DNA of 64,000 nt, from positions 280,901 to 344,900 of the forward strand of contig CAWDFL010000003.1 of the NCBI GenBank assembly GCA_963801665.1, read 5' to 3'. Shown here piece by piece: positions 1 to 64,000 of the stretch. The notes below the pieces were generated by a model. The model searched no databases and was not told the DNA's origin. It was given only the letters and a program-made list of their open reading frames with translations. The DNA is from an uncultured delta proteobacterium. Its GTDB lineage: Bacteria > Desulfobacterota > Binatia > Binatales > Binataceae. The position numbers and the translations under genes are program-made. Positions within the stretch are counted from its first letter, which is position 1. Every line of letters begins with the position of its first letter.

Positions 1-577
1 ATTTAGGATCCTGCATCGGGAGCATCGCGGCGAAGTAGAGCCGCTCCGGATTCTCCTGGCAATACTCGTAGGCCCAATCGTTGTACGCCTTGCACATCGC
101 CTTGGCGCCGACCGCGTTGAGCAGCCACGGATAGGTGTCGATGTCGGTGGGAATGATCATCACCTGGTCGATACCCTGCACGTCCATGTCGCGCAGGCGC
201 GGCTTGGGCTCGTAGGAACCGTTGTGATCGATATACTCAGCCTGTTCCTTGGTGAGCGCGGTTTTGGGATTCAGGTTGCGGACGTTGAGCGCGCGCTGGA
301 TATCGTGCTTGAGCCCGGGACCGGCAAGCGAAAGCACGTTGACCATTCCGGCCGCGCCGCCGATCCGCTGCGAGCCGATTCCCGCGCCGCCCTTGCCATT
401 GACTATTAGCTGATCGGTTTCGGGATCGTACCAGATGGTATTTTTGAGCGCCTCGTATTCGTCTTTGGTCAGCCAGTCTTTCGCGCGCTCCCACAGCCAT
501 GGCGGCTCGGTCACGTGCGCATCGCAATCGAAGGTCGGGAAATTTTTCGTCATCGGCGCAAATTTCTGAATCGGCAT
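1..577 (-). CDS. amidohydrolase-family (amidohydrolase_2-like metal-dependent hydrolase), 5'-partial at window edge
   Basis: Reverse-strand translation from ATG at ~577 gives MPIQKFAPMTKNFPTFDCDAHVTEPPWLWERAKDWL...; the FDCDAHVTEP motif is typical of the amidohydrolase_2 TIM-barrel family. The ORF runs off the window start and is not in the supplied ORF track because it is incomplete. Confidence 0.6.
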   Translation of the reverse strand, partial: MPIQKFAPMTKNFPTFDCDAHVTEPPWLWERAKDWLTKDEYEALKNTIWYDPETDQLIVNGKGGAGIGSQRIGGAAGMVNVLSLAGPGLKHDIQRALNVRNLNPKTALTKEQAEYIDHNGSYEPKPRLRDMDVQGIDQVMIIPTDIDTYPWLLNAVGAKAMCKAYNDWAYEYCQENPERLYFAAMLPMQDPK

Positions 578-622
578 ACTGCACCTCGCCTATTCGCGGC
601 GACTCAGTTGATTAGCAAGTGA

Positions 623-1687
623 CTATTCAGTCTCGAGCCACGTCTCGGGCATCGTGATTGCGCCATGCCGCGCGAAGATCGCGTCGATCTCTTTCATATC
701 GGCGTCCGAGATGGACCATCTGAGCGCGCCGGCGTTGTCGTCAACTTCGCGCGGATTTCGGCATCCCACGAGCGCCGTGCTGATCACCGGATTCGAGAGC
801 GTCCAGCGCAGCGCAAGCTGCGGAAGCGATTTGTGGTAGCGCTTCGCGATTTGTTTCAGATCCTCGACCGCGCGCAGGTTGTTGAGGAAATGCTCGGGGC
901 CGAACAGATGCTGAAACAGGTTGATATTGCCGAGCTTGCCGCGGCGCGAGCGCCAGTCGCCCTTCTCGAACGCCGACTCCTCGCTGAGCGTGCCGGTCAG
1001 CATCCCGTACGCGAGTGAACCGTAGGCCATCACGCCGATGCCGTTTTCGCGGCAGTACGGGAAAATTTCTTTTTGCATGCGCCGATCGAACATGTTCCAG
1101 CAGTACTGGACCACATCCACGCGCCGCGTGCGCGCGCATCGTTCGATCTCGCTGAGCCTGAAATTGGACAGACCGACGGCCCTGACCTTACCCGCCTTGA
1201 CCAGCTCGTCGAGCGCCTGCATCGGCTCCTCGAACGGCGTGACCCGATCGGGCCAGTGGATCAGATAGGCGTCGACGTAGTCGGTGTTGAGCGCCTTGAG
1301 GCTCTTGTCGATCGACTCGACGACGCGCTTGCGGGTGCTGTCGCGATAGTTGGGTGTGTCGGGATAGCCGACGCCAAACTTGGTCGTGATAACGGCTTCC
1401 TTGCGGCGCGAGCCGAGCGCTTTGGCGAGCGATTTTTCCGACGCGCCAAAGCCGTACGCCTCGGCAGTATCGAAGCAGTTGATCCCGAGATCGAGCGCGC
1501 GATTAACCGCCTTGATAAACTCTGATTCTTCGATACTTCCGTAGCCGCCGCCAATCTCCCAGCATCCGAAGCCGACGGCGGAGATCTGAATACCGGTCTT
1601 GCCAAATGGTCGGAGTTCCATACGCTGCCTCCGGGCGAGATCATCACGCTCGAAGGCCACGCTAGTTCCGATCGAATTTTTTGTCAA
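623..1687 (-). CDS. aldo/keto reductase
   Basis: 354-aa ORF with AKR hallmarks (GFGCWEIGG, FDTAEAYG, LIHWPD). The true start is probably the internal Met at MELRPFGKTG. Confidence 0.85.
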   Translation of the reverse strand: MTKNSIGTSVAFERDDLARRQRMELRPFGKTGIQISAVGFGCWEIGGGYGSIEESEFIKAVNRALDLGINCFDTAEAYGFGASEKSLAKALGSRRKEAVITTKFGVGYPDTPNYRDSTRKRVVESIDKSLKALNTDYVDAYLIHWPDRVTPFEEPMQALDELVKAGKVRAVGLSNFRLSEIERCARTRRVDVVQYCWNMFDRRMQKEIFPYCRENGIGVMAYGSLAYGMLTGTLSEESAFEKGDWRSRRGKLGNINLFQHLFGPEHFLNNLRAVEDLKQIAKRYHKSLPQLALRWTLSNPVISTALVGCRNPREVDDNAGALRWSISDADMKEIDAIFARHGAITMPETWLETE

Positions 1688-1729
1688 AGCGGATTGGGCT
1701 GGACGCGATCTATTGTGTATTCGCGCACT

Positions 1730-2137
1730 TCAAGCACGAGCGGTCGGCGACCGCGCGGCAATCAGCACGGCGAGCGCGAGAATAACGAGCACCGCCGCAT
1801 TGAAAGGCGCTCCGGGCACGGCGACCGGCAACGTTCGGTAGAAGTACAAATTGGCCACGCCGAGAAGGGTTTCCACCGTTTGAATGACCAGCGCGAGCAG
1901 GACGAGATCGCGCCGCAGCGCGAGCACGTAAAGCTGAAACCCTCCTGCAACGAGTTGGTGAAATCCCATCAGCGCGAACAGGCTCAGGATGGTCTGGCGC
2001 GCGGCCGACAGATCGAGACCCGCGATCGAGTGGGCGCCTCCGTCCGGCGCAAAGGCGTGGATTGAGCCGCGGCCGAAATTCGTCAGCATCATCAGTCCCA
2101 GTACGACGCACGGAACATATCGGATGACCGCCTTCAT
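1730..2137 (-). CDS. small hydrophobic membrane protein (hypothetical)
   Basis: 135-aa ORF with 3-4 predicted TM helices. Its ATGA start/stop overlap with the downstream DUF1330 gene implies translational coupling. Confidence 0.5.
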   Translation of the reverse strand: MKAVIRYVPCVVLGLMMLTNFGRGSIHAFAPDGGAHSIAGLDLSAARQTILSLFALMGFHQLVAGGFQLYVLALRRDLVLLALVIQTVETLLGVANLYFYRTLPVAVPGAPFNAAVLVILALAVLIAARSPTARA

Positions 2138-2541
2138 CGCTGCGACACGCAGATCAGCAGTTGGCCCTCGAGGCCGGCCGCGCGATGCACGCCAATCTCG
2201 GCGACTTCGGGTGAGGTTGCAATCTTCACGAACGCCGCCGGCGACGGATATTCAACAAGTCCCGCGAGGTCCCAATTGGTTTCGACTTCGCCGATCGCAA
2301 GGTACTTTACGTCGCCGACAAAGAGGAATTTTCCTCCCTCGCGCTCGACGATCTTGCGCATCGCCTCGGCGTATATCGCGTACGCCTGCGCGCCCGTAAG
2401 ATCGTTCTTGCGGCCGTCTGGATACTGCGCCGCGACTCGAAATTTAAGCAGGTTGAGCATCACGATCGGTTTGGGCGAGGGATCGTTGCGGAGCGCATCG
2501 ATCTGTTTGGCTGTCGGGTAGAGTGCATTTTCGACTTTCAT
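2134..2541 (-). CDS. DUF1330 domain protein
   Basis: 135-aa ORF; the size and sequence (PIVMLNLLKF...GGKFLFVG) resemble the DUF1330 family. Start overlaps the upstream gene. Confidence 0.7.
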   Translation of the reverse strand: MKVENALYPTAKQIDALRNDPSPKPIVMLNLLKFRVAAQYPDGRKNDLTGAQAYAIYAEAMRKIVEREGGKFLFVGDVKYLAIGEVETNWDLAGLVEYPSPAAFVKIATSPEVAEIGVHRAAGLEGQLLICVSQR

Positions 2542-2553
2542 TTCCGGTTTCTC

Positions 2554-3460
2554 CTACAGCGTCCCGCGGATGAATTCGTCCAGCACTCGTGTTACCTCTT
2601 CCGGTCGATCCTCCTGCAGAAAGTGTCCCGCGCCGGCGATCGTGACGTGGCGCCGTCCTTTCGCTCCTGGCACGCGTTCCTGAAACGCCTTTTCACCACC
2701 TTTCGTGACTGGATCGGAATCCGAAAAGGCCGTGAGAAATGGCTTCTCGAATTTCTCGAGCGCCTCCCATGCTCTCTTGTTCTCGGCGACCGACCCGTGC
2801 TGGGGAGTGATCGGCACGAGTGCGGGAAATATCCGCGCGCCCGGCCTTATAGGATTCCTCAGGAAAAGGTGCGTTGTATGCGTCGATTTCGGCCGGCGAG
2901 AGTCGGCGCGTCGTGCCCATGTTCACGATTTCTCCGACCGGAAGTTCAGGAACAGTCTGGCTGAAGTTGAGCCACTGCTCGAAAGCGGGCGAAAAGCCCA
3001 GGCCTACGGGCAGGCCCGTATTGGCCGCCACTACGCGCGCGAACCTATCGGGAAACGCGGCTACGAGCCGCAGGCCTATCAACCCGCCCCAATCCTGGCA
3101 GAAGAGCGTGATATTTTTGAGGTCGAGCGCGCTCAGCCAATCGCTCATCCAGCGGACGTGACGTTCGTAGGTGTAGTCGGATCTCTCTGCCGGCTTGTCG
3201 GAGCGGCCGAAGCCGACCAGATCGGGCGCTACCGCGCGATACCCTTTCGCCGCGAGTCCCGCAATTACTTTGCGATAAAGGAACGACCACGACGGCTCAC
3301 CATGCATCAGAAGGACGGGCGAGGCATTCGCGGAGCCTTCGTCCAGGTAGTGAATCCGCAAAGACGTACCGTCAGCATCTTTCACTTCGCGGTAGTGCGG
3401 CGCGAATGGAAAATCCGGCAGGTTGGCAAATTGCTGGTCTGGCGTTCTGAAAACTTTCAC
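2554..3460 (-). pseudogene. haloalkane dehalogenase-like alpha/beta hydrolase, interrupted by +1 frameshift near 2840
   Basis: Two ORFs (2693..3460 and 2554..2817) together reconstitute a ~300-aa DhaA/DhlA-like hydrolase ([18 protein letters not shown] nucleophile elbow; C-terminus [11 protein letters not shown]...[13 protein letters not shown]). The reading frame switches inside the run ccgcgcgcccggcc (one extra G/C). Confidence 0.7.
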
Positions 3461-3493
3461 CAGTGAACCTCCTTGTTCGGCAGGTAATATATT

Positions 3494-3509
3494 GGCATAG
3501 TTAGTGCCA
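3494..3509. promoter_or_regulatory. perfect inverted repeat TGGCA-N7-TGCCA in the dehalogenase/TetR divergent intergenic region (candidate TetR operator or sigma-54 -24/-12 element)
   Basis: ttggcatagttagtgccac. Read on the minus strand it is TGGCAC-N5-ATGCC, close to the sigma-54 consensus TGGCAC-N5-TTGC, and sits ~35 nt upstream of the dehalogenase start with AAGGAGG in between. Confidence 0.35.
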
Positions 3510-3580
3510 CTTTATTTTCCACCGGTCAAGATGCTCGAAATAACGATTGAATGTAATATCTATATTGCGAAAATAGACGG

Positions 3581-4234
3581 ATGACGGGCCAGTCCCCACC
3601 TGCGCACGCGACGCACGACCGGAAACTGATTGCAACGACGATGCATATCGGCACATCCAAACCAGAACAGACCGATGGCCGTCGGCAGCGCAGCGAAGCA
3701 AGCCGCGAGCGTATCGTCCATGCGATGCTGGAGCTGGTTGGTGTGGGCTTCGTTACACCCAGCGCAGAGGCCGTTGCGGCACGCGCGGGTGTGGGGCTAC
3801 GCACAGTTTTCCGTCACTTCGATAACATGGAAAGCCTGTATCAGCAGATCAATGCGGTGATGTCCGCCGAGATTCGCCCCATGGCCGATCGTCCCTTCTC
3901 TGCGCGTGAGTGGAGGGCTCAGGTGGATGAATTGATCGACCGGCGCATCCTCATTTTCGAACGCATCATGCCGTTCAAGATCGCAGCGGACCTCCACCGG
4001 CATCATTCGCCGTTTCTTGCCGAGCGCTGGGCCGAGATGACGCGGGAGCAGCGCGAGTCGGTCAGCCGCGTTCTGCCCAAAAAGCAGCGCTATGATGCTC
4101 CATTCTTCGAGAGCCTTGATCTGGTTTTGAGTTTCGAGACCTGGCGGCGGTTGCGCAAGGATCAGAAGCTCGCTGTGCCTCGAGCCCGGCAGGTGCTCGA
4201 GCGGCTGGTCGGCGCGCTGCTCAAATCCGAGTAG
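3581..4234 (+). CDS. TetR/AcrR family transcriptional regulator
   Basis: N-terminal HTH (RERIVHAMLELVGVGFVTPSAEAVAARAGVGLRTVFRHF) followed by a helical ligand-binding domain. The real start may be the internal Met (MHIGTS...). Confidence 0.8.
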   Translation: MTGQSPPAHATHDRKLIATTMHIGTSKPEQTDGRRQRSEASRERIVHAMLELVGVGFVTPSAEAVAARAGVGLRTVFRHFDNMESLYQQINAVMSAEIRPMADRPFSAREWRAQVDELIDRRILIFERIMPFKIAADLHRHHSPFLAERWAEMTREQRESVSRVLPKKQRYDAPFFESLDLVLSFETWRRLRKDQKLAVPRARQVLERLVGALLKSE

Positions 4235-4245
4235 TCGTATCAGTC

Positions 4246-4968
4246 TCAAATCGCGCCGGGGAGCAGGGCGCGGAGGCGGTTTGCGAGGTCGGGTGCCGAC
4301 GACTCGTGCTTGAAGTACGCGAATACGTCGGCGCCGTCATCAGCAAACTCGGCGATGCGTTTGGCCCACTCCGCGAGCCCTGCATCGTCGTAATTTTCCA
4401 TCCGCAGCCGCAGGTAAACGTATGCTGCCGTCCGCACCACCGGCGTCGCGAGCTTTTCGCTCTCGGCAATACAGAGAGCAGCCTTCGCGCCGGAGAGCGT
4501 GGCTAGGGTTGAATCGTCGAACCATGATTTATCGCGGAACTCGAACGCGACCGGCATCCGTCCGCCCAGTTGAGCGAGAAAATCCTTCAGCAGATCCGTG
4601 TCGCGCTTGAAGTTCGGCGGAAGCTGGAACAGCGTCGGCGCGACACGCTCGCCCAGCGCGCCTGCGGTCTCGATAAAGTAGTCGAGCACCTCCGCGGTGC
4701 CGCGTAATTTGGCGAAGTGAGTAATGCGCTGCGGAGCCTTGAGCGCGAAGCGGAAGTGCGCGGGGGTTTTGGCAGCCCAGCCTTCCAGCAGCTTGCGCGT
4801 CGGCAGGCGGCGGAAGGTCATGTTGATTTCAACCGTCGGCAAACGCTCGGCGTAGTACTCGAGCATCTTTGCGCCGGCCGTCTTCGGCGGATAAAATCCG
4901 CCGACCCATTCCTTGTAGCTAAACCCCGAAGTTCCGATCCGAATCGCACCAGCCTGCCGCTCGCTCAT
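4246..4968 (-). CDS. DUF72 (UPF0759) family protein
   Basis: 240-aa ORF beginning IRIGTSGFSYKEW, characteristic of DUF72. Confidence 0.8.
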   Translation of the reverse strand: MSERQAGAIRIGTSGFSYKEWVGGFYPPKTAGAKMLEYYAERLPTVEINMTFRRLPTRKLLEGWAAKTPAHFRFALKAPQRITHFAKLRGTAEVLDYFIETAGALGERVAPTLFQLPPNFKRDTDLLKDFLAQLGGRMPVAFEFRDKSWFDDSTLATLSGAKAALCIAESEKLATPVVRTAAYVYLRLRMENYDDAGLAEWAKRIAEFADDGADVFAYFKHESSAPDLANRLRALLPGAI

Positions 4969-5186
4969 CGATCTCGACCGCCGTATGGAATTTACTTGTA
5001 CATGAGCACGGTCTCGTGCCGATTACCATCATGTTGACAGATCCGCACCTCGGCAGTTTTCCTAGGGCGGAGTTTCAAGCCGAGTATGTATTGCGAAGCA
5101 AAGCGAAGACGGGAATCGTCCGCGGCACAGGGGGCGCCCGTTCATCCCGGCCTGGCGCTTCGCAGCGTGGCACGATAGCGTAGGCC

Positions 5187-6014
5187 ATGGGCCACAAAGA
5201 TGCGATCGGATCGATGCCACTGTATACGCACCTCGAGCGCATCGACAAAGGGTTGGCCGCGGTAGGAATCGGCCCGCGTGATTCGATTCGTCCCGACCAA
5301 CTATTTCCGCTGGATCAGTTGCACTATCACGGCACGGACGCCATCCGCGCTGCTTCCGAACTGCTTGGACTAGGTCCCGCAAGCCGCGTGCTCGACATCG
5401 GCGCAGGAGTTGGAGGCCCGGCGCGTTACCTCGCGCACACGACCGGCTGCCATGTGACGGCGCTCGAACTTCAGCCTGAACTGCATGCGATCGGCGAAGA
5501 TCTAACGCGGCGCTGTGGTCTTGCCGGCCGGGTCAGCCACGTGTGCGCCGACGCGCTCACCCATCCAATCTCCGATGCGGCGTTTGACGCGGTTGTGAGC
5601 TGGTTAGCAGTGTTGCACATACCGGACCGCCGCCTCCTGTGCTCGCGGTTCGCACGCGCCCTGCGTCCGGGCGGCATGTGCTATATCGAAGATCTCTGTA
5701 TGCGCGCGCCGTTCGCAAATCACGATCTGCGCGACCTACGCGAGGTTGTCTTCGGCGTTACGGTCACGAGCATCGATGAGTACCTCGAAGACCTCCGTTC
5801 CGCCGGCTTCCCGAACGTTGTGGCAACCGACCTAACCAGTGATTGGGCGCCTTACGCCGCCGACCGGTTAAAAGCGTGGCGAGAGAACCGTGCCTCGTAC
5901 GTTTCGATTCATGGGGAGGGAGCTTATGCCGCCCAGGAAATGTTCTACGCGGTAATCACACGTTTGTACGACAGCGGCAGCCTGGGCGGCGTCCGGCTGG
6001 TTGGGCGAGTCTGA
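5187..6014 (+). CDS. class I SAM-dependent methyltransferase
   Basis: SAM-binding motif I VLDIGAGVGG; 275 aa. Confidence 0.8.
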   Translation: MGHKDAIGSMPLYTHLERIDKGLAAVGIGPRDSIRPDQLFPLDQLHYHGTDAIRAASELLGLGPASRVLDIGAGVGGPARYLAHTTGCHVTALELQPELHAIGEDLTRRCGLAGRVSHVCADALTHPISDAAFDAVVSWLAVLHIPDRRLLCSRFARALRPGGMCYIEDLCMRAPFANHDLRDLREVVFGVTVTSIDEYLEDLRSAGFPNVVATDLTSDWAPYAADRLKAWRENRASYVSIHGEGAYAAQEMFYAVITRLYDSGSLGGVRLVGRV

Positions 6015-6132
6015 ATTGCGACGAAAATTGTCCTTGGAGCTCGCGATCCTTTCTCGCGCGTTCAGCCGAGCCTTCTCGCGCACAGCGGAAGCGCGGAGAT
6101 AGCGCGCCTCAGGCAGGAAGCCCGACAATACT

Positions 6133-6636
6133 TCAAGTGCGCCACGCGAGTAGATCGTCCGCAAATCTGCGCATCAGGCGGGCGAGGTTCTGAAGGTCTT
6201 TCTTGCTCCAGTTAGCAAGCAGGATCGACCCGATGCGTTCACGGGCTGCGTCAAGAGCGTCCGTCATCGCGCGGCCTTTGGCCGTGATCGTCGCTTCGCG
6301 GACCCGCTGGTCGTCTTTGGATGCGCGGCGTGCGACGAGCCTTAGGCTTTCGAGCTTTGCCACCTGGCGGCTGACCGTCGTGGAATCCCGACCCACGAGA
6401 TCCGCCAGTTCGCCCACGCCGATCGGTCCCCTTCGTTCGATTCCGACCAGCAGGGGAAACAGCGCCCGGTCCAGAGAGATGCCCGCTTCCCGGATAAGCG
6501 CCGTGTCGCGTTGTGGCCGGTTCATCATCCCGAGCAAGTCGATGAGGGTATGGTGCAGGTGGCGGATCTCTTTGGTCATCCGTTCAGAGCCATTTCCGAT
6601 TGATGGTTTACTCGCCATTATGCGTATAATACACAT
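6133..6636 (-). CDS. MarR family transcriptional regulator
   Basis: Winged-helix region (LTPAQ-like GVGELADLVGRDSTTVSRQVAKLESLRLV), ~150 aa, divergent from the monooxygenase gene. Confidence 0.8.
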   Translation of the reverse strand: MCIIRIMASKPSIGNGSERMTKEIRHLHHTLIDLLGMMNRPQRDTALIREAGISLDRALFPLLVGIERRGPIGVGELADLVGRDSTTVSRQVAKLESLRLVARRASKDDQRVREATITAKGRAMTDALDAARERIGSILLANWSKKDLQNLARLMRRFADDLLAWRT

Positions 6637-6665
6637 AATTAAATTGCAGTGAAGGAGCTGCCCGC

Positions 6666-8168
6666 ATGAAACAGCAGTTCACGACAGAGGTTCTGATCGT
6701 CGGCGCGGGGGCGGCAGGATTGACCCTGGCAATCGATTTGGCCCGCCGCAACGTCGCGTTTCGCTTGATCGACAAACTGCCCAGCCCGTTCGCGGGCTCG
6801 CGCGGCAAAGGCATCCAGCCGCGCAGCCAGGAAGTATTCGAGGATCTGGGCGTTATCGACCGGCTCGTGGCCGTCGGCGGGACCTATCCGCCGCAGCGCG
6901 AATATCGGGAGGATGGCAGCTATCAAGACTCGCCGGTGATGGAGCAGCACGCGGCCACGCCGGACGAGCCCTATCTGATCCCGCTGATGGTGCCGCAATT
7001 CCTGACCGAGGCGGTGCTGCGCGAGCGCCTTGTGGAACTCGGGCACCGTCCGCATTTCGGCTGCGAGCTTAAGGCTTTCGAGCAGGACGCTGACCGCGTA
7101 ACGGCTCATGTCGTGAGCGCCGATTGCGAGGAGACCGTGCGAGCCCGCTATCTGGTCGGCACCGACGGCGGCAAGAGCTACGTCCGGCACGCGTTGAACA
7201 TCGAATTCCCCGGAAAGACCTTGGGGGTCAGAGCCGTGGTCGCGGACGTTCGGCTGGAGGGCCTCGGCACCGACGCGTGGCATCGGTTCAACGAGGGCTC
7301 GATGGGAAAGCAGATCTCATTTTGTCCGCTGCGCGGGACCGACATGTTCCAGGTGCAAGCGCCGATCCCGATCGAGGGTGATATGGATCTCTCGCCCGAG
7401 GGATTGACGGAATGGGCGGCCACGCGCACCGGCCGCAAGGACATAGTGATTCGCGAGGTCCTGTGGGGTTCCGCTTATGAGATGAACGCGCGCATGGCCG
7501 ACAAATACCAGGTCGGCCGCGTCATCATCGGCGGCGATGCCGCACATATCCATCCGCCGACGGGAGGCCAGGGTCTAAATACCAGCGTGCAGGACGCCTA
7601 TAATCTCGGATGGAAGCTTGCGGCCGTGATCAACGGCGCACCGGAGAAACTGCTCGCGACCTACGAGGAAGAACGTCGCCCGATCGCGGCGGAGATGCTC
7701 GGCCTCTCGACTAAACTGCTGCAGGCCGCCAGAGAGCGGGGCAGTATGCGTCGCGGGCGCGAGACGCATCAACTCGATTTGGGTTATCCCCAATCGAGCC
7801 TGTCTCTCAATAAACCGGCGCTATCTCCGGAACGCGTGATGGCCGGAGACCGCGCCCCGGACGCTCCCATCAAGGGCGCGGCGGGCCAACCCACGCGGCT
7901 GTTCAAAGTCTTTCAGGGTGCGCACTGGACTTTGCTCGGTTACCAGGCCTGCCGCGAGGCGATCGCGCCGCGCCGCGGCTTGCACGTCCATACGGTCGGC
8001 GTGCGCGGAGACATCATCGATGAGAGCGGATACGTTCGCGACGCCTACGGCGTCTCGGCTGGCGACTGGGTGCTGGTCCGGCCGGACGGCTATATCGGAG
8101 CGATCATATCGTCCGGCGAGATAGCGGCCTTAAGCCGATATCTGGACGATGTCGGCATCGCCGCGTAA
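6666..8168 (+). CDS. FAD-dependent aromatic-ring monooxygenase (PheA/TfdB-like)
   Basis: N-terminal GxGxxG (VLIVGAGAAGLTLA), DG fingerprint (GTDGGKSYVR) and GD motif (IGGDAAHIHPPTGGQGLNTSVQDAYNLGWKL); 500 aa. Confidence 0.85.
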   Translation: MKQQFTTEVLIVGAGAAGLTLAIDLARRNVAFRLIDKLPSPFAGSRGKGIQPRSQEVFEDLGVIDRLVAVGGTYPPQREYREDGSYQDSPVMEQHAATPDEPYLIPLMVPQFLTEAVLRERLVELGHRPHFGCELKAFEQDADRVTAHVVSADCEETVRARYLVGTDGGKSYVRHALNIEFPGKTLGVRAVVADVRLEGLGTDAWHRFNEGSMGKQISFCPLRGTDMFQVQAPIPIEGDMDLSPEGLTEWAATRTGRKDIVIREVLWGSAYEMNARMADKYQVGRVIIGGDAAHIHPPTGGQGLNTSVQDAYNLGWKLAAVINGAPEKLLATYEEERRPIAAEMLGLSTKLLQAARERGSMRRGRETHQLDLGYPQSSLSLNKPALSPERVMAGDRAPDAPIKGAAGQPTRLFKVFQGAHWTLLGYQACREAIAPRRGLHVHTVGVRGDIIDESGYVRDAYGVSAGDWVLVRPDGYIGAIISSGEIAALSRYLDDVGIAA

Positions 8169-8280
8169 CCCGCCGCGGCTTTCGGGATAAATCGGGCACC
8201 GACTGCAAGTGGGCTATCTTTGGTGTTGCTTCCTGACGCCCAGAAGAGGGTGTCGATTTTCCCGCAAACCCTCCGTTGGT

Positions 8281-8388
8281 GTCATCTTGAGCCACAGGCG
8301 AAAGATCTCCGCGAAGCGATTAGTGCAACCAACTTGGGCTTTGCGCACTAATCGCTGCGCGGAGATCCTTCACTTCGTTCAGGATGAC
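8281..8388. repeat. nested palindromic MITE/REP-like element
   Basis: Outer arms gtcatcttgagccacaggcgaaagatctccgcg / cgcggagatccttcacttcgttcaggatgac, inner arms aagcgattagtgca / tgcgcactaatcgct, loop accaacttgggcttt. It lies in the convergent intergenic space and translates to the typical spurious 'VILS...FVQDD' peptide (ORF 8209..8463). Confidence 0.6.
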
Positions 8389-8439
8389 AGACAAGAACTC
8401 GGCGTTTATCGACAGCCTCTAGAAGGGCGAATCTCCTTC

Positions 8440-9831
8440 CTAGGTGCTTTTGACCTGTCCTAGAAGATAGATCAATCCCTCGGACATTGTCGGATGAGCG
8501 AAGATCGTATCGCGCAACACGGTGTATGGCAGCCGCCCAACCATCGCGGTTTGAACTGCCCCCATCAGCTCACTTGCCTCGATGCCAAAAGCGGTGAAGC
8601 CCACGATTTGGTCGCTGTCTTTGCCGATCAGCATCTTCATAAAGCCGCGGGGTTCGGCAATCGTGTGGGTGCGGAGCACATTTGCCATCGGCAGTTTCGC
8701 GACGCGATATTCGATTTTGTCGCGCCTCGCCTCGGTCTCGTTGCGGCCCACGCGCGCCAGCTCCGGATCGGTGAACATGCAGAACGGCACGATCCGATCC
8801 TTCGTGGTTCGATTGCCGCCCCTTAAGTTGTCACGCACGACGCGGAAGTCGTGATAGGCGACGTGTGTGAATTGCGGACTGCCCGCGCAATCGCCCATCG
8901 CCCACACGTTGGATGCACTCGTCTCCAGCCGGTCGTTGACCTTGATATAGCCACGCTCGTCGAGCTCGACGCCCACTTGCTCCAGTCCGATTCCTTTCGT
9001 ATTCGGCGTCCGGCCAACGGAGACGAGGAGATCGGTACCTTCGACGATTCGTTCACCGGGACCGTCTTTAGCGTAGACCCGAACCTCCTTCCCTGAATGT
9101 CCCTCGACCTTAAGGACCTGAGTGCCGAGCAACACCTCGATTCCTTCATCGTGAAACAAATCAAGCAGAGCGGCGCCAACCTCCGGATCCTCCCGCTCGG
9201 CGAGCTGCGCGCCTCGTTCGATCACGGTCACCTGCGATCCGAACCGCTGCATTGCCTGCGCGAGTTCAAGGCCTATATAGCCGCCGCCAATTACTATGAG
9301 ATGAGGCGGCAGACGATCGAGATCGAGCAACTCGATATGGGTCATCGGATTCGACGCGGCGAGCCCGGGAACATTGGGCATCGTCGAATGCGAACCCAGG
9401 TCGAGGAACACACGTTCGCCGACAATCCGCCTGGTGCCGCCATCGTTGAGCGCGACCTCGATCGTCCTCGGAGCAAGGAAGCGGCCTTCACCCATGATCA
9501 GTTCTATTCCGGCGTCCGCGGTACGCCTGGCGTGGAACTGATGTTCCGCTTCCACCATATGGCGTTTGCGCCGCTGAACGCCGGCCATGTTGATTCGGAG
9601 CCGATCCATTTCCAGTCCGAATTCAGCGCCGCGCCGCGCGAGCGATGCTACCCGCGCGGAATAGATCACGTTCTTGCTCGGCAGGCATGCGATATTAGGA
9701 CACGAGCCGCCGAGCCATTTCCGCTCGACCATCGCGGTGCGACGACCCTCATCGGCCATCGTCCAGGCGATCCACTTGCCGGCTTCTCCGCTTCCCAGAA
9801 CTAGAGTTTCGTATTTTTCAGTGTCAGCCAT
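8440..9831 (-). CDS. class I pyridine nucleotide-disulfide oxidoreductase (Lpd/MerA-like FAD flavoprotein)
   Basis: GxGxxG (VLGSGEAGKWIA), redox-active disulfide GGSCPNIACLPSK, second NAD-binding GxGxxG (IVIGGGYIGLE), C-terminal dimerisation domain. Confidence 0.8.
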   Translation of the reverse strand: MADTEKYETLVLGSGEAGKWIAWTMADEGRRTAMVERKWLGGSCPNIACLPSKNVIYSARVASLARRGAEFGLEMDRLRINMAGVQRRKRHMVEAEHQFHARRTADAGIELIMGEGRFLAPRTIEVALNDGGTRRIVGERVFLDLGSHSTMPNVPGLAASNPMTHIELLDLDRLPPHLIVIGGGYIGLELAQAMQRFGSQVTVIERGAQLAEREDPEVGAALLDLFHDEGIEVLLGTQVLKVEGHSGKEVRVYAKDGPGERIVEGTDLLVSVGRTPNTKGIGLEQVGVELDERGYIKVNDRLETSASNVWAMGDCAGSPQFTHVAYHDFRVVRDNLRGGNRTTKDRIVPFCMFTDPELARVGRNETEARRDKIEYRVAKLPMANVLRTHTIAEPRGFMKMLIGKDSDQIVGFTAFGIEASELMGAVQTAMVGRLPYTVLRDTIFAHPTMSEGLIYLLGQVKST

Positions 9832-9859
9832 GGACTCGTCTCCTGATTAGCGAAGGCGA

Positions 9860-10555
9860 TCAGCCGCTCATCGCTTCGCCGATCGCCTCGCGTATTATTT
9901 CGACGACGAGGCCGGGCGCAGTAACGATTGACGCGTGGTCCACCGGATGCGATCGCACCCGGGCGTGCATCCGCTCCGCCATAAAGCGCTGCGTATCGTG
10001 GACGATCATGCGGTCCTGCTCCGCGATGAGAAACCAAGTTGGGCGGTCTTTCCAGAGCGGACGACTCACAGGCACCGTGATGCAGGCAGGCGAAATCGGC
10101 CGCTGAACCGCGCGGAGCAGCGCCAATTCGTCAGCGGAAGCGTTCTGCGCGAACACCGCGGCGAACGATTCGTCCGGCAAATAGATCAGCCCATGATTGT
10201 CCGGCGCCAACTTTGGAGCCAGCGGATGAGGCTTGGCACGATAGAAGACATCGGCGACGGTCTCGCCCTCGTCAGGAGCAAGGGCGGAGACGTAAACCAG
10301 CGCCTTCACCTTCTCACTCCGTGTAGCGGCGATCACGGCCCCAGCGTAGGCATGACCCACAAGAACCACCGTCCCCGAAACTCGCTCGAGCGCGCGCTCA
10401 ACCGCCTCCGTGTCCGCAGCGAACGAGGTCAGTGGCAACGGCGCCGCGAGCACCCCGACGCCTTCGGCAGCCAGCGGCACGATGACCTTGGCCCAGCTCG
10501 ATCCGTCAGCCCAAGCGCCGTGCACCAGCACAACACTCACATTTTCACGCGACAT
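9860..10555 (-). CDS. alpha/beta hydrolase
   Basis: 231 aa; VVLVHGAWADGSSW and GHAYAG nucleophile-elbow variant. Confidence 0.7.
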   Translation of the reverse strand: MSRENVSVVLVHGAWADGSSWAKVIVPLAAEGVGVLAAPLPLTSFAADTEAVERALERVSGTVVLVGHAYAGAVIAATRSEKVKALVYVSALAPDEGETVADVFYRAKPHPLAPKLAPDNHGLIYLPDESFAAVFAQNASADELALLRAVQRPISPACITVPVSRPLWKDRPTWFLIAEQDRMIVHDTQRFMAERMHARVRSHPVDHASIVTAPGLVVEIIREAIGEAMSG

Positions 10556-11240
10556 TGGTTCTCTCCCGATGCCGCGCGATCAACTGATCGGCGACGTCGT
10601 TCAAGTTTGCACCGACGATCTGCGGCTGCGGGCCGACTCCCAGGACGTCGTTGCCCACCCGCTTGATCAAGGCAGCCTCCCAGCCCGCGGCGACGGCGCC
10701 TAGGGTGTCCCATGTATGGCAAGCGATAAGACAGAGCTGAGACGGCTCGGCTCCGAGTTCTCTCTCAACGTAGGCGTAGGCCTGCCGAGAGGGTTTGTGA
10801 TGCTTAACGCCGTCCGCACTGAAACGCCGCTCGAAGAGATCGGCAATCCCACCGTGTTCGAGCTGACGCGCCTGCACCTCCGGCAAATTGTCCGTCAAGG
10901 TGAAGAGCCGGAATCCTGCCGCCCGGAGCTTCTGAAGAGCCGCCGGCACCTCCGGATAGGGAGGCATCGTCGAGAATTTTTCAAAGAGCTCCTTCTTATC
11001 CGTGTCCTGAATCACTATGCCGCGTGTGTTGGCCAGCATCTTCATCACAGCCGAACCGATATCGGTGAACGGCACATAGCATCCGGCTACCGTCAGAGCC
11101 GCGGAATACATAATGAGGTTAGCGAACCAAAGGCGCATTGCGCCTTTGTCGCGGAAGATACGCTCGAACGTCGGCTCCATGGTCGTTAGATCGAGTAGCG
11201 TCTCATTCACGTCGAAGACGATTAGAGGAAGAGCGTTCAC
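10545..11240 (-). CDS. HAD-family hydrolase (haloacid dehalogenase-like)
   Basis: LIVFDVNETLLD (motif I) and ...KPSRQAY... (motif III region). The ORF extends to 11312, but the likely start is GTG giving MNALPLIVFD. Confidence 0.7.
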   Translation of the reverse strand: MNALPLIVFDVNETLLDLTTMEPTFERIFRDKGAMRLWFANLIMYSAALTVAGCYVPFTDIGSAVMKMLANTRGIVIQDTDKKELFEKFSTMPPYPEVPAALQKLRAAGFRLFTLTDNLPEVQARQLEHGGIADLFERRFSADGVKHHKPSRQAYAYVERELGAEPSQLCLIACHTWDTLGAVAAGWEAALIKRVGNDVLGVGPQPQIVGANLNDVADQLIARHRERTNVA

Positions 11241-11375
11241 GTGAATACACTCCAATTTGTTTCGCGTCGCTGTCCAGGTCCGCGAGCTTCTCGAGAACGA
11301 TTGCACGCACAATGGTTCTCCGACACATCAGTGCGCGCCATCTCGTGCGAGAAGCGGGCGCACTGAGCCACGAAA

Positions 11376-12302
11376 CTAAGGGACGAGAAACTCGCGGATC
11401 GCCGCCGCAATCTCGGCGGCGTGGGTCTCCAGCGCGAAGTGTCCGGTATCGAAGAAGCGAACGGAGGCACCGCTAATATCGCGTTTGAATGCCTCGGCGC
11501 CTGGCGGCAGGAAGAAGGGGTCGTTCTTTCCCCATACCGCCAGTAGTGGCGGCTTGTGCTCTCGGAAATATTTCTGGAAGGCCGGGTAAAGCGCGACGTT
11601 GGTCTTGTAGTCGCCGAATAAGTCGAGCTGCGCCTCGTCCGCGCCTGGCCGGGCCAGATAGAAATTATCGAGCGAGTATCCGTCTGGCGAAACCGCCGTC
11701 GCATCAGAGACCCCGTGTGTGTATTGCCAGACGGTCGTCTCGGGCTTGAGGAAAGCGCGGAGTGCGTCGCGGTTGGCTTGCGACGGGTTCTCCCAATAGG
11801 CCCGGATCGGATTCCAGCCATCGCTCAAACCTTCCTCGTAGGCGTTGCCGTTCTGTGAGACGATCGCGGATATACGTTCCGGATGCTTTAGGGCAATCCT
11901 CAAGCCCACCGGCGCACCGTAGTCGAAGATGTAGATCGCGAACCGTTTCAACCCGATCACCTCGGTAAAGCGATCGATTACATCGGCGAGATTATCGAAG
12001 CTGTATTTAAACTTATCGCGGGGCGGCAGATCCGATTGACCGAAGCCCGGCAGGTCAGGCGCTACGAGGTGAAAGCGGTCGGCGAGAAGTGGAATCAAAT
12101 CGCGGAACATATGCGACAACGTCGGGAAGCCATGAAGCAGCAAAACAACCGGCGCGTTCAACTCACCGGCCTCGCGATAAAAAATCTTCATCCCGCTCGA
12201 GTTCACAGTGCGATAGCGTACGATGGGTGAAATCACTTGATCAGTATTCATGATGCCTTCCTTCGTGAGTATTCGGCGATTTACCCGCGTTCGCCTTCTC
12301 AT
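11376..12302 (-). CDS. alpha/beta hydrolase (epoxide hydrolase/haloalkane dehalogenase-like)
   Basis: LLLHGFPTLSHMFRDLIPLLADRFHLVAPDLPGFGQSD; the likely start is the internal Met (MNTDQ..., ~12252). Confidence 0.8.
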   Translation of the reverse strand: MRRRTRVNRRILTKEGIMNTDQVISPIVRYRTVNSSGMKIFYREAGELNAPVVLLLHGFPTLSHMFRDLIPLLADRFHLVAPDLPGFGQSDLPPRDKFKYSFDNLADVIDRFTEVIGLKRFAIYIFDYGAPVGLRIALKHPERISAIVSQNGNAYEEGLSDGWNPIRAYWENPSQANRDALRAFLKPETTVWQYTHGVSDATAVSPDGYSLDNFYLARPGADEAQLDLFGDYKTNVALYPAFQKYFREHKPPLLAVWGKNDPFFLPPGAEAFKRDISGASVRFFDTGHFALETHAAEIAAAIREFLVP

Positions 12303-12310
12303 GAAATTAA

Positions 12311-12877
12311 CTAACGCTCCGGGATCTGCGGAGCCTCAGAGTCAGCGCGCTGAACAAACCGCGCACCAGCGCGGATCGAGGACTCATCGCGGCCGATCAC
12401 CTTGTCCACGAATCGTCTCAGAAAAAAATCGATACTCAGCCATCCCGCGCCTGAAAAGAACAGCCAGACAAACGACAGCGCATACAGCGGTTCATCGAGT
12501 TCGGCAAAGTCATCGAGGCCCCCGACATGCTTCAGTTTCACAGTCAGGATCGCGACTATCATATTGATGATCATGGGAATCGAAACGAAGCGCATTCCCA
12601 ACCCGAGAATCGTCAGCGCACCACCGAGGAATTCCGTGTACGCCGACAGCGCGGCGTTGAAACCGGGGTAAGGAATTCCCCACTGCGCGAACCTCATCGT
12701 GAATGCGTCGAGGTTGTGAATCTTTCCCCACCCGGTCTCCATGAAGAAGTAGCCGACAAACAGACGCATCAGGAGCGCGGGAATCCACCACGCAGCCGAC
12801 AGCCGGTCGAAGAGTTCCGCCGCCGCAATTATGAGCTTTTTCCGGTACACGCTGCTAAGGCCCTCGGGTCCGCGCAA
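12311..12877 (-). CDS. DoxX family membrane protein (BufD-like position)
   Basis: 188 aa, 4 TM helices, DoxX-type sequence (LLMRLFVGYFFMETGWGKI...). Divergent from the Cys-rich precursor gene. Confidence 0.8.
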   Translation of the reverse strand: MRGPEGLSSVYRKKLIIAAAELFDRLSAAWWIPALLMRLFVGYFFMETGWGKIHNLDAFTMRFAQWGIPYPGFNAALSAYTEFLGGALTILGLGMRFVSIPMIINMIVAILTVKLKHVGGLDDFAELDEPLYALSFVWLFFSGAGWLSIDFFLRRFVDKVIGRDESSIRAGARFVQRADSEAPQIPER

Positions 12878-13006
12878 CTTAGATGCGCCAGGACTGACGA
12901 GGTTACAGACTCGCGTTCGCTCGCCAGAGTTCGAATGTCAGGACTGAAACCTTTCTGTCGCTGCGGAATCAAAGTCCCATATCCCAACTCCCTAGGAGGA
13001 GAAAAA

Positions 13007-13270
13007 ATGAACGCGAAGAATCTGCTGATCGCCAGTGCAGTGGCGATGCTGTTTGTAACCGGCGCCGTGAATGCCCGCGCCGATCAGAGCGCGGGCACCG
13101 ATCAGGTGAAGTGCGTCGGTGGGAACAGCTGCAAGGGACAGTCGGCCTGCAAATCCGCGCACAATGACTGCAAGGGCAAGAACGCCTGCAAAGGACAAGG
13201 CTTCGCCCAAACGACCGCGCAGGATTGCAAAGACAAGGGCGGCACCGTCGCATCGCTTGACAGCAAGTAG
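13007..13270 (+). CDS. bufA: Sec-signal-peptide, 6-Cys RiPP precursor (bufferin BUF_6/12Cys-like, BufA)
   Basis: AGGAGG RBS 8 nt upstream; MNAKNLLIASAVAMLFVTGAVNARA signal peptide (AxA site), then KCVGGNSCKGQSACKSAHNDCKGKNACKGQGF...DCKDKGG with repeated C-K-G-x-x-x-C spacing. The supplied 247-aa ORF (12527..) is an artefactual upstream extension. Confidence 0.7.
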   Translation: MNAKNLLIASAVAMLFVTGAVNARADQSAGTDQVKCVGGNSCKGQSACKSAHNDCKGKNACKGQGFAQTTAQDCKDKGGTVASLDSK

Positions 13271-13318
13271 ATCCAAAAAGGCGGACCTCGGCTTCGCAGC
13301 CGGGGTCCGGCCAAATAC

Positions 13319-14161
13319 ATGAGCTTCTTACCCCATCTAGGTCACGGCGTCGGTCTTCGGACCGTTCACTATCCGCAGGTCCTGGACAGGACCGCGCGCT
13401 CGGATTGGTTCGAAGTAATTTCGGAAAACTTCATGATTGCAGGCGGACGGCCTCTGCAGATACTGGAGAAAGCTCGGGAGCTCGCGCCAATCGTTCTTCA
13501 TGGCGTCTCGCTCAATATCGGAGGAACCGATCCTCTCAGGCCAGACTATCTCGCCGATCTCGAGTCGTTGATTCGACGGTTCGATCCAGCTTGGGTTTCC
13601 GATCATCTTTGTTGGGGAGCTAGCGGCGGCCGATTTGCCCACGATCTTTTGCCGCTTCCCTACACTGAAGAAGCGGTGAGGCACGTTGCTTGCCGAATCC
13701 GCCGGGTTCAGGACCGCCTCGGCCGACGCATCCTTGTAGAGAATGTTTCCAGCTACCTGACCTACACCATCTCGTCGATGCCCGAATGGGTCTTTCTTAC
13801 CGCGGTCGCTGAGGAAGCTGACTGCGGAATTCTGTTGGACGTCAACAATATCTACGTTAGCGCGAGCAATCACGGATTCTCGCCCTTCGAGTATCTCTCG
13901 GGAATTCCTGGGGAGCGGGTTGGGCAGATCCACCTGGCTGGTCACAGCACTTCGGGAGACTTGCTGATCGATACGCACGATCATCCTGTTCCGACGCCGG
14001 TGTGGCGGCTTTATCGCGAGGCGGTGCGAAGGTTCGGCGGTGTATCGACTCTCGTGGAATGGGACGATCAGATCCCTTCTTTCGGCGAACTCCTGGCCGA
14101 AGCGAATCGCGCGCGCAAAATTGAGAATGAGGTACTCGGTGCAAGCTGCGTCTCTCCATGA
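13319..14161 (+). CDS. bufB: DUF692 multinuclear non-heme iron oxidase (MbnB/BufB-like MNIO)
   Basis: 280 aa; LGHGVGLRTVHYPQVL...WFEVISENFM...SDHLCW...LVENVSSY, typical of the DUF692/MbnB TIM-barrel family. Confidence 0.85.
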   Translation: MSFLPHLGHGVGLRTVHYPQVLDRTARSDWFEVISENFMIAGGRPLQILEKARELAPIVLHGVSLNIGGTDPLRPDYLADLESLIRRFDPAWVSDHLCWGASGGRFAHDLLPLPYTEEAVRHVACRIRRVQDRLGRRILVENVSSYLTYTISSMPEWVFLTAVAEEADCGILLDVNNIYVSASNHGFSPFEYLSGIPGERVGQIHLAGHSTSGDLLIDTHDHPVPTPVWRLYREAVRRFGGVSTLVEWDDQIPSFGELLAEANRARKIENEVLGASCVSP

Positions 14162-14214
14162 AGTACAGCGTCTGTTCTGGGAGTCTGTAGCGAGACGGCC
14201 CGGCCGCGACTCGA

Positions 14215-14922
14215 TTGCACCCGCCTTCGTCAGGATGGTTCGCGGCGCTAATGACGGCGATCGAAAGAATCGAATCCGCGTTTATTCAGACGCTTACTAC
14301 TTGCGTCTACGGCGACGTCCTCCGCGAAGACTTCCATCGAGTAGCCGCTCTGCTCGGCGCCGGCCAATTCGACCAAGTTGTGGCAAACTATCTGGAGGAG
14401 TTTCCCTCGGAACAGCCATCGGTCCGTCATTTGGGACGCGCTCTCGCCGAATTTCTGCGGCGCCGAGAAGACCTGCCAAAGTGCCTTGCCGATCTCGCGG
14501 AACTCGAATGGGCCCGCGTCGAAGTTTTTGACGCAACCGACGCCTCATGCGCGACGATCGAGGACCTGGTCTCCGTTCCCCCAGATTACTGGCCGGCTTT
14601 GCGCTTTCGGGCGATACCCGCAATGCAAACTCTGCGCACTCAATACCCCGCGCATCAACTTTGGTCCGGCGCCGAGTCCCTGGAACTGTCAGCGGCCGAG
14701 ACTTCGCTCCGCGTGTGGCGCAAAAATGGCGAGGTCCTTCATGCGTCGATGGACGAGCGAGAGTCGGCGGCGCTGAGTAGGATGGTCTCAGGCGAACCGT
14801 TCGCCGCAATCTGTGAAACTTTCACAGATCTGCCCGAGATGGATGCGGCGCAAGAAACGGCTGCGCTTCTCGTGCGATGGATCGAAGACGGGATCATCAG
14901 GCGAATTCGCGCCGCCGATTAG
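14215..14922 (+). CDS. bufC: DUF2063 partner protein (MbnC/BufC-like)
   Basis: 235 aa immediately downstream of the DUF692 gene. DUF2063-like N-terminal region (FQTLTTCVYGDVLRED...LAELEWARVEVFDA). TTG start at 14215 or ATG at ~14251. Confidence 0.75.
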   Translation: MHPPSSGWFAALMTAIERIESAFIQTLTTCVYGDVLREDFHRVAALLGAGQFDQVVANYLEEFPSEQPSVRHLGRALAEFLRRREDLPKCLADLAELEWARVEVFDATDASCATIEDLVSVPPDYWPALRFRAIPAMQTLRTQYPAHQLWSGAESLELSAAETSLRVWRKNGEVLHASMDERESAALSRMVSGEPFAAICETFTDLPEMDAAQETAALLVRWIEDGIIRRIRAAD

Positions 14923-14923
14923 A

Positions 14924-15193
14924 CTACGATGCCTTCGGCCGCTTTGGTCCATTGTTCAGAATCCTGAGGACAAGGGAATTCGGAATTACGGTTTCGCCGG
15001 AATGGCTCGAGTCTTGCGCTATTCGCCTTAACGCGCTGACGGTCAGCTCATATCCCTTCAGGTACTCCGAGCATCGCCTGCATTGGACGACGTGCTGCGA
15101 AAACGATCTGCGGTCAGTGTCGCTCAATTCCCCGTCTCTCAAGAGACGAATCAAGCCGACGAATTTCCGGCAGGTCATCGGGCTACGCCGCAC
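14924..15193 (-). CDS. putative zf-HC2 (ZAS-type) anti-sigma factor
   Basis: 89 aa: MTCRKFVGLIRLLRDGELSDTDRRSFSQHVVQCRRCSEYL, the canonical DGEL...H-x3-C-x2-C anti-sigma zinc motif. Overlaps the NDH-2 3' end by ~11 nt and converges on bufC. Confidence 0.45.
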   Translation of the reverse strand: MRRSPMTCRKFVGLIRLLRDGELSDTDRRSFSQHVVQCRRCSEYLKGYELTVSALRRIAQDSSHSGETVIPNSLVLRILNNGPKRPKAS

Positions 15194-16559
15194 GGCTTTC
15201 CTTATCGTCGGAGCCCTTCGAGGCCGTCGTGCCGAGAGGATGTCTGGCAGTCACGTAGGCGAAGTCTTTCGCAAAGCACAGATCCAGCGTCCAATCGAGC
15301 GCAACGCGCATCTTTTTCTCGAGCCGGGGGAGTTTGAACAGGTAGATTGTGCGCCACAGCCACCAGGCAGAGAACCCCGAGAAGTTGAGGCCAAAGACAT
15401 TCGCCACGCCCGTGCGCCGGCCGATTGCCGCGCGCCGGCCCAACGTCGAGAACCTAAATGGCCTCCTCTTGCCTCCAACGATATCCGCGGCGACGTTGCG
15501 CGCGGCGCATCGTGCTTCGCGAATCGCGTGCTGAGCAGTTGGCGGATGGAATCCTCCCGTCTTGAGGTCAGGAATCGAAGCGCAGTCGCCCAGCGCCCAC
15601 ACGCCGGGAAATTCTTTGTTTTCCAGGTATTCATTGACGAGGATGCGTCCACCTATTTTTGGTACTGGCAGTGCGGCAACCAGAGGATTCGGTGCATTGC
15701 CGGCCGCCCAAATTAGCGTGGTGGCGGGAATCGTCCGGCCGTCTGAGAGCTCGACGATGCCGTCACGCACTGACGTGACACGCGAGCGAGTGATTATCTC
15801 GACACCGCGCGCAGCTAGCTTGCGTTGCGCGTAGGCTCCGAGCTTGTTGCCCAACTCCGGCAAGATGAACTCGTCAGACGATACAAGAATCGTGCGGACA
15901 AATTCCGGCGTCAGGTTGGGATAAAAGCGAATCGCCTGGCGGAGGAAGTCATTGATTCCGCCCAGCGTTTCGACTCCCGCGAAACCGGCGCCCACTACCA
16001 CAAACGTGAGCAGCGGCTGCCGTTTGCCGGCCGCGCACTCCGAGTTCGCTTCTTCGAGATGCGTGATCAGTCTGTTTCTCAATTCGATGGCGTCGTCGAG
16101 CGTTTTGATAGTCAGCGCTATCTCCTGCACCCCCGGCAGGCCGAAGAAATTCGTTCTAGAACCGAGCGCGACTATCAGATGGTCGTAGGCGAGTTCGTGG
16201 ACGTGGCGATCGAAGCCATGGGTGACGGCGACGCATCGCCGTTCCAGGTTTATCGTTTCTATGTCTCCGGTGAAGGTCTTCACTCTGCGGAGCAGCTTGC
16301 GAAGAGGATTGACGATGGTGTTCATTTCGAGATCGCTCGCCGCTACCTCGTGCAGCATCGGCGTGAACAAAAAGTAGTTGTCGCGCGTTACCAGTGTGAT
16401 GCTTACATCGGCCCGGCGGTGCAGAGTTTTTTCCAATTCCATAGCGGCGTAGATGCCGCCGAACCCGCCGCCAAGTATCAGGACTCTGTGGGCGCAATCC
16501 GCGCTTGCGTTGGCCTCGGGAATACCGCCGCATCCGTCTTTATTTTCGGTTTGATTCAA
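15183..16559 (-). CDS. ndh: type II NADH dehydrogenase (NDH-2)
   Basis: Two GxGxxG dinucleotide folds (VLILGGGFGGIYAA; FVVVGAGFAGVE), C-terminal membrane-anchoring amphipathic region; 458 aa. Confidence 0.85.
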   Translation of the reverse strand: MNQTENKDGCGGIPEANASADCAHRVLILGGGFGGIYAAMELEKTLHRRADVSITLVTRDNYFLFTPMLHEVAASDLEMNTIVNPLRKLLRRVKTFTGDIETINLERRCVAVTHGFDRHVHELAYDHLIVALGSRTNFFGLPGVQEIALTIKTLDDAIELRNRLITHLEEANSECAAGKRQPLLTFVVVGAGFAGVETLGGINDFLRQAIRFYPNLTPEFVRTILVSSDEFILPELGNKLGAYAQRKLAARGVEIITRSRVTSVRDGIVELSDGRTIPATTLIWAAGNAPNPLVAALPVPKIGGRILVNEYLENKEFPGVWALGDCASIPDLKTGGFHPPTAQHAIREARCAARNVAADIVGGKRRPFRFSTLGRRAAIGRRTGVANVFGLNFSGFSAWWLWRTIYLFKLPRLEKKMRVALDWTLDLCFAKDFAYVTARHPLGTTASKGSDDKESRAA

Positions 16560-16628
16560 TTGATTCGTTCACGCCGGAGCCGTTGAAAGTGCCTGATTAT
16601 TCGATAGCTTAGATGCGTCTCAGGCCGA

Positions 16629-18689
16629 GTGGTTTCATCATTTCCGTTGGCGTACAGACGGTTTGTCATTAAAATAAGGGCGCTTACGAAGCCCCTGACT
16701 GTCGCGGCGGAGTTCTCTTTGGCGGGTGAGAAGCAATTCGCGGAGCAGACCCCTTTCGACGACGCCGCGCTGCGAGAGATCGTCGAGGGCGTCGAATCGG
16801 AGACGGGCGATCGTTTCTTCTACTCGCTCGTCAAACATCTCGCATCCGCCCTCGGCTGCGAGTACGCGTTTGTCTCCGAACTCCTGGCAGATGGTTTGAG
16901 GTTTCGGACGCGCGCGGTATGGGGACGCGGAAGTTTCATGGAAAACTTCGAAATGTCCCTCAATGGCACTCCATGCGAAGCAGTTCTGAACGGCAAGTCC
17001 TCTCATCATCCCGAACGGATCTGCCAGCTCTTTCCCTCTGACAGCGCTCTTAAGCAGTGGGGCGTCGAGAGCTATTGCGGCGTTCCGCTGCTTGATTCGG
17101 TTGGGATCGTGGTCGGCCACCTGGCAATCCTGTCGGAGCGGCCGATGTGGGAGGGACCTCGCGGCCTCGCGATCATGCGAGTTTTTGCTACTCGCGCGCG
17201 CGCCGAATTAGAGCGGCTGCGCACCGAGGATGCACTGCGCCGCGCGAACGAGGCGTTGCTACGCAGCGAAGAGCGCTTTCGTGACCTGTTCGACGAGGCT
17301 CCTATAGCCTACGTGCATGAAGACCTTGACTCCCGGTTCATCGAGGCGAACCGCACAGCGATGAGGATCCTCGGTCTCAAGCCCGAGGAGGTTGCCGGGA
17401 TGACCGGAAGGTCTTTGGTGCCTGACACGCCCGCCGCGCAGCGCGCCCTGAGCGAGTGGCTCGACTCAATGACGCGAGGCTCCTCCGCCACTAGCGGCAG
17501 GGTCCTTGAGCTGCGCCGCAAGGACGACGACAAGCCCGTTTGGATCCAGTGCTGGTCGAGGCCGGCTCCCGACGGCAGCTACACGCGCACTATGTTTATC
17601 GATGTAACGGACCGCGTGCTCATGGAGCGGGAGAAGGCGCGCCTGGAAGCTCAAAACACCTACCTGATCGAAGAGATCAAGGAAACGCACAACTTTGAGG
17701 AGATAGTCGGGCGGAGCCGGGCTCTGGCCGAGGTGATCGAAAAGGTAAAGCTTGTCGCGAGCACCGATTCGTCGGTGCTGATTCTGGGAGAAACCGGCAC
17801 CGGAAAGGAGCTGATAGCGCGCGCAATACACTCGAACAGCGAGCGCAGGAATCGGCCTCTGGTCAAGGTGAACTGCGCCGCTCTTCCTTTTGGTCTTATC
17901 GAGAGCGAATTGTTTGGTCATGAGAAGGGAGCCTTCACCGGCGCGACCGATCGCCGCATCGGCCGGTTTGAGCTCGCGCACGGAGGGACGATCTTCCTGG
18001 ACGAGATCGGCGATATGCCGGCCGATGTGCAGGCGAAGCTGCTCCGAGTTCTCCAAGAGCATGAATTCGAGCGGGTCGGTGGCTCGAACCTGATCAAGGT
18101 TGACGTGCGCGTGATCGCGGCGACCAATCGCGATCTTTTTCGATCGGTTTCCGAGGGAACTTTCCGGCAGGATCTCTACTACCGCCTCAACGTCTTCCCG
18201 GTTCAAATGCCGCCGCTACGTGAACGCCGCGAAGATATTCCACCGCTCGTGCACTATTTCGTCCGCCGCTTCAGCTTGAAAATCGGGCGCAAGATAACCC
18301 GCATCCAGCGCGAAACGATGGAAAGGCTGGCCAGCTATGCCTGGCCGGGAAATGTGCGGGAGCTCGAAAACGTGATCGAGCGCGCTGTAATCCTGTCGCG
18401 AGGGAACGAACTCGAAGTCGCTCCCGGCGTCTTGCCGGAGATCGCGCCTGTCGCGCACGCGCAAACAGCCCCACCACGGCGCGCGCCAGAGGAAAAGGTT
18501 CCGGCGCTTCCTCGGCCGCAAAGTATAGATCAGGTGGAACGCAATCACATTCTCGAGGTTCTGATGCGAACCAACTGGCGAATCGAAGGAACTGAAGGCG
18601 CAGCGGCATTGCTGAACCTCAATCCCAGCACGCTTCGCAGCCGTATGAAAAAGCTCGGAGTCCAGCGAAACACTCAAGCGACTTCGTAG
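16629..18689 (+). CDS. sigma-54-dependent transcriptional activator (GAF-PAS-AAA+-HTH)
   Basis: Sensory N-terminal domains, AAA+ sigma-54 interaction domain ([36 protein letters not shown] motif, [10 protein letters not shown]), C-terminal Fis-type HTH. Confidence 0.85.
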
Positions 18690-18730
18690 ATCCGCGAGAT
18701 ATCGCGGGCGAGCGTCGCGGCTCGTGGTCT

Positions 18731-19720
18731 TTGGACGGCCTGAATTACCGAAATCGTTGCGATATTGATCGTGGCCTGCGCCTTGCTGTGAACGAGGCCA
18801 TGATCAGAATCACCGCCGTTACCCACCCGGACTGCAAGACTCGAGTCATTGTCGAGGGCCGAATAACTAAGGTCTCATCCGTCGAATTGGCCGGCGTATG
18901 CCAACAGCATCTCACGCGGGGAGGTAACCTGGAGCTTGATCTGTCGGAAGTGACCTTCGCGGACCGCGATGGCGTAGCCTTGGTGCACGATTTGATCAGC
19001 CAGGGCTGCGTACTTGCGGAGTGCTCGGAGCTGGTGCGCACGCTGGTCGACGATCACTCATCGCAGTCGCCGAAGTCTGATCGCGCAGGCGACGAAGCGC
19101 GGTTGCTTGCGAAACTACGCGCCGGCGAAGAGGGCGCATTCGAACTGGTGGTTCAGCGATACGGCGGGCGCATGCTCGCAACCGCGCGGAGATTTCTGAA
19201 CAATGAGTGCGACGCGCAGGATGCAGTTCAGGAGGCGTTTGCTTCCGCGCTTCGCGCGCTCGACAAATTCAACGGTGACGCGCTTTTGTCGACCTGGCTT
19301 CACCGAATCGTCGTAAACGCTGCTCTGGTGCAATTGCGGTCCAAAAGGCGCAGATGCGAGCAGCCGATAGAAACGTTGCTGCCGCGCTTTGGCCGAGACG
19401 GCGAATGGATCGACGAGCAAGTAACATGGACCAACGCGGCCGAAACCGTTCTCGAAAGTCGCGATTCGCGCGAGATGTTGCGGCGCTGCATCGAGCGACT
19501 TCCCGAGAAGTACCGTTCCGTCCTCGTGCTACGCGACATCGAGGAGCTGGATACTGACGAGGCTGCCCGGTCGCTCTCGGTCACTGTGAACACCGTCAAA
19601 GTGCGGCTCCATCGAGCTCGCCAGTCACTCAAGACTCTCATCGAGCGAGAGCGTGTGCTTCGGTCGCACAATTCGAACCACACGGCGGCGAGAAGTGGAA
19701 TCAAATCGCGGAACATGTGA
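18731..19720 (+). CDS. ECF (sigma-70 family) sigma factor with N-terminal STAS-like extension
   Basis: Residues ~25-110 resemble a STAS/anti-sigma-antagonist fold (IRITAV...ELDLSEVTFADRDGVALVHDL). Residues ~125-315 are sigma regions 2 and 4 (DAQDAVQEAFASALRALDKF...TWLHRIVVNAALVQLR; LPEKYRSVLVLRDIEELDTDEAARSLSVTVNTVKVRLHRAR). The last ~12 codons read antisense through a hydrolase gene fragment. Confidence 0.65.
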   Translation: MDGLNYRNRCDIDRGLRLAVNEAMIRITAVTHPDCKTRVIVEGRITKVSSVELAGVCQQHLTRGGNLELDLSEVTFADRDGVALVHDLISQGCVLAECSELVRTLVDDHSSQSPKSDRAGDEARLLAKLRAGEEGAFELVVQRYGGRMLATARRFLNNECDAQDAVQEAFASALRALDKFNGDALLSTWLHRIVVNAALVQLRSKRRRCEQPIETLLPRFGRDGEWIDEQVTWTNAAETVLESRDSREMLRRCIERLPEKYRSVLVLRDIEELDTDEAARSLSVTVNTVKVRLHRARQSLKTLIERERVLRSHNSNHTAARSGIKSRNM

Positions 19721-19836
19721 CCGGCGGTCGGAAACCCATGCAATAAGAGCAAGTTTGGGGCGTCTGGCCGGCCGGCTTCGCGATAGGAAATCTTGAGGCC
19801 ACCAATATCGGCGGCGCGGTAGTATATCCCCGGCAT
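19688..19836 (-). pseudogene. truncated 5' fragment of an alpha/beta hydrolase gene paralogous to 11376..12302
   Basis: Reverse-strand MPGIYYRAADIGGLKISYREAGRPDAPNLLLLHGFPTAGHMFRDLIPLL, then homology ends abruptly at ~19688. The 30-mer ggcgagaagtggaatcaaatcgcggaacat is identical at 12086-12115 and 19688-19717. Confidence 0.55.
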
Positions 19837-20290
19837 GACAAAACCTCTGGGTAGAGATCGCGTTAACCTAACTGAGGACATCAATCGGGCTACTCAAGCC
19901 CGCGCGCTTAGGGAATGGTTTCGCGCCTTTGTTCTCGCCCACAAGGGCCTTTCGTTAGGACCAGAGTCGCTACACGAACTTGGGCCTCTGAACAGGATAC
20001 TCGAGCGCGACGACGCGTACGGGGCGATAGCAGTCAGGTCAGTCGATGCGCCCGATCGGTTGGCGACGTTCTGGACTTGAATGGCGCACCCTGCGCCGCT
20101 GGCAAACGCCGGACTCTCTCATCCTGCCGATTGCGCACGCAATAGCGAGCCTGCTTACTTCCGAGGATCTTTCTCACGTGAAGGCATGCGAAAGGTCTCC
20201 GTGCACACTCTTCTTCCTGGATAGGACTCGCAGTCAAGCTCGCTTCGCCGCTTCGTCGCCAGATCACGACGTTCGCAGATACCGGACCAC
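19835..20290 (+). pseudogene. degenerate ABATE/zf-CGNR-like gene (frameshifted, zinc ribbon eroded)
   Basis: Frame 1 (19835..20080) and frame 2 (20046..) together give ...LILPIAHAIASLLTSEDLSHVKACERSPCTLFFLDRTRSQ..., resembling the C-terminus of CGNR zinc-finger proteins but lacking the final RRWCS...CGNR motif. Confidence 0.3.
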
Positions 20291-20295
20291 GAGGC

Positions 20296-20925
20296 GTGTT
20301 ACGTCATCCACAAACCGGCCTGCTTTCTCATGCGGTTCAAATTTTTGGCGTCTGTTTTGTGATCCTCGCGGTTCTTATGTTCGCCAGCAGCCGCTTCGGT
20401 AAATTTCGCGCGCGCGACCGACTGCTCGAACGCCTGAAGCTCCGCGGAGACGAAACCGTGGTCGATGTCGGGTGTGGTCACGGGCTCCTGCTCATCGCCG
20501 CCGCCAAGATGCTGCCGCAAGGCCGCGCGGTCGGCATCGATCTCTGGTCGATGGATCAATCCGACAATTCGCGTGAAGCCACGCTCAGGAATGCCGCGCT
20601 CGAGGGAGTTGCCCAGCGAGTCAGCGTTTATGACGGAGACATGCGCAAAATGCCCTTCGCCGACCGCAGTTTCGACGCCACCGTCGCCCACTTCGCCATT
20701 CACAACGTTCGCCGCCGCGAAGGGCGCCGTGAAGCCATCCGTGAAATCGTGCGCACCCTCAATCAGGGCGGCCAGGTCGCGATTTCCGACATATTCAGCA
20801 TCGACCTCTACGCCGACGAGTTGCGCAAGTCGGACATGATCGATGTGGAAATATCCGGCCTCAGTTTCTGGACGTTTCCTCCCGCCCGCACCGTGACCGC
20901 AAGGAAGCATTCGCAATCGGTCTGA
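20296..20925 (+). CDS. class I SAM-dependent methyltransferase with N-terminal TM helix
   Basis: VVDVGCGHGLLLIAAA motif I; 209 aa. Confidence 0.75.
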   Translation: MLRHPQTGLLSHAVQIFGVCFVILAVLMFASSRFGKFRARDRLLERLKLRGDETVVDVGCGHGLLLIAAAKMLPQGRAVGIDLWSMDQSDNSREATLRNAALEGVAQRVSVYDGDMRKMPFADRSFDATVAHFAIHNVRRREGRREAIREIVRTLNQGGQVAISDIFSIDLYADELRKSDMIDVEISGLSFWTFPPARTVTARKHSQSV

Positions 20926-20982
20926 TGGAAATGACCCTCTCGAAAGGGCGAGTTATGCTGTTACGCGATTAGGAGAAAGAAG

Positions 20983-21486
20983 ATGGATCAAGTCGGCACG
21001 CTTGAACGGGTATTCAGCTACAAGGCAAAGGCCAACAACGAGATCCTCGCGGCAATGCGACAATTTGACGGTTCTTCTCCTGCAAAAGCGATCGCCGTCA
21101 GAGTCCTCAACCACACTTATGCTGTCGACCGGATCTTCGCTGCGAACTTGCGCCGAGCCGAGCACGGATACACCTCGCCCAATCCCGGCCAGGCGCCATC
21201 GCTGGAAGAATTATCCGAGGCGATCAAGACCAGCGATCAGTGGTACATCGACTATGTATCTCGTCTGGATGAAGCGCAGTTGGCCGAGCGCATCGACTTT
21301 ACGTTTACCGATGGCTTGCCGGGCCGCATGTCACGCGAAGAAATGCTGATGCATGTGACGGTTCATGGCGAATATCACCGCGGGCAAATCAGTTTGATAA
21401 TGATGCAAAACTCGATCACGCCGCCAGGCGATGGCTTCACGAGCTTTTTGCATAAGACAGAAGCCTCAACCCGGCGCCTGGCCTGA
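20983..21486 (+). CDS. DinB/YfiT-like (DinB_2) metal-dependent hydrolase family protein
   Basis: 167 aa with the conserved His triad context (LNHTYAVDR...HVTVHGEYHRGQI). Confidence 0.75.
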   Translation: MDQVGTLERVFSYKAKANNEILAAMRQFDGSSPAKAIAVRVLNHTYAVDRIFAANLRRAEHGYTSPNPGQAPSLEELSEAIKTSDQWYIDYVSRLDEAQLAERIDFTFTDGLPGRMSREEMLMHVTVHGEYHRGQISLIMMQNSITPPGDGFTSFLHKTEASTRRLA

Positions 21487-21607
21487 TGCGATGACATGAA
21501 CTTTGAAGTGAGATGGCTGATGTCGATGGTCAGCAGCAGGAGGTGTCGATGGGCGAAGTGTCGAACGCGAATGCGCCAGCGAATCTTGCGCTCAATCAGC
21601 TAAGACC

Positions 21608-22515
21608 TCATCCGGCGAATCGGGGCTCGGGCTTTCCTTTTACGCCGAGTCCCTTGATTGCGAATAGCGCGCCACCATCGGGGCCCGGATCCATGTTAAG
21701 CGTCTTCGTTCCGATCGATGTCGTGTAAAGCACGTCGAGGTTTTCACCGCCGAACATTGCGCTGGTGATGATCGGGACTGGAACCTCAACCGTGCGCGCG
21801 ATAGTGCTGTCCGGATTGAAGCACACGAACTTGCCGCCGCCGGCGATAGCCGACCAGAGATGGCCTTCCGCGTCGACGGTTGCACCGTCGGGCACGCCAC
21901 CCATCCCCTTCACTTTCACGAACTCGCGTTTGTTTGAGACCGTCCCGGTGGCGAGATCATAGTCGTAGGCGTAGATGGTTCGCGTCACGCTGTCCGATAG
22001 ATAGAAAGTTCGATTGTCGGGCTGAAGCACGGCCCGTTGGTTTTCAGAGCGCCATCGATGCTGAAAACGGATCCGGCCGGTTCGGCGAATTTCGTGTCCA
22101 GTGTGCCGGCGACGAATCTTCCGTGCGCATCGGTCTTGCCGTCATTGAAGGTGGTTCCCGGCTTGGCGACGATTCCGTTCGGCACCGGGGTCGTGTTGCC
22201 TGAATCAAAATCGAGGAAATAGAAGCCGTCGCTCAGCGCGCAGATGGCACCGCCTTTTTCACGGATCGCGAAGGAGCCGATCTGCTTCGGCATCGTCCAG
22301 CTCTTTACGTTGTTCGTTTTCGGATCGAGCCGGTAAATCGCCGGCGCATTGCCGTCGATCCAGTAGAGCGCCTGTTCAGCAACGTCCCATACCGGACCTT
22401 CGCCGAGCTTATTCTTTACGCCCGGGATTTTCTCGATCGAGATTGCCATGATTGAACCTCTAGAAGCTGACGCGGTCCGCGCCGATTCTAGAATTTGCCG
22501 TACGAACCTGTCCAA
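21608..22515 (-). pseudogene. SMP-30/gluconolactonase/LRE-family protein, interrupted by -1 frameshift near 22018
   Basis: N-terminal half (ORF 21985..22515: GEGPVWD...LYWIDGNAPAIYRLDP) and C-terminal half (ORF 21608..22030: DNRTFYLSDSVTRTIYAYDYD...PDGATVDAEGHLWSA) are in different frames. The junction ...LKTNGP / (LAF)SPDNRTFYL sits at plus-strand cgattgtcgg (one G short). Confidence 0.7.
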
Positions 22516-22592
22516 CCGATCGCGGAGGTATCTCCGATGGACAGTTTAATCCGAGCGCGCTTAGAATCCCGAGCCAGCAGGAGGATCAAGTC

Positions 22593-23108
22593 ATGGCGAC
22601 GACCCTCGAAGATCGGATCAGCAATCTTGAAGCGAAGGTATCGGAACTATACGACCGTGAGGCGATCCGTGATCTGCGCATGCGCTACCACGAATGCATC
22701 AACGACGGGAAAGTGGCCGAGATTCCAGATCTGTTCAGCGAAGACGGAGAGCTTGAGTTTGGCCATCTCGGCAACGCAAAGGGACGCGACAAGATCAGGG
22801 AGTTCTTCTCGGGGCTCGGCAGCAGGCCTTCCGAGATCGGGCAGCCGCGCCGCGGTCTCTATCGCGTGCGGCAGTTCATTCACAATCACGTGATCCATAT
22901 CCATGGCGATCGCGCCGACGGGTTCGCCTATCTCGAAGCCAAGCCCGTGTATAACGGCGAGAGCTACGTGGTCGCCGCGCGCTACAACGACGAATACGTG
23001 AAGCGCGACGGTCAGTGGAAATTCAGCAAGATGAGTCTGACGCCGTACTTCATGGTGCCGATCAAAGACGGATGGGCGGGCGATGACCTGCTGAAGATGG
23101 GGCATTAG
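22593..23108 (+). CDS. SnoaL-like/NTF2-fold domain protein
   Basis: 171 aa; SnoaL-like polyketide-cyclase-type fold suggested by LYDREAIRDLRMRYHECINDGK... Confidence 0.65.
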   Translation: MATTLEDRISNLEAKVSELYDREAIRDLRMRYHECINDGKVAEIPDLFSEDGELEFGHLGNAKGRDKIREFFSGLGSRPSEIGQPRRGLYRVRQFIHNHVIHIHGDRADGFAYLEAKPVYNGESYVVAARYNDEYVKRDGQWKFSKMSLTPYFMVPIKDGWAGDDLLKMGH

Positions 23109-23168
23109 GCGCCCGATAACGGCTCGCCGGGAGCCGGCTCTGTCACCCTAAAGCCGATCTTCGCTAGA

Positions 23169-25070
23169 GTGGTTTTGCAACATCGAGGAACTCAAATGAA
23201 CGCGGCAATCCGTATCGACCCCGAGACAGGCTTGAAAATCTTCAACACGCGCGCGGCCAAGGCTTCCGAAAAGATCGCCGGCAAAGGCTACTCCGTCCTT
23301 GCCGATCAGAAGCTTAAGGAGTTGCCGGAATTGCCGCCCGGCGCGACCTTCGATGCGGAAGAGCAGGCCAAGTACCGCGAATTCAAGGAGGCTCGCCGCG
23401 GCGCCGCCGACTACATGGCGATGGAGGGCGAGTTCAAGAAGTATCTGGACGACGTATATTCGGAGCCGCCGATTCCGCGCGAAGCGTTGACCGACGAATG
23501 CGAGATACTGGTGGTCGGCGCCGGTTTCGGCGGTCTGCTGCTATGGCACAAGCTGCGAGACGCGGGCTTCACCGATGTGCGCTTCTGCGAGAAGGGTGGC
23601 GATGTCGGCGGAACCTGGTACTGGAACCGCTATCCCGGAATCGCGTGCGACGTTGAATCCTATAGCTATCTCCCGCTGCTCGAGGAGATGGGCTATGTCC
23701 CGTCGATGAAGTTCGCGTCGGGTTTCGAGATCCTGGAATATTGCCAGAACATGGCGCAGAAGTTCGGCTTCTACGATCACTGTCTGTTCCATACGACGGT
23801 CGCGGGAACTACCTGGGACGAAGAATCGGGCCGCTGGATCGTCGAGACCGATCGCGGCGACAAGATGCGTGCGCGCTTCGTGATCCTTGCCAACGGCATC
23901 CTCACAACGCCGAAGCTCGCGCGCATCGCAGGGATGGAGAAGTTCAAAGGCGCGTCCTTTCACACCTCGCGCTGGGACTACAATATCGACCTTCGCGGCA
24001 AGACCGTCGGCATCATCGGCACCGGCGCTACCGCGGTGCAAGCGGTGCCGGAGCTCGCGAAGATCGTCGGGCAGCTCTACGTGTTCCAGCGCACGCCGTC
24101 CTCGGTCGACGTGCGTGACCAGCGCGCTACGACCGATGAAGAACGGGCGAGCTGGGCCAGAGAGCCCGGATGGGCCCGTGCGAGGCGCGCGCGCTTTTCG
24201 AAAATATCGCAGGGCCGCACGGCGATTCAGGCGAACGACGACTACCTGGCGGGCAAGATCAAAGACATCAGGCCGCTAAAGAAACACGAGCACGAGATCT
24301 CGCCGGAGGAGCTGCTCCGGAAGCAGCTCGATTCCAACTTCCGCATCATGGAGCAGATTCGCGCTCGCGTGGATGGGTTAGTCAAGGATCCGAAGACCGC
24401 GGCAGCATTGAAGCCATACTACCCGTATGGCTGTAAGCGGCCGACCTTCCACGATGAGTATCTGCAGACGTTCAACCTGCCGCACGTCCATCTGGTTGAT
24501 ACCGCGCCGCGTGGTGTGAGCGAGATAAATGAACGCGGCATCGTCCACGAGGGCGTCGAATATCCACTCGACGTGCTGATCTATGCGACCGGGTTCCAGT
24601 GGATGGGCACTTCGACCTTCAATATGGTAACCGGCCGCGACGGACGCACTCTGAAGGATAAGTGGGAAACGGAAGGGACCAGAACTTTCCTGGGCCTGCA
24701 TAGCCACGGCTTCCCCAACTTGTTCATCGTTACCGGCCCGCAGGGTGGCGGCGGCAGCTTCAACTTTACTGACGCGATCGATGCGCACGGTGACTATGTC
24801 GTGTGGATGTTGCGCACCATGCGCGAACGCGGCGCGCTAATCGTCGATGTCAAAAGGGAACCGGAAGAGCGTTACGTGGAGCATTGCCGCGATGTCGATA
24901 TCGCGACGGCGCCGCTTCGCGATTGCATCTCCTATTACAACGGTGAAGGCAACGCGAAGCCGGGGAGCCTCGCATATTACGGCGGCGGCCGATGGCACAA
25001 GTTCCGAGTCGAAGCACAATCGACGCTGGAACCCTACATCTTCGAAGGCGAAGAACGGTCCGGCAAATGA
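23169..25070 (+). CDS. Baeyer-Villiger (type I flavin-containing) monooxygenase
   Basis: FAD GxGxxG (VVGAGFGGLL), BVMO fingerprint FxGxxxHxxxW (FKGASFHTSRWD), second Rossmann fold (VGIIGTGATAVQ); 633 aa with ~100-aa N-terminal extension. Confidence 0.85.
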   Translation: MVLQHRGTQMNAAIRIDPETGLKIFNTRAAKASEKIAGKGYSVLADQKLKELPELPPGATFDAEEQAKYREFKEARRGAADYMAMEGEFKKYLDDVYSEPPIPREALTDECEILVVGAGFGGLLLWHKLRDAGFTDVRFCEKGGDVGGTWYWNRYPGIACDVESYSYLPLLEEMGYVPSMKFASGFEILEYCQNMAQKFGFYDHCLFHTTVAGTTWDEESGRWIVETDRGDKMRARFVILANGILTTPKLARIAGMEKFKGASFHTSRWDYNIDLRGKTVGIIGTGATAVQAVPELAKIVGQLYVFQRTPSSVDVRDQRATTDEERASWAREPGWARARRARFSKISQGRTAIQANDDYLAGKIKDIRPLKKHEHEISPEELLRKQLDSNFRIMEQIRARVDGLVKDPKTAAALKPYYPYGCKRPTFHDEYLQTFNLPHVHLVDTAPRGVSEINERGIVHEGVEYPLDVLIYATGFQWMGTSTFNMVTGRDGRTLKDKWETEGTRTFLGLHSHGFPNLFIVTGPQGGGGSFNFTDAIDAHGDYVVWMLRTMRERGALIVDVKREPEERYVEHCRDVDIATAPLRDCISYYNGEGNAKPGSLAYYGGGRWHKFRVEAQSTLEPYIFEGEERSGK

Positions 25071-25145
25071 GACCGCGCGCAGCAGGGTAGGTTCCGCACG
25101 TTCCTGCGGATCCGAGCGCAGACGTTTGCTGCGCACATTCGAGTC

Positions 25146-25868
25146 TTGTCTCCGGCCTTCCCGCGCCTGAGCGTGATGCGGATCGGTTTAGCAATGAAGC
25201 CAATCAAGAAAGATCGGTACGACGGCCTTGCGGATTGGTATGACGGGTGGAACAAGCCGCTCGCTGAGGCTAACGAAGCCGACTTGGTGCGGCTCCTGGG
25301 CGCGGGCGAGGGGCTGTGTCTGGACGTGGGATGCGGCACGGGTTTGTATTTCCAAGCCGTGAGCGGCACCGGCCGGATGCCGATCGGCGTGGATCGCTCG
25401 GCGGACCAACTGCGCTACGCACGGACTCGTGGCCAGTGCGCGCAGGCGGACGCCGCCGCGCTGCCATTCGCGGATGCTTGTTTTCCAACCGTGCTGATGG
25501 TGTGGCTATCCACGGATGTGAGTGATTTCACCTCGGTGGTGCGCGAAGCTGCGCGGGTGCTTCGGCCGGGCGGCCTGATGGTGTTCCGCGGTGCGCACCC
25601 ATGCTTCATGGGACCGCACATCGAGTATCGCGAGGACGGTGGCCGAATAATTCACCCGACTTATCGGTTATCCGGTTGGCATAAGGAACAGTCCTGGTGG
25701 AGGGGTCGTCACGGTCCACGTACTCGGGTCGGAATGTCGCATGTCCCCCTGGCGGACTTCCTGCGCGCCTTTCTCAATGCCGGCCTCGTGATCGACACCG
25801 TCGAGGAGCCTGAACCACAGCTTCCCGTGCCGGTCAGCCTGACACTGCGGCTGCTGCGACGTGAGTAA
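25146..25868 (+). CDS. SAM-dependent methyltransferase (Methyltransf_11-like)
   Basis: LDVGCGTGLYFQ motif I; the likely start is the internal Met MKPIKKD (~25194). Confidence 0.75.
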   Translation: MSPAFPRLSVMRIGLAMKPIKKDRYDGLADWYDGWNKPLAEANEADLVRLLGAGEGLCLDVGCGTGLYFQAVSGTGRMPIGVDRSADQLRYARTRGQCAQADAAALPFADACFPTVLMVWLSTDVSDFTSVVREAARVLRPGGLMVFRGAHPCFMGPHIEYREDGGRIIHPTYRLSGWHKEQSWWRGRHGPRTRVGMSHVPLADFLRAFLNAGLVIDTVEEPEPQLPVPVSLTLRLLRRE

Positions 25869-25874
25869 TACGCG

Positions 25875-26768
25875 GTGGATGTCATCGAGCACAGATCAGA
25901 ACTCGGACACTGGCGGGTGACACAGCGGCGCGCCGACGCGCGCCTTCACACGTACGTTCATGGCTATCTCGCCGTTGAAGGCTATCGGCTTGAGGCAGTT
26001 CGGGAACGCCACCTGCCCTCGACAGAGGTCGCCCTTCTCATAAATTTCGGGGCGCCGCACAGAACACTCACGCCGGAAACGAAACGGTGGACCACCTTTG
26101 ACGACGCGTGGGTGGTCGGGCTTCACAATACTTACCACCTCACGGAAGCCGTCGGCGTTCGGCGGTTCATGGTTGTTCGGTTTAGCCCTATAGGCGCTCA
26201 CCTCTTTCTGCGCGTGCCAATGGATCTAATCGAGAATCAAACGGTGGAATTGGCGCAGTTCGATCCTAAGCTCGCCAGACTGCTGCGAACTCGGCTCGCC
26301 GCCGCGCCGAAATGGGAGACTCGGTTTGACGCGATCGAGTCTTTGATTGCTGAACGCGTGATATCGATGGCGTCAGAGGCAGAAGTGGTATTGGCAGCAT
26401 GGGGGAGGCTGCGTGACGCTCATGGTCGCATCGGACTTGGCTTGCTTGCCTCTGAGCTCCAGTATAGCCATCGTCGTCTGATCACGCAGTTTCGCGCCAG
26501 CGTTGGGCCGTTACCGAAGACGATCGCCAGGCTGCTCCGCTTCAATCGTGCGGTGCAACTTGTGAACCGACTCGGTCGGGACGTGACTATCGAGCCGGCT
26601 CAGCCGGCCATACATCGAGGTAGCGAAAACGTCCGGCTCGGATGGCGCACGGATTCGGTGGGCAGAAGTAGCGGCCGACTGCGGTTACTTTGATCAATCC
26701 CACTTCATCAAGGAATTCCAACGGTTCTCGGGACTCAGCCCGGTCGAGTTTCTCCGTCAAGAGCGATA
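25875..26768 (+). pseudogene. AraC family transcriptional regulator with frameshift near its 3' end (~26600-26660)
   Basis: ORF 25875..26693 carries ...ARLLRFNRAVQLV... (first AraC helix). The second HTH (RWAEVAADCGYFDQSHFIKEFQRFSGLSPVEFLRQER*) is in another frame, ending ~26768. Confidence 0.6.
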
Positions 26769-26778
26769 GTTTCCTCGT

Positions 26779-27738
26779 TTGAACGTCGCACGCGTCAAGC
26801 AAAATTTTACAATACGATCTGTCGCGCCAGAGCTATTGGTTCACCATCGGACAGTCATGAAGTTCGGACTCGCGGCCATGGTGAAAGATTCGACGAGATC
26901 AAGCAGAACGGCGGAGGGAGCGGCGCTTATGCGGGCCGCTCATCAGGTTCTGGATGACAATCCGCTTATACTCGACGACCCGGTTTCCATCGGCCTCGTC
27001 GAGGGCTCCGGTCGCGAGGAACTTCTAGCGCGTGCCGACGAACTCGGAAGCGCCGGGCTGAAGGCGGCACGGTCGTTCTCGGTCATGCGAAGCCGCTTCG
27101 CCGAGGATTGTTTGCGAGAGGCGTTTGCCAACGGCGTCAGGCAGTTCGTCATGCTCGGAGCCGGATTCGACACCTTCGCTTACCGACAGCCCGAATGGGC
27201 GAAGGGACTGACAATTTTCGAGGTTGATCATCCTGCGACGCAAGCGGTGAAACATGAGCGCCTTGATACTCGCGCGATCCCGCGTCCGTTAAATCTGGTC
27301 TTTGTGCCCTGTGACTTCGAACAGGAGGCGTTGCCGGAAGTCCTATCGGCAGGGTCGCTGGATACCCGCACGCGAGCATTTTTCTCGTGGTTGGGCGTGA
27401 CACCCTATCTCAGCGTAGAGGCTATCGAGCTCACCTTGCGTTTCGTCGCGGCTCTTCCTCGCGGGTCTTCAATCGCGTTCACCTTCAACCTGCCGGAGTC
27501 GCTACTTGGCGGGTCCGCCCGCGAGCACCGGAAAATGAGCGTCAAATGGGCGGAGACGTTAGGAGAGCGGCATCTGACAATGCTGCCTCCTCAAGAATGG
27601 ATGGAGTTACTCAAACGAGCAGGTTTCACGTCGGTGTTTCATCTGACTCCTGAGATCGCCCAAGCGCGCTACTTCGCCGGGCGTCACGATGGCCTTGCGG
27701 CCGTGGAACATTCGCAGATGATGCTGGCGACGGTGTGA
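26779..27738 (+). CDS. class I SAM-dependent methyltransferase (leucine carboxyl methyltransferase/Omt-like family)
   Basis: VMLGAGFDTFAYR and EVDHPATQAVK motifs typical of the LCM/TIGR00027 family; the likely start is MKFGLAAMV (~26857). Confidence 0.75.
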   Translation: MNVARVKQNFTIRSVAPELLVHHRTVMKFGLAAMVKDSTRSSRTAEGAALMRAAHQVLDDNPLILDDPVSIGLVEGSGREELLARADELGSAGLKAARSFSVMRSRFAEDCLREAFANGVRQFVMLGAGFDTFAYRQPEWAKGLTIFEVDHPATQAVKHERLDTRAIPRPLNLVFVPCDFEQEALPEVLSAGSLDTRTRAFFSWLGVTPYLSVEAIELTLRFVAALPRGSSIAFTFNLPESLLGGSAREHRKMSVKWAETLGERHLTMLPPQEWMELLKRAGFTSVFHLTPEIAQARYFAGRHDGLAAVEHSQMMLATV

Positions 27739-27842
27739 GCACGGCAAGCGTTTCTGCTCGGGCCATGGCATGAATCGCCGATAGTGGACACGGTGGTCTT
27801 GCTTGGTAGCGCAGGCGGTGTGCGTATGCCGCCGCGCGGCGC

Positions 27843-28343
27843 TTATTTCACGGCGCCGTTCAACCAGGCTTGGAATGTACGTCTGCGCTCCTTGTCGAAT
27901 GACTCGCTGGCGGCTGTCGTGATGATATCTGCGACAGAAATCGAAGCGAGGGCTTTGCGCCATTGCGTCTCCGCATCCAGAAACGCCTTCGTAATCGCAC
28001 AGCGCTGCTTGCATGCTGAGGGTGTTGCCGCGCACGGGCCGCGCTGACGAATTTCGGTACACCGAAATGCCGGCTCCGACCCTTCGATCGCCAAAGTAAT
28101 GTCCAGCAGAGTGATCTTGGCGGCCGGTTTGGCCAGACGGTAGCCGCCGCTCACCCCGCGGTTGGCCGTTACAATTCCCGCGCGCGATAGCGCCTGCAGG
28201 TGCTTGGCCAAATAGGCCGGCGGCAGCTCGTGAAACTCAGCGAGGCGGCCAGCCGGCAGTCCGAATCCAGCCGGTACTACGCCGAGCACGCCGCAGAGGT
28301 GGACCGCCCATTCGACGCCTTCTGCGATTCTCATTGCGGACAA
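27843..28343 (-). CDS. Rrf2 family transcriptional regulator
   Basis: MRIAEGVEWAVHLCGVLG... winged helix, LAKHLQALSRAGIVTANRGVSGGYRL, three-Cys cluster (CTEIRQRGPCAATPSAC). Confidence 0.8.
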   Translation of the reverse strand: MSAMRIAEGVEWAVHLCGVLGVVPAGFGLPAGRLAEFHELPPAYLAKHLQALSRAGIVTANRGVSGGYRLAKPAAKITLLDITLAIEGSEPAFRCTEIRQRGPCAATPSACKQRCAITKAFLDAETQWRKALASISVADIITTAASESFDKERRRTFQAWLNGAVK

Positions 28344-28381
28344 TTATCATCCATGTTAATTAGGATGCAAAATATCCGAAT

Positions 28382-29680
28382 TTGAGAAGGATCGATCGCA
28401 TGCGAGACTTCGATGTCGTCGTGGTTGGAGGCGGCCTTGCAGGGCTGTGCGCCGCGTCATTTGCAACGAGCGCCGGGGCCCGAGTCGCGCTCTATGAGTC
28501 TTCACCGGATCTCGGAGGACGCGCGCGGACCCGCGTAAAGGAAGGATTTTGTTTCAATTACGGTCCGCACGCCCTGTATCGCGGCGGGGCATTAGACACT
28601 GCCCTTCGCGACCAAGGCGTGGTTCCAAGGGCCAAGGTGCCCAAACTGACGGCCGGCTATTTTGTTCGGGATCGAACACTCCACCTGGCCCCGTTCGGCG
28701 GATCAGGGTTGGCGGAGACGACCTTGTATCCGTCGGCGGTGAAGTCAGAGGTCGTCGCCGCACTTGCCCGGTTCGGCAAGTCGACGCCGGAGATAGGCCA
28801 AGGCGTGAATGTCCGCCAAGCCGTGGAAGAGTTTTCGCAGTCGCCGCACGTCCGAGAGTTGATCTCCGCCATGCTGCGCCTGACGAGTTATATTCACGAT
28901 CCGGATGCCGCCGACGGTGCGACGCTTTTCGCACAGCTTCATCTAGCCTTGTCGAACAACGTCGTTTACGTGGACGATGGATGGACCCAATTGGTCGCGG
29001 CACTGGCGGCCCGAGCCGATGCCAATGGATGTCTGATCGCCGTCGGCCAGCGTGTGACAGCGATTAAGCCGGGGCAAATGTGGCGCGTCGAGACCAGTAC
29101 TGGGAACTCAGTTTCCGCGCCAGCCGCCGTGATTGCTCTGCCGCCGCCAGATGCTTTAGAACTGTTCCCTTCCGTAGAGTCGTTGCGGGTCGCAGCCGAC
29201 CGATCGGTTGCGGTCTATGCCGCATGCCTGGACCTTGGACTATCGCAATTGCCCGATCCGCGGCACAATTTTGCTCTCGGCCTCGATGAACCACTGTATC
29301 TATCTGTTCACAGTCAAGCTGCCCGGTTGGCTCCTGAGGGCGGTGCGCTAGTGCATATTCTACGATACCTGCAGCCGGACCAGCCGGTCGACAAAAAATT
29401 GCTACTTAAGGAACTCGAGGCCTTCGCTGATTTGGTCCAGCCGGGTTGGCGCTCATATGTTCGGGCCAGTCAATTCTTCTGGAAGATGCCGGTTATGTAT
29501 TCGGAACCGCTGGCCCGATATCGGGGTCTTGCCGGGCGGCCCGGGGTAGCGGTGCCAGGGATTTCGGGCCTTTACATTGCTGGAGATTGGGTAGGCTCGC
29601 ACTCGTTGCTCTCTGATGCTGCGGCCGCAAGTGGCCGGCTTGCGGGCGAGCTCGCGGCAGCATTCGCGCGAAAGAATTGA
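28382..29680 (+). CDS. NAD(P)/FAD-dependent oxidoreductase (amine oxidase/phytoene desaturase-like)
   Basis: DVVVVGGGLAGLCAA Rossmann motif; C-terminal GLYIAGDW; 432 aa (start probably MRDFDVV at ~28400). Confidence 0.8.
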   Translation: MRRIDRMRDFDVVVVGGGLAGLCAASFATSAGARVALYESSPDLGGRARTRVKEGFCFNYGPHALYRGGALDTALRDQGVVPRAKVPKLTAGYFVRDRTLHLAPFGGSGLAETTLYPSAVKSEVVAALARFGKSTPEIGQGVNVRQAVEEFSQSPHVRELISAMLRLTSYIHDPDAADGATLFAQLHLALSNNVVYVDDGWTQLVAALAARADANGCLIAVGQRVTAIKPGQMWRVETSTGNSVSAPAAVIALPPPDALELFPSVESLRVAADRSVAVYAACLDLGLSQLPDPRHNFALGLDEPLYLSVHSQAARLAPEGGALVHILRYLQPDQPVDKKLLLKELEAFADLVQPGWRSYVRASQFFWKMPVMYSEPLARYRGLAGRPGVAVPGISGLYIAGDWVGSHSLLSDAAAASGRLAGELAAAFARKN

Positions 29681-29693
29681 TCATCGTCGGCAG

Positions 29694-30767
29694 CTAACGG
29701 AATGCGGGTATCACCTTCGATGCGAATAACTCCAGGTGCGGTTGAATCCAGGCAGGAGGCAAGCCCGGAGGCAGCGTCCACGAGTAGTAGTGAGTCAATC
29801 GCACATTGCTCACATAGTCCCGAATCATCTTGACCGCGGTGTCAGGTTCCACGACCAAAAGCTGGCCCGACTTCCGCAAGCCGTCGCGATCGCGAAGGTA
29901 ACTCAGAGTTAGCGGTTTCGCACCCTCCTTCGCCATTCGCGCGCGGGTTTTTTCGTCGATGCTCTGGAGCGCCTTCACGGTCCAGGCCGCATAGTTATCG
30001 GCCTGATAAACGACGTGGTCAGCGGCCTCATTCCACGTTTTCTCCTGGTCGTCTGAGACGATTAGCCACTGGAATCCGCTGGCCAGTTTTACATGGTCCG
30101 TACTTCTGCCGCGTTTGCGAAGTTCGGCGAGATAGCTCTCGTAAACGGACGGGCTCGCCATCGGCGCGATAAATCCGTCTCCGAAGCGGGCCGCGCGTCG
30201 CAGCGCGGGTTGCGTGAAACCGCCGATCCAGATCGGAGGCCGCGGCTTCTGGATCGGTTCGGGGGTAATGCGCGCGCGAATCAACTCGAAGTAATCGCTC
30301 TTATAGGTAACTGTTTCACCGGCCAGCAGGCGTGAAACGATATCGAGAGACTGATTGGTCCGCGCGCCGGCCTGGCTGTTTGGAATGCCATAACCTTCGA
30401 ATTCCTCGACCTTGTAGCCGACGCCGAATCCCAGATCGAGGCGTCCACCCGAGATAACGTCGACGACCGCGATTTCTTCCGCAAGCCTTACGGGATTCTG
30501 AAACGGCATCAGCATGACGGCGAGGCCAATACGGATCTTCCGGGTGCGCGCGGCAATCGCGGCAGCCACCGGCAGCAATGAGGGCAAGTAGCCATCGTCA
30601 ATAAAGTGATGCTCCGATAGCCAGACGTCGTCGAAGCCGTGATCTTCAGCCCACACGATCTGGTCGAGGATGTCCGTGTAAAGACGATTGGACGGTTGCC
30701 GCCATCGCCCGGGATTACGAAAATCGTAGTACAGCCCGAATCTTAAACTGAGATTATTTGCGCTCAT
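29694..30767 (-). CDS. LLM-class flavin-dependent oxidoreductase (luciferase-like monooxygenase)
   Basis: 357 aa; VWLSEHHF...RIGLAVMLMPFQNPVRLAEE TIM-barrel LLM signature. Confidence 0.85.
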   Translation of the reverse strand: MSANNLSLRFGLYYDFRNPGRWRQPSNRLYTDILDQIVWAEDHGFDDVWLSEHHFIDDGYLPSLLPVAAAIAARTRKIRIGLAVMLMPFQNPVRLAEEIAVVDVISGGRLDLGFGVGYKVEEFEGYGIPNSQAGARTNQSLDIVSRLLAGETVTYKSDYFELIRARITPEPIQKPRPPIWIGGFTQPALRRAARFGDGFIAPMASPSVYESYLAELRKRGRSTDHVKLASGFQWLIVSDDQEKTWNEAADHVVYQADNYAAWTVKALQSIDEKTRARMAKEGAKPLTLSYLRDRDGLRKSGQLLVVEPDTAVKMIRDYVSNVRLTHYYSWTLPPGLPPAWIQPHLELFASKVIPAFR

Positions 30768-30791
30768 CTTTTAAGCCCTTGGGGGGGGTTC

Positions 30792-30805
30792 GTAGTGCTC
30801 ACTAC
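30792..30805. promoter_or_regulatory. 14-bp perfect palindrome GTAGTGctCACTAC in the LLM/TetR divergent intergenic region (candidate TetR operator)
   Basis: Seen directly; immediately follows a G8 homopolymer (30781-30788). Confidence 0.3.
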
Positions 30806-31460
30806 AATTACCCGACGCGGCCGCGCTGAGTCAAGTTTCTTTATCGAGCGCTACAAATTCGCTAAGCTAATGGCCATGGGACGCAAACTCGGGTTCGATC
30901 GCGATCGAGCCATCGATCGGGCAACTAAGGTGTTCTGGAAAAAGGGCTACACCAACGCATCGCTGCGCGACCTGTTGCGCGCGATGGGTATCGGAGAGGG
31001 CTCGTTCTACAACACGGTCGGCAGCAAAAAGCAGTTGTTTATCGAATGCCTTAAGCACTACGAGGACACGGTAGAGCGCAAACGTTTCGATGCATTACTG
31101 GCTGAAGCTTCAGTGAAGAAAGGAGTTCGAGCGTTCTTTAGAAGTGTCCTGGATACTCTCGACGATCCTAGCACTCCGCGCCTGTGTCTGCTGGCAGAGA
31201 GCCTGTCGGGTGACGTACTTCGGGACCGGCAGCTCAAACATTTCGTCGAAAATTCAACGCGGTCGTCATGGCAGCGATCCATCGAGCGTCTGGAATCGGC
31301 AAAAAGCTCAGGCGAGCTGCCTCAGAACTTCGACTCGAAACTCGTGGCCGACGTGCTCATGACGTATCTTCAAGGGCTCTACCGGATAGCTCGGCTCGTC
31401 AAAAGTCGGCGACAAATCGAACGCCAGATAGAGACGCTGCTACAAGCACTCGGGCTGTAG
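30795..31460 (+). CDS. TetR/AcrR family transcriptional regulator
   Basis: HTH (DRAIDRATKVFWKKGYTNASLRDLLRAMGIGEGSFYNTV); the probable start is MAMGRK (~30870). Confidence 0.8.
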   Translation: MLTTITRRGRAESSFFIERYKFAKLMAMGRKLGFDRDRAIDRATKVFWKKGYTNASLRDLLRAMGIGEGSFYNTVGSKKQLFIECLKHYEDTVERKRFDALLAEASVKKGVRAFFRSVLDTLDDPSTPRLCLLAESLSGDVLRDRQLKHFVENSTRSSWQRSIERLESAKSSGELPQNFDSKLVADVLMTYLQGLYRIARLVKSRRQIERQIETLLQALGL

Positions 31461-31508
31461 TCACAGCGCTCCGTCTGGCGCCTGGCGGGACAGAACGCAC
31501 AAGATTCT

Positions 31509-31943
31509 GTGCCACTTGCTCAGGCTCCAAAGGGCCGCCTATCGTTGATGCAGTCATCTTGGACCGAAGGATGGAGGCACCTCGTGGAAAAGGTGAACGT
31601 CGCGGAGAAATTCGATCTGTTCAGCGACTACTGGAGTCCCAAGATCGCCGCTGAGTTGAACGACTCATACGTTAAGTTGGCAAAATTCAAAGGCGAGTTC
31701 GTTTGGCATCATCACGAAAATGAGGATGAGCTGTTCCTCGTGACGAAGGGTCAGCTACTAATAAAGCTGCGCGATAGCGAGGTTGTAGTCGGCCCGGGAG
31801 AATTCGTTGTCATTCCCCGTGGAGTCGAACACATGCCTGTGGCAAAAGACGAAGTCCACGTCATTTTGATCGAACCGAAAACGACCCTGAATACTGGCAA
31901 TGTCGTTGGTGCAAAGACTGTCGAGCGTCTCGAAAAGGTATGA
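31509..31943 (+). CDS. cupin domain protein
   Basis: 144 aa; HHHENEDELFLVTKGQL...GEFVVIPRGVEHMP cupin motifs. Confidence 0.75.
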   Translation: MPLAQAPKGRLSLMQSSWTEGWRHLVEKVNVAEKFDLFSDYWSPKIAAELNDSYVKLAKFKGEFVWHHHENEDELFLVTKGQLLIKLRDSEVVVGPGEFVVIPRGVEHMPVAKDEVHVILIEPKTTLNTGNVVGAKTVERLEKV

Positions 31944-32396
31944 GGTGGTAATGCGGGGAGACGCCAGGACCTTTCGTCGGAGACGAATCTGGTGGATTGC
32001 CTATTCCGAGAGCGGTCGCGAGTATCGAGAGAGTAGCCGCAGCACGGAGAAAAAGCCGCTCGGAAATGCTGCAGAAGCGACTCGCGACTCCGAGAGCGTC
32101 AATCATAGTCCGGGATCTCGCCCGGAGATCCGACCTCGTTCGAGTGCTCGACGGGGATGTGCAGGCACTCTATTCTGATTGCCTGGCAGCCTTGGATCGG
32201 CTGCGCGCTCGTCTCTCTTAGTTGATGGGCGTACTGTCGGCGTGAGGTGCGTCGCGCGCGCTTGACCACGATCCGCAACCAAAAGTAGTTAATTGAATGA
32301 CATCGCATCGAAAAATCCCGTGCCGAGGAACAGCAGCGTTCGGCTCGAACAAAAATCCGGACGTATTTCTGGCGATCCTCTCTCGCCCTCAAAGCC

Positions 32397-33272
32397 TTGT
32401 CGATGACGAGTAACCGTAAACGTGCGGTCGCCGCGACGATGGGCGCTGCTGCAGCGCTTGGCCTGACAGTCGATGATGCGATCGTGCTCCAGGAGTCGAA
32501 CAAGCTCGCTGTGCGCCTGCTGCCGTGCGACGTTCTTGCTCGGGTCGCGGAGGAGCGCATCAAGCGCTGGGCGGAGTTCGAAGTCGAGCTTGCTTTACGG
32601 CTCGCTGAAACCGGGGAGCCCCGTAGGAGCGCTCGATCCTCGGGTCGCGCCGGGCGTCTACATGCGTGACGGCTTTGTGGTCACGCTGTGGACCTACTAC
32701 GAACCTGTGCCGTCCCGAGAGTTCGCGCCAGCCGACTACGCGCACGCTCTCGAACGGCTGCATGACTGCATGCGGCAGATCGACTTCCCTACACCGCACT
32801 TTACGGATCGAATGACGGACGCCCAACGGCTTATCGGAAGCCGCGACCAGACTCCAGAGCTAGTTGACGCGGCAGTGAGCTTCTCAGCAACACGTTACGA
32901 AGTCTGCGGCAGGCGATCAGCGCTCGCGGGCGCCGCGAACAACTCCTGCACGGCGAGCCACACCCGGGCAACGTGCTCAGGACGAAGAAGGGCCTGCTGT
33001 TCATAGACCTCGAGACCTGTTGCCGCGGGCCCGTCGAGTTCGATCTCGCCTACGTGCCCGAAGAGGTGAGCGTGCTCTATCGGAGCACCGATCAACAGCT
33101 GCTCCGCGAATGCCGGGTCCTGATGCTTGCGATGGTCGCAGCATGGCGCTGGGATCGAAACGACCAATTCCCCAACGGGCGACAAGCAGCGCGAGAATTC
33201 GTCAGCGAACTCCGGGCGGCACTGTCGGGCGCACCGTTCTCGACGCACTTGCCGCGCTGGACTGACACCTGA
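32397..33272 (+). pseudogene. aminoglycoside/choline-kinase-type phosphotransferase (APH family) with two frameshifts
   Basis: Three consecutive overlapping ORFs in three frames (32397..32669, 32473..33006, 32973..33272). The last carries the ...LLHGEPHPGNVL...LFIDLET... catalytic-loop motif of the APH/protein-kinase-like fold. Confidence 0.55.
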
Positions 33273-33651
33273 ATCGCTGGTGGACGATAAAAATTGGAGC
33301 TAGTTCGTCGAGATCTTTGCCCCACTAAGTAATGACGTCCATCTTTTCCGCCAACTCGCGCTTGGACTACGCCATTAGGTGAGTGTAAGTGTCGGCAGTA
33401 AGCTGGATTCTCGAGTGCCCAAGTATCTCCGAAATCATTCGCATTGGATAAGATAGCGCGCGGCGCTACGACAACAAGGGCGATCGTGAATCGAGCGTTA
33501 CTCAAACCGTACTTCACCGGGCTTTAAGAATATGTCGCCTTAGACTCATGATCCGGCTTAAACAACCGGATGGTGACACCGTGACACAGAACGCCGACGG
33601 ACGCTCCAGCGAATCGGTATCTTCTTAACTATCTGATTTTATTAGCTTTCT

Positions 33652-33727
33652 TGGAGCCACCCGTCGGATTCGAACCGACGACCTGCTGATTACGAATCAG
33701 CTGCTCTACCAACTGAGCTAGGGTGGC
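33652..33727 (-). tRNA. tRNA-Thr (anticodon CGT)
   Basis: 76 nt: GCCACCC-TA-GCTC-AGTTGGTA-GAGC-A-GCTGA-TTCGTAA-TCAGC-AGGTC-GTCGG-TTCGAAT-CCGAC-GGGTGGC-T-CCA. All four stems are Watson-Crick; anticodon loop TTCGTAA; CCA encoded. Confidence 0.85.
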
Positions 33728-33860
33728 CCCGCCGCGATTGCGCGCGCGCCGATAGGACTCGGCTGAATGCCGAGATTAGCGGACCCTCGCGCGCCGGGAA
33801 AGAGAGACCTTGGCGCCGGCGTCTTGAGACTCGGCGGGATCGAGCCGAAGATGAGCCTCG

Positions 33861-34739
33861 ATGGACGGGCTCCCGGGATTTCGCGCTGCGTATCATGAGA
33901 CCTTCGCACGCCTCTACGAGCGTAGCGCCGCCCGGCGCTGGAGAATTCCCGAAGCCGATTTTGCGCAGACGATCGAGCGCGCGATCGAGCGCCAATTTGC
34001 CGGCGCTATCCCGAATCCCGCCGAAATTGAAATTTTCCTCGACTCGCTCCATGTCGAGGACCTTGCGCTCGCAATGGCATGCCGCGCGGGGAACGCCGAG
34101 GCGTGGCGCGAATTCGACGCGCGTTACCACGGCGCGATCGAGAGCTTCGTGCGCGCGATTGCGCGCGATACGGATCGAGCTCGCGAAATTGAAAGCTCCC
34201 TGTACGGCGATCTTTTCGACGTCGCGCGAGTAGGTAATCCGCGCCGCTCCCCGCTCGATTACTATCATGGCCGAAGCTCGCTCGCCGCGTGGTTGCGCAT
34301 CGTGATCGTGCGGCGGGAGGCCGATTGGCTGCGCGAGCGTTACCATGCGAATGCTGCCGCGGCCGCTGCCGCCGAGCCGATAGCGAGTGGCGATCGCAAT
34401 CACTCGGCGCCCGCCGATCCCGATCGCGCGCGGTTTATCCCGATGCTCGCAAAGGCGCTCGACGCCGCGCTTGCCGAGCTCGAGGCGCGCGACCGTCTTC
34501 GTCTCTCTTATTACTACGTGCAAGGTCTCACGCTTGCGGAATCCGGCGTGCTGCTCGGCGAGCATGAATCGTCGGTATCGCGAAACCTTGCGCGAATCCG
34601 CCTCGCGATTCGGCTTAGAGTCGCGCGCGAGCTCAAGCGCGAGCATCATCTGAGCGACGAACAAATCACGCGCTGCTTTGAATTTGGAACCGACGATTGG
34701 CCGTTCGATCTCGGACGGGCGCTTTCGCAGGCAAAGTAA
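33861..34739 (+). CDS. ECF-like sigma-70 family sigma factor
   Basis: Region 2-like (VEDLALAMACRAGNAEAWREFDARYHGAIESFVRAI) and region 4 HTH (LRLSYYYVQGLTLAESGVLLGEHESSVSRNLARIR). Stop overlaps the start of the next gene (TAATG). Confidence 0.7.
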   Translation: MDGLPGFRAAYHETFARLYERSAARRWRIPEADFAQTIERAIERQFAGAIPNPAEIEIFLDSLHVEDLALAMACRAGNAEAWREFDARYHGAIESFVRAIARDTDRAREIESSLYGDLFDVARVGNPRRSPLDYYHGRSSLAAWLRIVIVRREADWLRERYHANAAAAAAAEPIASGDRNHSAPADPDRARFIPMLAKALDAALAELEARDRLRLSYYYVQGLTLAESGVLLGEHESSVSRNLARIRLAIRLRVARELKREHHLSDEQITRCFEFGTDDWPFDLGRALSQAK

Positions 34740-36166
34740 TGGCTAATCCCATAAACGGCGGAGACGGCGAAAATAGCGAAGTGGGAAATGACGCGCTCGA
34801 CGCGCTGACCGCGCGCCACCTGGCCGAAGGGCTTGATGCGTCCGGCCGCGATTGCCCCGACGCCGACGTGCTCGCGACGTTCGCTACCCGCTTGCTGGAT
34901 GCGGACGAATATTCGCGCTGGGAACATCACGCGGCGCAGTGCGTGCTATGCCAACGCAACCTCGCGGCTCTCGCGCGCAGTGGCGTCCTCGACGCTCCCA
35001 AAAGGCCCGCGCTGCCGGCTCTCGCACAAGACGATTCTGACGACGACTCCGAGCTATCGCCCCACGGCGAGGACGAGGGAATCGTCGCCTCGCTTCGCCG
35101 CGGGTTCAGATTCATCGTGGGTCCGTTTCCGCTTTCAGTCGCGATCCACCTCGTTCTGATCATGCTGCTGATCATCACGGTGCACGAGCAGCGTGGACGC
35201 GAATTTATCATGGTCAATCTCGAAGCGGGCGGTGGCGGCGGCGGCAACGAGATGCAGGATCTCGACATGCCTGAAGTGCCGATGCCCGACACCGCGCCGC
35301 AACAGATGGACAATCCGCAAGCGGTCGATACCTCGCAGGCTGTAGGCATGGCCAACGACTATGTGCGCGCGGCCGGCGGCGGCGGAATCGGAATCGGGCG
35401 CGGCGGCGGAATGGGTTCAGGCTACGGCCACGGCATTGGATCGGGCTTCGGCGGATTTATCGGAGAACTTCGGCGCAAGGGTCTGGACGTGGTGCTGGTG
35501 ATCGACGGCACCGGTTCGATGGGTCTGATCATCAACGACGTGAAGGCCAAGATGGGGCAGCTCATCCAGGCGATCCATCGCCTGGTTCCAATCGCGCGCG
35601 TCGGCATTATCGTGTTTGGCGGCAAGGGCGAGAAGATGGAGATCCAGCCGCTCACGCTGTCGCCGCAGAAGCTGACCGACTTCTTAAACGGCATTACCGC
35701 GAAAGGCGGGGGCGAATGGGAAGAAGATACTTTCGGCGCGTGCGAAACCGCGATCGACAAGATGGACTGGAAGCCGTACGCGAAGAAGGTGGTGGTGCTG
35801 GTAGGTGATTCGCCGCCGCGCAAGGAGGATTTCGCGCCGCTGATCGCGATGATCCGCAAGTTCAAGAGCGAGAACGGGACTTTCAACACCGTCGATGTGG
35901 CGGCGGAAGAGCACGAGCGCTTCGAGCGCGAGTTCTGGTTGAAGGTGCATCGCGAGGAGCCGCCGAAAATCACGCCGTTGCCCGAGTTCTATCAGCAGAC
36001 GCGCGCCGCCTATAAGGTGCTCGCCAACGCAGGCGGCGGTGCGATGCGCTCGCTCACGCACGACTCGCATATCAACCAGCAGGTGCTGATCCTCGCCTTC
36101 GGCGAGCAGTGGCAGAACCAGGTCTCCGCCTTCGGCCGGGGGATCAGTTCCGCCAGTGGCCCCTAG
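34739..36166 (+). CDS. anti-sigma factor (zf-HC2) - TM - extracytoplasmic VWA domain protein
   Basis: N-terminal HHAAQCVLCQ zinc motif, TM helix (FPLSVAIHLVLIMLLIITV), Gly-rich linker, VWA/MIDAS (DVVLVIDGTGSM...). The ORF track extends to 34697. Confidence 0.7.
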   Translation: MANPINGGDGENSEVGNDALDALTARHLAEGLDASGRDCPDADVLATFATRLLDADEYSRWEHHAAQCVLCQRNLAALARSGVLDAPKRPALPALAQDDSDDDSELSPHGEDEGIVASLRRGFRFIVGPFPLSVAIHLVLIMLLIITVHEQRGREFIMVNLEAGGGGGGNEMQDLDMPEVPMPDTAPQQMDNPQAVDTSQAVGMANDYVRAAGGGGIGIGRGGGMGSGYGHGIGSGFGGFIGELRRKGLDVVLVIDGTGSMGLIINDVKAKMGQLIQAIHRLVPIARVGIIVFGGKGEKMEIQPLTLSPQKLTDFLNGITAKGGGEWEEDTFGACETAIDKMDWKPYAKKVVVLVGDSPPRKEDFAPLIAMIRKFKSENGTFNTVDVAAEEHERFEREFWLKVHREEPPKITPLPEFYQQTRAAYKVLANAGGGAMRSLTHDSHINQQVLILAFGEQWQNQVSAFGRGISSASGP

Positions 36167-36259
36167 CGCCAAAGAAATTCTGCAAGGAAACCGCCCGCGC
36201 CCGATCTGATCATCAGGAGCATCTGTATAGACGCTCTGGACTCGATCAGGAGGTGCGCG

Positions 36260-37417
36260 ATGAACCCGTACCTGTTCGCATTGATAGCGCTTTGCCTCTC
36301 GATAATCGTCGTCACTGTCGCGATCCGGCGGCTTAGGCGCCGCGAGGATGTCGGAGCGGGCGTGATTGCGAGTGCGGTCCGGTTTGTCGGCGGTCCGTTT
36401 CCGCTTTCGGTCGCGATTCACGTCGGCGCGCTGCTGTTCCTGATTATCACGGTTCACGAAAGCCGCGGACGGGATCTGATCCTGGTCAATCTCGAAGCGG
36501 GCGGTGGCGGAGGCGGTGGCGATGAGATGCAGAAGCTCGACATGCCTGAAGTTCCGATGCCTGACGTCGCGCCGCAGCAAACCGAGCTGCCGCAGACAGA
36601 CGACACGGCGCAGGCCGTCGCGCTCGCGACCGACTACGTACGTTCCGAAGCCGGCGGGATCGGGATAAATCGAGGCGGCGACGGACTTGGCACCGGGCAC
36701 GGCCCGGGCTTCGGTGGCGGATGGGGCGGGTTCATCGGCCATCTTCGCCGCAATGGACTGGACGTCGTGCTGGTGATCGACGGGACCGACTCGATGCGGC
36801 TGGTGATGGCGGACGTCAAGGCGCGGATGAAGGAGCTCGTCCGCGCGATTCAGCGTCTGGTTCCTACGGCGCGGGTTGGAATCGTTGTTTACGGTGGCGA
36901 GGGCGAGCCGCTCGACGTGCAGCCGCTCACGCTATCGCCGGCGAAGCTCGACGCTTTCTTGTCCGCGATCCAGACCAAAGGCGGCGGCGAGTGGGAAGAA
37001 AACACCTACGGCGCGATGCAGGCCGCGGTCGATCGGATGGACTGGAAGCCCTACGCGCGCAAAGTGATCGTGCTGGCCGGCGACGCGCCGCCGAAGCAGG
37101 ACAAGTTCGCGGCGATACTCGAACTCGAGCGCAAATTCCGCGCCGAAAACGGCACCGTCAGCGTCGTCGACCCGACCGCGCAGGAGCATCAGCGCTTCGA
37201 GCACGAGCTCAACATCCGCGTGCATCGCGAGGCCAACTCCGCCGCCGCGCCGATGCCCGCGTTCTATCAGCAGGCGCGCGCCGCCTTCGCCGTCATCGCG
37301 CACACCGGAGGCGGCGAGATGCGCAGTCTCGAAGGCGACGAGGCGATCAATCAGCAGGTGCTAATAATGGCGTTCGGAAGCAAGTGGCAGGAGCAACTCG
37401 CGGCTTACGAAAGATAG
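36260..37417 (+). CDS. TM + VWA domain protein, tandem paralog of the anti-sigma C-terminal region
   Basis: ~75% identical to the downstream gene over the TM-linker-VWA region (FPLSVAIHVGALLFLIITVHE...LEAGGGGGGG...DVVLVIDGTDSM) but lacks the cytoplasmic zinc-finger domain; AGGAGG RBS. Confidence 0.75.
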   Translation: MNPYLFALIALCLSIIVVTVAIRRLRRREDVGAGVIASAVRFVGGPFPLSVAIHVGALLFLIITVHESRGRDLILVNLEAGGGGGGGDEMQKLDMPEVPMPDVAPQQTELPQTDDTAQAVALATDYVRSEAGGIGINRGGDGLGTGHGPGFGGGWGGFIGHLRRNGLDVVLVIDGTDSMRLVMADVKARMKELVRAIQRLVPTARVGIVVYGGEGEPLDVQPLTLSPAKLDAFLSAIQTKGGGEWEENTYGAMQAAVDRMDWKPYARKVIVLAGDAPPKQDKFAAILELERKFRAENGTVSVVDPTAQEHQRFEHELNIRVHREANSAAAPMPAFYQQARAAFAVIAHTGGGEMRSLEGDEAINQQVLIMAFGSKWQEQLAAYER

Positions 37418-37655
37418 GCGCGAGGGTGCCGCACTGGTTGCCGGTCTTGCTCATAGTGCGAAGCGATCGCGCGCTCAGATCGGCAAATTAGAGGGGTGCG
37501 GCGATAGGTCTTCAGCTGCCGTCCAAACCGGAGGGCAACCGCGTGGGCATTGGCCCGTGGAAGTCTCACAATAGACTAGAGGCTGAGTGCTTCGGTTGGT
37601 ATGATAATCGCGATCCAAGGAGTGGTGCTGGGCCGGAAGCAGCCAACGCAGACGA

Positions 37656-38342
37656 ATGTTTCAAAGAGAGTCTGAAATGACTGGGTTCGTGGCGAGCTGG
37701 ATAAAGGCCAATGGCATGACGGCCAAGCCGGAGTTTGTGACACCTTGGGGTATTTGCGATTTCGTCGGACTCCGCTTTAATCCAGAAAAAGTAACACGCC
37801 GCCTCCAACAAAAACAAATGCGGGCGATTAGTTCCGTCACCCGTGCACTTTTGCTGCTTCAAATTCCCGATGTAGAGACGAAACGATCAATCACTCTCGA
37901 CAGCCTCATTCGGAGCTATGCGCCATTTATTTCCGAAGAAGTCGTCTGCAGGGAAACATCTCGCCTGATCGCTGACCGATATGTTACTTCTTCCGCGCAC
38001 CGGCGCTTACAAAAGGTTAACGGCTGGATGCCTCTACAAGACCGGTTGGTCGCTGTTGAACTAAAGCTCTCGCGAGTGGACGAAGCAATGCGTCAAGCGG
38101 TGAATAATCTCGGATTCGCAGACGAGTCGTACGTGGCGTTGCCGGCCGACGTAGCACGGCGTGTCCTGGCGACCTCGACCCGTTGGTCGAAGTTCTTCGA
38201 TGTGGGTGTAGGCTTGTTAAGCGTCGCGCGCCGTGGCTGCGAGGTTCTGCGGCCGGCGCAAAAGACCGGAAACGGGACGGACAAGGCAATTCAACTTTAC
38301 TGCATCGAGAAATTCTGGAGCACCCGTCTTAAAGGCAACTGA
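37656..38342 (+). CDS. hypothetical protein, possible PD-(D/E)XK nuclease fold
   Basis: ~50% GC gene inside the low-GC island. ICDFVG ... LVAVELK spacing resembles the D...(D/E)xK nuclease motif, but this is a weak inference. The real start may be MTGF (~37677). Confidence 0.45.
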   Translation: MFQRESEMTGFVASWIKANGMTAKPEFVTPWGICDFVGLRFNPEKVTRRLQQKQMRAISSVTRALLLLQIPDVETKRSITLDSLIRSYAPFISEEVVCRETSRLIADRYVTSSAHRRLQKVNGWMPLQDRLVAVELKLSRVDEAMRQAVNNLGFADESYVALPADVARRVLATSTRWSKFFDVGVGLLSVARRGCEVLRPAQKTGNGTDKAIQLYCIEKFWSTRLKGN

Positions 38343-39510
38343 GCATCAATGGTTCTGCTACAGCTTCAAGTCTGCGCGCCGTTCCTTCATCAGTGATCTC
38401 TGGAAGCGACTTTCCGAGAGCGTAAGCTGCGGATAGGTCTTGGAAAAGCGCCATCGATCGGCCGGCTTTGGGGGTAATCGCGATGAGATCAATCCATTGT
38501 TTGTAAAACCTAGCGATCTGTTCTCTCGCAGCATCAGGGGCGTTCAGCGCTGTATACTGCCTCTTGATCTCGGTGAATTCTGCGCGCGTCGGATGCGAAG
38601 CGGCAAGCTTCGAGATCGCTGCGTCGAGCCAGACCTTGAATTGGGGCCCAATGCCAACGCGTCGCCTTAGCGAAGGGAGTGCCAGCCTTACTTTTGGCTG
38701 ACGGGCGGGACTCCCGGCCAAAAAGTATTGGTATCCCGAGCCGATGCCGATAGCAGGGTGATCGACCAAGCCCTTCGCCCATAAGACCAAGTTAAGACCC
38801 CAATAGGGCCCGGCGATCCTGATTTTGGACGAAATGCGCTCGTTAAGTTCCTGGTGAAGGTCTATAAGGGCGCCGAAACGCTTTTTGAGCGTCGAGGAAC
38901 CACTGTCGTCCGTGAGACTGCTGTCCACGACCCAAAACCCATCCGCCCCAGCTTCGTGATAACACCGTTCAGCCTGTTTTACTTTCGGGTTCCGCGCCAC
39001 TTTGCCGCTAACCTGGTTTTGGTGCGTGAAAAGTATAGGGAGGATCAGCTTCCCAGAGAATCCGTTGGCGCTTTTCCATCTCCCAGCCGCTGCCGCCAAG
39101 AATCGATTGATCTTATTGCGGCCGGAACCATTCACTACTGGTAGCTGGGGCACAGTTATCCATGCCGGTCTGTATGTAACGCACCTATCCAAAACAGCTT
39201 TCACTAACGCGTTTACTTCCGATGAGAGTGGTATCCCCTGATAGTCACCCGCGCCGATTTTCTCGAAGTTTATGAACGTTCTCATAAAGTCGAACCAACC
39301 ATTCCTCTTGTCCGGTCGGCTCCGTCGGCTCACGAGATCATCCATCCCGTCGATGGCGGGATCTATCCACACCTTAAATGAGTCATCTAGAATGCGCAGA
39401 AAATTAGTCGCCCGATCCAAGGGCACGCGGACCATCTCCGAATCCGGATAGATTTTTCGCGCGAGTCTGCAGGTTTCCTCGCCCGTGACGAAGGGAATGT
39501 ATTCCGCCAT
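38329..39510 (-). CDS. hypothetical 393-aa protein (no family recognised)
   Basis: Long clean ORF at ~52% GC, co-oriented with and 8 nt upstream of the FRG-domain gene. It converges on the previous gene with a 14-nt overlap. Confidence 0.6.
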   Translation of the reverse strand: MAEYIPFVTGEETCRLARKIYPDSEMVRVPLDRATNFLRILDDSFKVWIDPAIDGMDDLVSRRSRPDKRNGWFDFMRTFINFEKIGAGDYQGIPLSSEVNALVKAVLDRCVTYRPAWITVPQLPVVNGSGRNKINRFLAAAAGRWKSANGFSGKLILPILFTHQNQVSGKVARNPKVKQAERCYHEAGADGFWVVDSSLTDDSGSSTLKKRFGALIDLHQELNERISSKIRIAGPYWGLNLVLWAKGLVDHPAIGIGSGYQYFLAGSPARQPKVRLALPSLRRRVGIGPQFKVWLDAAISKLAASHPTRAEFTEIKRQYTALNAPDAAREQIARFYKQWIDLIAITPKAGRSMALFQDLSAAYALGKSLPEITDEGTARRLEAVAEPLMLSCL

Positions 39511-39518
39511 TGTTTACC

Positions 39519-40334
39519 TCATAGTCCTGCCGTCCGACGCACATGAGCGCAGACGTGTTCGGGTTCGGGAAATATGAACATCTCCCCGATGCCGACCCTC
39601 TCCAACTCGTTCAGCAGCGACATCTTGTGCTCACGCAGAATGGGCACGTAGAGAAGAGAACTGGCCTGCTGCCAATCGAGGTCGAACTTACGCGAACCAT
39701 GCAGCGTGAACGCTCCTTGCTGCATAGCAATGCGCTCGTTGTTCCACGTTGGATTGATTGCAATCGTTCGTCGTCCGCGAGTGTGAATTCGACCATCTAG
39801 TTTGAAGTAGTTCTTGATGATGTTCGAGTCCCGTTCCAAGTCGAACACTCGTGGCGATCTCGCGTCGGTACTTTGGTTAAGCTCAATCGGATTGAGGATC
39901 ACCACCAGTCCGTCAACGTCCGGGTATTTGCAACAAGCGAAAAAAAGCGCAACCGCCGCGTTCTGGGTCCAGTCCAATAGCCGGGTGGGGAGCCCATAGT
40001 GCTGAGCAACCTGCATCCATCCTAATTCGTTATCAGGGGCTGGTGGGCGTGATAGCTTCATTTCCAAGAATCGCTTCATGTCGGCAACGAGTCCGAGTGC
40101 TCGGTCCCTTTCCTCGGGTTCGCCATATCGGAGGGCGGACGGGGCAAGCCGATAGGTCAAATCAGGATGCCCGCGAAACCAGAACAAGTTGTTTGGCTCG
40201 AGAAGAGAGTGAAACACGCCGAAAAAATCGCTCAGCGTTAAAATCAAGTCGTCCTTAAATATTGGACAATCGAGCCCGCAATTTCGATAACGATTTGATA
40301 GCTTGCGGCGATCCTGACCGGTTGTGGACGGCAT
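39519..40334 (-). CDS. FRG domain protein
   Basis: 271 aa at ~48% GC; LFWFRGHPDLTYRLAPSALR and GLPTRLLDWTQNAAVALFFA match the conserved FRG-domain core. Confidence 0.7.
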   Translation of the reverse strand: MPSTTGQDRRKLSNRYRNCGLDCPIFKDDLILTLSDFFGVFHSLLEPNNLFWFRGHPDLTYRLAPSALRYGEPEERDRALGLVADMKRFLEMKLSRPPAPDNELGWMQVAQHYGLPTRLLDWTQNAAVALFFACCKYPDVDGLVVILNPIELNQSTDARSPRVFDLERDSNIIKNYFKLDGRIHTRGRRTIAINPTWNNERIAMQQGAFTLHGSRKFDLDWQQASSLLYVPILREHKMSLLNELERVGIGEMFIFPEPEHVCAHVRRTAGL

Positions 40335-40608
40335 ATGAGATCATCCCTATGGTTTGAGTTGGTTTTCTTCACCTGAGTGTTGGCGATTCCGTCGGAATGC
40401 GTCATCTGGGAATGCGTTCTTGAAAACAACCTTTGTAAACTCTTAGTGAGTGGCCGCGAGTTTATGAGGGACAGAGCGACGCGGCAAGCAAAATAGATCG
40501 CTAAGGCTAGTGCTGGGCCGGTCGCGGATCTGCTTACGGCGCCGATCAGTGAAAAATGACGCTACCGTCGGCGCACACTTCGTATTAGCGGCACTCGAGC
40601 GGTGCCAT

Positions 40609-41934
40609 TCATGGTGCGAAACGCTCGCGCGTCCAGTTGGCCAGCACTTTCATCAGGCGCGGACGCGGATCGCCGAGATGCGCTTTCGTGCCGCCGGCGC
40701 GCATGAAGTGATCGGCGCCCTCGATGAATGCGATCGTCTTGTCGCCGGCGCCCGACGCCTCGAACTCCGCACGCACGTCGGAGAGAAAAATATCCTGGTC
40801 CGCATTCGCGCCGACGATCAGCGTCGGCGCCGTGACTTTGGGCAGGTTCACCGCGGTCTTCGCGTACGACGACAGCCCCGACCAGGTCGATAGCCACGCA
40901 TCGGGCGTGACAATCCGTCCAAGCCCGAACGCCGAGTAGTTCGCGAGGTCCGGACGCGGGGAAATGATCGATCCGACGGCGCGCTCGGACGGATCGATCG
41001 ACAGATCGCAGTAATTCGGATTCGCCTGCGTGCGATAGACGATCATGTAGGTCGGCGCCATCGCGCGGCGCGCGGCGAAATTTCTGCGCGCGGGCGGTAT
41101 CGCGGCAAAATCCTTGTCGCGCATGATCGCGCGCGAAGAACTCGCCTCATCTATATGCCGCCGCGCGATCGCGTCGATCCGCGCGCATCGCGAGCGTTGC
41201 GCCGCGCGATACCGCTCGACGAACTCCTTCGAATAGGTGCTCGCGGCGGGCGGCGTGCGAAATCCGTTAGCCTCGTCATACATGTCGAGCGCCGCGTCGG
41301 ACGCGATCGGATCCGATTCGTCAACCACCGCCGCGTCGAGGCAGCTCATCAGGACCATTCCCTGGCCCGGATGCGCCGCCAGCATGATAAATCCGTCGCA
41401 CAACGGCAGCTCGAACTTGTTCAAGTCAGGAGGACCGCCCGCCGGAGGCGCCGACACGCGCTGACCTTTCGGCGTGCGCGCCTGAGCGTCGTAATAGGAG
41501 AACAGCGATCCCCCGCCCGAGTTGCCGAGCATCACGATATGTTCGAAACCTTCTTCCTCGCGCAGAAATTTTACTCCCGCCGCGAGGTCGAGCAGCAGAT
41601 CCTCGTGCAGCATCATCGCGTCGTTGTTCAAGTAGCGCGTGTTGAGCGCGAATGCCGCGAAGCCCGCCTCGACCCAGTACGGAATCGAGTAATGGGTCGA
41701 GAAGTCGGCGCGCGGATGCGACATGATCACGACGGTGCGCGGCTTTCCCTTCGGCGGCATCCACAGCACGCCGCGCGATTTACCAAGGTCCGCGGCGTAG
41801 AGCTGAACGACGCGCTGGCGCACATCTGGATTGATGTCGCCGAAATCGATCGGGTAACGGACGGGATAATCAGCCGGCGCCTTAGGCATCGCGTTCACCT
41901 CGCTCGCTCGCCTTATAGCAGGAAAGCGGCGCAC
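40609..41934 (-). CDS. alpha/beta hydrolase family protein
   Basis: GNSGGGS nucleophile elbow; the probable start is MPKAPADY (~41889). Confidence 0.7.
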   Translation of the reverse strand: MRRFPAIRRASEVNAMPKAPADYPVRYPIDFGDINPDVRQRVVQLYAADLGKSRGVLWMPPKGKPRTVVIMSHPRADFSTHYSIPYWVEAGFAAFALNTRYLNNDAMMLHEDLLLDLAAGVKFLREEEGFEHIVMLGNSGGGSLFSYYDAQARTPKGQRVSAPPAGGPPDLNKFELPLCDGFIMLAAHPGQGMVLMSCLDAAVVDESDPIASDAALDMYDEANGFRTPPAASTYSKEFVERYRAAQRSRCARIDAIARRHIDEASSSRAIMRDKDFAAIPPARRNFAARRAMAPTYMIVYRTQANPNYCDLSIDPSERAVGSIISPRPDLANYSAFGLGRIVTPDAWLSTWSGLSSYAKTAVNLPKVTAPTLIVGANADQDIFLSDVRAEFEASGAGDKTIAFIEGADHFMRAGGTKAHLGDPRPRLMKVLANWTRERFAP

Positions 41935-41966
41935 TTTCGTCCCTCGCGGCGATATGTCAGCCTCGA

Positions 41967-43034
41967 TTGTTTCGAGGACTGATCATTTTGAAAACCGGAA
42001 TTATCGGCGCGCGAGGCGCCGGAAAGTCTGCGGTGTTCCACGCGCTCACCGGGCTCGCGCCGATTCCTGGCGCCGCCGAAGGCAAAAATCGCGGCCGCCC
42101 CGGACAGATCAAAGTCGCCGACCCGCGCCTGGATTTTCTCGAGGCCACCTACGGCTCGAAAAAGAAGGTCCCGGTCGAACTTACGATTCTCGATTTCGCG
42201 CCCAATCCAAAGGAACAGAAAGAGGGCGCCGCGCTCGATGCGAGCCTGCTACCGCTCATCCGCGATCTCGACGCGCTGCTCGTCGTCATCCCGCAGTTCG
42301 CCGCGATGCACAAGGACCTGCTGCCCGCGCTCGAGAGTATCGAGGGCGAGCTGGTCTTTGCCGATTTCGATCAGGCCGAGCGTCGTCTCGAGCGCGTGAA
42401 AAAAGATCGCAGCGCGACCGAGTTCGAGAAGACTGCGCTCGAAAAAGTCCTTAAATGGCTCGAAGAGGGCAAGCCGCTGCGCCTCATGGAGATGACGGCG
42501 CAGGAGCTCGCCGCGTTTTCGAGCTTCGGCTTTCTTTCGCGCAAGCCGGTGCTAGCGGTCGTCAACTGCGAGATGGAAGCAGCCGCCGCCGATATCACCG
42601 AGGCCGAGCGCACCGCCGTCCATGCGCGCGGAATCGAGGTCTTCAGGCTCGCCGCCTCGTTCGAGTCGGAGCTGTGGGAGCTCGAAGCCGACGGACGCAA
42701 GGAGATGCTCGCCGCGGCCGGCCTCGACGCGCCCGCGCGCGATCGATTGATCACGGCGCTCTACGCGCATCTTGGGTTGATCGCTTTCTACACCGCCGGC
42801 GAGCCGGAGGCGCACGCATGGTCGCTGCATCGCGGCGACACCGCGCTCGACGCGGCCGGCGTGATTCACAGCGACATCGCGCGCGGATTCATCCGTGCCG
42901 AAGTCGTCAGCTACGAGGATTTTGCCGCGCTCAAGTCGGATGCGAAGGTCAAGGAAGCCGGAAAGCTCCGCCTCGAAGGCCGCGACTACATCATGCGCGA
43001 CGGCGATATCATCCATATCCGCTTCAAGGTCTGA
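41967..43034 (+). CDS. ychF: YchF/Obg-family ribosome-binding ATPase-like protein (divergent)
   Basis: N-terminal P-loop (GIIGARGAGKSAVFHALTG), coiled-coil insert, C-terminal TGS domain (GFIRAEVVSYEDF...GRDYIMRDGDIIHIRF). Confidence 0.7.
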   Translation: MFRGLIILKTGIIGARGAGKSAVFHALTGLAPIPGAAEGKNRGRPGQIKVADPRLDFLEATYGSKKKVPVELTILDFAPNPKEQKEGAALDASLLPLIRDLDALLVVIPQFAAMHKDLLPALESIEGELVFADFDQAERRLERVKKDRSATEFEKTALEKVLKWLEEGKPLRLMEMTAQELAAFSSFGFLSRKPVLAVVNCEMEAAAADITEAERTAVHARGIEVFRLAASFESELWELEADGRKEMLAAAGLDAPARDRLITALYAHLGLIAFYTAGEPEAHAWSLHRGDTALDAAGVIHSDIARGFIRAEVVSYEDFAALKSDAKVKEAGKLRLEGRDYIMRDGDIIHIRFKV

Positions 43035-43094
43035 GCGCCCTCGCGCGCGAGCATTGAATTTACTCGCGCGGGTCTGATTTAAGACTGGTACAGA

Positions 43095-45257
43095 ATGCCA
43101 GTCAGGGCGCCGCCTATCGGCGCCCGCCGGCGAGAGCTTTCCGGAGCGCAAATGAACGAGCAAGTCACCCGCCAGATTCTCTGGAACATCCCGATCCCAT
43201 TCATCGTCCTGATGTACTCGCTGCTCGTGGTGCTGATCGCCGCGTACGTATGGGCGGGGCTCGGATGGTACCGCAGGATTCGGCTCGGCGTCGCCGACAA
43301 TCGCCTCGACCAGATTCCGCGCCGCGTGTTTCTTTCGCTGCGCGACGCGCTCGGGCAGGGCTACGTCACCCGCGAGTCCTGGGGATGGATGCATTACTCG
43401 TTCTACGTCGGCTTCGTCGGGCTGCTGATCGGCACGACGATCGTCGCGATCAACAGCGACGTGCGCGACCTGGTCGAGCTCTTCGGGCTCCAGCTCTATT
43501 TCTATTACGGCGATTTCTACCTGTTCTTCAAAGCCGCGATGGACACCTTTTTCCTGATCCTGATCGCGGGAATTTTGGCCGAAGGCGCGCGCCGCCGCTT
43601 GCGCAAGCCGTCGGTGCTGAATCAGCCTCCCGCCGATAAGGTCAACGACAACTTGGAGAATCAGCTCGGCTACTGGTTTCCGATGACGATGCTGGTGCTG
43701 GTCGCGTTGACCGGCCTGATGCTCGAGGGTGCGCGCATCAACGCGACTCATCCGAAGTTCACCGAATGGGCTTACATCGGCCGCACCATCGGCCATATCG
43801 AGGGCGCGCTCGGCGCTGGCGCAACCTATCATCGCTACCTGTGGCTGACGCATCTGATTCTCGTTTATGTGCTCCTCGCCTGTTTCGCGTTCACCAAGCT
43901 GCGCCACCTAGTGTTCGGGCCGGTGAACCTGTTTTTCCGCAATCTCGGGCCGCGCGGCCGCCTCGCTCCGATCAAGGATTTCGAGACCGCCGAGACCTTC
44001 GGCGTCTCGCAGGTCGAGCAATACACCTGGAAGCAGTTGCTCGATATGTCGTCGTGCCTCGAATGCGGGCGATGCACTATCAACTGCCCGACGGTCAACA
44101 CCGGCAAGACGCTGAATCCGAAATTTCTCGTGATCGAACAGCGCGAGCATCTGCTGCAGAAGGCTCCGTTCCTGCTCGCCGCCGAAGCCGCGAAAAACAG
44201 CGGCGACGGCGCGGAGCCTCCGGTCTGGGACGGTCCCGACATGATCACGCAAGTCGCGACCGAAGCCGCGGTCTGGGGATGCACGACCTGCGGATGGTGC
44301 GAGGAGGGATGCCCGGTCGGTATCGAGCATATCCAGCGCATCGTTGACATGCGCCGCTACGAAGTCCTGATGGAAAGCAAATTTCCGCAGGAAGCGACGA
44401 GCGCGTTCAAGGGAATCGAGAACCAGGGCAATCCATGGGGACTCGCGGCCGAGAAGCGCGCCGAATGGGCCGCGGGCCTGGGCATCCCGGAGATGGCGGA
44501 GGTCGAGGATCCCGCCGATCTCGACGTGCTCTACTGGGTCGGATGCGCCGGTTCGTTCGATGAGCGCAACCAGAAAGTGTCGCGCGCGTTCTCGGCGCTG
44601 ATGCGGCAGGCGGGAGTCAAATTCGGAATCCTGGGAAAAGAGGAAACCTGCACCGGAGATCCCGCGCGCAGATTGGGCAATGAGTATTTGTACGCTACCG
44701 TCGCGGCGCAGAATGTCGAGACGCTAAATCGCTACAAGCCGCGGCGAATAGTCACTCAGTGCCCGCACTGCTTTCACAACCTGAAGAATGAGTATCCAGA
44801 CTTTGGCGGCAATTATACAGTTCTGCACGAAGCCGAATTTCTGGCCGAGCTGGTTCGTGCGGGACGCCTCAAACCCAAGGAGATTTTGAAAGCACGCGTC
44901 ACCTATCACGATCCCTGTTACATGGCGCGGCACAACCGCGAATGGGACGGCGCGCGCGAGATTCTCCGCGCGGTTCCCGGTACGGAAGTAACCGACGTCG
45001 ATCAATCGAAGAACCGGACATTCTGCTGCGGCGCGGGCGGCGGATGCATGTGGAAAGAAGAGCATGAGGGAACCCGCATCAATCAGAAGCGCCTCGATCA
45101 GCTAAGCGAAGCCAAGCCCGAGTGCGTCGCCGTAGGATGCCCTTTCTGCATGACGATGATCGAGGACGCGGTAAAATCGCGCTCGCTGGAAGACACGATG
45201 CGCGTGCGCGATCTGTCCGAAATCATGGCCGAAGCCACCGGCGCGCTGGAGAAGTAA
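43095..45257 (+). CDS. membrane-anchored Fe-S oxidoreductase (HdrD/GlpC/DsrK-like: TM domain + 2x[4Fe-4S] + two CCG domains)
   Basis: ~5 TM helices N-terminal; CLECGRCTINCP and CTTCGWCEEGCP ferredoxin motifs; C-terminal Cys-rich CCG motifs (YHDPCYMARH, FCCGAGGG). The start is probably MNEQV (~43152). Confidence 0.8.
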   Translation: MPVRAPPIGARRRELSGAQMNEQVTRQILWNIPIPFIVLMYSLLVVLIAAYVWAGLGWYRRIRLGVADNRLDQIPRRVFLSLRDALGQGYVTRESWGWMHYSFYVGFVGLLIGTTIVAINSDVRDLVELFGLQLYFYYGDFYLFFKAAMDTFFLILIAGILAEGARRRLRKPSVLNQPPADKVNDNLENQLGYWFPMTMLVLVALTGLMLEGARINATHPKFTEWAYIGRTIGHIEGALGAGATYHRYLWLTHLILVYVLLACFAFTKLRHLVFGPVNLFFRNLGPRGRLAPIKDFETAETFGVSQVEQYTWKQLLDMSSCLECGRCTINCPTVNTGKTLNPKFLVIEQREHLLQKAPFLLAAEAAKNSGDGAEPPVWDGPDMITQVATEAAVWGCTTCGWCEEGCPVGIEHIQRIVDMRRYEVLMESKFPQEATSAFKGIENQGNPWGLAAEKRAEWAAGLGIPEMAEVEDPADLDVLYWVGCAGSFDERNQKVSRAFSALMRQAGVKFGILGKEETCTGDPARRLGNEYLYATVAAQNVETLNRYKPRRIVTQCPHCFHNLKNEYPDFGGNYTVLHEAEFLAELVRAGRLKPKEILKARVTYHDPCYMARHNREWDGAREILRAVPGTEVTDVDQSKNRTFCCGAGGGCMWKEEHEGTRINQKRLDQLSEAKPECVAVGCPFCMTMIEDAVKSRSLEDTMRVRDLSEIMAEATGALEK

Positions 45258-45297
45258 ACCCGATGCGTCAGCGCCGCTCCCAAGCTAGGATGAAACC

Positions 45298-45486
45298 ATG
45301 AAGCTCGCGGCGGTTTTCTGCAAGGTTCCCGAAGGATACATCGGCTTCGTCGAGGAGCTGCCCGGCGCCAACACCCAGGGCCGCACCCTAAGCGAAGCGC
45401 GCCGCAATCTTCGCGAAGCCGTTGAGCTCGTCATGCAAACCAATCGAGAGTTGGCGGAAGAGTCCGTTAGGGGCAGCACAGTATGA
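45298..45486 (+). CDS. HicB-like antitoxin (UPF0150) family small protein, apparently orphan
   Basis: 62 aa: MKLAAVFCKVPEGYIGFVEELPGANTQGRTLSEARRNLREAVELVM; no hicA-like ORF on either side. Confidence 0.5.
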   Translation: MKLAAVFCKVPEGYIGFVEELPGANTQGRTLSEARRNLREAVELVMQTNRELAEESVRGSTV

Positions 45487-45655
45487 TCTGATTCCTCGCC
45501 CTGAAAGGGAGAGGTTAGGTGAGGGACCTTATTCAGCGCGGCGCGCTCGCGACGCGCGATTAAAAGAACAGAGCAGCACCCTATCAAGAAAGTCGATATA
45601 CCTTTCCCGCGTTAAGGAAAAGGGAACCTGGTTCCCGAGCACGCCAAAAGAAACC

Positions 45656-45824
45656 GACCTAACCCCCGACCCCTTCCCGCACGGGAAGGGGGGTCAGAAA
45701 CCGAACCTCGAGGGCAAGACTGGCAGGCGGAGGGTCGCTAATGGTGGCGGGAATTGGCCAGACCACTGGAACGCTTGCGATCAGTGTGCCCCTTCCCGTG
45801 CGGGAAGGGGACAGGGGTTAGGTC
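45656..45824. repeat. ~170-bp element bounded by ~37-bp terminal inverted repeats, each arm itself a hairpin (MITE-like)
   Basis: Arm 1 gacctaacccccgaccccttcccgcacgggaagggggg (45656-45693); arm 2 gccccttcccgtgcgggaaggggacaggggttaggtc (45788-45824). Confidence 0.45.
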
Positions 45825-46006
45825 GATTGCCTGAGCAGCACCCTCGCCCGAGAACCTCCGATTTTCATCCATCAAGGTGCGCCCAGCCCATCCCAACTCA
45901 CCCGCGCGTCACGAGGCTTGCGAAAGAAACGCAAGCCTCGCGCCACGTCGCCCGCGTGCCAGTGGCACCTCCCGGAGGGAGAGGGTATCTCAGATCGAGT
46001 TAGCCG

Positions 46007-46967
46007 CTATTTGAGATCGCGCAGGAACTCGAGGATCGCGCGATTCACTTCGGACGGCTTTTCCTGCTGCGTCCAATGCCCCGACCCTTTTATCAGCACG
46101 GTCTTGCGCAGGTTCGGCACCCACGTGTTCATTCCTTCGGCCATCTCGGGACGCAGCACCACGTCGAGCTCCGCCGTGATCATCAGCGCGGGCGCATCGA
46201 CGCGCTGCTCGAACGCGGCGCTCTCTTCCCAGTTGCGATCGAGGTTGCGGTACCAGTTGAGCCCGCCGCGGAATCCGGTCTTCTTGAACCCGGCGACGAA
46301 CACCTGGAAATCCTCATCGGTCAGGAACGATCCGTGCGGACCGTCGGCGAGCCGGTCGAGGATTCCGCCGCCCGCCGGTCCGAACACGCCGGGCACGGTC
46401 GCGCGCAGCGCGGCCGGATCGATCTTGGGCGGATCCTGGTAGAAGCCGCGCAGCGTGCGCGCGACGTCGCGCTCGAGCTCCGCCTCCGCGACTCCGGGAG
46501 TCTGGAAATACAGGATGTAGTGAAAATTGCCGGCCGCCATCGCGGTCATCATCTCGGTCGGTTTCATCGGGCCGCGCGGCAGAAACGGAGTGTTGATCCC
46601 GATCACGCGCTCGATGCGCGTGGGATGCATCATCGCGGCGTTCCACGCGGTCATCCCGCCCCAGTCGTGGCCGACGATCACGCACTTTGGGATCCTGAGC
46701 GCGTCGAGCATGCCGATTATGTCGCCGACGATCTGCTTCTGCGTGTATGCCTCGATCGCCGCCGGACAATCGGTGTCACCGTAGCCGCGCTGGTCGGGCG
46801 CGATCGCGCGGAAGCCCGCGTCCGCCAGGGCTTTCAGTTGATGCCGCCATGAGTACCACAGCTCCGGAAAGCCGTGGCACATGACGACCGGAAATCCGGC
46901 GCCCGCCTCGGCGACGTGCATGCGAATGCCGTTGGTGTTTACGAAGTGATGCTTGATCTCGGTCATC
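46007..46967 (-). CDS. epoxide hydrolase-like alpha/beta hydrolase
   Basis: MTEIKHHFVNTNGIRMHVAEAGAGFPVVMCHGFPELWYSWRHQ...GHDWGG; the upstream 100-codon extension in the ORF track reads through a MITE and is not coding. Confidence 0.8.
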
Positions 46968-47112
46968 GTATGATCCTCCGCGCGGTCCAGGTTGATTGCG
47001 GCCGCGAGCGGCGCGCATTTGCGACGTGCGGACATCATGCGGAAATCACGCGCGGCATGGAAGCCGCCGCGAAGAGCGCATGAGCGCGATCGATCTGACT
47101 TGCTGGCGCTGT

Positions 47113-47478
47113 TTCCGCGACTGTCATTCCCGCGCGTGGCTGCCGCGCGAGAGCCTGTCCTGAGCAAGGCCGAAGGGAGTCCCGAACGAAAGGCCATAGC
47201 ATGAGATGCGGACTGGGAGCATGCCCGCCTCGGGATTCCTCGCCTTGGGCTCGGAATGACGATCGGGGGCTCGGCTGAGACTACGATACTCATTCACCAA
47301 ACCCACATCCGTCATTTCGACCCCTTCGGCGTTGCTCAGGGCAGGCTCCGAGAGAAATCCCGGGGCGTTCATGCACGCATCCGCGAGTTGGCTGAAGGCC
47401 GAGGGCCGAGCACGGAATTTCCTTCGGCGTTGCTCAGGACAGGCTCTCGCGCGCGGCAGCCACGCGCGCGGGAATGAC
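47113..47478. repeat. MITE-like element, family 'gtcattcccgcgcgtggctgccgcgcg' (copy 1, full length)
   Basis: ~45-bp terminal inverted repeats (gtcattcccgcgcgtggctgccgcgcgagagcctgtcctgagcaa ... ttgctcaggacaggctctcgcgcgcggcagccacgcgcgcgggaatgac) plus an internal core shared with copy 2. Confidence 0.65.
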
Positions 47479-47588
47479 AGTCAACTTTGGATCGATTTCA
47501 AACCGCAGGTTTGACATCCGAACGCGCGCCGCCCTATGCTCTTCTGTTAATCCACAATATACTTTTTGTAGGCCGGAGGTACTTTCAC

Positions 47589-48239
47589 ATGAGCCGTGAT
47601 TTTGAATTCAAGGCGTTGCTGCGCGCGTATCGCAGCGGAATTATCGGAGAACAGACGTTCGAGGCCGAGGTTGCGGCGCTCGAGAAATCCGGAACCGGGA
47701 TGAACGGTAACGGCTCGGGCGGCTTCCACGCTTTCGGCAAGAGCTACAAGAGCGAGCGCGCCGCGGTGGTGAGCTTCCTCGACAAAGTTCGCGCGGGCGA
47801 GGCCAACGGCGGAGAGGCGTTCGCCGCATGGGCGGAAGTCTGCACCACCGATTGCATCCGCTCCGGAATCCGCATGATCGCCGAGCGCGAGGCCTATCAT
47901 TCGCGCGTCTTCGCGCAGCGCCTGGCGGAGCTTGGCGGTGAGCAGCGCGCGACCGTGACCGAAGAGGGTCGCAAGTTCACCGCATACCTGGGCGACCGCC
48001 GCGTCCCCGATACCGAGAAGCTGCTCAAGTTTGTCGAGCGCGTGGGCAAGCCCGAAGACGCGATCAAGCCGATCTGCGAATTCGCGGCCCTGCTCAAAGA
48101 GGACGTGGGAACCAAAGAAGCGCTGCGGCTGTTCGCGGAAGACGAGCTTTCGACCGCGAAGTGGCTGTACGAATCCTGCGCCGCGCTCAACGCGCCAGCA
48201 TCAGCGGCCAAATCGGACGAGCGCCGCGCCTCGATGTAA
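47589..48239 (+). CDS. hypothetical protein (helical; possible ferritin-like half-motif ExxH)
   Basis: GGAGG RBS then MSRDFEFKALLRAYRSG...; 216 aa. Lies between the two MITE copies. Confidence 0.5.
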   Translation: MSRDFEFKALLRAYRSGIIGEQTFEAEVAALEKSGTGMNGNGSGGFHAFGKSYKSERAAVVSFLDKVRAGEANGGEAFAAWAEVCTTDCIRSGIRMIAEREAYHSRVFAQRLAELGGEQRATVTEEGRKFTAYLGDRRVPDTEKLLKFVERVGKPEDAIKPICEFAALLKEDVGTKEALRLFAEDELSTAKWLYESCAALNAPASAAKSDERRASM

Positions 48240-48338
48240 TCGTTCCTGTCTCGACTGAAATGACGAGCGGGGTCCGCGAGGACCCCGCTCTTTTCTTTCT
48301 CAGCTCGCACGCGGCGGAGCGTGCGCGATCGGGGCGGC

Positions 48339-49145
48339 CTAATGCGCCGCTGACGGTGCCGCTGCGGGAGCGCCCTTGGGCGCGCCCATCATCCCGTGCT
48401 CACCCGGCTTCGGGAGCTCGCGCTTGGTGTATCCGGCCGGAACGGTGAACTGGTCAGCGGAGATTTTCTGCACCGCGATTTTCGTGACCACTGTCTGTGT
48501 TGTGATCGGCTTGCGATTCGCCATCATCTGCTGCAGCTTGGCCTGCTGATCGGCGGACAGTCCCGGGATATTGATCTTGTTCATCTTCATGGTCGCGTCC
48601 GAGGCGAGCGGGATTCCGTGGGGAACGTCGCCGGTCGGCTGCGCACCGGTCGCCTTGAACTTCTCCATGTAGGCTTTCATGAAGGCGTCATATTCCTTGC
48701 TGCCGGGCGCGGTGGTCGAATAGCAATCGACCATCGACACGTCGCCGCCCATCGAGGTAGTGGTCGCCGAATAATCCTTGCACTCGTAGCCGGCGATTTT
48801 GCGCGAGGTTGATTCCTTCTTGAAGTTCATCGCTCCGGCCGCCCGCGCCATCATCTGCGCCATCGGACCGGTCGGCGGAAACGGCAACTGCACGTAGGTC
48901 TTCTGCGTCGGTTCAAGGTAGAACATCTGGCCGCCATCGAGATCGATAATGATCGCGTGGTCGGAGCCCTCGATGCGTTCCTTGTTGCCTTGTACCGAAA
49001 TCGTCTGCACGCGCTGCTGGTTTCCCCCCCCCTGCGGCGATCCCTGGCGCGACTCCGACTGCGTGATCACCACGCCTGCGAGCGCGGGAATTGCTGCGGC
49101 CATTGTCATTGCGACGCCGGCCACGATGGCGATTGCCTTGTTCAT
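48339..49145 (-). CDS. secreted hypothetical protein (DUF4412-like), contains a C9/G9 homopolymer in the CDS
   Basis: MNKAIAIVAGVAMTMAAAIPALAG signal peptide. The 639-aa ORF in the track is an RG-rich read-through; the real gene is the last 268 codons, with an ATGA overlap with the upstream membrane protein gene. Confidence 0.6.
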   Translation of the reverse strand: MNKAIAIVAGVAMTMAAAIPALAGVVITQSESRQGSPQGGGNQQRVQTISVQGNKERIEGSDHAIIIDLDGGQMFYLEPTQKTYVQLPFPPTGPMAQMMARAAGAMNFKKESTSRKIAGYECKDYSATTTSMGGDVSMVDCYSTTAPGSKEYDAFMKAYMEKFKATGAQPTGDVPHGIPLASDATMKMNKINIPGLSADQQAKLQQMMANRKPITTQTVVTKIAVQKISADQFTVPAGYTKRELPKPGEHGMMGAPKGAPAAAPSAAH

Positions 49146-50194
49146 AACGTTTGCTCTCCTTGAGCCTTCTGCATCTCGAGCACTTTTGCGCCGCGAGCCG
49201 ACAGCGCGTGCTCTGCGCCGTTCGCCCCTTCCACGATCAGCCGATGTAGCATCAAACTGACCAGCCCGAATAGCACCCACACCATTTCCTTGATTCTTCT
49301 TAGAAACCCGATCGCAAAGCCAACTCCCGCCGGATATCCGATCAGCGCCAGGATCAGCGCCTTGCCGCCCTCCTGGCTCACCAGCTTGGCGGGGATCAGA
49401 AACGTCGCGCGCTCGATCAGCAAGCCCACTCCCTCGACCAGCAGCGCCACCCGCACCGTCGCCACCTGATGCAGCAGCTTCAGCAGGATAAAGATCTCGA
49501 CCGGCCCCATGCTCCACGCGACGAAGTAGCACAGGCACGAGAGTATCAGGCGTATGCGATGGCGCGCGTAGAATTCGAGCAGGATCGAGTCGGCTTCGTC
49601 GGCCGACTCCTTGATATCGTAGCGGCTCAAGTCCGTGAAATCGAATTTCGCCGCCGCGCGCCACAGGTACGAAAACGGCCGCTTGGTCTGCACGTAAAAG
49701 AAACCGAGCGCCAGCGCGATCGCGATCGCGAGTCCGCCCGCGATCGGCCACAGCAGCCGATGCGCCGCCGGGATCATCTGGATCGAGATCAAGAGCGCGG
49801 CGACGACGAACATGATCTGCCCGATCGCCTCGGCGAGCGACGCGACCACCACCGTCGCGAGGCCCAGCGGCATCCGGAGTTTGCGCCGCACCATCAGCGC
49901 CATGACGAATTGGCCGCCAAGCTGCGCCGAGGGAGTGACGTAGTCGATCGCCTCGCCCGCGATTCGCGCGGCGAACAGCTCGCCAAGTCCGAGCGAGGGC
50001 GGATAGTCGGCAATCGTGACTCGCCATCCCAGCGTGTTCATGATCCGCGAGACCGCTTCCAGCGCGATCGTCAGCGCGAGGCCCCATCCCGCAAGCTTGA
50101 CGTAGCCGAGCACCTCGCGGGTGCCGAAATGCGACAGAAACCAGAAGTAAAACCCAACAGCGAGAACGATCAGGATGGATTCGACGCGGCGCAT
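49142..50194 (-). CDS. MprF/LPG-synthase transmembrane-domain (UPF0104, flippase-like) family membrane protein
   Basis: 350 aa, ~8 TM helices, sequence typical of TIGR00374-type membrane proteins. Confidence 0.65.
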   Translation of the reverse strand: MRRVESILIVLAVGFYFWFLSHFGTREVLGYVKLAGWGLALTIALEAVSRIMNTLGWRVTIADYPPSLGLGELFAARIAGEAIDYVTPSAQLGGQFVMALMVRRKLRMPLGLATVVVASLAEAIGQIMFVVAALLISIQMIPAAHRLLWPIAGGLAIAIALALGFFYVQTKRPFSYLWRAAAKFDFTDLSRYDIKESADEADSILLEFYARHRIRLILSCLCYFVAWSMGPVEIFILLKLLHQVATVRVALLVEGVGLLIERATFLIPAKLVSQEGGKALILALIGYPAGVGFAIGFLRRIKEMVWVLFGLVSLMLHRLIVEGANGAEHALSARGAKVLEMQKAQGEQTL

Positions 50195-50324
50195 CGCAAA
50201 ACGGTGACAAGCCGCACGGCGCGGCGCAGTCGCTGCATTGTTTCAGCCGAACCCCCAACGCGCAACCGGGGCAAAATCTTTGGTAGTGGGCCGGTTCGAA
50301 ACTTGCCCTGTCAGCGATGCCGAT

Positions 50325-50632
50325 TTGTCATTTCCGCGCGCGTGGCTGCCGCGCGCGAGGAATCCCGGGCGAAGGTCTGCTGCACGTGGACGTAGCTCAA
50401 AGCACGGCCGTCTCGGGATTCCTCGCCTACGGCTCGGAATGACGGTTGAGAGCTCGGTGGGGGCTACGATACTCATGCACCCGGCCCGCATCCGTCATTT
50501 CGACCGAAGGGAGAAATCCCGAGACGGCCGTGCTCTGAGCTACGTCCACGTGCACTTCCCTCTCGTACGGGATTCCTCGCGCGGCAGCCGGAGCCTGCCC
50601 TGAGCCTGCCGAAGGGCGCGGGAATGACACCG
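50325..50632. repeat. MITE-like element, same family as 47113..47478 (copy 2, same orientation)
   Basis: TIRs tgtcatttccgcgcgcgtggctgccgcgcgcgagg... / ...cgcgcggcagccggagcctgccctgagcctgccgaagggcgcgggaatgaca. The internal ~95-bp core (ctcgggattcctcgcct..ggctcggaatgacg...ctacgatactcat...catccgtcatttcgacc) is ~85% identical to copy 1. Confidence 0.6.
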
Positions 50633-50712
50633 GAAAACGAGCGCAACTGTGAAATCCGTAGCCGATCATTGTCACCTAACAAGCGTTAGATTTTTTGCCA
50701 GATTTGTTCATG

Positions 50713-50729
50713 GCTGAACTGTTCAGCCT
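50713..50729. promoter_or_regulatory. 17-bp perfect palindrome GGCTGAAC-T-GTTCAGCC within a ~440-bp AT-richer leader upstream of the amidohydrolase-amidase operon
   Basis: Seen directly; a TATAAT hexamer (~50868) and a TTGACA hexamer (~51034) lie in the same leader. Confidence 0.3.
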
Positions 50730-51080
50730 TATCTTCCCGCCCGCTTCGTGCAAAATAGATCAAATGGAACCAAATCCCCGACTTCCGATCGTCCGCCCGC
50801 TCCCGGCGCGAAACGGCTCCCAGCCCTTCACCGCTTCAGCGCGCGCTAGCTTAATGATTCGCATTCTGCTATAATGAGAAGCCGAGGTCGTAGAAAATGC
50901 GAAAAACGGTTTCAAACCCATCATCCGTGTGAAATTCTTGAGCTTTTCCAAAGAGTATTCGCAACGACCGGATCAAAAATCGCCTGAACGAACCCACCGC
51001 AGATACACAGTTTTAAAATACGGAGTTCTGATTGACAGCTTCGCCCCGAGGCGGCGACAATCCTGCCCGGTGCAATAGCA

Positions 51081-52214
51081 ATGTCTTTAGCCGGATTCAG
51101 AATTATCGATGCCGACGGGCACGTCACCGAGCCTGCCTCGCTCTACACCACGCACATCGACCCGAAGTTCCGCGCCGCCGCCGACGCGATGCTCACGCGC
51201 ACTGGCGCCGGCAACCTCGGTATCGTACCCGCTATCCATCCGAAGTGGCGCAGCGCCGAGCGTCCGCTGGGCGAGCGCGACGAGGTTCCGGGGCTCGGCA
51301 AATTTCCCTCGGGCAAGAATCATCCGCTCGCCTCTCCGACCGGCGGCCTCGATCCGAACGAGCGCATCGCCGACATGGACAAGGAAGGAATCGACGTCGC
51401 CGTCTGCTTCGCGACCGTCGCGACCTCCGTGTGCGGCGTCGCCGATCTCGCGATGGAAGCGGCGCTCGCGCGTGCGTACAACCGATGGATCGGCGAGTAC
51501 TGCTCGGCCGCGCCCGCGCGCATCAAGGCGGTCGGCATCGTTCCGCAACGCACGATGGAGACCTGTGTCGCCGAGGTCGAGTACCTCGCGCGCGAGCCGT
51601 GGGCGGTCGGAATCATGACCTTTGGAAATCTCGACGGGATGCTCGCCGACCATCCGTATTTCGATCCGTTCTATCGCGCCGCGGCCGCGAACGATCTGCC
51701 GCTATGCTTTCACGGCGGCACCGATCGTCCGCCGTTCGCGCCCGGCCGCGAGGATGTCGGCAACAACATGTTCCTGATGCATCTGACCGGCCACGTCTGG
51801 CATCAGATGCGCGCGATGGGCGCGGCGATCGGCGGTGGCCTGCTCGAGCGCCATCCGAAGCTGATGCTCGGATTCTTCGAGGGCGGACTCTCGTGGGTCC
51901 CCTGGTGGGCCGAGCGGATGGACGGGCACTACAAGCACTTCGCGCGCCACACTCCGCATCTTTCGCGCAAGCCGAGCGAGCACATGCGCGGCCCGCGATG
52001 CTTCTACACCTTCGACGCCGACGAGGATCTGCTTCCCGAAGCGATGCGGATGATCGGCGTCGAGCGCGTGATGTGGGCGTCTGACTATCCGCATTTCGAT
52101 GCGGAATTCCCCGACGCCGCCGAGCTGGTAGTCAACAACTCGCGCATCGACGCGGCCGAAAAGCGCGCGATCCTGTGCGACAACGCGCTCAAGTTTTTTT
52201 CGAGGATCAAATAG
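51081..52214 (+). CDS. amidohydrolase family protein (amidohydrolase_2)
   Basis: IIDADGHVTEP N-terminal metal-binding motif; ...ASDYPHFD C-terminal motif; 377 aa. Confidence 0.8.
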   Translation: MSLAGFRIIDADGHVTEPASLYTTHIDPKFRAAADAMLTRTGAGNLGIVPAIHPKWRSAERPLGERDEVPGLGKFPSGKNHPLASPTGGLDPNERIADMDKEGIDVAVCFATVATSVCGVADLAMEAALARAYNRWIGEYCSAAPARIKAVGIVPQRTMETCVAEVEYLAREPWAVGIMTFGNLDGMLADHPYFDPFYRAAAANDLPLCFHGGTDRPPFAPGREDVGNNMFLMHLTGHVWHQMRAMGAAIGGGLLERHPKLMLGFFEGGLSWVPWWAERMDGHYKHFARHTPHLSRKPSEHMRGPRCFYTFDADEDLLPEAMRMIGVERVMWASDYPHFDAEFPDAAELVVNNSRIDAAEKRAILCDNALKFFSRIK

Positions 52215-52219
52215 GCGCG

Positions 52220-53671
52220 ATGGCTGCCGGCAAAGAAATCTGCGCGATGAGTGCGGTGAAGCTCGCGGCGGAAATTCGCGCGCGCACACTCTCGCCTGTC
52301 GAGGTTATCGACGCGATCCTCGAGCGGATGAATCAGGTCGAGCCGCATCTGCACGCCTTCTGCACGCCGACTCCCGAGCTTGCGCGCACGGAAGCAAAAC
52401 GAATCGAGGCCGAGATTTCGGCGGGGCGCGATGCCGGGCCGCTCGCCGGCGTGCCAGTCAGTATCAAGGATCTGATTTTCACTCGCGGAATTCGTACCAC
52501 CTCTGGTTCGGTCGCGTATCGCAATTTCGTTCCCGACGAAGACGATATCGCGGTCGAGCGGCTCCGCGCCGCCGGCGCGATCATAATCGGCAAGACCAAT
52601 ACCGCCGAATTCGGCTACAGCGCGACCGGGCACAATCCGCTCTTCGAGACCACGCGCAATCCGTGGAACCTCGCGATGACGCCCGGCGGTTCGAGCGCGG
52701 GCGCGGGCGCGGCGGTCGCCGCAGGCGTCGGTCCTCTCGCGCTCGGCAGCGACGGCGGCGGCTCGGTGCGGATCCCCGCCTCCTTCTGCGGGCTCTATGG
52801 GATCAAGCCATCGTTCGGGCGCATCCCGCTTTATCCAGGCTCGCGCGATGAGCGCTATCCGGGAGCCTCAGGATGGGAGTCGATCGAATGTTACGGACCG
52901 CTCACGCGCACTGTCGCAGACGCGGCGCTGATGCTATCGGCGATTGTCGGACCCGACCCGCGCGATCGGCAAAGCCGTCCGAGCGAAGGTATCGACTGGC
53001 TCGGATGCGCCCGCGCGGGAGACTTGCGCGGCAAGCGCATTGCCTACAGCGCGGACTGGGGCTACGCCGCCGTAGATCCCGAGGTCGCGCAAATCGCGCA
53101 CGATGCGGCGCGCGTCTTCGAGCGCGAGCTCGGATGCGTTGTCGAAGAGGCCAATCCCGGATGGAGCAATCCGGCGGCGGTGTTCGCCGCCACGATGATC
53201 GCCGAAACCGATCTGCGCGGGATGCGCAAAATGATCGCCGAGCACGGCGCGCAGATGTCCTCGCACATGGTCGATCTGATCATGCGTCCGTGGAGCGCCG
53301 AGGAATTGACCGACGCGAATATCGGACGCAAGGCGCTCGCCAACCACATGGCGCGCTTCATGGCGAAATACGATCTGCTGCTGACGCCGACGACGTGCGT
53401 GCCGCCGTTTCCGATTCTGATGCAGGGGCCCGACAAGATCGCCGGGCGCTATGTGCGTCCCGAGAGCTTTCTCGCGTTCACGATCATCGCAAATCTCACA
53501 GGACAGCCCGCCGCGACCGTGCCCGCCGGATTCACCAAGGATGGATTGCCGGTCGGCTTGCAGATTATCGGACGGCATCTCGACGACACGATGGTGCTGC
53601 GGGCGTCGTCGGCGTTCGAGGCCGCGCGTCCGTGGGCACATCGATGGCCACCGCTCCTGGAGCGGCTGTGA
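52220..53671 (+). CDS. amidase (amidase-signature family, GatA-like)
   Basis: GGSSAGAGAAVAAGVGPLALGSDGGGSVRIPASFCG amidase signature with the Ser-cisSer-Lys triad context; 6 nt downstream of the amidohydrolase stop. Confidence 0.85.
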   Translation: MAAGKEICAMSAVKLAAEIRARTLSPVEVIDAILERMNQVEPHLHAFCTPTPELARTEAKRIEAEISAGRDAGPLAGVPVSIKDLIFTRGIRTTSGSVAYRNFVPDEDDIAVERLRAAGAIIIGKTNTAEFGYSATGHNPLFETTRNPWNLAMTPGGSSAGAGAAVAAGVGPLALGSDGGGSVRIPASFCGLYGIKPSFGRIPLYPGSRDERYPGASGWESIECYGPLTRTVADAALMLSAIVGPDPRDRQSRPSEGIDWLGCARAGDLRGKRIAYSADWGYAAVDPEVAQIAHDAARVFERELGCVVEEANPGWSNPAAVFAATMIAETDLRGMRKMIAEHGAQMSSHMVDLIMRPWSAEELTDANIGRKALANHMARFMAKYDLLLTPTTCVPPFPILMQGPDKIAGRYVRPESFLAFTIIANLTGQPAATVPAGFTKDGLPVGLQIIGRHLDDTMVLRASSAFEAARPWAHRWPPLLERL

Positions 53672-53673
53672 GC

Positions 53674-55065
53674 CTAATCGCGAATGGTGCGCCGCTCCTG
53701 CTCGACCTCCTCGAACCATCGCGCAAGCGACGCGCTCATCCGCGCTACGCGCTCCGGATCGGAAGCCGCGAGATCATTCCGCTCCGCCGGATCATTCTCT
53801 ATGTCAAACAATTGCGCGGGTGGCGCGGCGTCGCGCTTGGGCTCGGGAATCGGCGATCGATCGATCTCGGTAAAACTATCGGGATCATATTTCGAGCGGA
53901 CATCGGAACGAAAATCCTCGGAGGTGATCGACATCAGCTCGCGGATCGCCGGCCGCACCAGCTTCCACTTTCCGTCGCGCATCGCGGCGTTGCATTCGCC
54001 GTCGGGCTCGTAGCGATTCCACTGCCAGAAGCGCTCTTCCGGAACCTTGCCGCGCTCGCCCGCAAGCAGCGGCAGCACGTTTACGCCGTCGAGCTTCAAA
54101 TCGCGCGGCGGCTCCGCGCCCGCCGCCGCGAGCAACGTCGGCATCCAGTCGGTGAAGTGAAACATCGCGTCGAGCGTGCGGCCGCCCGCGATTTCCGCTG
54201 GCCATCGGATTACCATCGGCAGCCGGATCCCGCCCTCATAGACGTAGAGCTTCGAGCCGGCGAAACCGCAATTGAAACGATCGGTGCAGTTGTCGCCCTT
54301 GCCGCCGAACTGCGGGCCGTTGTCGCTGGTGAACATCACGAGCGTGTTGTTCGCGAGCCCGAGCGAGTCGAGCTCTTCGAGCACGCGCGCGACTCCGCGA
54401 TCCATCGCATGCAGCATCGCGTAGATCGCGCTCACGGCGGCGGTGAATTTTCCGCTGTCGATGAACGGGTGCAGCTCCGCCTCGGGCGCCTCGAACGGGA
54501 AGTGCGGCGCGTTGTACGCGAGATGGAGAAAAAACTTCTCGCGGCGATGCCGCCGCAGAAACTCGACCGCTTCCTCCGTAAACACGTCAGTCAGGTAGCG
54601 GCCGTCAGAACCGCTCGTGGAGCCATTACGGTCGATCCGCCATTGCCAGTACGGATGCCATCCGCCGGAGAATCCCGCGAACTCGGCGAAGCCGCGGCGG
54701 TTCGGATGATAGCGCGCGTCAAACGCGCCGTTGTGCCATTTGCCGACCAGCCCGGTGACGTAACCCGCGCGCGCAAGAAGATCCGCGACGGTGCGCTCGC
54801 GCAGCGCCAGCCGATCGAGCCCGCGAATCTCGAGCGTGTCGAGCACTCCGGTGCGATGCGGATAGCGCCCGGTCATCAGCGAGGCGCGCGCCGGCGCGCA
54901 CACGGGAGAGGCGGAATAATGCTGCGTCAGGCACAGTCCCTCGCGCACGAGCTGATCGAGCGTCGGAGTGCGCGAGACGCCGCCGTTGAAGCACGAGAAA
55001 TCGCCGTAGCCCATATCGTCGGCGACGATCAGAATAATATTCGGCCGCTCACTCATCGTCGTCAC
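53674..55065 (-). CDS. sulfatase/arylsulfatase (alkaline-phosphatase superfamily, Cys-type)
   Basis: IILIVADDMGYGD...SPVCAPARASLMTGRY (C-x-P-x-R formylglycine motif). Confidence 0.85.
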   Translation of the reverse strand: MTTMSERPNIILIVADDMGYGDFSCFNGGVSRTPTLDQLVREGLCLTQHYSASPVCAPARASLMTGRYPHRTGVLDTLEIRGLDRLALRERTVADLLARAGYVTGLVGKWHNGAFDARYHPNRRGFAEFAGFSGGWHPYWQWRIDRNGSTSGSDGRYLTDVFTEEAVEFLRRHRREKFFLHLAYNAPHFPFEAPEAELHPFIDSGKFTAAVSAIYAMLHAMDRGVARVLEELDSLGLANNTLVMFTSDNGPQFGGKGDNCTDRFNCGFAGSKLYVYEGGIRLPMVIRWPAEIAGGRTLDAMFHFTDWMPTLLAAAGAEPPRDLKLDGVNVLPLLAGERGKVPEERFWQWNRYEPDGECNAAMRDGKWKLVRPAIRELMSITSEDFRSDVRSKYDPDSFTEIDRSPIPEPKRDAAPPAQLFDIENDPAERNDLAASDPERVARMSASLARWFEEVEQERRTIRD

Positions 55066-55106
55066 AGGATCATTGGATCAAGCGCGCGGTGCAAATCGAA
55101 TCGCGA

Positions 55107-56423
55107 TCAGAGTCCAAGTTCCTCGAGCTTCTCGGGAAACTTGGTCGCGAGTTCGTGCGGGTAACCGGTCTTCAGCATATCGAGCGCATGTGCGAACGCA
55201 TCAGTGCTGGCGTTCGAGGCGGGGAGAATACTGGTGAGGCCGGGCAGTTGCGGATTGGGCGCCGGGCTGGGCGCATCGGGGTCGTCGGTGCGTGCGGCCG
55301 ACAGATCAAACGCGTCGGCTAGATTGTTGACGCCTCGAGCGTCCACCTCGCGCGAATAGCTGCCAGTGCCGAACTTTCTGCCGAGCAACTTCAGAATCGA
55401 AGTGTGATCGAGATTCTGATCGTAAACAGTTCCGGCCGAAACGAATGGCGACACGATAATTCCCGGCACGCGAACTCCGGAGCTCTGAAACGCGGGCCAT
55501 CGATCATCGAACACGCTGGTCTCAAGCTCGAGCGGCTGCTCGTGATCCCAGAAACCGCCGTGCTCGTCGTAGGTAATGATCAAAGCGGAATTGCGCCATC
55601 GTTTGCTGTTGAGCATCGTCGTGTAAACGTCGTGCACGAGTTGCTGGCCGCCATACACCGACGAGATCGAATGATCGTCCGTGCCGTGGCCCTGGTTGTC
55701 GGGCGAGTCGTTGTAGGTCGGCTCGATGAAGATCACCTGCGGAGCGGTCGCGTCCGCCTCGAGTTTCCAGTCGACCGCAAATCGATCGAAGCGCCGAAAG
55801 CTGTCACCGGCCGCGATCTCAGGAATCCATCGCGGCATCATCGTGAAGAACGGAAACAACCCCTGATGATATACACGCCAGCGCACGCCGTGCACGGTCA
55901 GCCATTCGTATACCAGGTGCTGGTCGGGCAGCACGGTCTGATTCTTTTCGATCAGCGTGTACCCGCTCATCGCCATCAGGCGATTCGGCTGCGTCCCCGC
56001 CGGCAGCGGCGAGAACCATCGGTCGCAGACGCGATAGTTGCGTGCAAGAAAGTTGTAGATCGGAACCTGGCCGGGCGTCTGGTAGTACATCACGTCGGGC
56101 TCGGCGGCGCTGACAGCGAATCCGTTGAGCGGATAGACTCCAGCGCTCGGTCCGCCGAGCTGCAACGTGATATTGATCCGCTCGTGAGGAGGATCGGCGA
56201 TCTGCGCGTGCGTCATCTCCTGCGGCTTAATCGTCAAGCCGTTGAGCGGATTCGCAACCCTCGCGAGCCACGCCGGATCGTTCTTGAGTCCATCGATCGT
56301 GCGCTGCGATTTGTAGCCGTCGCCGTATCCGGGCAGGCTCAGATAGCCGAGCATGTGATCGAACGATCGGTTTTCCATCATCAGGATGACGATCGTGTCG
56401 ATGAGTCCAAGGTCCGTGGGCAT
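55107..56423 (-). CDS. phosphoesterase family protein (phospholipase C / AcpA acid phosphatase family)
   Basis: TIVILMMENRSFDHMLGYL motif diagnostic of the PF04185 phosphoesterase family. Confidence 0.85.
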   Translation of the reverse strand: MPTDLGLIDTIVILMMENRSFDHMLGYLSLPGYGDGYKSQRTIDGLKNDPAWLARVANPLNGLTIKPQEMTHAQIADPPHERINITLQLGGPSAGVYPLNGFAVSAAEPDVMYYQTPGQVPIYNFLARNYRVCDRWFSPLPAGTQPNRLMAMSGYTLIEKNQTVLPDQHLVYEWLTVHGVRWRVYHQGLFPFFTMMPRWIPEIAAGDSFRRFDRFAVDWKLEADATAPQVIFIEPTYNDSPDNQGHGTDDHSISSVYGGQQLVHDVYTTMLNSKRWRNSALIITYDEHGGFWDHEQPLELETSVFDDRWPAFQSSGVRVPGIIVSPFVSAGTVYDQNLDHTSILKLLGRKFGTGSYSREVDARGVNNLADAFDLSAARTDDPDAPSPAPNPQLPGLTSILPASNASTDAFAHALDMLKTGYPHELATKFPEKLEELGL

Positions 56424-56489
56424 CGCAACTACCTCCGCGGCGCAAGATGCGACCGATGGTAGATGCGCGGCCGACTCGTAGCAATTCGG

Positions 56490-58016
56490 CTATCGCTCTG
56501 CGCCGTCGCTGGAAGCGACTTCGATCCGGCCGTTTTCGATCGTCCACTGCTCGCGAGTTGTGCGCGCCGCCAGCGGATCGTCATGCGTGACGATCACGAG
56601 CGCGCCCGGATACGCCGCGAGCGCTTCTTCGAGCCGCTCGATCGCGGGCATGTCGAGATGATTGGTCGGCTCGTCGAGGACGCACGCCCATACCTGCCGG
56701 CCGAGGCCGTACGCCAGCGCGAGTTTGCGCGCCTCTCCGGGCGAAGGCGATTGCGAGCCGAGAATCCGCTCGGGATCAACTCCGAGCGCCGCCGCGAGCG
56801 TCAGCACCCGCGCGCGTGCGTCAGCGCCGAGCGTGCGCACAGCCGCGAGCATCGCGGCGCCGTCGGCGTCGGTCAATTCCTGCGGCAGGAACATCACGCG
56901 CTCTCGCGGCAGGCGCGCCGCGCGCAGCATCGCGCCGAGCAGCGTGGTTTTGCCGGCGCCGTTGGCCCCAGCGACGCGGATTCTGCTCTCGCGCCCGACC
57001 ACCAGGTGAACCTCTTCGAGCACGCGTTTCGAGCCGGCCAGGATTTCGTTTTCGTCGAGCGCGAAGATGCGGCTCATCGGCGCGGGAACGTAGTCGACAA
57101 ACAACGCGCGGCCCTTGTCTTTGCGGAACTCGAACTCGCCCAGGCGCTCCTCGACCCGATCGACACCGCGACGCAAGTTTCCGACGTCGCGCGACAGCCG
57201 CGCCGACGCCATCTCGGATTTCCCCTTCGCCATCATGCTGGTCGCGTCATGGTCGCGCGGGCCGCGCATTCTTTGGCCCGCGCCGGCGCTCCAGTCGTCC
57301 GCGGCGGACTGCGCGATTCTCCGCTTGTCGGCGAGGCGGCGCTTAAGCTTGTCGCGTTCGTGCTTGAGCCGCTCGAACGACGCATGATACTCGCGCTGCT
57401 CGGCCTCCCACGCGCGTTTGGCGTAACCGTACGTTCCGCGCCAGATTCGCGCCGTGCCTTCGTGCACGCGTACGGTGTAATTCGTCAGACGCTCGAGCAT
57501 CACGCGGTCGTGCGATATGACGATTCCGATTCCGCGGAAACGGCGGAGCGCGTCGAGCAGCAGGCCGCGTGCGTCGGCGTCAAGATGGTCGGTCGGCTCA
57601 TCGAGAATCAGCACCGCCGGTTCCGATGCGAGCGCTGCGCCTACCTGCCAGCGCTTGCGCTCGCCCGGCGACAGCGTAGGCCACCTTTCGAGTGTGGCGG
57701 GCTCGAGCGCGAGCTCGCCATGGAGGCGGCGCGCGACGCCGTCCTCGGCGCGGGCGAACGCCGCGATTCCGGGCGAGATCTTAAGCACGGTCTGGGCGCA
57801 CAGGCGTATCGATTTCGACGCCGACGGCGGATCAATCCGCACATGGCCGCGAGCGGGCTCGAGCTCGCCGGAGATCAAGCGGATTAGCGTAGTCTTGCCG
57901 GCGCCGTTGGCGCCGACCACGCCGGCCCATCCGGGCGCGAGCTGAATAGTCACATCGCGGAGGATCGGAATCGAATCGGAATACGAAAAGGAAACTTCAG
58001 CCAAACGCACGAACAT
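56490..58016 (-). CDS. ABC-F family ATPase (two tandem ABC domains, no TMD)
   Basis: Two Walker A sites (GANGAGKTTL twice) with an inter-domain linker; 508 aa. Not PstB. Confidence 0.85.
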   Translation of the reverse strand: MFVRLAEVSFSYSDSIPILRDVTIQLAPGWAGVVGANGAGKTTLIRLISGELEPARGHVRIDPPSASKSIRLCAQTVLKISPGIAAFARAEDGVARRLHGELALEPATLERWPTLSPGERKRWQVGAALASEPAVLILDEPTDHLDADARGLLLDALRRFRGIGIVISHDRVMLERLTNYTVRVHEGTARIWRGTYGYAKRAWEAEQREYHASFERLKHERDKLKRRLADKRRIAQSAADDWSAGAGQRMRGPRDHDATSMMAKGKSEMASARLSRDVGNLRRGVDRVEERLGEFEFRKDKGRALFVDYVPAPMSRIFALDENEILAGSKRVLEEVHLVVGRESRIRVAGANGAGKTTLLGAMLRAARLPRERVMFLPQELTDADGAAMLAAVRTLGADARARVLTLAAALGVDPERILGSQSPSPGEARKLALAYGLGRQVWACVLDEPTNHLDMPAIERLEEALAAYPGALVIVTHDDPLAARTTREQWTIENGRIEVASSDGAER

Positions 58017-58250
58017 CGTAACTGCTCCATTGTTCCACGCGCATCGGCGCGAAGTCCGTGCCGCTCGCGTAAGGGTTGTCGTTCGGACGACAAATGGAAT
58101 TCAGTTACTTCCGCACACCGTTGGCCTCTTGTGGTGAGATGACCTGGAATCTAACGCCGCGTCCCGAGCGATGCAATCCGTTTTTCACTCTCCCGCCGGT
58201 TGAGGGTGCTGCTCTGCATCCGCATGATCAGCTCTTGCACGATCCGAATC

Positions 58251-58292
58251 CGGGATTCCTCTCGCGGCGGCCACGCGCGGGAATGACAAATG
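58251..58292. repeat. solo terminal-repeat fragment of the 47113/50325 MITE family
   Basis: ggattcctctcgcggcggccacgcgcgggaatgaca matches the right TIR of copies 1 and 2. Confidence 0.45.
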
Positions 58293-58320
58293 CGCAGTGG
58301 GCGATAGGAACGGAAAGAGA

Positions 58321-59160
58321 TCAGCGGAACCGTGGTTTCAATGCGACGCGAGCGCCGAGGTTCATGACGAACACGATCGCGATGAGCAGTAAAGCTCCGC
58401 CCCACGCCTGCTCGTGCCACGATCTGTATGGAGAGATCGCATAGGTGAAGACCTGCAGCGACAATTCTGCCATCGGATTGTTTGGATTGAGTTCCCAGAA
58501 TTGGCTGCCGAAGGCGGTGAAGAGCAGAGGCGCGGTCTCGCCCGTGACCCGCGCGATCGCCAGCACGATTCCGGTGATTATTCCGGAACGAGCGGACGGA
58601 AGGATCACGTGGATGATCGCATGATGCCGCGACACGCCGAGCGCGAGCGCCGCTTCGTATAGTTCGTGCGAGACTCCTTTGATCGCGGACTCAGTAGTGG
58701 TGATGATCACGGGCAGCATCAGGATCGCGAAAGCAAAGGAAGCCGAGAACGCAGAGAAATGCTTTAGCGGCGCCACCAGTATCGTGTAGGCGAACAGTCC
58801 AATCGCAATACTAGGAATTCCGGAGAGCACGTCCGACAGGAACCGCACCGTCGCCGCGAACGTCCCGCGTCCAAAATATGTCAGATAGAGACCGGTGAGA
58901 GTACCGATTGGAATAGCCATTACGGCTGCTAGTCCCACGATAATCGCACTGCCAACGACTCCGTTACCCACTCCGCCTCCCGGTACGCCAACCGGATGCG
59001 GCAGCTCGGTCAGGAAGCTGAGTGAGATTGCGCCTATACCCTCGCGGATGACGTAGCCCAGGATCAGCAGCAGGATAACCGCGACGCCGCCAGCACAGAA
59101 AGCGGCAGCGAAAATTCCCAGTGCGCTGCGGGGATGACGTAATGAGATCGGAGTTTGCAC
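58321..59160 (-). CDS. pstA: phosphate ABC transporter permease PstA
   Basis: 279 aa, 6 TM, EAA-loop region (EAALALGVSRHHAII); abuts pstC. Confidence 0.85.
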   Translation of the reverse strand: MQTPISLRHPRSALGIFAAAFCAGGVAVILLLILGYVIREGIGAISLSFLTELPHPVGVPGGGVGNGVVGSAIIVGLAAVMAIPIGTLTGLYLTYFGRGTFAATVRFLSDVLSGIPSIAIGLFAYTILVAPLKHFSAFSASFAFAILMLPVIITTTESAIKGVSHELYEAALALGVSRHHAIIHVILPSARSGIITGIVLAIARVTGETAPLLFTAFGSQFWELNPNNPMAELSLQVFTYAISPYRSWHEQAWGGALLLIAIVFVMNLGARVALKPRFR

Positions 59161-60201
59161 CTAGCTCTCCATCGGCCGGAAAATCGTCCAGAGCAGGACG
59201 CGAGCGAGCGCATTTACGATCACGCTGATAATAAAGAGGAGCAGGCCAAGTTCGATCAGCGAGCTTAGATAGAGCTGGGTTGTCGCCTCGGTGAACTCAT
59301 TGGCTATAACGCTCGAAATGCTATATCCCGGCGCGAACAGCGAGACCGCGATCGCGGGCCGGTTGCCTATAACCATCGTGGTGGCGATAGTCTCTCCGAG
59401 CGCGCGGCCAAGCGCCAGGATACAGGCGCCGAACACTCCCGCGCGAGAGCCTGGCAGCACCACCATCTGGAAACTCTGCCAGCGAGTCGCGCCGAGTGCC
59501 CAGATCGCCTCACGCTGCGTCTGCGGGACGGCGGCCATCACGTCCCGGGAGATCGCGGTGACGGTAGGAACGATCATAATCGCCAGAAGCACTCCGGCGG
59601 TGAGCATTCCGACGCCGTAGATCGTTCCCGAAAAAATCGGCAAAAAACCCAGGTAGCGCTGCAGCAACGGCTCGACGTAATCGCGCATGACCGGCGCGAG
59701 GATAAACAATCCCCACAATCCGTAGACGACGCTTGGAACCGCGGCGAGCAGCTCGATCACAAAGCTGAGAGGACCTGACAGCCGCAGCGGACAGAATTCC
59801 GCGAGAAACGCGCCGGCGAGCACGCCAACCACGCCCGCGAGCAGAATGGCTATCGCCGAACTGACGATAGTTCCATAGATGAATGGGAGCGCGCCGAACT
59901 GGTTAGTTACAGGATTCCATTCGCTGGTCCACAGAAACGACAATCCGAATGTCGAGAGCGACAGCCGCGAACTCCATAGAAGCTCGATGAAGAGTCCGAC
60001 GACCAGGGCCAGGAAGGCAAACGTCGCTCCATAGACGCATAGGTCGAAGCCGGTACCGCGAGGCGCATGCGGCAATCTCAGCCGAATCGGCTGGACTCTT
60101 GGCTCGACCAGCGGATTGAGCGCGGGATTACCGGCGTTCATTCCGGGTGCGAGAGCGAATCCGAAAGTTCCTCTGGTATTGTGTTCGTCAATATCCGCCA
60201 T
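59161..60201 (-). CDS. pstC: phosphate ABC transporter permease PstC
   Basis: 346 aa permease with EAIWALGATRWQ EAA loop. Confidence 0.85.
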   Translation of the reverse strand: MADIDEHNTRGTFGFALAPGMNAGNPALNPLVEPRVQPIRLRLPHAPRGTGFDLCVYGATFAFLALVVGLFIELLWSSRLSLSTFGLSFLWTSEWNPVTNQFGALPFIYGTIVSSAIAILLAGVVGVLAGAFLAEFCPLRLSGPLSFVIELLAAVPSVVYGLWGLFILAPVMRDYVEPLLQRYLGFLPIFSGTIYGVGMLTAGVLLAIMIVPTVTAISRDVMAAVPQTQREAIWALGATRWQSFQMVVLPGSRAGVFGACILALGRALGETIATTMVIGNRPAIAVSLFAPGYSISSVIANEFTEATTQLYLSSLIELGLLLFIISVIVNALARVLLWTIFRPMES

Positions 60202-60263
60202 TTTGAATCGTTCCGGAGTAGCTAGTCACTAACCCAAGCCGAAGTGCATACCCGAGTAAGTAT

Positions 60264-61295
60264 CTACGCCTGCATTTGCGAGATAACTTTCAGTGCTTGT
60301 TTCTGGACGTTTTCGGGAAGCGGTACATAGTCAACCGATTTCGCGACTGACTGACCTTTTGTGACTAACCATTCGAGGGTCTGTTTGACGAGCTTCGCGC
60401 GCGCGGCGTCCGACGGCTTTTTGTAGAGCATGATCCACGAATATCCGCTGATCGGATAAGAATTGGCGCCGGACGCGTCGACGATTGAAAAGTCTGTCGC
60501 ACTCACCTCCGGTTTGCTGGCCGCGGCGTCCGCGACCGTCTCGATTGAGGGATACACAAACGCTCCGGATTTGTTCTCGACCTGCGCATACGTCATTTCG
60601 TTTTCGAGCACGTAGGCCAGCTCGATATATCCAATCGCGCCTGGCGTCTGGCGCACCTGTCCCGCCACGCCTTCATTGCCTTTGCCGCCAAGGCCTACAG
60701 GCCACTGCACGCTCTTGCCGGTCCCAACCTTTTGCTTCCATTCGGGAGAGACGTTGCTCAGAAAATCAGTGAAGATATATGTCGTGCCGGAGCCATCGGA
60801 GCGATGGACGACTGTAATCGGCATGTCGGGCAGTTTGATGCCGGGGTTCGCCTTCACGATCGCGAGGTCGTTCCACTTGGTTACTTTGCCCAGGAAGATC
60901 TCTGCAATCAGTTGGCGCGTCAGGCGAAGGCCCTTCGCGATTCCAGGCAGATTATAACCCATAGCGGCGCCGCCCAAGGTAACCGGAACCTGCAGAACAG
61001 GTCCCTGCGCAAGCTTGAGTTCCTCCGCATTCATCGGGACATCGGAGGCGCCAAAGTCAACGGTCTTCGCGATGAACTGCTGGATTCCGCCGCCGCTGCC
61101 GATCGATTGGTAATTGACCGTGACATCGGAACGCTGCTGGCTGTATTGGTAGAACGCTTTTGAGAAGAACGGATAGTCGAAGGTCGAACCTGCGCCGGTA
61201 AGCTGCGTGGACGCGAACACCGCCGACGCGGCGAGAGTCAACACGGCGGCGACGGCGAAGCCGATGGCTCTGCGAGTGTGGGACGAAAGCGGCAT
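60264..61295 (-). CDS. pstS: phosphate-binding protein PstS
   Basis: Signal peptide then GAGSTFDYPFFSKAFYQY...GSGGGIQQF, typical PstS. Confidence 0.85.
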   Translation of the reverse strand: MPLSSHTRRAIGFAVAAVLTLAASAVFASTQLTGAGSTFDYPFFSKAFYQYSQQRSDVTVNYQSIGSGGGIQQFIAKTVDFGASDVPMNAEELKLAQGPVLQVPVTLGGAAMGYNLPGIAKGLRLTRQLIAEIFLGKVTKWNDLAIVKANPGIKLPDMPITVVHRSDGSGTTYIFTDFLSNVSPEWKQKVGTGKSVQWPVGLGGKGNEGVAGQVRQTPGAIGYIELAYVLENEMTYAQVENKSGAFVYPSIETVADAAASKPEVSATDFSIVDASGANSYPISGYSWIMLYKKPSDAARAKLVKQTLEWLVTKGQSVAKSVDYVPLPENVQKQALKVISQMQA

Positions 61296-61502
61296 CGATG
61301 CACCTCCAAGTGAGAAGACAATTCAAAGTTTCATCCCTCATCATAACAACCATACTTTATTGGCCGGGGGCGGTTCTGTTACAGGAATGTTAAATCCGAG
61401 GCGAGCCGCGCAGAATCTGCAAAGTAGACTGGCGAATATATCGCGAACTTGAAGGATGCTTCCGTGGACTGATATTCATGATGCCAACGGAACCAGATTC
61501 GT

Positions 61503-61739
61503 ATGTCGCACCTCGTGGTTAGAAACTTTGAAGAGAGCGTTAAGGCACGTCTGCGGCGTCGCGCGATCCGCCGCGGTCACAGCATGGAGGAAGAGGTTCG
61601 AGAGATTCTTCGCAACGCCGTTAGGGCCGAAGAAAGTGCGGCTGCTCCGCTTGGCAGTCAGATCGCAGCGCGCTTCGCGCGCATCGGACTGGAGGAAGAT
61701 ATCGCGGAGTTTCGTGGCGAGAAGCCGCGCCCTGCCTGA
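61503..61739 (+). CDS. ribbon-helix-helix (Arc/VapB/FitA-like) antitoxin-type protein, orphan
   Basis: MSHLVVRNFEESVKARLRRRAIRRGHSMEEEVREILRNAV is a canonical RHH antitoxin N-terminus; no PIN/toxin ORF adjacent. Confidence 0.55.
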   Translation: MSHLVVRNFEESVKARLRRRAIRRGHSMEEEVREILRNAVRAEESAAAPLGSQIAARFARIGLEEDIAEFRGEKPRPA

Positions 61740-61757
61740 ATCTGCGGGCGAGCGAGG

Positions 61758-62721
61758 TCAGAGACCCTTCACGAAATCGATCAGCAGGTCGTTGATTTCT
61801 TTCGGTCGCTCCTGCTGGAGCCAGTGGCCGGCGCCGGGGATGATCACTTTCTTGCGGCAATTCGGCATCGAAAAATCGACGACTTTCGGCGCATCGGGAT
61901 ACATCGCGAGGACAACGTCGTGCTCGCCGGCCGCGAACATCGAGGGCTGCGTAAGCTTCACGCCGTCGAGGAAGCCGATCATCTCCCAATTGCGATCGAT
62001 ATTGCGGTACCAGTTGATTCCGCCGCGGAAGCCCGAGTTGCCGAACTCGGCGGCATAGAAATCAAGATCTTCCTCGGTCAGCCATCCGGGCAGACGGCCG
62101 GGAAGCGTACCGCTTTCGAGGAATTTGTACGAGCGCGGAAACAGGAACTTCCAGCGCTCGGCGGGCGGCGGATCGCCCGACGCCGAGTACAGCATCATCG
62201 TAAGCGAGCGGCGCGGATCCTCGTCGAGTTCCTTCTCGATCCGGCCCGGCTCCTGAAAGTAATGCTGATAGAACCAGTTGGTTTTGCCCTCAAGGCGCCT
62301 TCATCCCGTCGGAAGGACGAATCGGGCCGCGCGGCAAAAACGCCACGCTCAAAAGACCGATCGCGTAAAAGATATCAGGCCTCAGCAGCGCGCAGTGCCA
62401 CGCGACCGGCGCGCCCCAATCGTGTCCGACGATTATCGCGCGCGACTCGCCGAGCGCATGCACCAGTCCGACGATATCGCCGGTGAGATTGAAGATGTTG
62501 TAGGCCTCGATCGCGTCGGGGCGGTCGGTGCGTCCGTAGCCGCGCTGATCGGGCGCGACGACGCGGAAGCCCGCCGCTGCGAGCGCGGGAATCTGATGCC
62601 GCCACGAGTACCACGACTCCGGCCATCCGTGGCACAGCACGACCAGCGGGCCCACGCCCTGCTCGACGTAGTGCATCTTGATTCCGTTGGTCGCGGCGAA
62701 TTTATGCTGCAGCTCAGCCAT
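61758..62721 (-). pseudogene. epoxide hydrolase-like alpha/beta hydrolase (paralog of 46007..46967) with frameshift near 62295
   Basis: N-terminal ORF 62290..62721 (HGWPESWYSWRHQ, GHDWG) and C-terminal ORF 61758..62198 (GFRGGINWYRN...GHW) are in different frames. The junction ...PRGPIRPSDGMKA / LEGKTNWFYQHYFQEPG is colinear with the paralog. Confidence 0.65.
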
Positions 62722-62732
62722 GGTTCGATGCC

Positions 62733-63713
62733 TCAGTGCGCTTTGACCTTCTTCAACTCTTCGACCATCTCGGGCACGGCTTTGAACAGATCGGCGACCA
62801 GGCCGTAGTCGGCGACGCTGAAGATCGGCGCCTCTTCGTCCTTGTTGATCGCGACAATTATTTTGGAATCTTTCATCCCGGCCAGATGCTGGATCGCGCC
62901 GGAGATTCCGACCGCGACGTAGAGCTCGGGCGCGACTACCTTGCCGGTCTGTCCGACCTGCAAATCGTTGGGCACGAAGCCCGCATCGACGGCCGCGCGC
63001 GACGCGCCCATCGCGGCGCCCATCTCATCGACCAGCGGTTCGAGCACGATTTTGAAATTCTCGCCCGACTTGAGTCCGCGGCCGCCCGAGACGACGATCC
63101 GCGCCTCGGTGAGTTGCGGCCGGTCGCTCTTGGTCTGGTTGAAGGAGACGAACTCCTGCTTGAGCGCGGCGGCGTCGATCTCGGCGTCGAGTTTTTCGAC
63201 CGGCGACGCGGCTGCGGCGGGCTTGGCCGCGTCGAACGCGGTGCCGCGCACGGTTATCACCTTTACCGGACCGTCGAGCTCGATCGTCGCCATCGCGTTG
63301 CCCGCGTACATCGGGCGCACGTAGGTGCCGTCGTCGTTGATCGCGCTGATCTCGGAAGCCATCGGCGCGTTCAACCGCGCGGCCAGCCGCGGCGCGAGGT
63401 CCTTGCCGATCGCGGTCGCGGTCGCGAGCACGAATTCCGCTCCGGTCTTCTTGACCAGCGCGGTCAGCGCGGCCGCGTGCGCGTCGGCGAGATAATTTTT
63501 CAGCGCGGGATGCGCCAGCGCGATCACTTTCGACGCGCCATACTTGGCGATCTCCGCGGCGACCGCTTCGGGCGCGTCGCCCGCGACCACCGCGATCGCT
63601 TTGCCGCCGCGCTTTTGCGCGAGCTCGACGCCCGCGTGAATCGCGGTCAGCGTGGTCTTGGGAAAGTGGCCGCCCAGATGCTCGGCGAAAATAAGAACGT
63701 CACCCATTTGCAT
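62733..63713 (-). CDS. etfA: electron transfer flavoprotein alpha subunit
   Basis: 326 aa; FAD-binding C-terminal domain ([33 protein letters not shown]). Confidence 0.85.
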
Positions 63714-63815
63714 TCACTCCGGCGCCCGCTCCACGCCGCTTGTGCGGTCGATCGCAGGCGATGAGACAATATCTCTCTAAAGGTTCGCGAAAAAATTCCT
63801 CGGATCGTTTTGCCG

Positions 63816-64000
63816 CTAGATAACTTTGGCTTCGGTATGGAGAACGCCGACCAGCTCCGCGACCGAGCCAACTTTCTTTCCCGCTTGCCGCTTGGGCGGC
63901 GCGGTCAGCGATTTGATCTTGAGCTTGGGCGCGAGGTCGAGGCCCAAGCTTTCGGCGGGAATTTCCTTGAGCTCCTTTTTGCGCGCCTTCATGATTCCCG
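63816..64000 (-). CDS. etfB: electron transfer flavoprotein beta subunit, 3' end only (runs off window)
   Basis: Reverse translation ...MKARKKELKEIPAESLGLDLAPKLKIKSLTAPPKRQAGKKVGSVAELVGVLHTEAKVI* matches the EtfB C-terminal arm. Confidence 0.7.
   Translation of the reverse strand, partial: GIMKARKKELKEIPAESLGLDLAPKLKIKSLTAPPKRQAGKKVGSVAELVGVLHTEAKVI

Follow-up and report, generated by a model that had tools for sequence, protein, structure and literature searches.

We found, in the window (the whole 64-kb stretch of Binatia DNA that was analysed), a gene cluster that is very probably best explained as a whole, maturation and regulation included, as a Buf2-type bufferin (captophorin) biosynthetic cluster. 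Bufferin 2 clusters encode a small exported Cys-rich peptide, the cysteines of which become copper-binding rings. The assignment to the Buf2 (BUF_6/12Cys) type follows from the passing of both the BufA2 and BufB equivalog cutoffs and, judged by its sequence, the cluster is an ordinary member of this already described family, which is covered by NCBI equivalog models. Modification, export, metal specificity and induction in the present Binatia host are predicted by homology. The elements concerned are:

12311..12850, minus strand: doxX, BufD-like DoxX membrane protein, 179 aa, likely start GTG 12850
12878..12907, minus strand: sigmaE-type promoter-like motif before doxX, TGTAACC-N14-GCATCTAAG, one mismatch to the pattern
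12945..12974, plus strand: sigmaE-type promoter-like motif before bufA, TGAAACC-N14-GAATCAAAG, found by pattern search
12994..13001, plus strand: Shine-Dalgarno AGGAGGAG of bufA, read from the sequence
13007..13270, plus strand: bufA2 precursor, 87 aa, NF050166 Cu_RiPP_BufA2
13007-13081, plus strand: predicted Sec-type signal peptide of bufA, residues 1-25, cleavage between ARA and DQ
13082-13267, plus strand: bufA2 core after predicted cleavage, 62 aa, 6 Cys
13280..13312, plus strand: GC-rich hairpin between bufA and bufB, MFE -27.3 kcal/mol
13319..14161, plus strand: bufB, MNIO (DUF692), 280 aa, NF050167, PF05114
14139..14922, plus strand: bufC (DUF2063/HvfC_N partner), GTG 14139 start, extra G at 14311
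14924..15193, minus strand: zf-HC2 (ZAS) anti-sigma-like protein, 89 aa, PF13490, ligands C8, H34, C38 and C41
15183..16559, minus strand: NDH-2-like flavoprotein gene, Pyr_redox_2 150.6 bits, NDH2_C 28.5 bits
16608..16637, minus strand: sigmaE-type promoter-like motif before the NDH-2/zf-HC2 operon, TGAAACC-N14-GCATCTAAG, found by pattern search
18800..19720, plus strand: ECF sigma factor (sigmaE-like) with an N-terminal STAS-like domain, Sigma70_r2, Sigma70_r4_2, ORF open from 18731

The precursor gene lies where an earlier note on this DNA had placed it (13007-13270), and the AxA site, six Cys and C-K-G-x3-C spacing described there are all borne out by the sequence, the Cys residues being at positions 36, 42, 48, 55, 61 and 74 with two exact C-K-G-x3-C units. 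Its product matches NF050166 Cu_RiPP_BufA2 at 90.3 bits (cutoff 60) over profile positions 3-78 of 79 and has no DUF2282 match in the profile search, in keeping with the earlier claim that it is not of the DUF2282 type. The predicted signal peptide displays K4, a hydrophobic core (residues 5-21) and A-R-A at -3 to -1, and the 62-aa core has a computed monoisotopic mass of 6220.815 unmodified and a predicted 6202.674 when mature. Within the window, no small ORF other than bufA combines an AxA site and four or more Cys with an N-terminus resembling a signal peptide; an identical BufA protein is found on an independent JGI contig, and the Shine-Dalgarno is kept in the related loci L001-L004. The previously noted 48-nt gap between bufA and the enzyme gene (13271-13318) features a hairpin without a T-tract, the 3' arm of which stops 6 nt before the bufB ATG. 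Its 12-bp stem is kept in five sequences, with three pairs altered on both sides, and this spacer folds with z < -2 in 69% of 64 Buf2 loci.

From its profile matches, the bufB product is a bufferin-subfamily MNIO iron enzyme, as the DUF692 gene recognised earlier after the precursor: it scores 366.3 bits on NF050167 MNIO_BufB (cutoff 310) and 357.6 bits on PF05114, and aligns with the DUF692 structure 3BWW (E 4e-48) with all the MNIO metal-ligand motifs (HG, DH, VEN, DVNN, HLAGH and DTH) present. Together with the BufA2 and DUF2063 matches, this upholds the MNIO-type RiPP trio, and the profile searches that had been proposed (DUF692, DUF2063, DUF2282 and BUF_6/12Cys) gave matches to all but DUF2282. 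Across 80 loci holding relatives of the window BufB, there is a BufA2 match in 71 and a BufC match in 76, and the gene order is bufA-bufB-bufC wherever all three are found. BufC itself shows no sequence-level match to solved structures, and its RRE-like domain is putative.

The bufC gene, which shares 23 nt with bufB, is frameshifted as given, such that the cluster is not intact in the window sequence. A single extra G at 14311 (CGC to CGGC) splits it and leaves the first 57 codons, from GTG 14139, in a different frame from the rest. The frame ending at 14922 is not open before 14215 and does not cover DUF2063 profile positions 1-35. The repaired BufC scores 60.5 bits (profile 5-83) on DUF2063, against 40.3 bits (36-83) for the ORF of the earlier note, which had the family of the third gene right but overlooked the one-base frameshift and took the ORF as intact. 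Most likely, the frameshift is an assembly error, since the related loci are intact and two more genes are broken within 8 kb of bufC (at 20069, and the SGL gene split at 21608-22545, 7.7 kb from the frameshift). If it is real, the strain is unable to mature the peptide with this bufC copy. We consider it unlikely that the cluster is truly decaying, with the G real and BufC not made; BufA2 would then either leave the cytoplasm unmodified, as a simple Cys-rich peptide of the periplasm, or depend for its maturation on a BufC from another locus. The frameshift does stand in the sequence as given, the nearby broken genes could point to a pseudogene-rich genome, and a survey notes precursors without an adjacent MNIO and doubts that all such clusters are functional (PMC12452194). 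However, bufC is intact (259-260 aa) in six related loci (L001-L005 and L081), which agree among themselves, and, once the extra base is set aside, the repaired BufC does not differ from that of L081. This 98.9%-identical contig has an identical BufA and a BufB that differs by one residue, which is unlike decay. Its alignment with the window spans 8969 bases and contains just two indels, both of them single-base duplications in the window, each of which breaks a gene. The source contig, at 1.88 Mb, is of a size that we take to be characteristic of assemblies built from long reads, in which some indel errors remain.

The divergent doxX gene, also recognised earlier, has an ORF of 12311-12877, the product of which matches Pfam DoxX at 67.1 bits (cutoff 23.6). 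Although this ORF is open to TTG 12877, that codon directly abuts the conserved promoter-like -10 element and is therefore ruled out as the start; GTG 12850 (179 aa) corresponds to the start annotated for the near-identical L081 contig. The divergent arrangement with bufA recurs in L001-L004, and the earlier view of DoxX as a frequent extra member of bufferin operons agrees with PMC12452194. A conserved sigmaE-type promoter-like motif, TG(A/T)AACC-N14-G(C/A)ATC(A/T)AAG, precedes bufA, doxX and the NDH-2/zf-HC2 operon, at all three sites before a start codon and in the correct orientation; with at most one mismatch allowed, the search gave three matches in the window versus none in 100 shuffles. 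The bufA motif stops 32 nt before the ATG (12975-13006 between) and is kept in L001-L004, L010, L016, L021 and L033, the doxX motif in L001-L004 and L016, and the NDH-2 motif in L001-L005 (0-1 mismatch, spacer of 14-15 nt), with L015 carrying merely a degenerate version. The CAGGACTGA repeats, once proposed as the regulatory site, are present as two exact copies in the 64 kb (12889-12897, within the doxX motif spacer on the opposite strand, and 12939-12947, overlapping the -35 of the bufA motif), but the proposed role is not supported, as relatives at 77-80% DNA identity do not preserve them.

The zf-HC2 protein is a candidate small, cytoplasmic, anti-sigma-like protein that matches PF13490 at 26 bits (cutoff 22.2). 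Its ligands are kept in eight zf-HC2 homologues with the spacing of RsrA/MseR (PMC2893595), and its 90% cluster includes a member named anti-sigma factor RsiW by JGI. The ORF was correctly placed at 14924-15193 on the minus strand, except that it ends 1 nt rather than 2 nt from the bufC stop (14924-14926 versus 14920-14922), but its grouping with the buf operon fails because it is the last gene, after that for NDH-2 and overlapping it by 11 nt, of a two-gene operon convergent with bufABC. It may be relevant to the buf cluster as a regulator. Synteny of the NDH-2 gene extends to L001-L005 and L081; in L015 and L016, the gene is found upstream of doxX and in the same orientation.

The candidate partner of the zf-HC2 protein is the ECF sigma factor at 18800-19720, which scores 60.7 bits on Sigma70_r2, 65.2 bits on Sigma70_r4_2 and 98.6 bits on TIGR02937 (cutoff 42.9), and the region 2 of which is 38-41% identical to that of E. 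coli sigmaE. The N-terminal 85 residues of its model have a pLDDT of about 83; by Foldseek, the sigma part finds sigmaE, AlgU, SigW and SigH, and the N-terminal domain RsbV (6M36) and RsfB (8IH8). We posit, with lower confidence, that bufABC, doxX and the NDH-2/zf-HC2 operon are probably driven by this neighbouring STAS-fused sigma factor, which the ZAS anti-sigma would probably hold inactive pending release by a thiol-reactive or metal signal; another ECF sigma factor, encoded at a different genomic locus, could also recognise these promoters. It is somewhat unlikely, taking both versions jointly, that the zf-HC2 protein and the sigma factor are mere neighbours and the motif either serves some other sigma factor or acts as the operator of a different regulator, for example the adjacent activator of the sigma54 type. 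In the window, 3.5 kb separate the ZAS gene from the sigma gene; the two are neither adjacent nor co-transcribed, the GAF-PAS-AAA+ activator gene lies between them, no motif was found upstream of the sigma gene, and a published survey reports sigma/anti-sigma genes for Buf1 clusters but none for Buf2 (PMC12452194). Against this, the motif geometry is ECF-type (AAC-N18-TC(A/T)AA), and the -10 elements TCAAA (bufA) and TCTAA (doxX and NDH-2) are identical to those of E. coli and meningococcal sigmaE, respectively (PMC2893595). No -24/-12 element of the sigma54 type lies close to these genes, and the window is not enriched in matches to its consensus. Moreover, L001-L005 and L081 share the block doxX-bufABC-ZAS-NDH2-activator-sigma in syntenic form, and L015 has a rearranged version, in which the ZAS and sigma genes are adjacent. 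Nine other Buf2 loci have, immediately upstream of the cluster, a divergent ECF sigma gene and then a gene for a zf-HC2 anti-sigma (the pair is beside bufA2 in seven; L046 and L048, which gave no bufA2, have it beside bufB), and there is a Neisseria precedent with the same component set (PMC2893595).

The chemistry and metal specificity of the Buf2 class, which the earlier note had called unknown, have been described for Caulobacter Buf2 (PMC11626156): this peptide loses 18 Da, with four central Cys each at -4.03 Da and a CysI-CysVI disulfide, and carries four thiooxazoles and one disulfide, with absorbance near 305 nm. By analogy with it and with other MNIO/DUF2063 systems, BufB and BufC would oxidise core C17, C23, C30 and C36 to 5-thiooxazoles in the cytoplasm, Sec would export the peptide with cleavage after ARA, core C11-C49 would form a disulfide, and the small folded peptide would sequester periplasmic copper. 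The conserved hairpin after bufA would likely keep precursor output above enzyme output. A reading that we regard as quite unlikely is a response to, or protection against, an agent other than copper (a different soft metal, or stress of the thiol-oxidative, sulfur or hypochlorite kind), with the peptide as one arm of a redox-stress regulon alongside DoxX and an NDH-2-type quinone reductase. The candidate anti-sigma is of the RsrA/MseR-type ZAS class, which senses thiol oxidants or unknown cytoplasmic cues (PMC2893595), NDH-2 and doxX share the promoter motif of bufA, and copper-efflux or multicopper-oxidase genes were not found among the scanned neighbouring genes; further, Caulobacter sigmaF targets also respond to Cr and Cd, and Microbulbifer mmrABC is not copper-induced. 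Yet all characterised MNIO/DUF2063 products bind copper (PMC13097082), Caulobacter bufA2, which protects against copper, is induced by Cu2+ but not by Fe, Zn or Mn (PMC11626156), and the NCBIfam model name is that of a copper metallophore. It is most improbable that the modification yields the oxazolone-thioamides of methanobactin instead of 5-thiooxazoles. These two isomeric structures are difficult to distinguish, and the initial assignment of oxazolin and MovA was to oxazolone-thioamides, but later work reassigns MNIO/DUF2063 products to 5-thiooxazoles, with absorbance at ~305 nm as the diagnostic (PMC13097082), two other preprint abstracts point likewise, and BufB reaches merely 56.6 bits on the MbnB equivalog (cutoff 325).

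The closest known system to the Buf2-type cluster of the window is Caulobacter vibrioides buf2ABC (CCNA_03001-02999), the founding BUF_6/12Cys member that encodes bufferin 2 (PMC11626156). Both feature a BufA2 equivalog with a Sec signal peptide, a core of ~61-62 residues and six Cys, a BufB-subfamily MNIO with a DUF2063 partner in the order bufA-bufB-bufC, and ECF-type sigma control, which is shown in Caulobacter and predicted in the window. The Caulobacter cluster, from an alphaproteobacterium rather than a member of Binatia, lacks doxX, which in the window is divergent with its own promoter-like motif, and uses SigF in trans, the membrane anti-sigma NrsF (DUF1109) and GTAACC-N16-CGAA promoters, whereas the window has a small cytoplasmic ZAS as the candidate anti-sigma, a -10 of TC(A/T)AA and a frameshifted bufC. 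Caulobacter buf1ABCD with sigF-nrsF shares the MNIO, DUF2063 and DoxX core genes and a Sec-exported precursor and, if the window product behaves likewise, thiooxazole formation and copper buffering; unlike the window, it has a DUF2282 precursor with four Cys, two of them modified, and doxX last in the operon. The oxazolin HvfABC(X) system of Haemophilus influenzae and fontiphorin likewise couple an MNIO and DUF2063/RRE pair with a DoxX-family companion (HvfX) and yield a copper-binding thiooxazole product, as predicted for the window. However, their precursors have EGKCG repeats, which the window precursor lacks, and the window proteins fall under the cutoffs of HvfB (255.9 bits, cutoff 360), HvfC (62 bits over positions 12-235 of 237, cutoff 142) and the NCBIfam HvfX family (69 bits, cutoff 80); the HvfC and HvfX scores may simply reflect the absence of BufC/BufD-specific models. 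In methanobactin MbnABC, an MNIO also oxidises Cys of a ribosomal peptide to a copper-binding heterocycle, as it would in the window, but with MbnC in place of DUF2063, a leader cleaved before secretion as a small chalkophore where the window precursor has a predicted Sec signal, and an oxazolone-thioamide chemistry and copper acquisition role that both differ from those predicted for the window product.

The regulatory logic of the window appears to resemble that of the rpoE operon of Neisseria meningitidis and N. gonorrhoeae (NMB2140-NMB2145; NGO1948-NGO1943), which encodes a DoxX-like protein, three hypothetical proteins, sigmaE and the ZAS anti-sigma MseR (PMC2893595). Shared with the window are the DoxX-like gene, an ECF sigmaE, a small cytoplasmic ZAS in which Cys and His are spaced as in RsrA, and a -10, TCTAA, identical to that of the window doxX and NDH-2 motifs. 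We take the intervening Neisseria genes to encode the precursor, MNIO and DUF2063 proteins. NGO1945 carries DUF2063 (PMC3511200), and gonophorin is one of the named MNIO-PME1 products (PMC13097082). The Neisseria genes form one autoregulated operon with a precursor that is not of the BufA2 type, in contrast to the three separate transcription units of the window, where the sigma gene is unlinked and without an upstream motif, its product has the extra N-terminal STAS-like domain, and the NDH-2 gene is likely co-regulated.

By their matches to curated models, which suffice to name them as BufA2 and BufB, we assign the precursor and enzyme to the bufferin 2 family (Buf2, BUF_6/12Cys). The open reading frames of the bufferin-type operon that the earlier note had read at 12311-15193 are present where it placed them, and with the genes beyond them they make up the following neighborhood:

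12311-12877, minus strand: doxX (Pfam DoxX, 67.1 bits, above threshold)
13007-13270, plus strand: bufA2, the precursor gene (87 aa, NF050166 BufA2 equivalog)
13319-14161, plus strand: bufB, the MNIO/DUF692 enzyme gene, starting 48 nt past bufA
14924-15193, minus strand: zf-HC2 zinc-binding anti-sigma-like (ZAS) gene, 89 aa (PF13490, 26 bits, cutoff 22.2)
15183-16559, minus strand: NDH-2-like gene, convergent with bufABC
16629-18689, plus strand: sigma54-type activator gene (GAF-PAS-AAA+-HTH), between the NDH-2 operon and the sigma gene
18800-19720, plus strand: ECF sigma factor gene (Sigma70_r2, Sigma70_r4_2 and TIGR02937 passed)

The precursor scores 90.3 bits against NF050166 ("BufA2 family periplasmic bufferin-type metallophore", cutoff 60) over profile positions 3-78 of 79, and BufB 366.3 bits against NF050167 ("MNIO family bufferin maturase", cutoff 310) and 357.6 bits against PF05114, which bears out the reading of the cluster as a bufferin; a profile search returned no DUF2282 match for the precursor, in keeping with the exclusion of that type in the earlier note. 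BufB falls under the cutoffs of the HvfB, ApyH, MbnB and ChrH models. A methanobactin identity is further disfavored by the size of the shortfall on TIGR04159 (MbnB; 56.6 bits, cutoff 325) and by the partner protein, which is MbnC in the methanobactin MbnABC system and a DUF2063 protein here. When aligned to the DUF692 structure 3BWW, BufB retains the HG, DH, VEN, DVNN, HLAGH and DTH motifs, which supply the iron ligands in the family. An exact look-up of the BufB protein returned no encoding contig, and that of BufA2 led to an independent JGI metagenome contig (L081). DoxX scores 69 bits on the HvfX equivalog (cutoff 80); its gene is divergent from bufA instead of closing the operon, and adjoins bufA in L081 and in four related loci from other contigs (L001-L004). 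Of 80 Buf2 loci, 23 have a DoxX gene no more than 6 kb away. An alpha/beta-hydrolase gene (11376-12302, minus strand; haloalkane-dehalogenase-like matches, all below cutoff) begins 8 nt beyond the doxX stop codon and is therefore probably co-transcribed with doxX, an arrangement common to L081 and absent from L001-L004.

The BufA2 protein reads MNAKNLLIASAVAMLFVTGAVNARA up to the predicted cleavage and continues as DQSAG...DSK. Its N-terminus displays K4, a hydrophobic stretch at residues 5-21 and A-R-A-D at 23-26 with the cut before the Asp, and carries neither a twin-arginine motif nor a lipobox; from this heuristic reading of the residues we predict a Sec signal peptide with a signal peptidase I site, the SARA-(D/Q) site being kept among its relatives. 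No other small open reading frame in the 64 kb combines a signal-peptide-like N-terminus, AxA and at least four Cys. The six cysteines (residues 36, 42, 48, 55, 61 and 74), kept in L001-L004, include two exact C-K-G-x3-C units. The chemistry, which had been put down as unknown, is no open question, because the cluster belongs to a known curated family, and its likely chemistry and function have been worked out in Caulobacter, whose buf2ABC is the closest system for the product. The Caulobacter Buf2, the only one so characterized, has its signal peptide removed at the site predicted for signal peptidase and loses 18 Da, with four central Cys at -4.03 Da each and CysI and CysVI unmodified and probably in a disulfide; it absorbs near 305 nm, is induced by Cu2+ and not by Fe, Zn or Mn, and confers copper protection (PMC11626156). 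In the case of Buf1, modification requires BufB and BufC, which together suffice for it, and can do without DoxX (PMC11626156); all MNIO/DUF2063 products have been grouped as 5-thiooxazole copper metallophores, the "captophorins" (PMC13097082). By analogy, C17, C23, C30 and C36 of the 62-aa core should bear thiooxazoles and C11-C49 should form a disulfide; the computed monoisotopic masses are 6220.815 Da for the unmodified core and 6202.674 Da for the mature form. Bufferin 2 is extended here to Binatia, an uncultured soil lineage.

The DUF2063 gene, bufC, had been taken as an ordinary member of the gene trio; it is indeed there but is not an intact frame, being interrupted by a surplus G at 14311. 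The part that ends at 14922 has no open frame before 14215 and covers only DUF2063 profile positions 36-83; the lost N-terminus (VQAASLHEVQRLFWES...VYSDAYYLRL) is found in another frame, from a GTG at 14139 that makes bufC overlap bufB by 23 nt. Once both parts are joined, the protein reaches 60.5 bits on DUF2063 instead of 40.3, and the match spans profile positions 5-83. Among NCBIfam models none specific for BufC matched (HvfC 62 bits, cutoff 142), and a sequence search of the repaired protein against solved structures gave nothing meaningful.

Five syntenic loci (L001-L005, in MAGs labeled Candidatus Binatus or "delta proteobacterium"), with BufB 86-89% identical, each encode one continuous BufC of 259-260 aa, and DNA alignment to these relatives places a single extra base in the window's bufC. 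Over window positions 11361-20329 the L081 contig is 98.9% identical, and the differences amount to 97 substitutions and no more than two indels. At each indel the window has one base doubled, namely G at 14311 in bufC (CGC to CGGC) and T at 20069 within an ABATE-like gene, and each disrupts a reading frame. The ABATE-like gene spans about 19832-20400, its frame being lost, relative to L081, through that extra T. The intact 260-aa BufC of L081 is identical to the repaired BufC of the window. An SMP-30/gluconolactonase (SGL) gene is likewise split into overlapping frames (21985-22545 and 21608-22141, covering profile positions 1-125 and 141-245), while relative to L081 bufA is perfectly conserved and bufB carries one substitution. 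Three broken genes in 8 kb beside conserved bufA and bufB indicate residual assembly indels, here in a source contig of 1.88 Mb, so that the bufC frameshift is probably an assembly artefact; a real lesion we consider unlikely, though by no means negligibly so. Programmed frameshifting is rejected, because bufC is read in a single uninterrupted frame in all six related loci and the site shows a simple change of CGC to CGGC. A relative from a Microflora Danica MAG (L003) has frameshifts of its own in the NDH-2 (7870-9332) and sigma54-activator (9414-11376) genes, which shows indel errors to be common in MAGs of this lineage. Such gene-breaking single-base indels matter for any gene-content inference from the assembly. 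About 800 bp of L081 (8967-9771) are missing from the window at about 20328, next to the ABATE-like gene; this strain-level insertion or deletion includes a TetR-family regulator gene (L081 8902-9531).

The 48-nt spacer between bufA and bufB can fold into a 12-bp GC-rich hairpin (13280-13312, MFE -27.3 kcal/mol), which is kept in four relatives with three pairs changed on both sides. It lacks a T-tract, and 6 nt separate its end from the bufB ATG, a start codon with no Shine-Dalgarno sequence. Across 64 Buf2 loci, the corresponding spacers have a median MFE of -32 kcal/mol (z < -2 in 69%), and T-runs follow some of their hairpins. The hairpin probably serves to hold expression of the precursor above that of the enzyme, by partial termination, transcript stabilization or occlusion of the bufB start.

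The regulatory neighborhood is the only part of the locus with some novelty. The CAGGACTGA direct repeats, which had been proposed as the regulatory site between doxX and bufA, are real and unique in the window, but they are not conserved in L001-L004 (77-80% DNA identity). As an operator they are discounted, each copy being explained by overlap with a different part of the two divergent promoter motifs: copy 1 falls within the doxX motif's spacer, on the other strand, and copy 2 runs into the -35 of the bufA motif. The conserved element is instead TG(A/T)AACC-N14-G(C/A)ATC(A/T)AAG, found with at most one mismatch at three sites in the window and at none in 100 shuffles:

12878-12907, minus strand: sigmaE-type motif before doxX (at most one mismatch)
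12945-12974, plus strand: sigmaE-type motif before bufA (at most one mismatch)
16608-16637, minus strand: sigmaE-type motif before the NDH-2 gene (at most one mismatch)

Because the bufA and NDH-2 sites supplied the pattern, the doxX site is the independent match. All three promoters carry the motif in L001-L005, and it precedes bufA also in more distant Binatia loci (L010, L016, L021 and L033). Its geometry is AAC-N18-TC(A/T)AA, with a -10 of TCAAA before bufA and TCTAA before doxX and the NDH-2 gene, which are the -10 elements of E. coli and meningococcal sigmaE (PMC2893595); the Caulobacter SigF motif is GTAACC-N16-CGAA (PMC3511200). We accordingly looked on the three sites as predicted sigmaE-type ECF promoters, whose spacing and elements they display. 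As the doxX motif ends at 12878, the TTG at 12877 cannot be the doxX start, which is called at the GTG at 12850 in L081. A consensus scan of the bufA region found no sigma70 promoter or intrinsic terminator, and a sigma54 promoter serving the adjacent activator is rejected: TGGCAC-N5-TTGCW is not enriched, occurring 20 times against 22.8 expected, with no consensus match upstream of bufA, doxX or ndh2 and no -24/-12 promoter found near any gene of the neighborhood.

The zf-HC2 frame overlaps the NDH-2 stop by 11 nt, which places it distally in an operon that converges on bufABC. The bufC and zf-HC2 stops (14920-14926) face each other 1 nt apart with no terminator between them, and, as the same promoter motif heads both convergent operons, the induced transcripts would collide. 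The ZAS protein has H-x3-C-x2-C and an upstream Cys, and is devoid of any membrane or hydrophobic segment. Its ligands (C8, H34, C38, C41) have the exact spacing of RsrA (C11, H37, C41, C44) and the meningococcal MseR (C4, H30, C34, C37), which makes it a candidate anti-sigma factor with a predicted RsrA/MseR-type domain; it scores under the cutoffs of the NCBIfam RsrA (23.3 vs 62.5) and anti-sigma (24.9 vs 50) models.

The candidate partner is the ECF sigma factor (P0001), for which an exact look-up returned no encoding contig. It bears an N-terminal extension of about 110 residues, of which about the first 85 form a folded domain; a model from 30 homologues has a low mean pLDDT of 62, with about 83 over those first 85 residues. 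In Foldseek searches, the sigma part recovered E. coli sigmaE, AlgU, SigW and SigH, region 2 being 38-41% identical to that of sigmaE, and the N-terminal domain recovered the STAS anti-anti-sigma factors RsbV (6M36) and RsfB (8IH8) with TM 0.5-0.7 and rmsd 2.3-2.8. Precomputed STAS Pfam matches are found on many homologues of the sigma factor, and close homologues with at least 64% identity occur in soil metagenomes, at least 120 of them, all of the matches listed being of this kind. What we take to be the phosphorylatable Ser position of RsbV/SpoIIAA is Ser in the family consensus (FADSDG) and Arg in the window (FADRDG). A STAS-ECF fusion is absent from the ECF reclassification paper, where STAS goes unmentioned and N-terminal extensions are described as uncommon, and from the MNIO survey.

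The ZAS and sigma genes of the window lie 3.5 kb apart with two genes between them and are neither adjacent nor co-transcribed, and the sigma gene shows no support for autoregulation, its best upstream motif match having 5 mismatches. We nevertheless think that an ECF/ZAS pair probably controls the cluster, because the doxX-bufABC-ZAS-NDH2-activator-sigma block is syntenic in L001-L005 and L081, because the same genes are rearranged in one further locus (L015) with the ZAS and STAS-sigma genes adjacent and divergent, the only locus so arranged, and because in nine other Buf2 loci (L029, L030, L031, L034, L036, L040, L046, L048 and L053) a zf-HC2 gene comes after a divergent ECF sigma gene of the ordinary kind. 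All close relatives keep the sigma54-type activator gene in its place between the NDH-2 operon and the sigma gene. In the nine loci, the ECF and zf-HC2 (H-x3-C-x2-C) pair lies directly upstream of the cluster, at about 1 kb, abutting bufA2 in seven and bufB in L046 and L048, where no bufA2 was found. Eight of the nine anti-sigma proteins are about 280-320 aa long, of which that of L029, the one checked, has a hydrophobic membrane-like segment; the ninth (L040) is of the 79-aa soluble type. A search of loci of the L029 type (divergent ECF and membrane ZAS) for a shared motif gave conserved blocks and no copy of the motif of the window. Sigma/anti-sigma genes have been reported in Buf1 and not in Buf2 clusters (PMC12452194), a statement with which these nine pairs are at odds.

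In its regulatory logic the map comes closest to the Neisseria rpoE operon NMB2140-2145, which comprises a DoxX-like gene, three then-hypothetical genes, sigmaE and the cytoplasmic ZAS MseR (PMC2893595), and it parallels rpoE/MseR; it differs from that operon in its separate transcription units, in the NDH-2 gene co-regulated through the shared motif and in the STAS-like domain of the sigma factor, and it differs also from the SigF/NrsF control of Caulobacter. Tentatively, and with rather less than even confidence, we posit that Binatia Buf2 is one arm of a small stress regulon (bufABC, doxX and ndh2-zas) driven by an unusual ECF sigma factor that has an N-terminal RsbV-like STAS domain and is kept in check by a zinc anti-sigma factor, cytoplasmic and of the RsrA/MseR type. 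This offers a testable regulatory map of three sigmaE-type promoters, a cytoplasmic ZAS and a STAS-fused ECF sigma factor; if true, the sigma factor would have a built-in partner-switching-like module, and periplasmic copper buffering would be coupled to a quinone-linked redox pair of NDH-2 and DoxX. In two more distant Binatia loci, L015 (3727-5579) and L016 (712-2629), an NDH-2 gene precedes doxX in the same orientation with a gap of 122-133 nt, which suggests that NDH-2 and DoxX form a functional quinone-linked pair tied to Buf2 clusters. The two genes are perhaps one operon in these loci, and in L015 the pair is divergent from bufA.

Follow-up and report, generated by a model that had tools for sequence, protein, structure and literature searches.

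A 64,000-nucleotide stretch (the window) of contig CAWDFL010000003.1 from an uncultured soil delta proteobacterium of the Binataceae carries a gene (18800..19720, + strand; 306 aa, ATG start, stop codon included) that we identify from its sequence as a true domain fusion of a trans-acting STAS-ECF pair, since relatives encode the same STAS protein separately, directly upstream of and overlapping the ECF sigma factor gene. Where nature has fused two proteins that relatives make separately, this is strong genomic evidence for their acting together. In the reading that we favour and hold to be rather probable, the gene yields one polypeptide in which a linker joins a non-phosphorylatable, cysteine-bearing STAS domain to the ECF sigma factor, and this protein would relay a signal from an enhancer-binding protein (EBP) and sigma-54 to a bufferin operon and an ndh2-ZAS operon, with the STAS domain tuning the output in cis.

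One reading frame encodes a STAS domain and a complete ECF sigma factor

The locus had been annotated in a first pass as a single 329-aa ORF, and the frame is indeed uninterrupted from a TTG at 18731 to 19720 (+ strand; 329 aa in the ORF listing), but the start has to be moved downstream. Translation almost certainly begins at the ATG of 18800 rather than at the TTG, because a database protein (P0001) is identical to the 306-aa version, the same Met start with 'MIRIT' is common to 112 of the 120 homologues, and the 23-codon TTG extension spans the gene's own -24/-12 promoter (18772-18787, see below). More than 100 homologues of the 306-aa protein, mostly from Binatia, keep the fusion at 64-88% identity over about 96% of the length, which argues against an assembly artefact, and none of them has a stop or a frameshift between the STAS and sigma parts.

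Residues 1-84 (18800..19051, + strand) qualify as a genuine STAS domain, an assignment that is weak for the single sequence and solid at the level of the family, where profile, fold and residue statistics bear on it. The single sequence matched STAS_2 (PF13466) below the gathering cut-off (E=0.002; 18.7 bits against 29.2), while many homologues carry precomputed PF13466 matches and a few carry PF01740. When a profile of 31 N-terminal domains was compared with the sequences in the PDB, anti-sigma antagonists were the only matches, in the order TM1442 (E=1.3e-4), 4hyl, RsbV and RsfB, and the LDLSEVTFADRDG segment that the first-pass annotation had quoted for a STAS-like region aligned with the LDLSSVSYMDSAG motif of TM1442. 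The name under which 4hyl was deposited is 'Stage II sporulation protein'. AF2 models the isolated domain (pLDDT 82, pTM 0.71; pLDDT ~85 for residues 1-84) with the beta-beta-alpha-beta-alpha-beta-alpha topology of a SpoIIAA-like fold, and its best 24 Foldseek matches in the PDB are all STAS proteins (RsbV with TMq 0.78 and rmsd 2.6 A), so that the initial STAS call is borne out by family profile and predicted fold alike.

Residue statistics revealed no variation at Cys34, Cys70 and Cys75 in the closest family and conservation of two cysteines throughout the STAS subfamily (150 representatives); both are missing from the STAS domain of locus L005, so a thiol switch could not be universal. The position of SpoIIAA Ser58 is occupied by Arg in the window protein and by A, R, G, E, S, D, T or P across the 150 representatives, and because of this variability the domain is, as judged from the alignment, not of the phosphorylatable SpoIIAA/RsbV type. 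No RsbW/SpoIIAB-type HATPase_c kinase and no PP2C phosphatase was found within about 6 kb, a search that covered the window genes at 12.3-25 kb as well as L087 and L088.

A complete RpoE-like ECF sigma factor occupies residues ~100-290, as sequence and structural models agree. Sigma region 2 (Pfam Sigma70_r2, 9e-17) spans residues 118-185 of the 306-aa protein, or 141-208 of the 329-aa frame (19151..19354, + strand), and is followed by sigma region 4 (Pfam Sigma70_r4_2, 3e-18; 19469..19630, + strand); the strength of both matches and the retention of the fusion among homologues uphold the earlier view of a complete sigma factor joined in cis without an intervening stop. The domain scored 98.3 bits against the cut-off of 42.9 of the NCBIfam model sigma70-ECF (TIGR02937), placing it, with regions 2 and 4 only, among the ECF (group 4) sigma factors, and no equivalog-level model rose above its cut-off (PRK11922 came closest, with 162.7 versus 204). 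It is 29-32% identical to sigmaE, AlgU and SigW, which its structure also matches in Foldseek, with an rmsd of 1.3-1.4 A between its region 2 and that of E. coli sigmaE. STAS and sigma domains are joined by a flexible, low-confidence linker of ~15 residues (residues ~85-100; 19052..19099, + strand; AF2 pLDDT <50 at 85-94), whose length and sequence vary among fused homologues.

In relatives from the Acidobacteriota, STAS has a gene of its own (~85 aa) in overlap with the ECF gene, and a separate STAS gene lies directly upstream of, and overlaps, the ECF gene in 9/9 unfused loci examined (L007, L008, L013, L020, L016, L040, L047, L081 and L085). A STAS profile search of 1.8 billion representatives yielded 1675 relatives; among the best 150 of these, 128 are at most 130 aa long, a length that fits stand-alone STAS proteins (with a few truncated fragments among them), and nine are longer proteins in which ECF sigma sequence follows the STAS domain. 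STAS adjoins or is fused to the ECF gene in all loci seen, and never the EBP gene. A neighbour-joining tree built from the STAS domain (86 columns) has fused forms in at least two places and is too poorly resolved for fusion events to be counted. The first-pass annotation had called such a cis fusion unusual and suggested looking for similar ECFs in classification groups: the ECF classification and review papers that we text-searched (including PMC7826278 and PMC8999054) do not mention STAS as an ECF extension, and our literature searches found no earlier description of a STAS-ECF fusion or operon.

A conserved sigma-54 type promoter precedes the fusion gene

The upstream neighbour, recognised from the outset as a sigma-54 EBP gene (16629..18689, + strand), encodes a GAF-PAS-sigma54 AAA+-HTH_8 activator by Pfam; its start is uncertain, with orthologues called about 30-100 codons shorter. 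An EBP orthologue also lies upstream of the fused or separate STAS and ECF genes in L001, L002, L003, L005, L007, L008, L013, L020, L040, L047, L087 and L088. Between the EBP gene and the ATG we found a sigma-54 type -24/-12 promoter, TGGCCTGCGCCTTGCT (18772..18787, + strand), of the pattern TGGC-N7-TTGCT. As only 13 nt separate the TTGC of the -12 element from the ATG at 18800, the STAS-ECF transcript is probably leaderless or nearly so.

The motif recurs at the same offset in the fused loci L001, L002, L003, L087 and L088, and L005 has a variant of it; before the separate STAS genes it is found at the same offset in L008 and L081 (a perfect TGGCAC-N5-TTGC in L081) and further upstream in L013, L020, L040, L085 and L016. 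At least seven fused and at least six unfused loci have it at the orthologous position. It is this conservation that argues for the promoter, since in the window the motif by itself is no rarity (2 occurrences versus 1.25 expected). The second sigma-54-like match (43159-43174, - strand) was judged to be a chance occurrence, as it lies inside a + strand gene and has no plausible downstream gene. About 70 bp upstream of the -24 element, the repeat CCGCGA-gata-TCGCGG with a third TCGCGG half-site (18692..18720, strand unassigned) is a candidate activator-binding site (UAS), or alternatively a short hairpin after the EBP stop codon; it is kept in L001, L002, L005, L087 and L088 despite diverged flanks. 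The -24 GG and -12 GC elements, their spacing and the adjoining EBP gene support the prediction that the STAS-ECF gene is sigma-54-dependent, and with the promoter conserved in fused and unfused loci, the sigma-54 to ECF cascade that had been raised as a possibility gains support.

A ZAS homologue and a bufferin-like operon lie behind a shared ECF-type motif

An 89-aa soluble protein homologous to zf-HC2 (ZAS-type) anti-sigma factors is encoded 3.6 kb upstream of the STAS-ECF gene (14924..15193, - strand; Pfam zf-HC2 PF13490, 26 bits against a cut-off of 22.2), and had been missed in the first pass. It has the ZAS motif HxxxCxxC as H34-x3-C38-x2-C41 and is 30-38% identical to the products of small zf-HC2 genes located directly downstream of unfused sigma relatives. 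ZAS homologues occur in 11/14 STAS loci, none being present within the flanks examined of L003 and L081, and in L013 and L020, both loci of Thermoanaerobaculia MAGs, the EBP itself carries the ZAS domain, a further fusion that ties the components of the module together. The 89-aa protein is probably the cognate anti-sigma factor of STAS-ECF, binding and inhibition being expected from homology. Its gene is placed for possible co-transcription with that of a type-II NADH dehydrogenase (NDH-2, ndh2; 15183..16559, - strand; Pfam Pyr_redox_2 and NDH2_C), and the pair is also found in L001, L002 and L088, with an NDH-2 gene call only in L087.

Upstream of ndh2-ZAS we detected the ECF-type promoter motif TGAAACC-N15-CATCTAA (16609..16637, - strand), which is conserved in L001, L002, L087 and L088 and also precedes the ZAS genes of L004 and L005. 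A corresponding motif, TGAAACC-N15-AATCAAA (12945..12973, + strand), lies upstream of bufA and is conserved in L001, L005, L087 and L088. The bipartite motif occurs twice in the 64 kb, before bufA and before ndh2-ZAS, versus 0.02 expected, a circular statistic because the motif was derived from the very sites on which it is counted; it was absent upstream of 53 unfused sigma relatives and thus does not generalise to the wider sigma clade.

The bufA motif is followed by a bufferin-like RiPP operon, bufABC (13007..14922, + strand; assigned from Pfam and ORFs), consisting of bufA for a DUF2282-like Cys-rich precursor with a signal-peptide-like N-terminus and repeated Cys (13007-13270), bufB for an MbnB/DUF692 (MNIO) protein (13319-14161; MbnB_TglH_ChrH, 4.5e-107) and bufC for a DUF2063 protein (14215-14922; Pfam), all on the + strand. 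Divergent from bufA is an ORF for a bufD-like DoxX-family membrane protein (12311..12877, - strand), with homologues in related loci by tblastn, those of L087 and L088 being orthologues that carry Pfam DoxX. The arrangement is that of a Buf1-type bufferin cluster, the precursor being called DUF2282-like from sequence features (for the function of the bufferin family, see PMC11626156). ZAS homologue and bufferin cluster thus share one conserved block, each downstream of the ECF-type motif, and bufABC, a metal-stress peptide cluster, is the putative regulon of STAS-ECF, by which it appears to be controlled.

A proposed circuit and its alternatives

In the circuit that we propose, the GAF-PAS EBP would sense a signal and, with sigma-54, fire the -24/-12 promoter before the ATG at 18800; STAS-ECF would then guide RNA polymerase to the TGAAACC-N15/16-ATC(T/A)AA promoters of bufABC and ndh2-ZAS; the induced ZAS protein would bind the sigma domain, closing a negative feedback; and the tethered STAS domain would adjust, in cis, the balance between sigma and anti-sigma, most likely by competing for ZAS as a built-in antagonist or by shielding the sigma domain from it, possibly by way of the two conserved thiols. 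Conserved sequence motifs and gene order underlie the first three steps, and the fourth is extrapolated from the domain fusion and from STAS antagonists elsewhere; by that step the protein would be the 'self-regulated' ECF of the first-pass annotation. As part of the same model, and with the same leaning in its favour, we regard the window gene as the fused form of a conserved module that elsewhere has separate genes for EBP, STAS, ECF and ZAS. The natural fusion predicts a kinase-independent STAS partner switch on the ECF/ZAS pair. Among the points against the model, classical STAS antagonists bind HATPase-type anti-sigma factors, not ZAS proteins, and the full-length AF2 model shows STAS without a confident position on sigma.

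The STAS domain may instead be a cis autoinhibitor, a built-in anti-sigma factor that docks on region 2 and/or region 4 and keeps sigma from binding core RNA polymerase or the promoter until it is released by thiol oxidation, a metal or a ligand, with ZAS as an independent second layer. We consider this unlikely, though it is the alternative with the most to recommend it. In its favour, regulatory extensions of ECFs are described as replacing missing anti-sigma factors (PMC8999054), the STAS-ECF pairs of L081 and L003 have no ZAS gene in the flanks examined, and two cysteines are kept subfamily-wide. Against it, STAS and sigma are not confidently packed together in the full-length AF2 model (pTM 0.34; region 4 pLDDT 45-73), and the presence of ZAS in most loci, behind the ECF-type motif, is as expected of the main anti-sigma factor. 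Nor are we aware of a STAS domain with a sigma factor as its direct binding partner.

It is improbable that the frame makes two proteins, with the sigma factor translated from an internal start, such as the TTG at Leu102 (about nt 19103), either alongside STAS-ECF or so as to leave STAS effectively separate. The window, L001 and L002 do share an in-frame TTG at this position, and ECF12 sigma factors such as SigR have two isoforms from alternative starts (PMC7826278), but L003 has CTG there and L005 CTC, and no Shine-Dalgarno-like sequence precedes the TTG. A check for an internal start or promoter, as proposed with the first-pass annotation, supported neither: the codon alignment of the fused loci contains no conserved start in the linker, and a scan of 18500-20300 found no sigma-70-like promoter, leaving an internal promoter without support. 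The frame, as noted, is also free of stops and frameshifts between the domains in the more than 100 homologues.

A pro-sigma factor, whose N-terminal domain is cut off by proteolysis as in BldN, so that the fusion would mainly delay or gate activation, is a shade less probable still; the flexible, exposed linker (pLDDT <50) would suit it, but no protease gene is conserved in the cluster (window, L087 and L088), and the folded STAS domain is an independent, translationally coupled protein in relatives, which speaks for a role in binding and against a disposable pro-peptide. We give very little weight to a STAS domain that has no role in sigma/anti-sigma binding and instead ties the ECF to, for example, the EBP (feedback on sigma-54 activation) or senses a small molecule or nucleotide: the ZAS-EBP fusion of L013 and L020 does show physical cross-talk between the EBP and ECF branches, and nucleotide binding is reported for STAS domains of other proteins (PMC5613929), but STAS keeps to the ECF gene and its closest structural relatives are anti-sigma antagonists.

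Comparison with known systems

The STAS domain shares its fold with the single-domain partner-switching antagonists SpoIIAA, RsbV and RsfB (Foldseek TMq 0.70-0.78, rmsd 2.4-3.4 A), as well as the LDLS-V-F-D--G motif and the position of the STAS gene next to a sigma factor gene. It differs from them in the variable phospho-Ser position, in having no kinase or PP2C within about 6 kb, in a shorter domain without beta5/alpha4, and in its partner, an ECF rather than a group-3 sigma factor, to which it is covalently fused. M. tuberculosis RsfA is reportedly under redox control without phosphorylation. With RpoE, AlgU and SigW and their class I ZAS proteins, the system has in common the related sigma domain and a small zf-HC2 anti-sigma gene behind an ECF-type motif, and the -35 GAAAC/-10 TCAAA-like motif resembles the sigmaE-type consensus. 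Unlike those autoregulated operons, the sigma gene is preceded by a sigma-54 promoter and not by the ECF motif, the anti-sigma gene has moved to the divergent ndh2 operon, and the anti-sigma factor is soluble, with no transmembrane segment.

Cascades from sigma-54 to an alternative sigma factor are known from Borrelia (RpoN-RpoS) and from the sigma-54-dependent rpoE promoters of E. coli; there, as predicted here, an enhancer-dependent sigma-54 promoter drives a second sigma gene, whereas in the window the EBP gene adjoins, the target is a STAS-ECF fusion and the mRNA is predicted to be leaderless. Few bacterial signalling devices are as abundant as the ECF sigma factors, and catalogues of their regulatory add-ons serve as a guide to mechanism. 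The window protein resembles ECFs with such extensions (PMC7826278; PMC8999054) in its ECF core with a covalently attached regulatory part, and departs from them in that this part is a folded, N-terminal STAS domain and that a separate anti-sigma homologue is retained.

Caulobacter SigF/NrsF is a precedent for ECF control of bufferin operons (PMC11626156). As in C. vibrioides SigF-NrsF (buf1/buf2), an ECF gene stands beside a DUF2282-MNIO-DUF2063-DoxX cluster as its inferred driver (PMC11626156; PMC12452194), but the anti-sigma factor is of the zf-HC2 type, not the membrane protein NrsF, and a STAS domain and a sigma-54/EBP input are added, neither of which came up in text searches of these two papers. 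For the bufferin metallophore clusters of soil phyla that have received little study (Binatia, Acidobacteriota), the module offers a regulatory circuit open to testing: its sigma-54 promoter is defined, its ECF promoters are candidates, and its small set of proteins could be rebuilt in E. coli.

Tentatively, and with less conviction than for the circuit itself, we envisage an undescribed four-part module (sigma-54 activator, thiol-bearing STAS, ECF and ZAS) whose parts have been fused pairwise in more than one way (Binatia join STAS to ECF, L013/L020 join ZAS to EBP), the fused STAS domain acting as an intramolecular anti-anti-sigma factor in a partner-switching system that employs a zinc/thiol anti-sigma factor and not a kinase. 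If so, the module would couple sigma-54 transcriptional inputs and redox/copper post-translational inputs to bufferin production. Linkage of the bufferin cluster to the module is seen in Binatia as well as in L013 and L020 from Thermoanaerobaculia MAGs, and the gene order in L081 is STAS-ECF-bufA-like.

A STAS domain fused to an ECF sigma factor

The first-pass annotation described an open frame at 18731-19720 (+) encoding a complete ECF sigma factor behind a STAS-like region. This frame is uninterrupted in the window, and its sigma part matches Sigma70_r2 and Sigma70_r4_2 strongly and scores well above the cut-off of the NCBIfam ECF superfamily model (98 versus 43 bits), but the TTG at 18731 taken as its start is to be replaced by the ATG at 18800. 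Since the identical database protein (P0001) has 306 aa, 112 of 120 homologues share the start Met and MIRIT, and the 23 codons between TTG and ATG contain a conserved promoter, sequence comparison places the gene at 18800-19720. An assembly or frameshift artefact as the origin of the fusion is ruled out by >100 full-length homologues (~300 aa each, 64-88% identity, ~96% of the length covered), which databases list under a generic name ('RNA polymerase sigma-70 factor, ECF subfamily').

Evidence for the STAS domain is much stronger at the family level than for the single window sequence, which remains sub-threshold with Pfam STAS_2 (E=0.002; 18.7 bits versus 29.2). A profile of 31 N-terminal domains matches only four PDB sequences: TM1442 (E=1.3e-4), RsbV, RsfB and 4hyl, which was deposited as 'Stage II sporulation protein' with anti-sigma-factor antagonist as entry title. 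AlphaFold2 models residues 1-84 with a pLDDT of about 85, in the full-length protein and alone, and a beta-beta-alpha-beta-alpha-beta-alpha topology; the top 24 Foldseek matches of this model in the PDB are all STAS proteins (including RsfB, SpoIIAA, MlaB and SLC26 STAS), and RsbV is matched with TMq 0.78 and rmsd 2.6 A. Profile, predicted fold and structural matches thus agree with the proposed identity. Whereas SpoIIAA and RsbV carry a phosphorylatable Ser, the window protein has Arg at the aligned position, which varies freely across 150 divergent relatives, ruling out a phospho-switch of this type. Cys34 (helix 1) and Cys75 (strand 4/helix 3 junction) are kept in 122 and 125 of these 150 relatives, respectively, and Cys70 is invariant in the closest family only.

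Fused and unfused STAS-ECF pairs

Scanning one genome per species, we found the full-length fused gene in Binatia/Candidatus Binatus MAGs, with 72-74% identity in L001 and L002 (whose DNA is ~81% identical to the window over 12.4-19.7 kb) and 45% in L005, and with 49% identity in L003, whose bin label is dubious, so that the window most probably belongs to a Binatia bacterium. Acidobacteriota and Planctomycetota have relatives of only the sigma domain, at ~55% identity. In seven unfused loci (L007, L008, L013, L016, L020, L040 and L047; mostly Acidobacteriota MAGs, the bin labels of L008 and L016 being implausible), a separate 83-105-aa STAS gene of the same type (MLRI[ST]...EG...C...LDLSGV.F.D..G...CS.F) immediately precedes the ECF gene, with an overlap of about 4-44 nt. 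Searched with a profile, 1.84 billion representative proteins yielded 1675 relatives at E<=1e-3; among the best 150, 128 have <=130 aa, consistent with stand-alone proteins (a few are truncated fragments), and nine longer ones, spread over several distinct 50%-identity clusters, run from the STAS domain into ECF sigma sequence. Both stand-alone representatives that we looked up have an overlapping ECF gene downstream. Because relatives thus encode the two parts as separate, overlapping genes with STAS upstream, gene arrangement identifies the cis fusion noticed earlier as the fused state of a conserved, putatively translationally coupled STAS-ECF pair, and the occurrence of fused and coupled states is a classic sign of two parts working together physically.

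An internal start or promoter yielding two proteins, which had been raised as an alternative, is not supported by codon comparison and promoter scanning, because the linker offers a single in-frame start-type codon (TTG, Leu102), which is replaced by CTG or CTC in L003 and L005 and has no Shine-Dalgarno-like sequence ahead of it, and because the scan of 18500-20300 found no sigma-70-like promoter.

A predicted sigma-54 promoter and its probable activator

The suggestion that a sigma-54 to ECF cascade is possible gains support from a conserved -24/-12 motif and the adjacent gene for a sigma-54 enhancer-binding protein (EBP). The predicted promoter (TGGCCTGCGCCTTGCT, 16 bases, 18772-18787, +) matches the consensus TGGCAC-N5-TTGCW at correct spacing. 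Two such patterns occur in the 64-kb window versus 1.25 expected, which is not significant alone; the other, at 43159-43174 (-), lies inside a + strand gene, has no credible downstream gene and is probably a chance match. The motif recurs at the same offset in the fused loci L001, L002, L003 (TGGCATCCCCCTTGCT), L087 and L088, as a variant in L005, and upstream of the stand-alone STAS genes of L008, L013, L016, L020, L040, L081 and L085, being perfect in L081 (TGGCACATAGCTTGCC, TGGCAC-N5-TTGC, 13 nt before the STAS ATG). The EBP gene (16629-18689, +; Pfam domains GAF-PAS-AAA+-HTH_8) ends 110 nt upstream of STAS-ECF, and at least 12 loci have an orthologue beside the module. Just past the EBP stop codon, 18692-18720 carries a conserved inverted repeat, CCGCGA-gata-TCGCGG, and a third half-site, which could plausibly bind the activator at a distance of about 70 bp from the promoter. 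TTGC and ATG are separated by about 12-13 nt in the window, in the fused loci L001, L002, L003, L005, L087 and L088, and in L008 and L081. Because this gap is only 13 nt, the sigma-54 transcript is predicted to be leaderless or to have a 0-3-nt leader. A conserved GAGG precedes the ATG by just 2 nt, too little for a normal Shine-Dalgarno sequence. In L047 (1979-7477) and L040 (1974-7547), a giant activator of about 1830-1860 aa is encoded upstream of STAS-ECF, with Ser/Thr kinase, AAA_16 (STAND-like), GAF, sigma-54 AAA+ and HTH_8 domains in L047.

Bufferin genes and a candidate anti-sigma factor

A complete bufferin-type RiPP cluster (bufABC) spans 12311-14922, including a DoxX gene (-), an 87-aa Cys-rich bufA precursor with signal peptide (13007-13270, inside a longer ORF), and an MbnB/DUF692 enzyme with its DUF2063 partner. 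Bufferins are copper-chelating peptides, and Caulobacter bufferin operons are under the ECF factor SigF and the anti-sigma NrsF (PMC11626156; PMC12452194). Several Binatia genomes keep the cluster in synteny with the EBP/STAS-ECF genes: the order DoxX (-), bufA-bufB-bufC (+), ZAS-ndh2 (-), EBP and STAS-ECF (+), in which ZAS denotes a small zf-HC2 anti-sigma homologue, is identical in L001 and L088, and L002 (contig begins within bufB) and L087 (no ZAS gene called) match it over the genes present. L013, L020 and L081 likewise have buf genes linked to the module. The gene string at L081 5001-6317 comprises a stand-alone STAS gene, the ECF gene overlapping it and a gene for a 91-aa bufA-like Cys-rich precursor, with EBP and DoxX nearby.

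A putative ECF-type motif, TGAAACC-N15/16-ATC(T/A/C)AA, precedes bufA (12945-12973) and ndh2-ZAS (16637-16609). Since these sites served to define the motif, its count (2 in the window versus 0.02 expected) is circular, so the real evidence is cross-locus sequence conservation, at orthologous sites in L001, L002, L005, L087 and L088, with copies preceding the ZAS genes of L004 and L005 as well. In L004, a Binataceae contig, the region 2780-3966 also holds a sigma relative with 61% identity to residues 97-284; tblastn of the contig found no STAS part beside it, a divergent zf-HC2 gene follows the same TGAAACC...ATCAAA motif, and the relative could be a paralogue that lacks STAS but relies on this type of promoter too.

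The window ZAS (14924-15193, -; 89 aa, soluble, HxxxCxxC; zf-HC2 26 bits versus a cut-off of 22.2) is 30-38% identical to small zf-HC2 genes immediately downstream of unfused sigma relatives, which makes it the leading candidate for the cognate anti-sigma; homologues occur in 11 of 14 loci with STAS. In two Thermoanaerobaculia MAGs (L013 4851-7562; L020 4940-7576), the EBP upstream of separate STAS and ECF genes has an N-terminal zf-HC2 (zf-HC2-GAF-PAS-GAF-AAA+-HTH_8), a predicted second fusion linking all four components. We know of no description of such an anti-sigma/EBP fusion.

Proposed regulation and comparison with known ECFs

Conserved motifs and gene order support a chain in which EBP/sigma-54 would switch on STAS-ECF, which would in turn drive the bufferin genes and ndh2-ZAS; ZAS would feed back on the sigma. 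Because its nearest structural relatives bind anti-sigmas and it is kept with sigma and anti-sigma, the STAS domain is most economically read as a tethered antagonist that would modulate ZAS-sigma binding, possibly via the conserved thiols. The main rival is direct autoinhibition of the sigma by STAS; as the full-length AlphaFold2 model has no confident interdomain contact (pTM 0.34), modelling favours neither.

N-terminal ECF extensions are described, as the first-pass annotation had asked, but as rare and short ones (BldN, SigC, SigR'; PMC7826278), whereas that of the window protein is a STAS domain; reviewed regulatory extensions are mostly C-terminal or fused anti-sigma domains (PMC8999054). 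The word STAS is absent from both papers, and no STAS-ECF fusion or operon came up in full-text literature searches. Each building block (STAS, ECF, ZAS, sigma-54/EBP, bufferin clusters) is of a known kind; their combination and the two alternative fusions (STAS-ECF; zf-HC2-EBP) appear undescribed.

Synteny extends precisely to the 3' end of the STAS-ECF gene, ending with L001 and L002 near 19680 and pointing to a rearrangement breakpoint immediately downstream of this gene. An ORF at 19735-19884 (-) begins with ~65 codons similar to the N-terminal part of the alpha/beta hydrolase encoded at 11376-12302 (51% identity over 35 aa); as the ORF then continues antisense into the sigma gene, it is, judging by similarity, a truncated hydrolase remnant. 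Further downstream, at 21608-22515 (-), the overlapping ORFs 21608-22030 and 21985-22515 are apparently halves of an SMP-30/gluconolactonase-like protein and may reflect a frameshift or pseudogene.

Follow-up and report, generated by a model that had tools for sequence, protein, structure and literature searches.

In E. coli, energy from the TolQR and ExbBD motors is transduced by TolA and TonB. In the FecI/FecR/FecA system, an ECF sigma factor is controlled across the envelope via a TonB-ExbBD-type motor; FecR is not itself TonB-like, and the signal passes via the TonB-dependent outer-membrane transducer. A family of vWA "force transducers", whose genes adjoin tolQ/exbB and two tolR/exbD genes, has been described more recently (Mol Biol Evol 2025;42:msaf138, PMC12204202). 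These proteins have a vWA head and a TolA-like motif (IMVNLEAGGGGGG), together with a TolA/TonB-like helix in which S-x3-H forms the motor-docking motif; no phenotypes are on record for them, and the phyla listed for them do not include Binatia (PMC12204202). VWA domains, together with DUF3520, are furthermore found in the anti-sigma factors of group ECF289 (Casas-Pastor et al. 2021, PMC7826278).

The window analysed here, a 64-kb stretch of DNA from an uncultured Binatia lineage, harbors the genes for an ECF-like sigma factor, a putative anti-sigma factor (A) and a tandem paralog of the latter (C); another paralog (B) is encoded in Binatia genomes in a motor operon. The source organism is a soil bacterium. 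The features of the locus are as follows:

33824..33853, + strand: promoter-like motif TTGAGA-N18-AAGATG, conserved upstream of the sigma gene
33861..34739, + strand: ECF-like sigma gene (ORF, 292 aa)
34739..36166, + strand: putative anti-sigma factor A with a fused vWA force-transducer body (475 aa), its start overlapping the sigma stop
34781..34981, + strand: class-I zinc-type anti-sigma domain of A, residues ~15-81, by motif and profile matches
34853, 34928, 34940 and 34949, + strand: predicted zinc ligands C39, H64, C68 and C71, respectively, invariant in orthologs
35102..35182, + strand: TolA/TonB-like transmembrane (TM) helix of A, FIVGPFPLSVAIHLVLIMLLIITV, with S133-x3-H137 and L144 (H+7), a match to the SHLS motor-docking motif
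35201..35245, + strand: "motor-box"-like post-TM segment and Gly run of A (EFIMVNLEAGGGGGG), aligning with TolA NIEASAGGGGGSS
35246..35485, + strand: periplasmic linker of A, Pro-rich (MPEVPMPDTAPQQ) and then Gly-rich (GGGGIGIGRGGGMGSGYGHGIGSGFGG), by ortholog conservation
35486..36163, + strand: periplasmic vWA domain and C-terminal extension of A, with the MIDAS variant D-x-T-x-S (D256 G T G S260)
36167..36259, + strand: A-C spacer of 93 nt, comprising blocks conserved in a five-genome alignment (AAAGAAATTCTGCAAGGAAAC, CGATCTGATCATC) and a ribosome-binding site (AGGAGGTG)
36260..37417, + strand: paralog C (ORF, 385 aa; Pfam VWA)
36269-36325, + strand: TM1 of C, residues 4-22, a hydrophobic helix
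36383-36454, + strand: TolA/TonB-like TM2 of C, residues 42-65, with S50-x3-H54

The sigma factor comprises a sigma2-like region (residues ~60-158) and a sigma4 region (~186-251), flanked by a conserved N-terminal extension of ~60 aa and a C-terminal one of ~35 aa. It passes the NCBIfam sigma70-ECF model (TIGR02937; 46.8 bits; cut-off: 42.9), while the closest NCBIfam model, that of Myxococcales family 1 (TIGR03001), falls short of its cut-off of 154.6 at 86 bits. Among Pfam models, Sigma70_r2 gave no match at E ≤ 1 and Sigma70_r4_2 reached 24.2 bits, below the cut-off of 25.7, such that region 4 alone was detected; the protein is termed "ECF-like" because of this divergence from the Pfam models. 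A profile of 19 orthologs (positions 72-261) aligns over both sigma2 and sigma4 with solved ECF sigma factors, namely SigW (5wuq), 6in7/8z6g and RpoE (1or7), with AlgU-type proteins among the ECF sigma factors matched. On the evidence of TIGR02937 and this profile, the two-domain ECF architecture is present in the window protein, and the ECF-like assignment made in the initial annotation is upheld. The sigma stop codon (TAA, 34737-39) overlaps the start codon of A (ATG, 34739-41) as TAATG, as had been annotated, and each of the 19 full-length sigma orthologs inspected likewise has a TAATG or TGATG overlap. Taken with the domain evidence set out below, the overlap supports the earlier proposal that the sigma factor is co-translated with a zinc-type anti-sigma factor bearing an extracytoplasmic VWA domain.

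The promoter-like motif ends 7 nt from the sigma ATG, a distance that suggests a leaderless or near-leaderless transcript. It has no second match within the 64-kb window, and in about 20 Binatia loci the sigma gene is preceded by the form TTGAGA-N18-[A/C]AG[A/T]AT-N7-ATG. Elsewhere in the 1.47 Mb of loci only scattered, non-recurring matches were observed, and among the loci searched the motif was found upstream of the sigma gene only, not 5′ of exbB or C. The sigma and anti-sigma arrangement recurs in 23 further Binatia loci and about 20 metagenome contigs, with the sigma gene directly 5′ of A in all A-type loci (24/24). All of the genomes are metagenome-assembled, and in the best A/B cases both copies are found on one long contig. 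The three genes, sigma, A and C, are real and conserved. The initial annotation had named a triad restricted to one genome, or a VWA assignment without HMM support, as grounds for abandoning its reading; the unit is conserved and the VWA domain is supported by HMMs, so neither situation obtains.

The translated A protein, which had been given as 476 aa, is 475 aa long. Its annotated cytoplasmic H-x3-C-x2-C motif is present, preceded by a Cys ligand at the distance of ~25 residues that is expected for a Cys or His in ZAS-type domains, and all four residues of C39-x24-H64-x3-C68-x2-C71 are invariant in 28 A orthologs. Pfam zf-HC2 does not match the window protein, and matches nine of the 28 orthologs at E ≤ 0.1 (best e-value: 2.9e-5). 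When compared against the PDB, a profile of the A N-terminal region matches the anti-sigma factors DdvA (8rlz; e-value: 5.6e-4) and RslA (3hug; e-value: 0.01). The AF2 model of this domain contains four helices, with a pLDDT of 87-90 over residues 40-80, and its top Foldseek matches are RslA and ChrR, although at E > 1 these are not significant. Together with the stop/start overlap, these data suggest that A is a putative anti-sigma factor, predicted to bind the sigma factor encoded upstream.

Redox sensing is the exception among zinc-type anti-sigma domains. The C-x24-H-x3-C-x2-C spacing of A is, however, identical to that of the redox-sensitive RsrA, for which the zinc-site residues have been reported (PMC4960319), and the zinc motif may itself be the sensor, of thiol oxidation or of zinc as in RsrA, with the membrane and vWA part serving only to localise A. 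Such a role would leave unexplained both the extreme conservation of the body of A and its homogenisation with B, described below, and we consider it highly improbable.

Beyond the anti-sigma domain, a single TM helix spans residues ~122-148 of A, and a poly-Gly run comes after it. The SHLS-type sites in A comprise S133, H137, L144 (H+7) and T147 (H+10, one off the fourth site). S133 and H137 are invariant in the 28 A orthologs, and the Ser and His of S-x3-H are the sole invariant TM-helix columns in 40 diverse family members. A profile of the TM region, poly-Gly segment included, matches E. coli TolA (9k49_H, 9ddm_F; e-value: 0.0014), while the match to TonB (9ddo_F; e-value: 6.8) is weak and not significant. 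The segment EFIMVNLEAGGGGGG, which resembles the motor-box as conceived for the force transducers (PMC12204202), is invariant in the 28 orthologs. The full-length AF2 model of A, which is poor (pLDDT: 51), places no beta-strand in this segment. The linker is nearly invariant in the 28 orthologs and 94-100% identical to that of B in the nearest genome, a degree of conservation that is too high for a passive spacer.

The C-terminal head exceeds the Pfam gathering scores for VWA_2 (35.8 vs. 27) and VWA (27.1 vs. 23.8), and also passes VWA_4. Nearly all of the Foldseek PDB matches listed for the head are vWA domains, including integrin I domains, the anthrax toxin receptor, BatB and Rpn10. Its MIDAS-like motif is DVVLVIDGTGS; in place of the canonical D-x-S-x-S, the family variants are DGTGS (A and B), DGTDS (C) and DGTKS (D). 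Neither TonB_C nor TolA_C has a Pfam match in the 28 A orthologs or the window proteins, the C-terminal domain being vWA. The single TM helix, poly-Gly linker and VWA/MIDAS-like domain, the last with HMM support, are thus all present as the initial annotation described them. As a sensing module, these parts are, rather than a generic sensor, those of the recently described vWA force transducer family (PMC12204202).

B, the third paralog in Binatia genomes, is the fourth gene, after exbB-exbD-exbD, in 51 of 51 loci, with the operon order exbB-exbD-exbD-B-ds191; the precomputed Pfam annotations of the genes 5′ of B are MotA_ExbB and, twice, ExbD. It is also found in 17 of the 23 A-bearing genomes, often on the same contig, and about 30 genomes contain B with no A detected; A is accessory. 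No exbB or exbD gene is present within the 64-kb window or beside any A or C gene. On sequence grounds, A and C are homologs of the vWA force transducers whose genes are set in other surroundings, and since neither ever adjoins motor genes, the case for motor coupling rests on the identity of A with B and the homology to TolA.

The anti-sigma body compares at 86-90% with B and about 60% with the tandem C, and reaches 88-99.4% identity with B of the same genome. Six genomes have a four-fold synonymous-site identity between A and B of 0.84-0.99, compared with a baseline of 0.54-0.69 between genomes. In several genomes the DNA of A and B is also about 100% identical over the stretch that begins at the TM motif and ends with the stop codon, while the flanks are at 33-45%. 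In a tree, the A and B bodies interleave by genome. These patterns indicate recurrent A-B gene conversion, a process that may also arise neutrally wherever sequences are similar. In the window clade, however, where a synonymous A-B identity of 0.62 speaks against recent conversion, the periplasmic regions of A are still 91-100% identical to B, and the TM segment, at 62% identity overall, keeps the GPFPLSVAIH motif. That A stays like B without recent conversion argues for selection, and not for conversion alone.

Distant relatives of the sigma factor (37-44% identical) are paired with zinc-type anti-sigma factors that bear a BNR/Ycf48-like periplasmic domain, indicating that the transducer body of A is an acquired sensor module. 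Regulated intramembrane proteolysis is the usual mechanism for membrane class-I anti-sigma factors, and A may, as the initial annotation supposed, be a conventional ligand-sensing member of this class, controlled by such proteolysis, with a vWA domain that binds a periplasmic ligand or metal, no motor and a TolA-like helix retained as an inherited anchor. The lack of motor genes in the window, the VWA-bearing anti-sigma factors of ECF289 and the ordinary BNR-like sensor of the sigma relatives are in keeping with this. A mere anchor would, however, not be expected to hold the S-x3-H residues and the motor-box/poly-Gly segment invariant across 28 orthologs. Furthermore, the conversion tracts run from the TM motif onward, covering the TM helix as well as the vWA head, and GPFPLSVAIH remains identical to that of B in the window clade, whose synonymous sites are saturated. 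We thus regard a conventional sensor as rather unlikely, if a serious contender.

We favor, as somewhat the more probable outcome, the reading of A as a sentinel copy of a motor-coupled transducer that controls the sigma factor. In this reading, A joins a cytoplasmic zinc-type anti-sigma domain to an entire copy of a TolA/TonB-like vWA force transducer, the copied parts being the S-x3-H helix, the motor-box/poly-Gly segment, the Pro/Gly-rich linker and the periplasmic vWA head, with B as the putative parent transducer, encoded in the same genomes. As a near-perfect replica of B, A most likely shares with B both the proton-driven ExbB/ExbD motor on which it docks and the ligand that it binds, which would be periplasmic or located in the outer membrane. 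The sigma factor would be held at the membrane by A until the transducer module is engaged, whether by ligand binding, by the pull of the motor or by displacement from it. A conformational change or regulated proteolysis would then probably inactivate A, and the sigma factor would be set free. The fusion suggests that gene expression in this Binatia lineage may be linked to an envelope motor driven by protons. FHA or zinc-ribbon domains are found on the cytoplasmic side of other proteins of the transducer family, indicating that cytoplasmic signalling fusions to the transducer recur.

The FHA fusions may also point to cytoplasmic control of the transducers themselves, and the motor-docking motif is common to A, B and C. 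Several TonB paralogs can share one ExbBD. A could thus function inside-out or as a decoy, competing with B (and C) for ExbB/ExbD, such that binding and release of the sigma factor tune the share of the motor held by B, or such that A reports motor occupancy and the sigma factor is freed if A is undocked. The helix of A is, however, no better conserved than its vWA head and linker, which a pure occupancy sensor would not need; we judge such a role improbable. Going further, A might be a mechanosensor, whose TolA/TonB-like helix rides the ExbB/ExbD motor while the vWA head is bound to a ligand of the outer envelope, so that the pull unfolds or exposes the Gly/Pro linker and releases the sigma factor, and the recopying of B over the A body by conversion keeps the sensor calibrated. 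We put this forward tentatively, as a possibility more likely wrong than right. If true, it would represent force-gated transcription in a bacterium, with a logic analogous to that of Notch.

Paralog C was correctly recognised as a 385-aa tandem protein with a VWA domain and no anti-sigma domain. Its identity to A, first given as ~75%, is 59% by BLASTP (75% positives), or about 64% over the body alone, and it has two hydrophobic helices rather than the single one annotated, B and C both having an extra N-terminal helix. The motor-box/poly-Gly motif of A is shared by C. No terminator-like site is present on the + strand of the A-C spacer, and C is probably co-transcribed with sigma and A, possibly with an internal promoter in addition. 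Orthologs of C (81-97% identity) are present in seven other loci, being directly 3′ of A in four and on short contigs in three. As a transducer, C appears to be evolving faster, and its MIDAS motif is altered; it may either belong to the regulon of the sigma factor as its output or act as a partner of A. It might also, as first proposed, serve as a co-receptor, decoy or hetero-oligomer partner.

Compared with the known vWA force transducers, the proteins described here share the TM helix with its SHLS/His motif, a disordered linker bearing a motor-box-like segment and the C-terminal vWA domain, and B likewise follows exbB-exbD-exbD. In contrast to that family, A has a cytoplasmic zinc-type anti-sigma domain and adjoins a sigma gene rather than motor genes, and no TPR gene is associated with these Binatia loci. 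With TolA and TonB of E. coli they have in common the N-in, single-pass S-x3-H helix, the Pro-rich periplasmic linker and, for B, the placement after exbB-exbD, and the post-TM segment aligns with that of TolA (IEASAGGGGGS against IMVNLEAGGGGGG). They differ from these in the vWA nature of the C-terminal domain, the extra helix of B and C and the 120-residue cytoplasmic anti-sigma domain of A. Unlike in the Fec system, the anti-sigma factor is here itself the transducer homolog, and the operon contains no TonB-dependent receptor gene.

A shares an N-terminal H-x3-C-x2-C domain with DdvA of the Myxococcus xanthus DdvS/DdvA pair (PMC11506125, PMC6061681) and with further zinc-type anti-sigma factors of the membrane, such as RslA and RsiW. 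DdvA provides the best solved-structure match (e-value: 5.6e-4), and the sigma factor resembles the Myxococcales TIGR03001 family, although below its cut-off; the extracytoplasmic part of DdvA, however, is a CHAT protease domain, with neither a TolA-like helix nor a vWA domain. The VWA domain lies outside the cytoplasm in both ECF289 anti-sigma factors and A, which differs in its TolA-like helix, its paralog in a motor operon and its TIGR03001-like sigma factor; DUF3520 has no Pfam match in the window protein or the 28 orthologs. VWA domains, first described as unusual in anti-sigma factors, are thus known there already. Neither sigma nor anti-sigma factors occur in the text of the force-transducer paper (PMC12204202).

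The sigma factor, anti-sigma factor and tandem paralog genes are encoded on the forward strand of the window and are arranged with their flanking features as follows.

33652-33727, minus strand: tRNA-Thr gene, the 5′ neighbour of the three-gene unit, with unrelated genes on the other side
33861-34739, plus strand: sigma factor gene (292 aa)
34739-36166, plus strand: gene for the predicted anti-sigma protein A (475 aa), the product being identical to database protein P0001
36260-37417, plus strand: gene for the tandem paralog C (385 aa)
37450-40550: insertion of ~3.1 kb with open reading frames for proteins of 228 aa (plus strand), 393 aa (minus strand) and 271 aa (minus strand; FRG-domain protein)

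The TAATG overlap between the sigma stop and the anti-sigma start described in the initial annotation is present, with the ATG of A at 34739 located one base inside the sigma stop codon, and the stop and start likewise overlap in 19/19 full-length sigma orthologs read. The anti-sigma gene is where that annotation had placed it, its product being 475 rather than 476 amino acids in length, and the predicted 385-aa gene follows downstream. The 93-nt spacer between the A and C genes contains conserved blocks, and no terminator was found between the two genes. Just upstream of the tRNA-Thr gene, several overlapping, frame-shifted reading frames on the plus strand (32397-33272) resemble the broken-up remains of a single gene. 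The insertion, located between the paralog C gene and hydrolase/YchF genes, has a G+C content of 0.545 versus ~0.61 and is present at the syntenic site in Binatia locus L005 and absent from it in L004, L006 and L069. In PADLOC, the FRG protein has a match to PDC-S15, a candidate defence system (E-value: 1.2e-45). No family match was obtained for the 228-aa and 393-aa products.

The sigma factor passes the general NCBIfam ECF model (TIGR02937; 46.8 bits vs 42.9), while its best specific model, the Myxococcales family TIGR03001, scores 86 bits, under its cut-off, and Pfam recognises region 4 only, slightly under threshold. A profile of 19 orthologs matches the solved structures of SigW, RpoE and 6in7/8z6g over both domains (E-values: 1e-5 to 1e-4). 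On account of this combination of passed and sub-threshold models and profile matches to solved ECF sigma factors, the protein is labelled ECF-like. The family furthermore carries conserved extensions of ~60 residues at the N-terminus and ~35 residues at the C-terminus. In the window (33824-33853) as in ~20 related loci, the start codon of the sigma gene is preceded by a conserved promoter-like motif, TTGAGA-N18-(A/C)AG(A/T)AT, whose end lies 7 nt from the ATG. In these same loci a Shine-Dalgarno sequence is absent before the start codon, and the transcript of the sigma-anti-sigma operon is probably leaderless. In 1.47 Mb of loci the motif is recurrent only before this sigma gene, with other matches scattered and non-recurring, and none recurs across loci at the promoter region of exbB, the first gene of the operon encoding paralog B. 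A promoter common to sigma, exbB and C was rejected, as the motif is absent before the latter two genes.

Among the only invariant residues in the N-terminal 100 of A across 28 orthologs are C39, H64, C68 and C71, spaced C-x24-H-x3-C-x2-C as in anti-sigma domains that bind zinc. The H-x3-C-x2-C motif recognised in the initial annotation is thus retained and is extended by an upstream cysteine. Pfam zf-HC2 does not match the window protein, but matches 9/28 orthologs (best E-value: 2.9e-5), and an N-terminal profile matches two anti-sigma domains of solved structure, from DdvA (8rlz; E-value: 5.6e-4) and RslA (3hug; E-value: 0.01). The AF2 model of residues 1-99 contains four helices, with a pLDDT of 87-90 across residues 40-80. 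Foldseek ranks RslA and ChrR, in complexes with their sigma factors, highest against this model, with E-values that are not significant. Among the best 150 family clusters at 50% identity, the H-x3-C-x2-C zinc motif is carried only by the Binatia cluster. That A would serve as a cytoplasmic sensor of redox state or zinc is regarded as very improbable.

The VWA assignment of A and C is upheld by Pfam (VWA_2, VWA and VWA_4 above gathering scores in both proteins) and by Foldseek matches that are mainly to vWA domains; the full-length AF2 model of A (pLDDT 51) is too low in confidence for structural argument and was used for the vWA fold alone. The arrangement of TM helix, poly-Gly linker and VWA domain had been read as a sensing module, and this reading is replaced by that of a TolA/TonB-like vWA force transducer, in view of the S-x3-H helix and a TolA profile match. 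The helix of A reads GPFPLSVAIH...L...ITVH, and S and H are its only invariant columns across 40 diverse family members, all of them selected on the presence of an S-x3-H helix. Strict screening, which gives an underestimate, finds the motif in 39/81 long representatives. When a profile of the helix and the next 45 residues was compared against all PDB sequences, the top three matches were to E. coli TolA in TolQRA structures (E-value: 0.0014), with the S-x3-H helix matched and TolA "NIEASAGGGGGSS" paired with "IMVNLEAGGGGGG" of the family. TonB proper was rejected as closest relative, its match having an E-value of 6.8.

The 2025 family description (PMC12204202) presents an uncharacterised class of vWA transducers with a TolA/TonB-like helix bearing an SHLS motif, a "motor box" linker and a vWA C-terminal domain, the neighbouring genes being one tolQ-like and two tolR-like; sigma or anti-sigma factors are not mentioned in that paper. 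Several distant members of 600-730 aa (P0218, P0233, P0244, P0245, P0252, P0264 and P0267) carry an N-terminal cytoplasmic FHA domain before the S-x3-H helix, and a further one (P0246) has a zinc ribbon in its place. Cytoplasmic signalling fusions to the vWA transducer, of which the FHA and zinc-ribbon types are absent from the consulted passages of that description, are therefore a recurring theme. A 529-aa protein among the family representatives (P0131) is an apparent direct fusion of sigma factor and vWA body, lacking the anti-sigma domain, TM helix and linker, and could be a deletion derivative, pseudogene or misassembly.

A search of 5.8 billion proteins identified two kinds of relatives, all from metagenome-assembled genomes (MAGs), namely full-length anti-sigma orthologs of 450-495 aa and many proteins of ~401 aa which are 82-90% identical to the A body and have a short extra helix in place of the anti-sigma domain. 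The genes for the latter are located directly after genes encoding MotA_ExbB, ExbD and ExbD, and before one encoding a secreted 191-aa protein (ds191). Scanning one genome per species with peptide patterns of close relatives, where counts are lower bounds as divergent copies may be missed, yielded at least 79 Binatia loci, to which classes were assigned by tblastn. Type A follows immediately after a sigma gene in 24/24 loci, and type B, the ~401-aa form, follows exbB-exbD-exbD in 51/51 loci, usually with ds191 next. Orthologs of C (MIDAS DGTDS) occur in at least seven other loci with 81-97% identity, directly after A in four of the seven, while L074 has a more diverged C-like copy after A. In another clade, a type D paralog (MIDAS DGTKS) is found 0.1-8 kb downstream of A. 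Among the loci listed, 21 A loci extend far enough downstream to be judged, and 16 of these have a second paralog on the same strand. Variants of the three-gene unit are thus conserved, and the unit is not unique to the window genome. A small reading frame after D (L010, 13513-13908; L012, 15750-16148) contains the motif AHAIKGS and, by eye, resembles a histidine-phosphotransfer (HPt) domain.

A and B co-occur in at least 17 genomes, often on one contig, as in CAVXXK010000001, where A is 95% identical to that of the window. In about 30 genomes B occurs with no detected A, so A is accessory. Searches by tblastn with ExbB, ExbD and ds191 gave no match in the 64-kb window. The ds191 gene follows B in ~44 loci (e.g. 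L002, 11284-11859) and encodes a conserved secreted protein of ~191 aa that belongs to no Pfam family and whose N-terminus resembles a signal peptide. This protein is a candidate for the ligand of the vWA head, or for a partner of it. Ordinary ligand sensing by A, with the motor not involved, is an alternative that we consider unlikely. In ~50 loci (e.g. L025, 7900-8250), the 200-400 nt leader ahead of exbB in the exbB-exbD-exbD-B operon contains conserved inverted repeats (GGTTCGAGCGGGaCC...CGCCGCTCAAA and CGGTTCAGGGGAGAACCG) together with other conserved blocks. Rfam gave no match in this leader, and in the window it detected tRNA-Thr only; the leader may be an operator or structured 5′ UTR.

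A distance tree of the bodies does not separate A from B, the two being intermixed genome by genome, and places C on a long branch of its own. Within a genome, A and B bodies share 88-99.4% protein identity, and identity at four-fold synonymous sites in six genomes is 0.99 (CAWIHG), 0.92 (CAVRUK and CAWCDG), 0.90, 0.86 and 0.84, against a between-genome baseline of 0.54-0.69. Sliding-window DNA identity is about 100% along roughly 1 kb, from the TM motif to the stop codon, and 33-45% in the 5′ part and 3′ flank. This tract bears the signature of recurrent gene conversion spanning exactly the transducer body. An assembly artefact is judged unlikely as the source of the A-B identity, as several genomes have both copies on one long contig with unique flanks; this judgement is less firm for polished long-read MAGs. 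In DATNLS01, ds191 follows A (L022) and B has a D-type paralog ~6 kb downstream (L053), as if the flanks had been swapped reciprocally by way of the common body.

The window clade shows an A-B synonymous identity of 0.62 and has had no recent conversion, yet its periplasmic regions are 91-100% identical to B in A, compared with 53-81% in C, and the GPFPLSVAIH motif is kept in a TM segment that is 62% identical between A and B overall. As these parts have stayed B-like in a clade free of recent conversion, A is held as a replica of B by purifying selection, and not by conversion alone. A role for A as a decoy or inside-out regulator is judged quite improbable.

The origin of the fusion is indicated by a metagenome scan with the sigma profile, in which two groups were distinguished by sigma identity. 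Sigma factors at least 45% identical are followed by an A-type protein (about 20 readable cases), with the stop and start always overlapping. Where sigma identity is 37-44%, a gap of 15-100 nt separates the sigma gene from the next one, which encodes a zinc-motif anti-sigma protein of 377-622 aa with BNR/Asp-box motifs at its periplasmic end (Pfam PSII_BNR/BNR, sub-threshold). A pre-existing cassette of sigma and zinc-type anti-sigma factor has thus swapped its BNR-like sensor for the transducer body.

TonB and TolA dock via their SHLS helix on the outside of a pentamer, of ExbB or TolQ respectively. The ExbD or TolR dimer, driven by protons, exerts the pull on them, and their C-terminal domains hold an outer-envelope partner. 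We propose that A would work as B does while holding the sigma factor in the cytoplasm, as a sentinel transducer whose engagement with the motor and/or a ligand would control sigma release. This is the simplest reading of the body identity, the motor-operon paralog, the A-B homogenisation and the origin of the fusion. We infer three candidate routes for release: force could unfold the Gly/Pro-rich linker, which is strikingly conserved, with regulated proteolysis as the next step; A could be displaced from the motor; or a ligand could induce a conformational change of A. The structural and evolutionary parts of this proposal are held with high confidence and we lean modestly towards the statement as a whole, while motor-dependent signalling by A is put tentatively, at somewhat short of an even chance. 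Paralog C has kept the docking motif but differs in a MIDAS residue and shows faster evolution. It may act together with A as a partner, or else be an alternative transducer that is inducible.

Few signalling devices of bacteria are as common as ECF sigma/anti-sigma pairs, and Ton/Tol-type 5:2 motors are the main means of energy delivery to the outer envelope of Gram-negative cells. If the coupling is real, it would provide a direct path from a proton-driven motor, or its mechanical load, to transcription, a first functional handle on the uncharacterised vWA-transducer family in the form of a sigma-dependent reporter, and a clear natural case of a "sentinel paralog" design. Even without coupling, the locus documents the modular swap of an anti-sigma sensor domain, from BNR-like to transducer body, and the concerted evolution of a regulator with a machine part. 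The parts are already known in kind, namely an ECF-like sigma factor, a zinc-type anti-sigma domain and a recently described, uncharacterised vWA transducer. Literature searches yielded no account of a fusion between an anti-sigma domain and a TolA/TonB-like transducer, or of the homogenisation of such an anti-sigma factor with a motor-operon paralog. The VWA domain, thought at the outset to be unusual as an anti-sigma sensing module, has precedents on record in the ECF289 anti-sigma factors. These combine VWA with DUF3520, whereas A has VWA without DUF3520; ECF289/DUF3520 membership is ruled out, as no DUF3520 was detected in A. To our knowledge, the sole link between an ECF pair and a Ton/Tol motor is the indirect one of Fec-type surface signalling. 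There the connection is made via an outer-membrane receptor, whereas here the anti-sigma protein A itself copies the motor-docking transducer.
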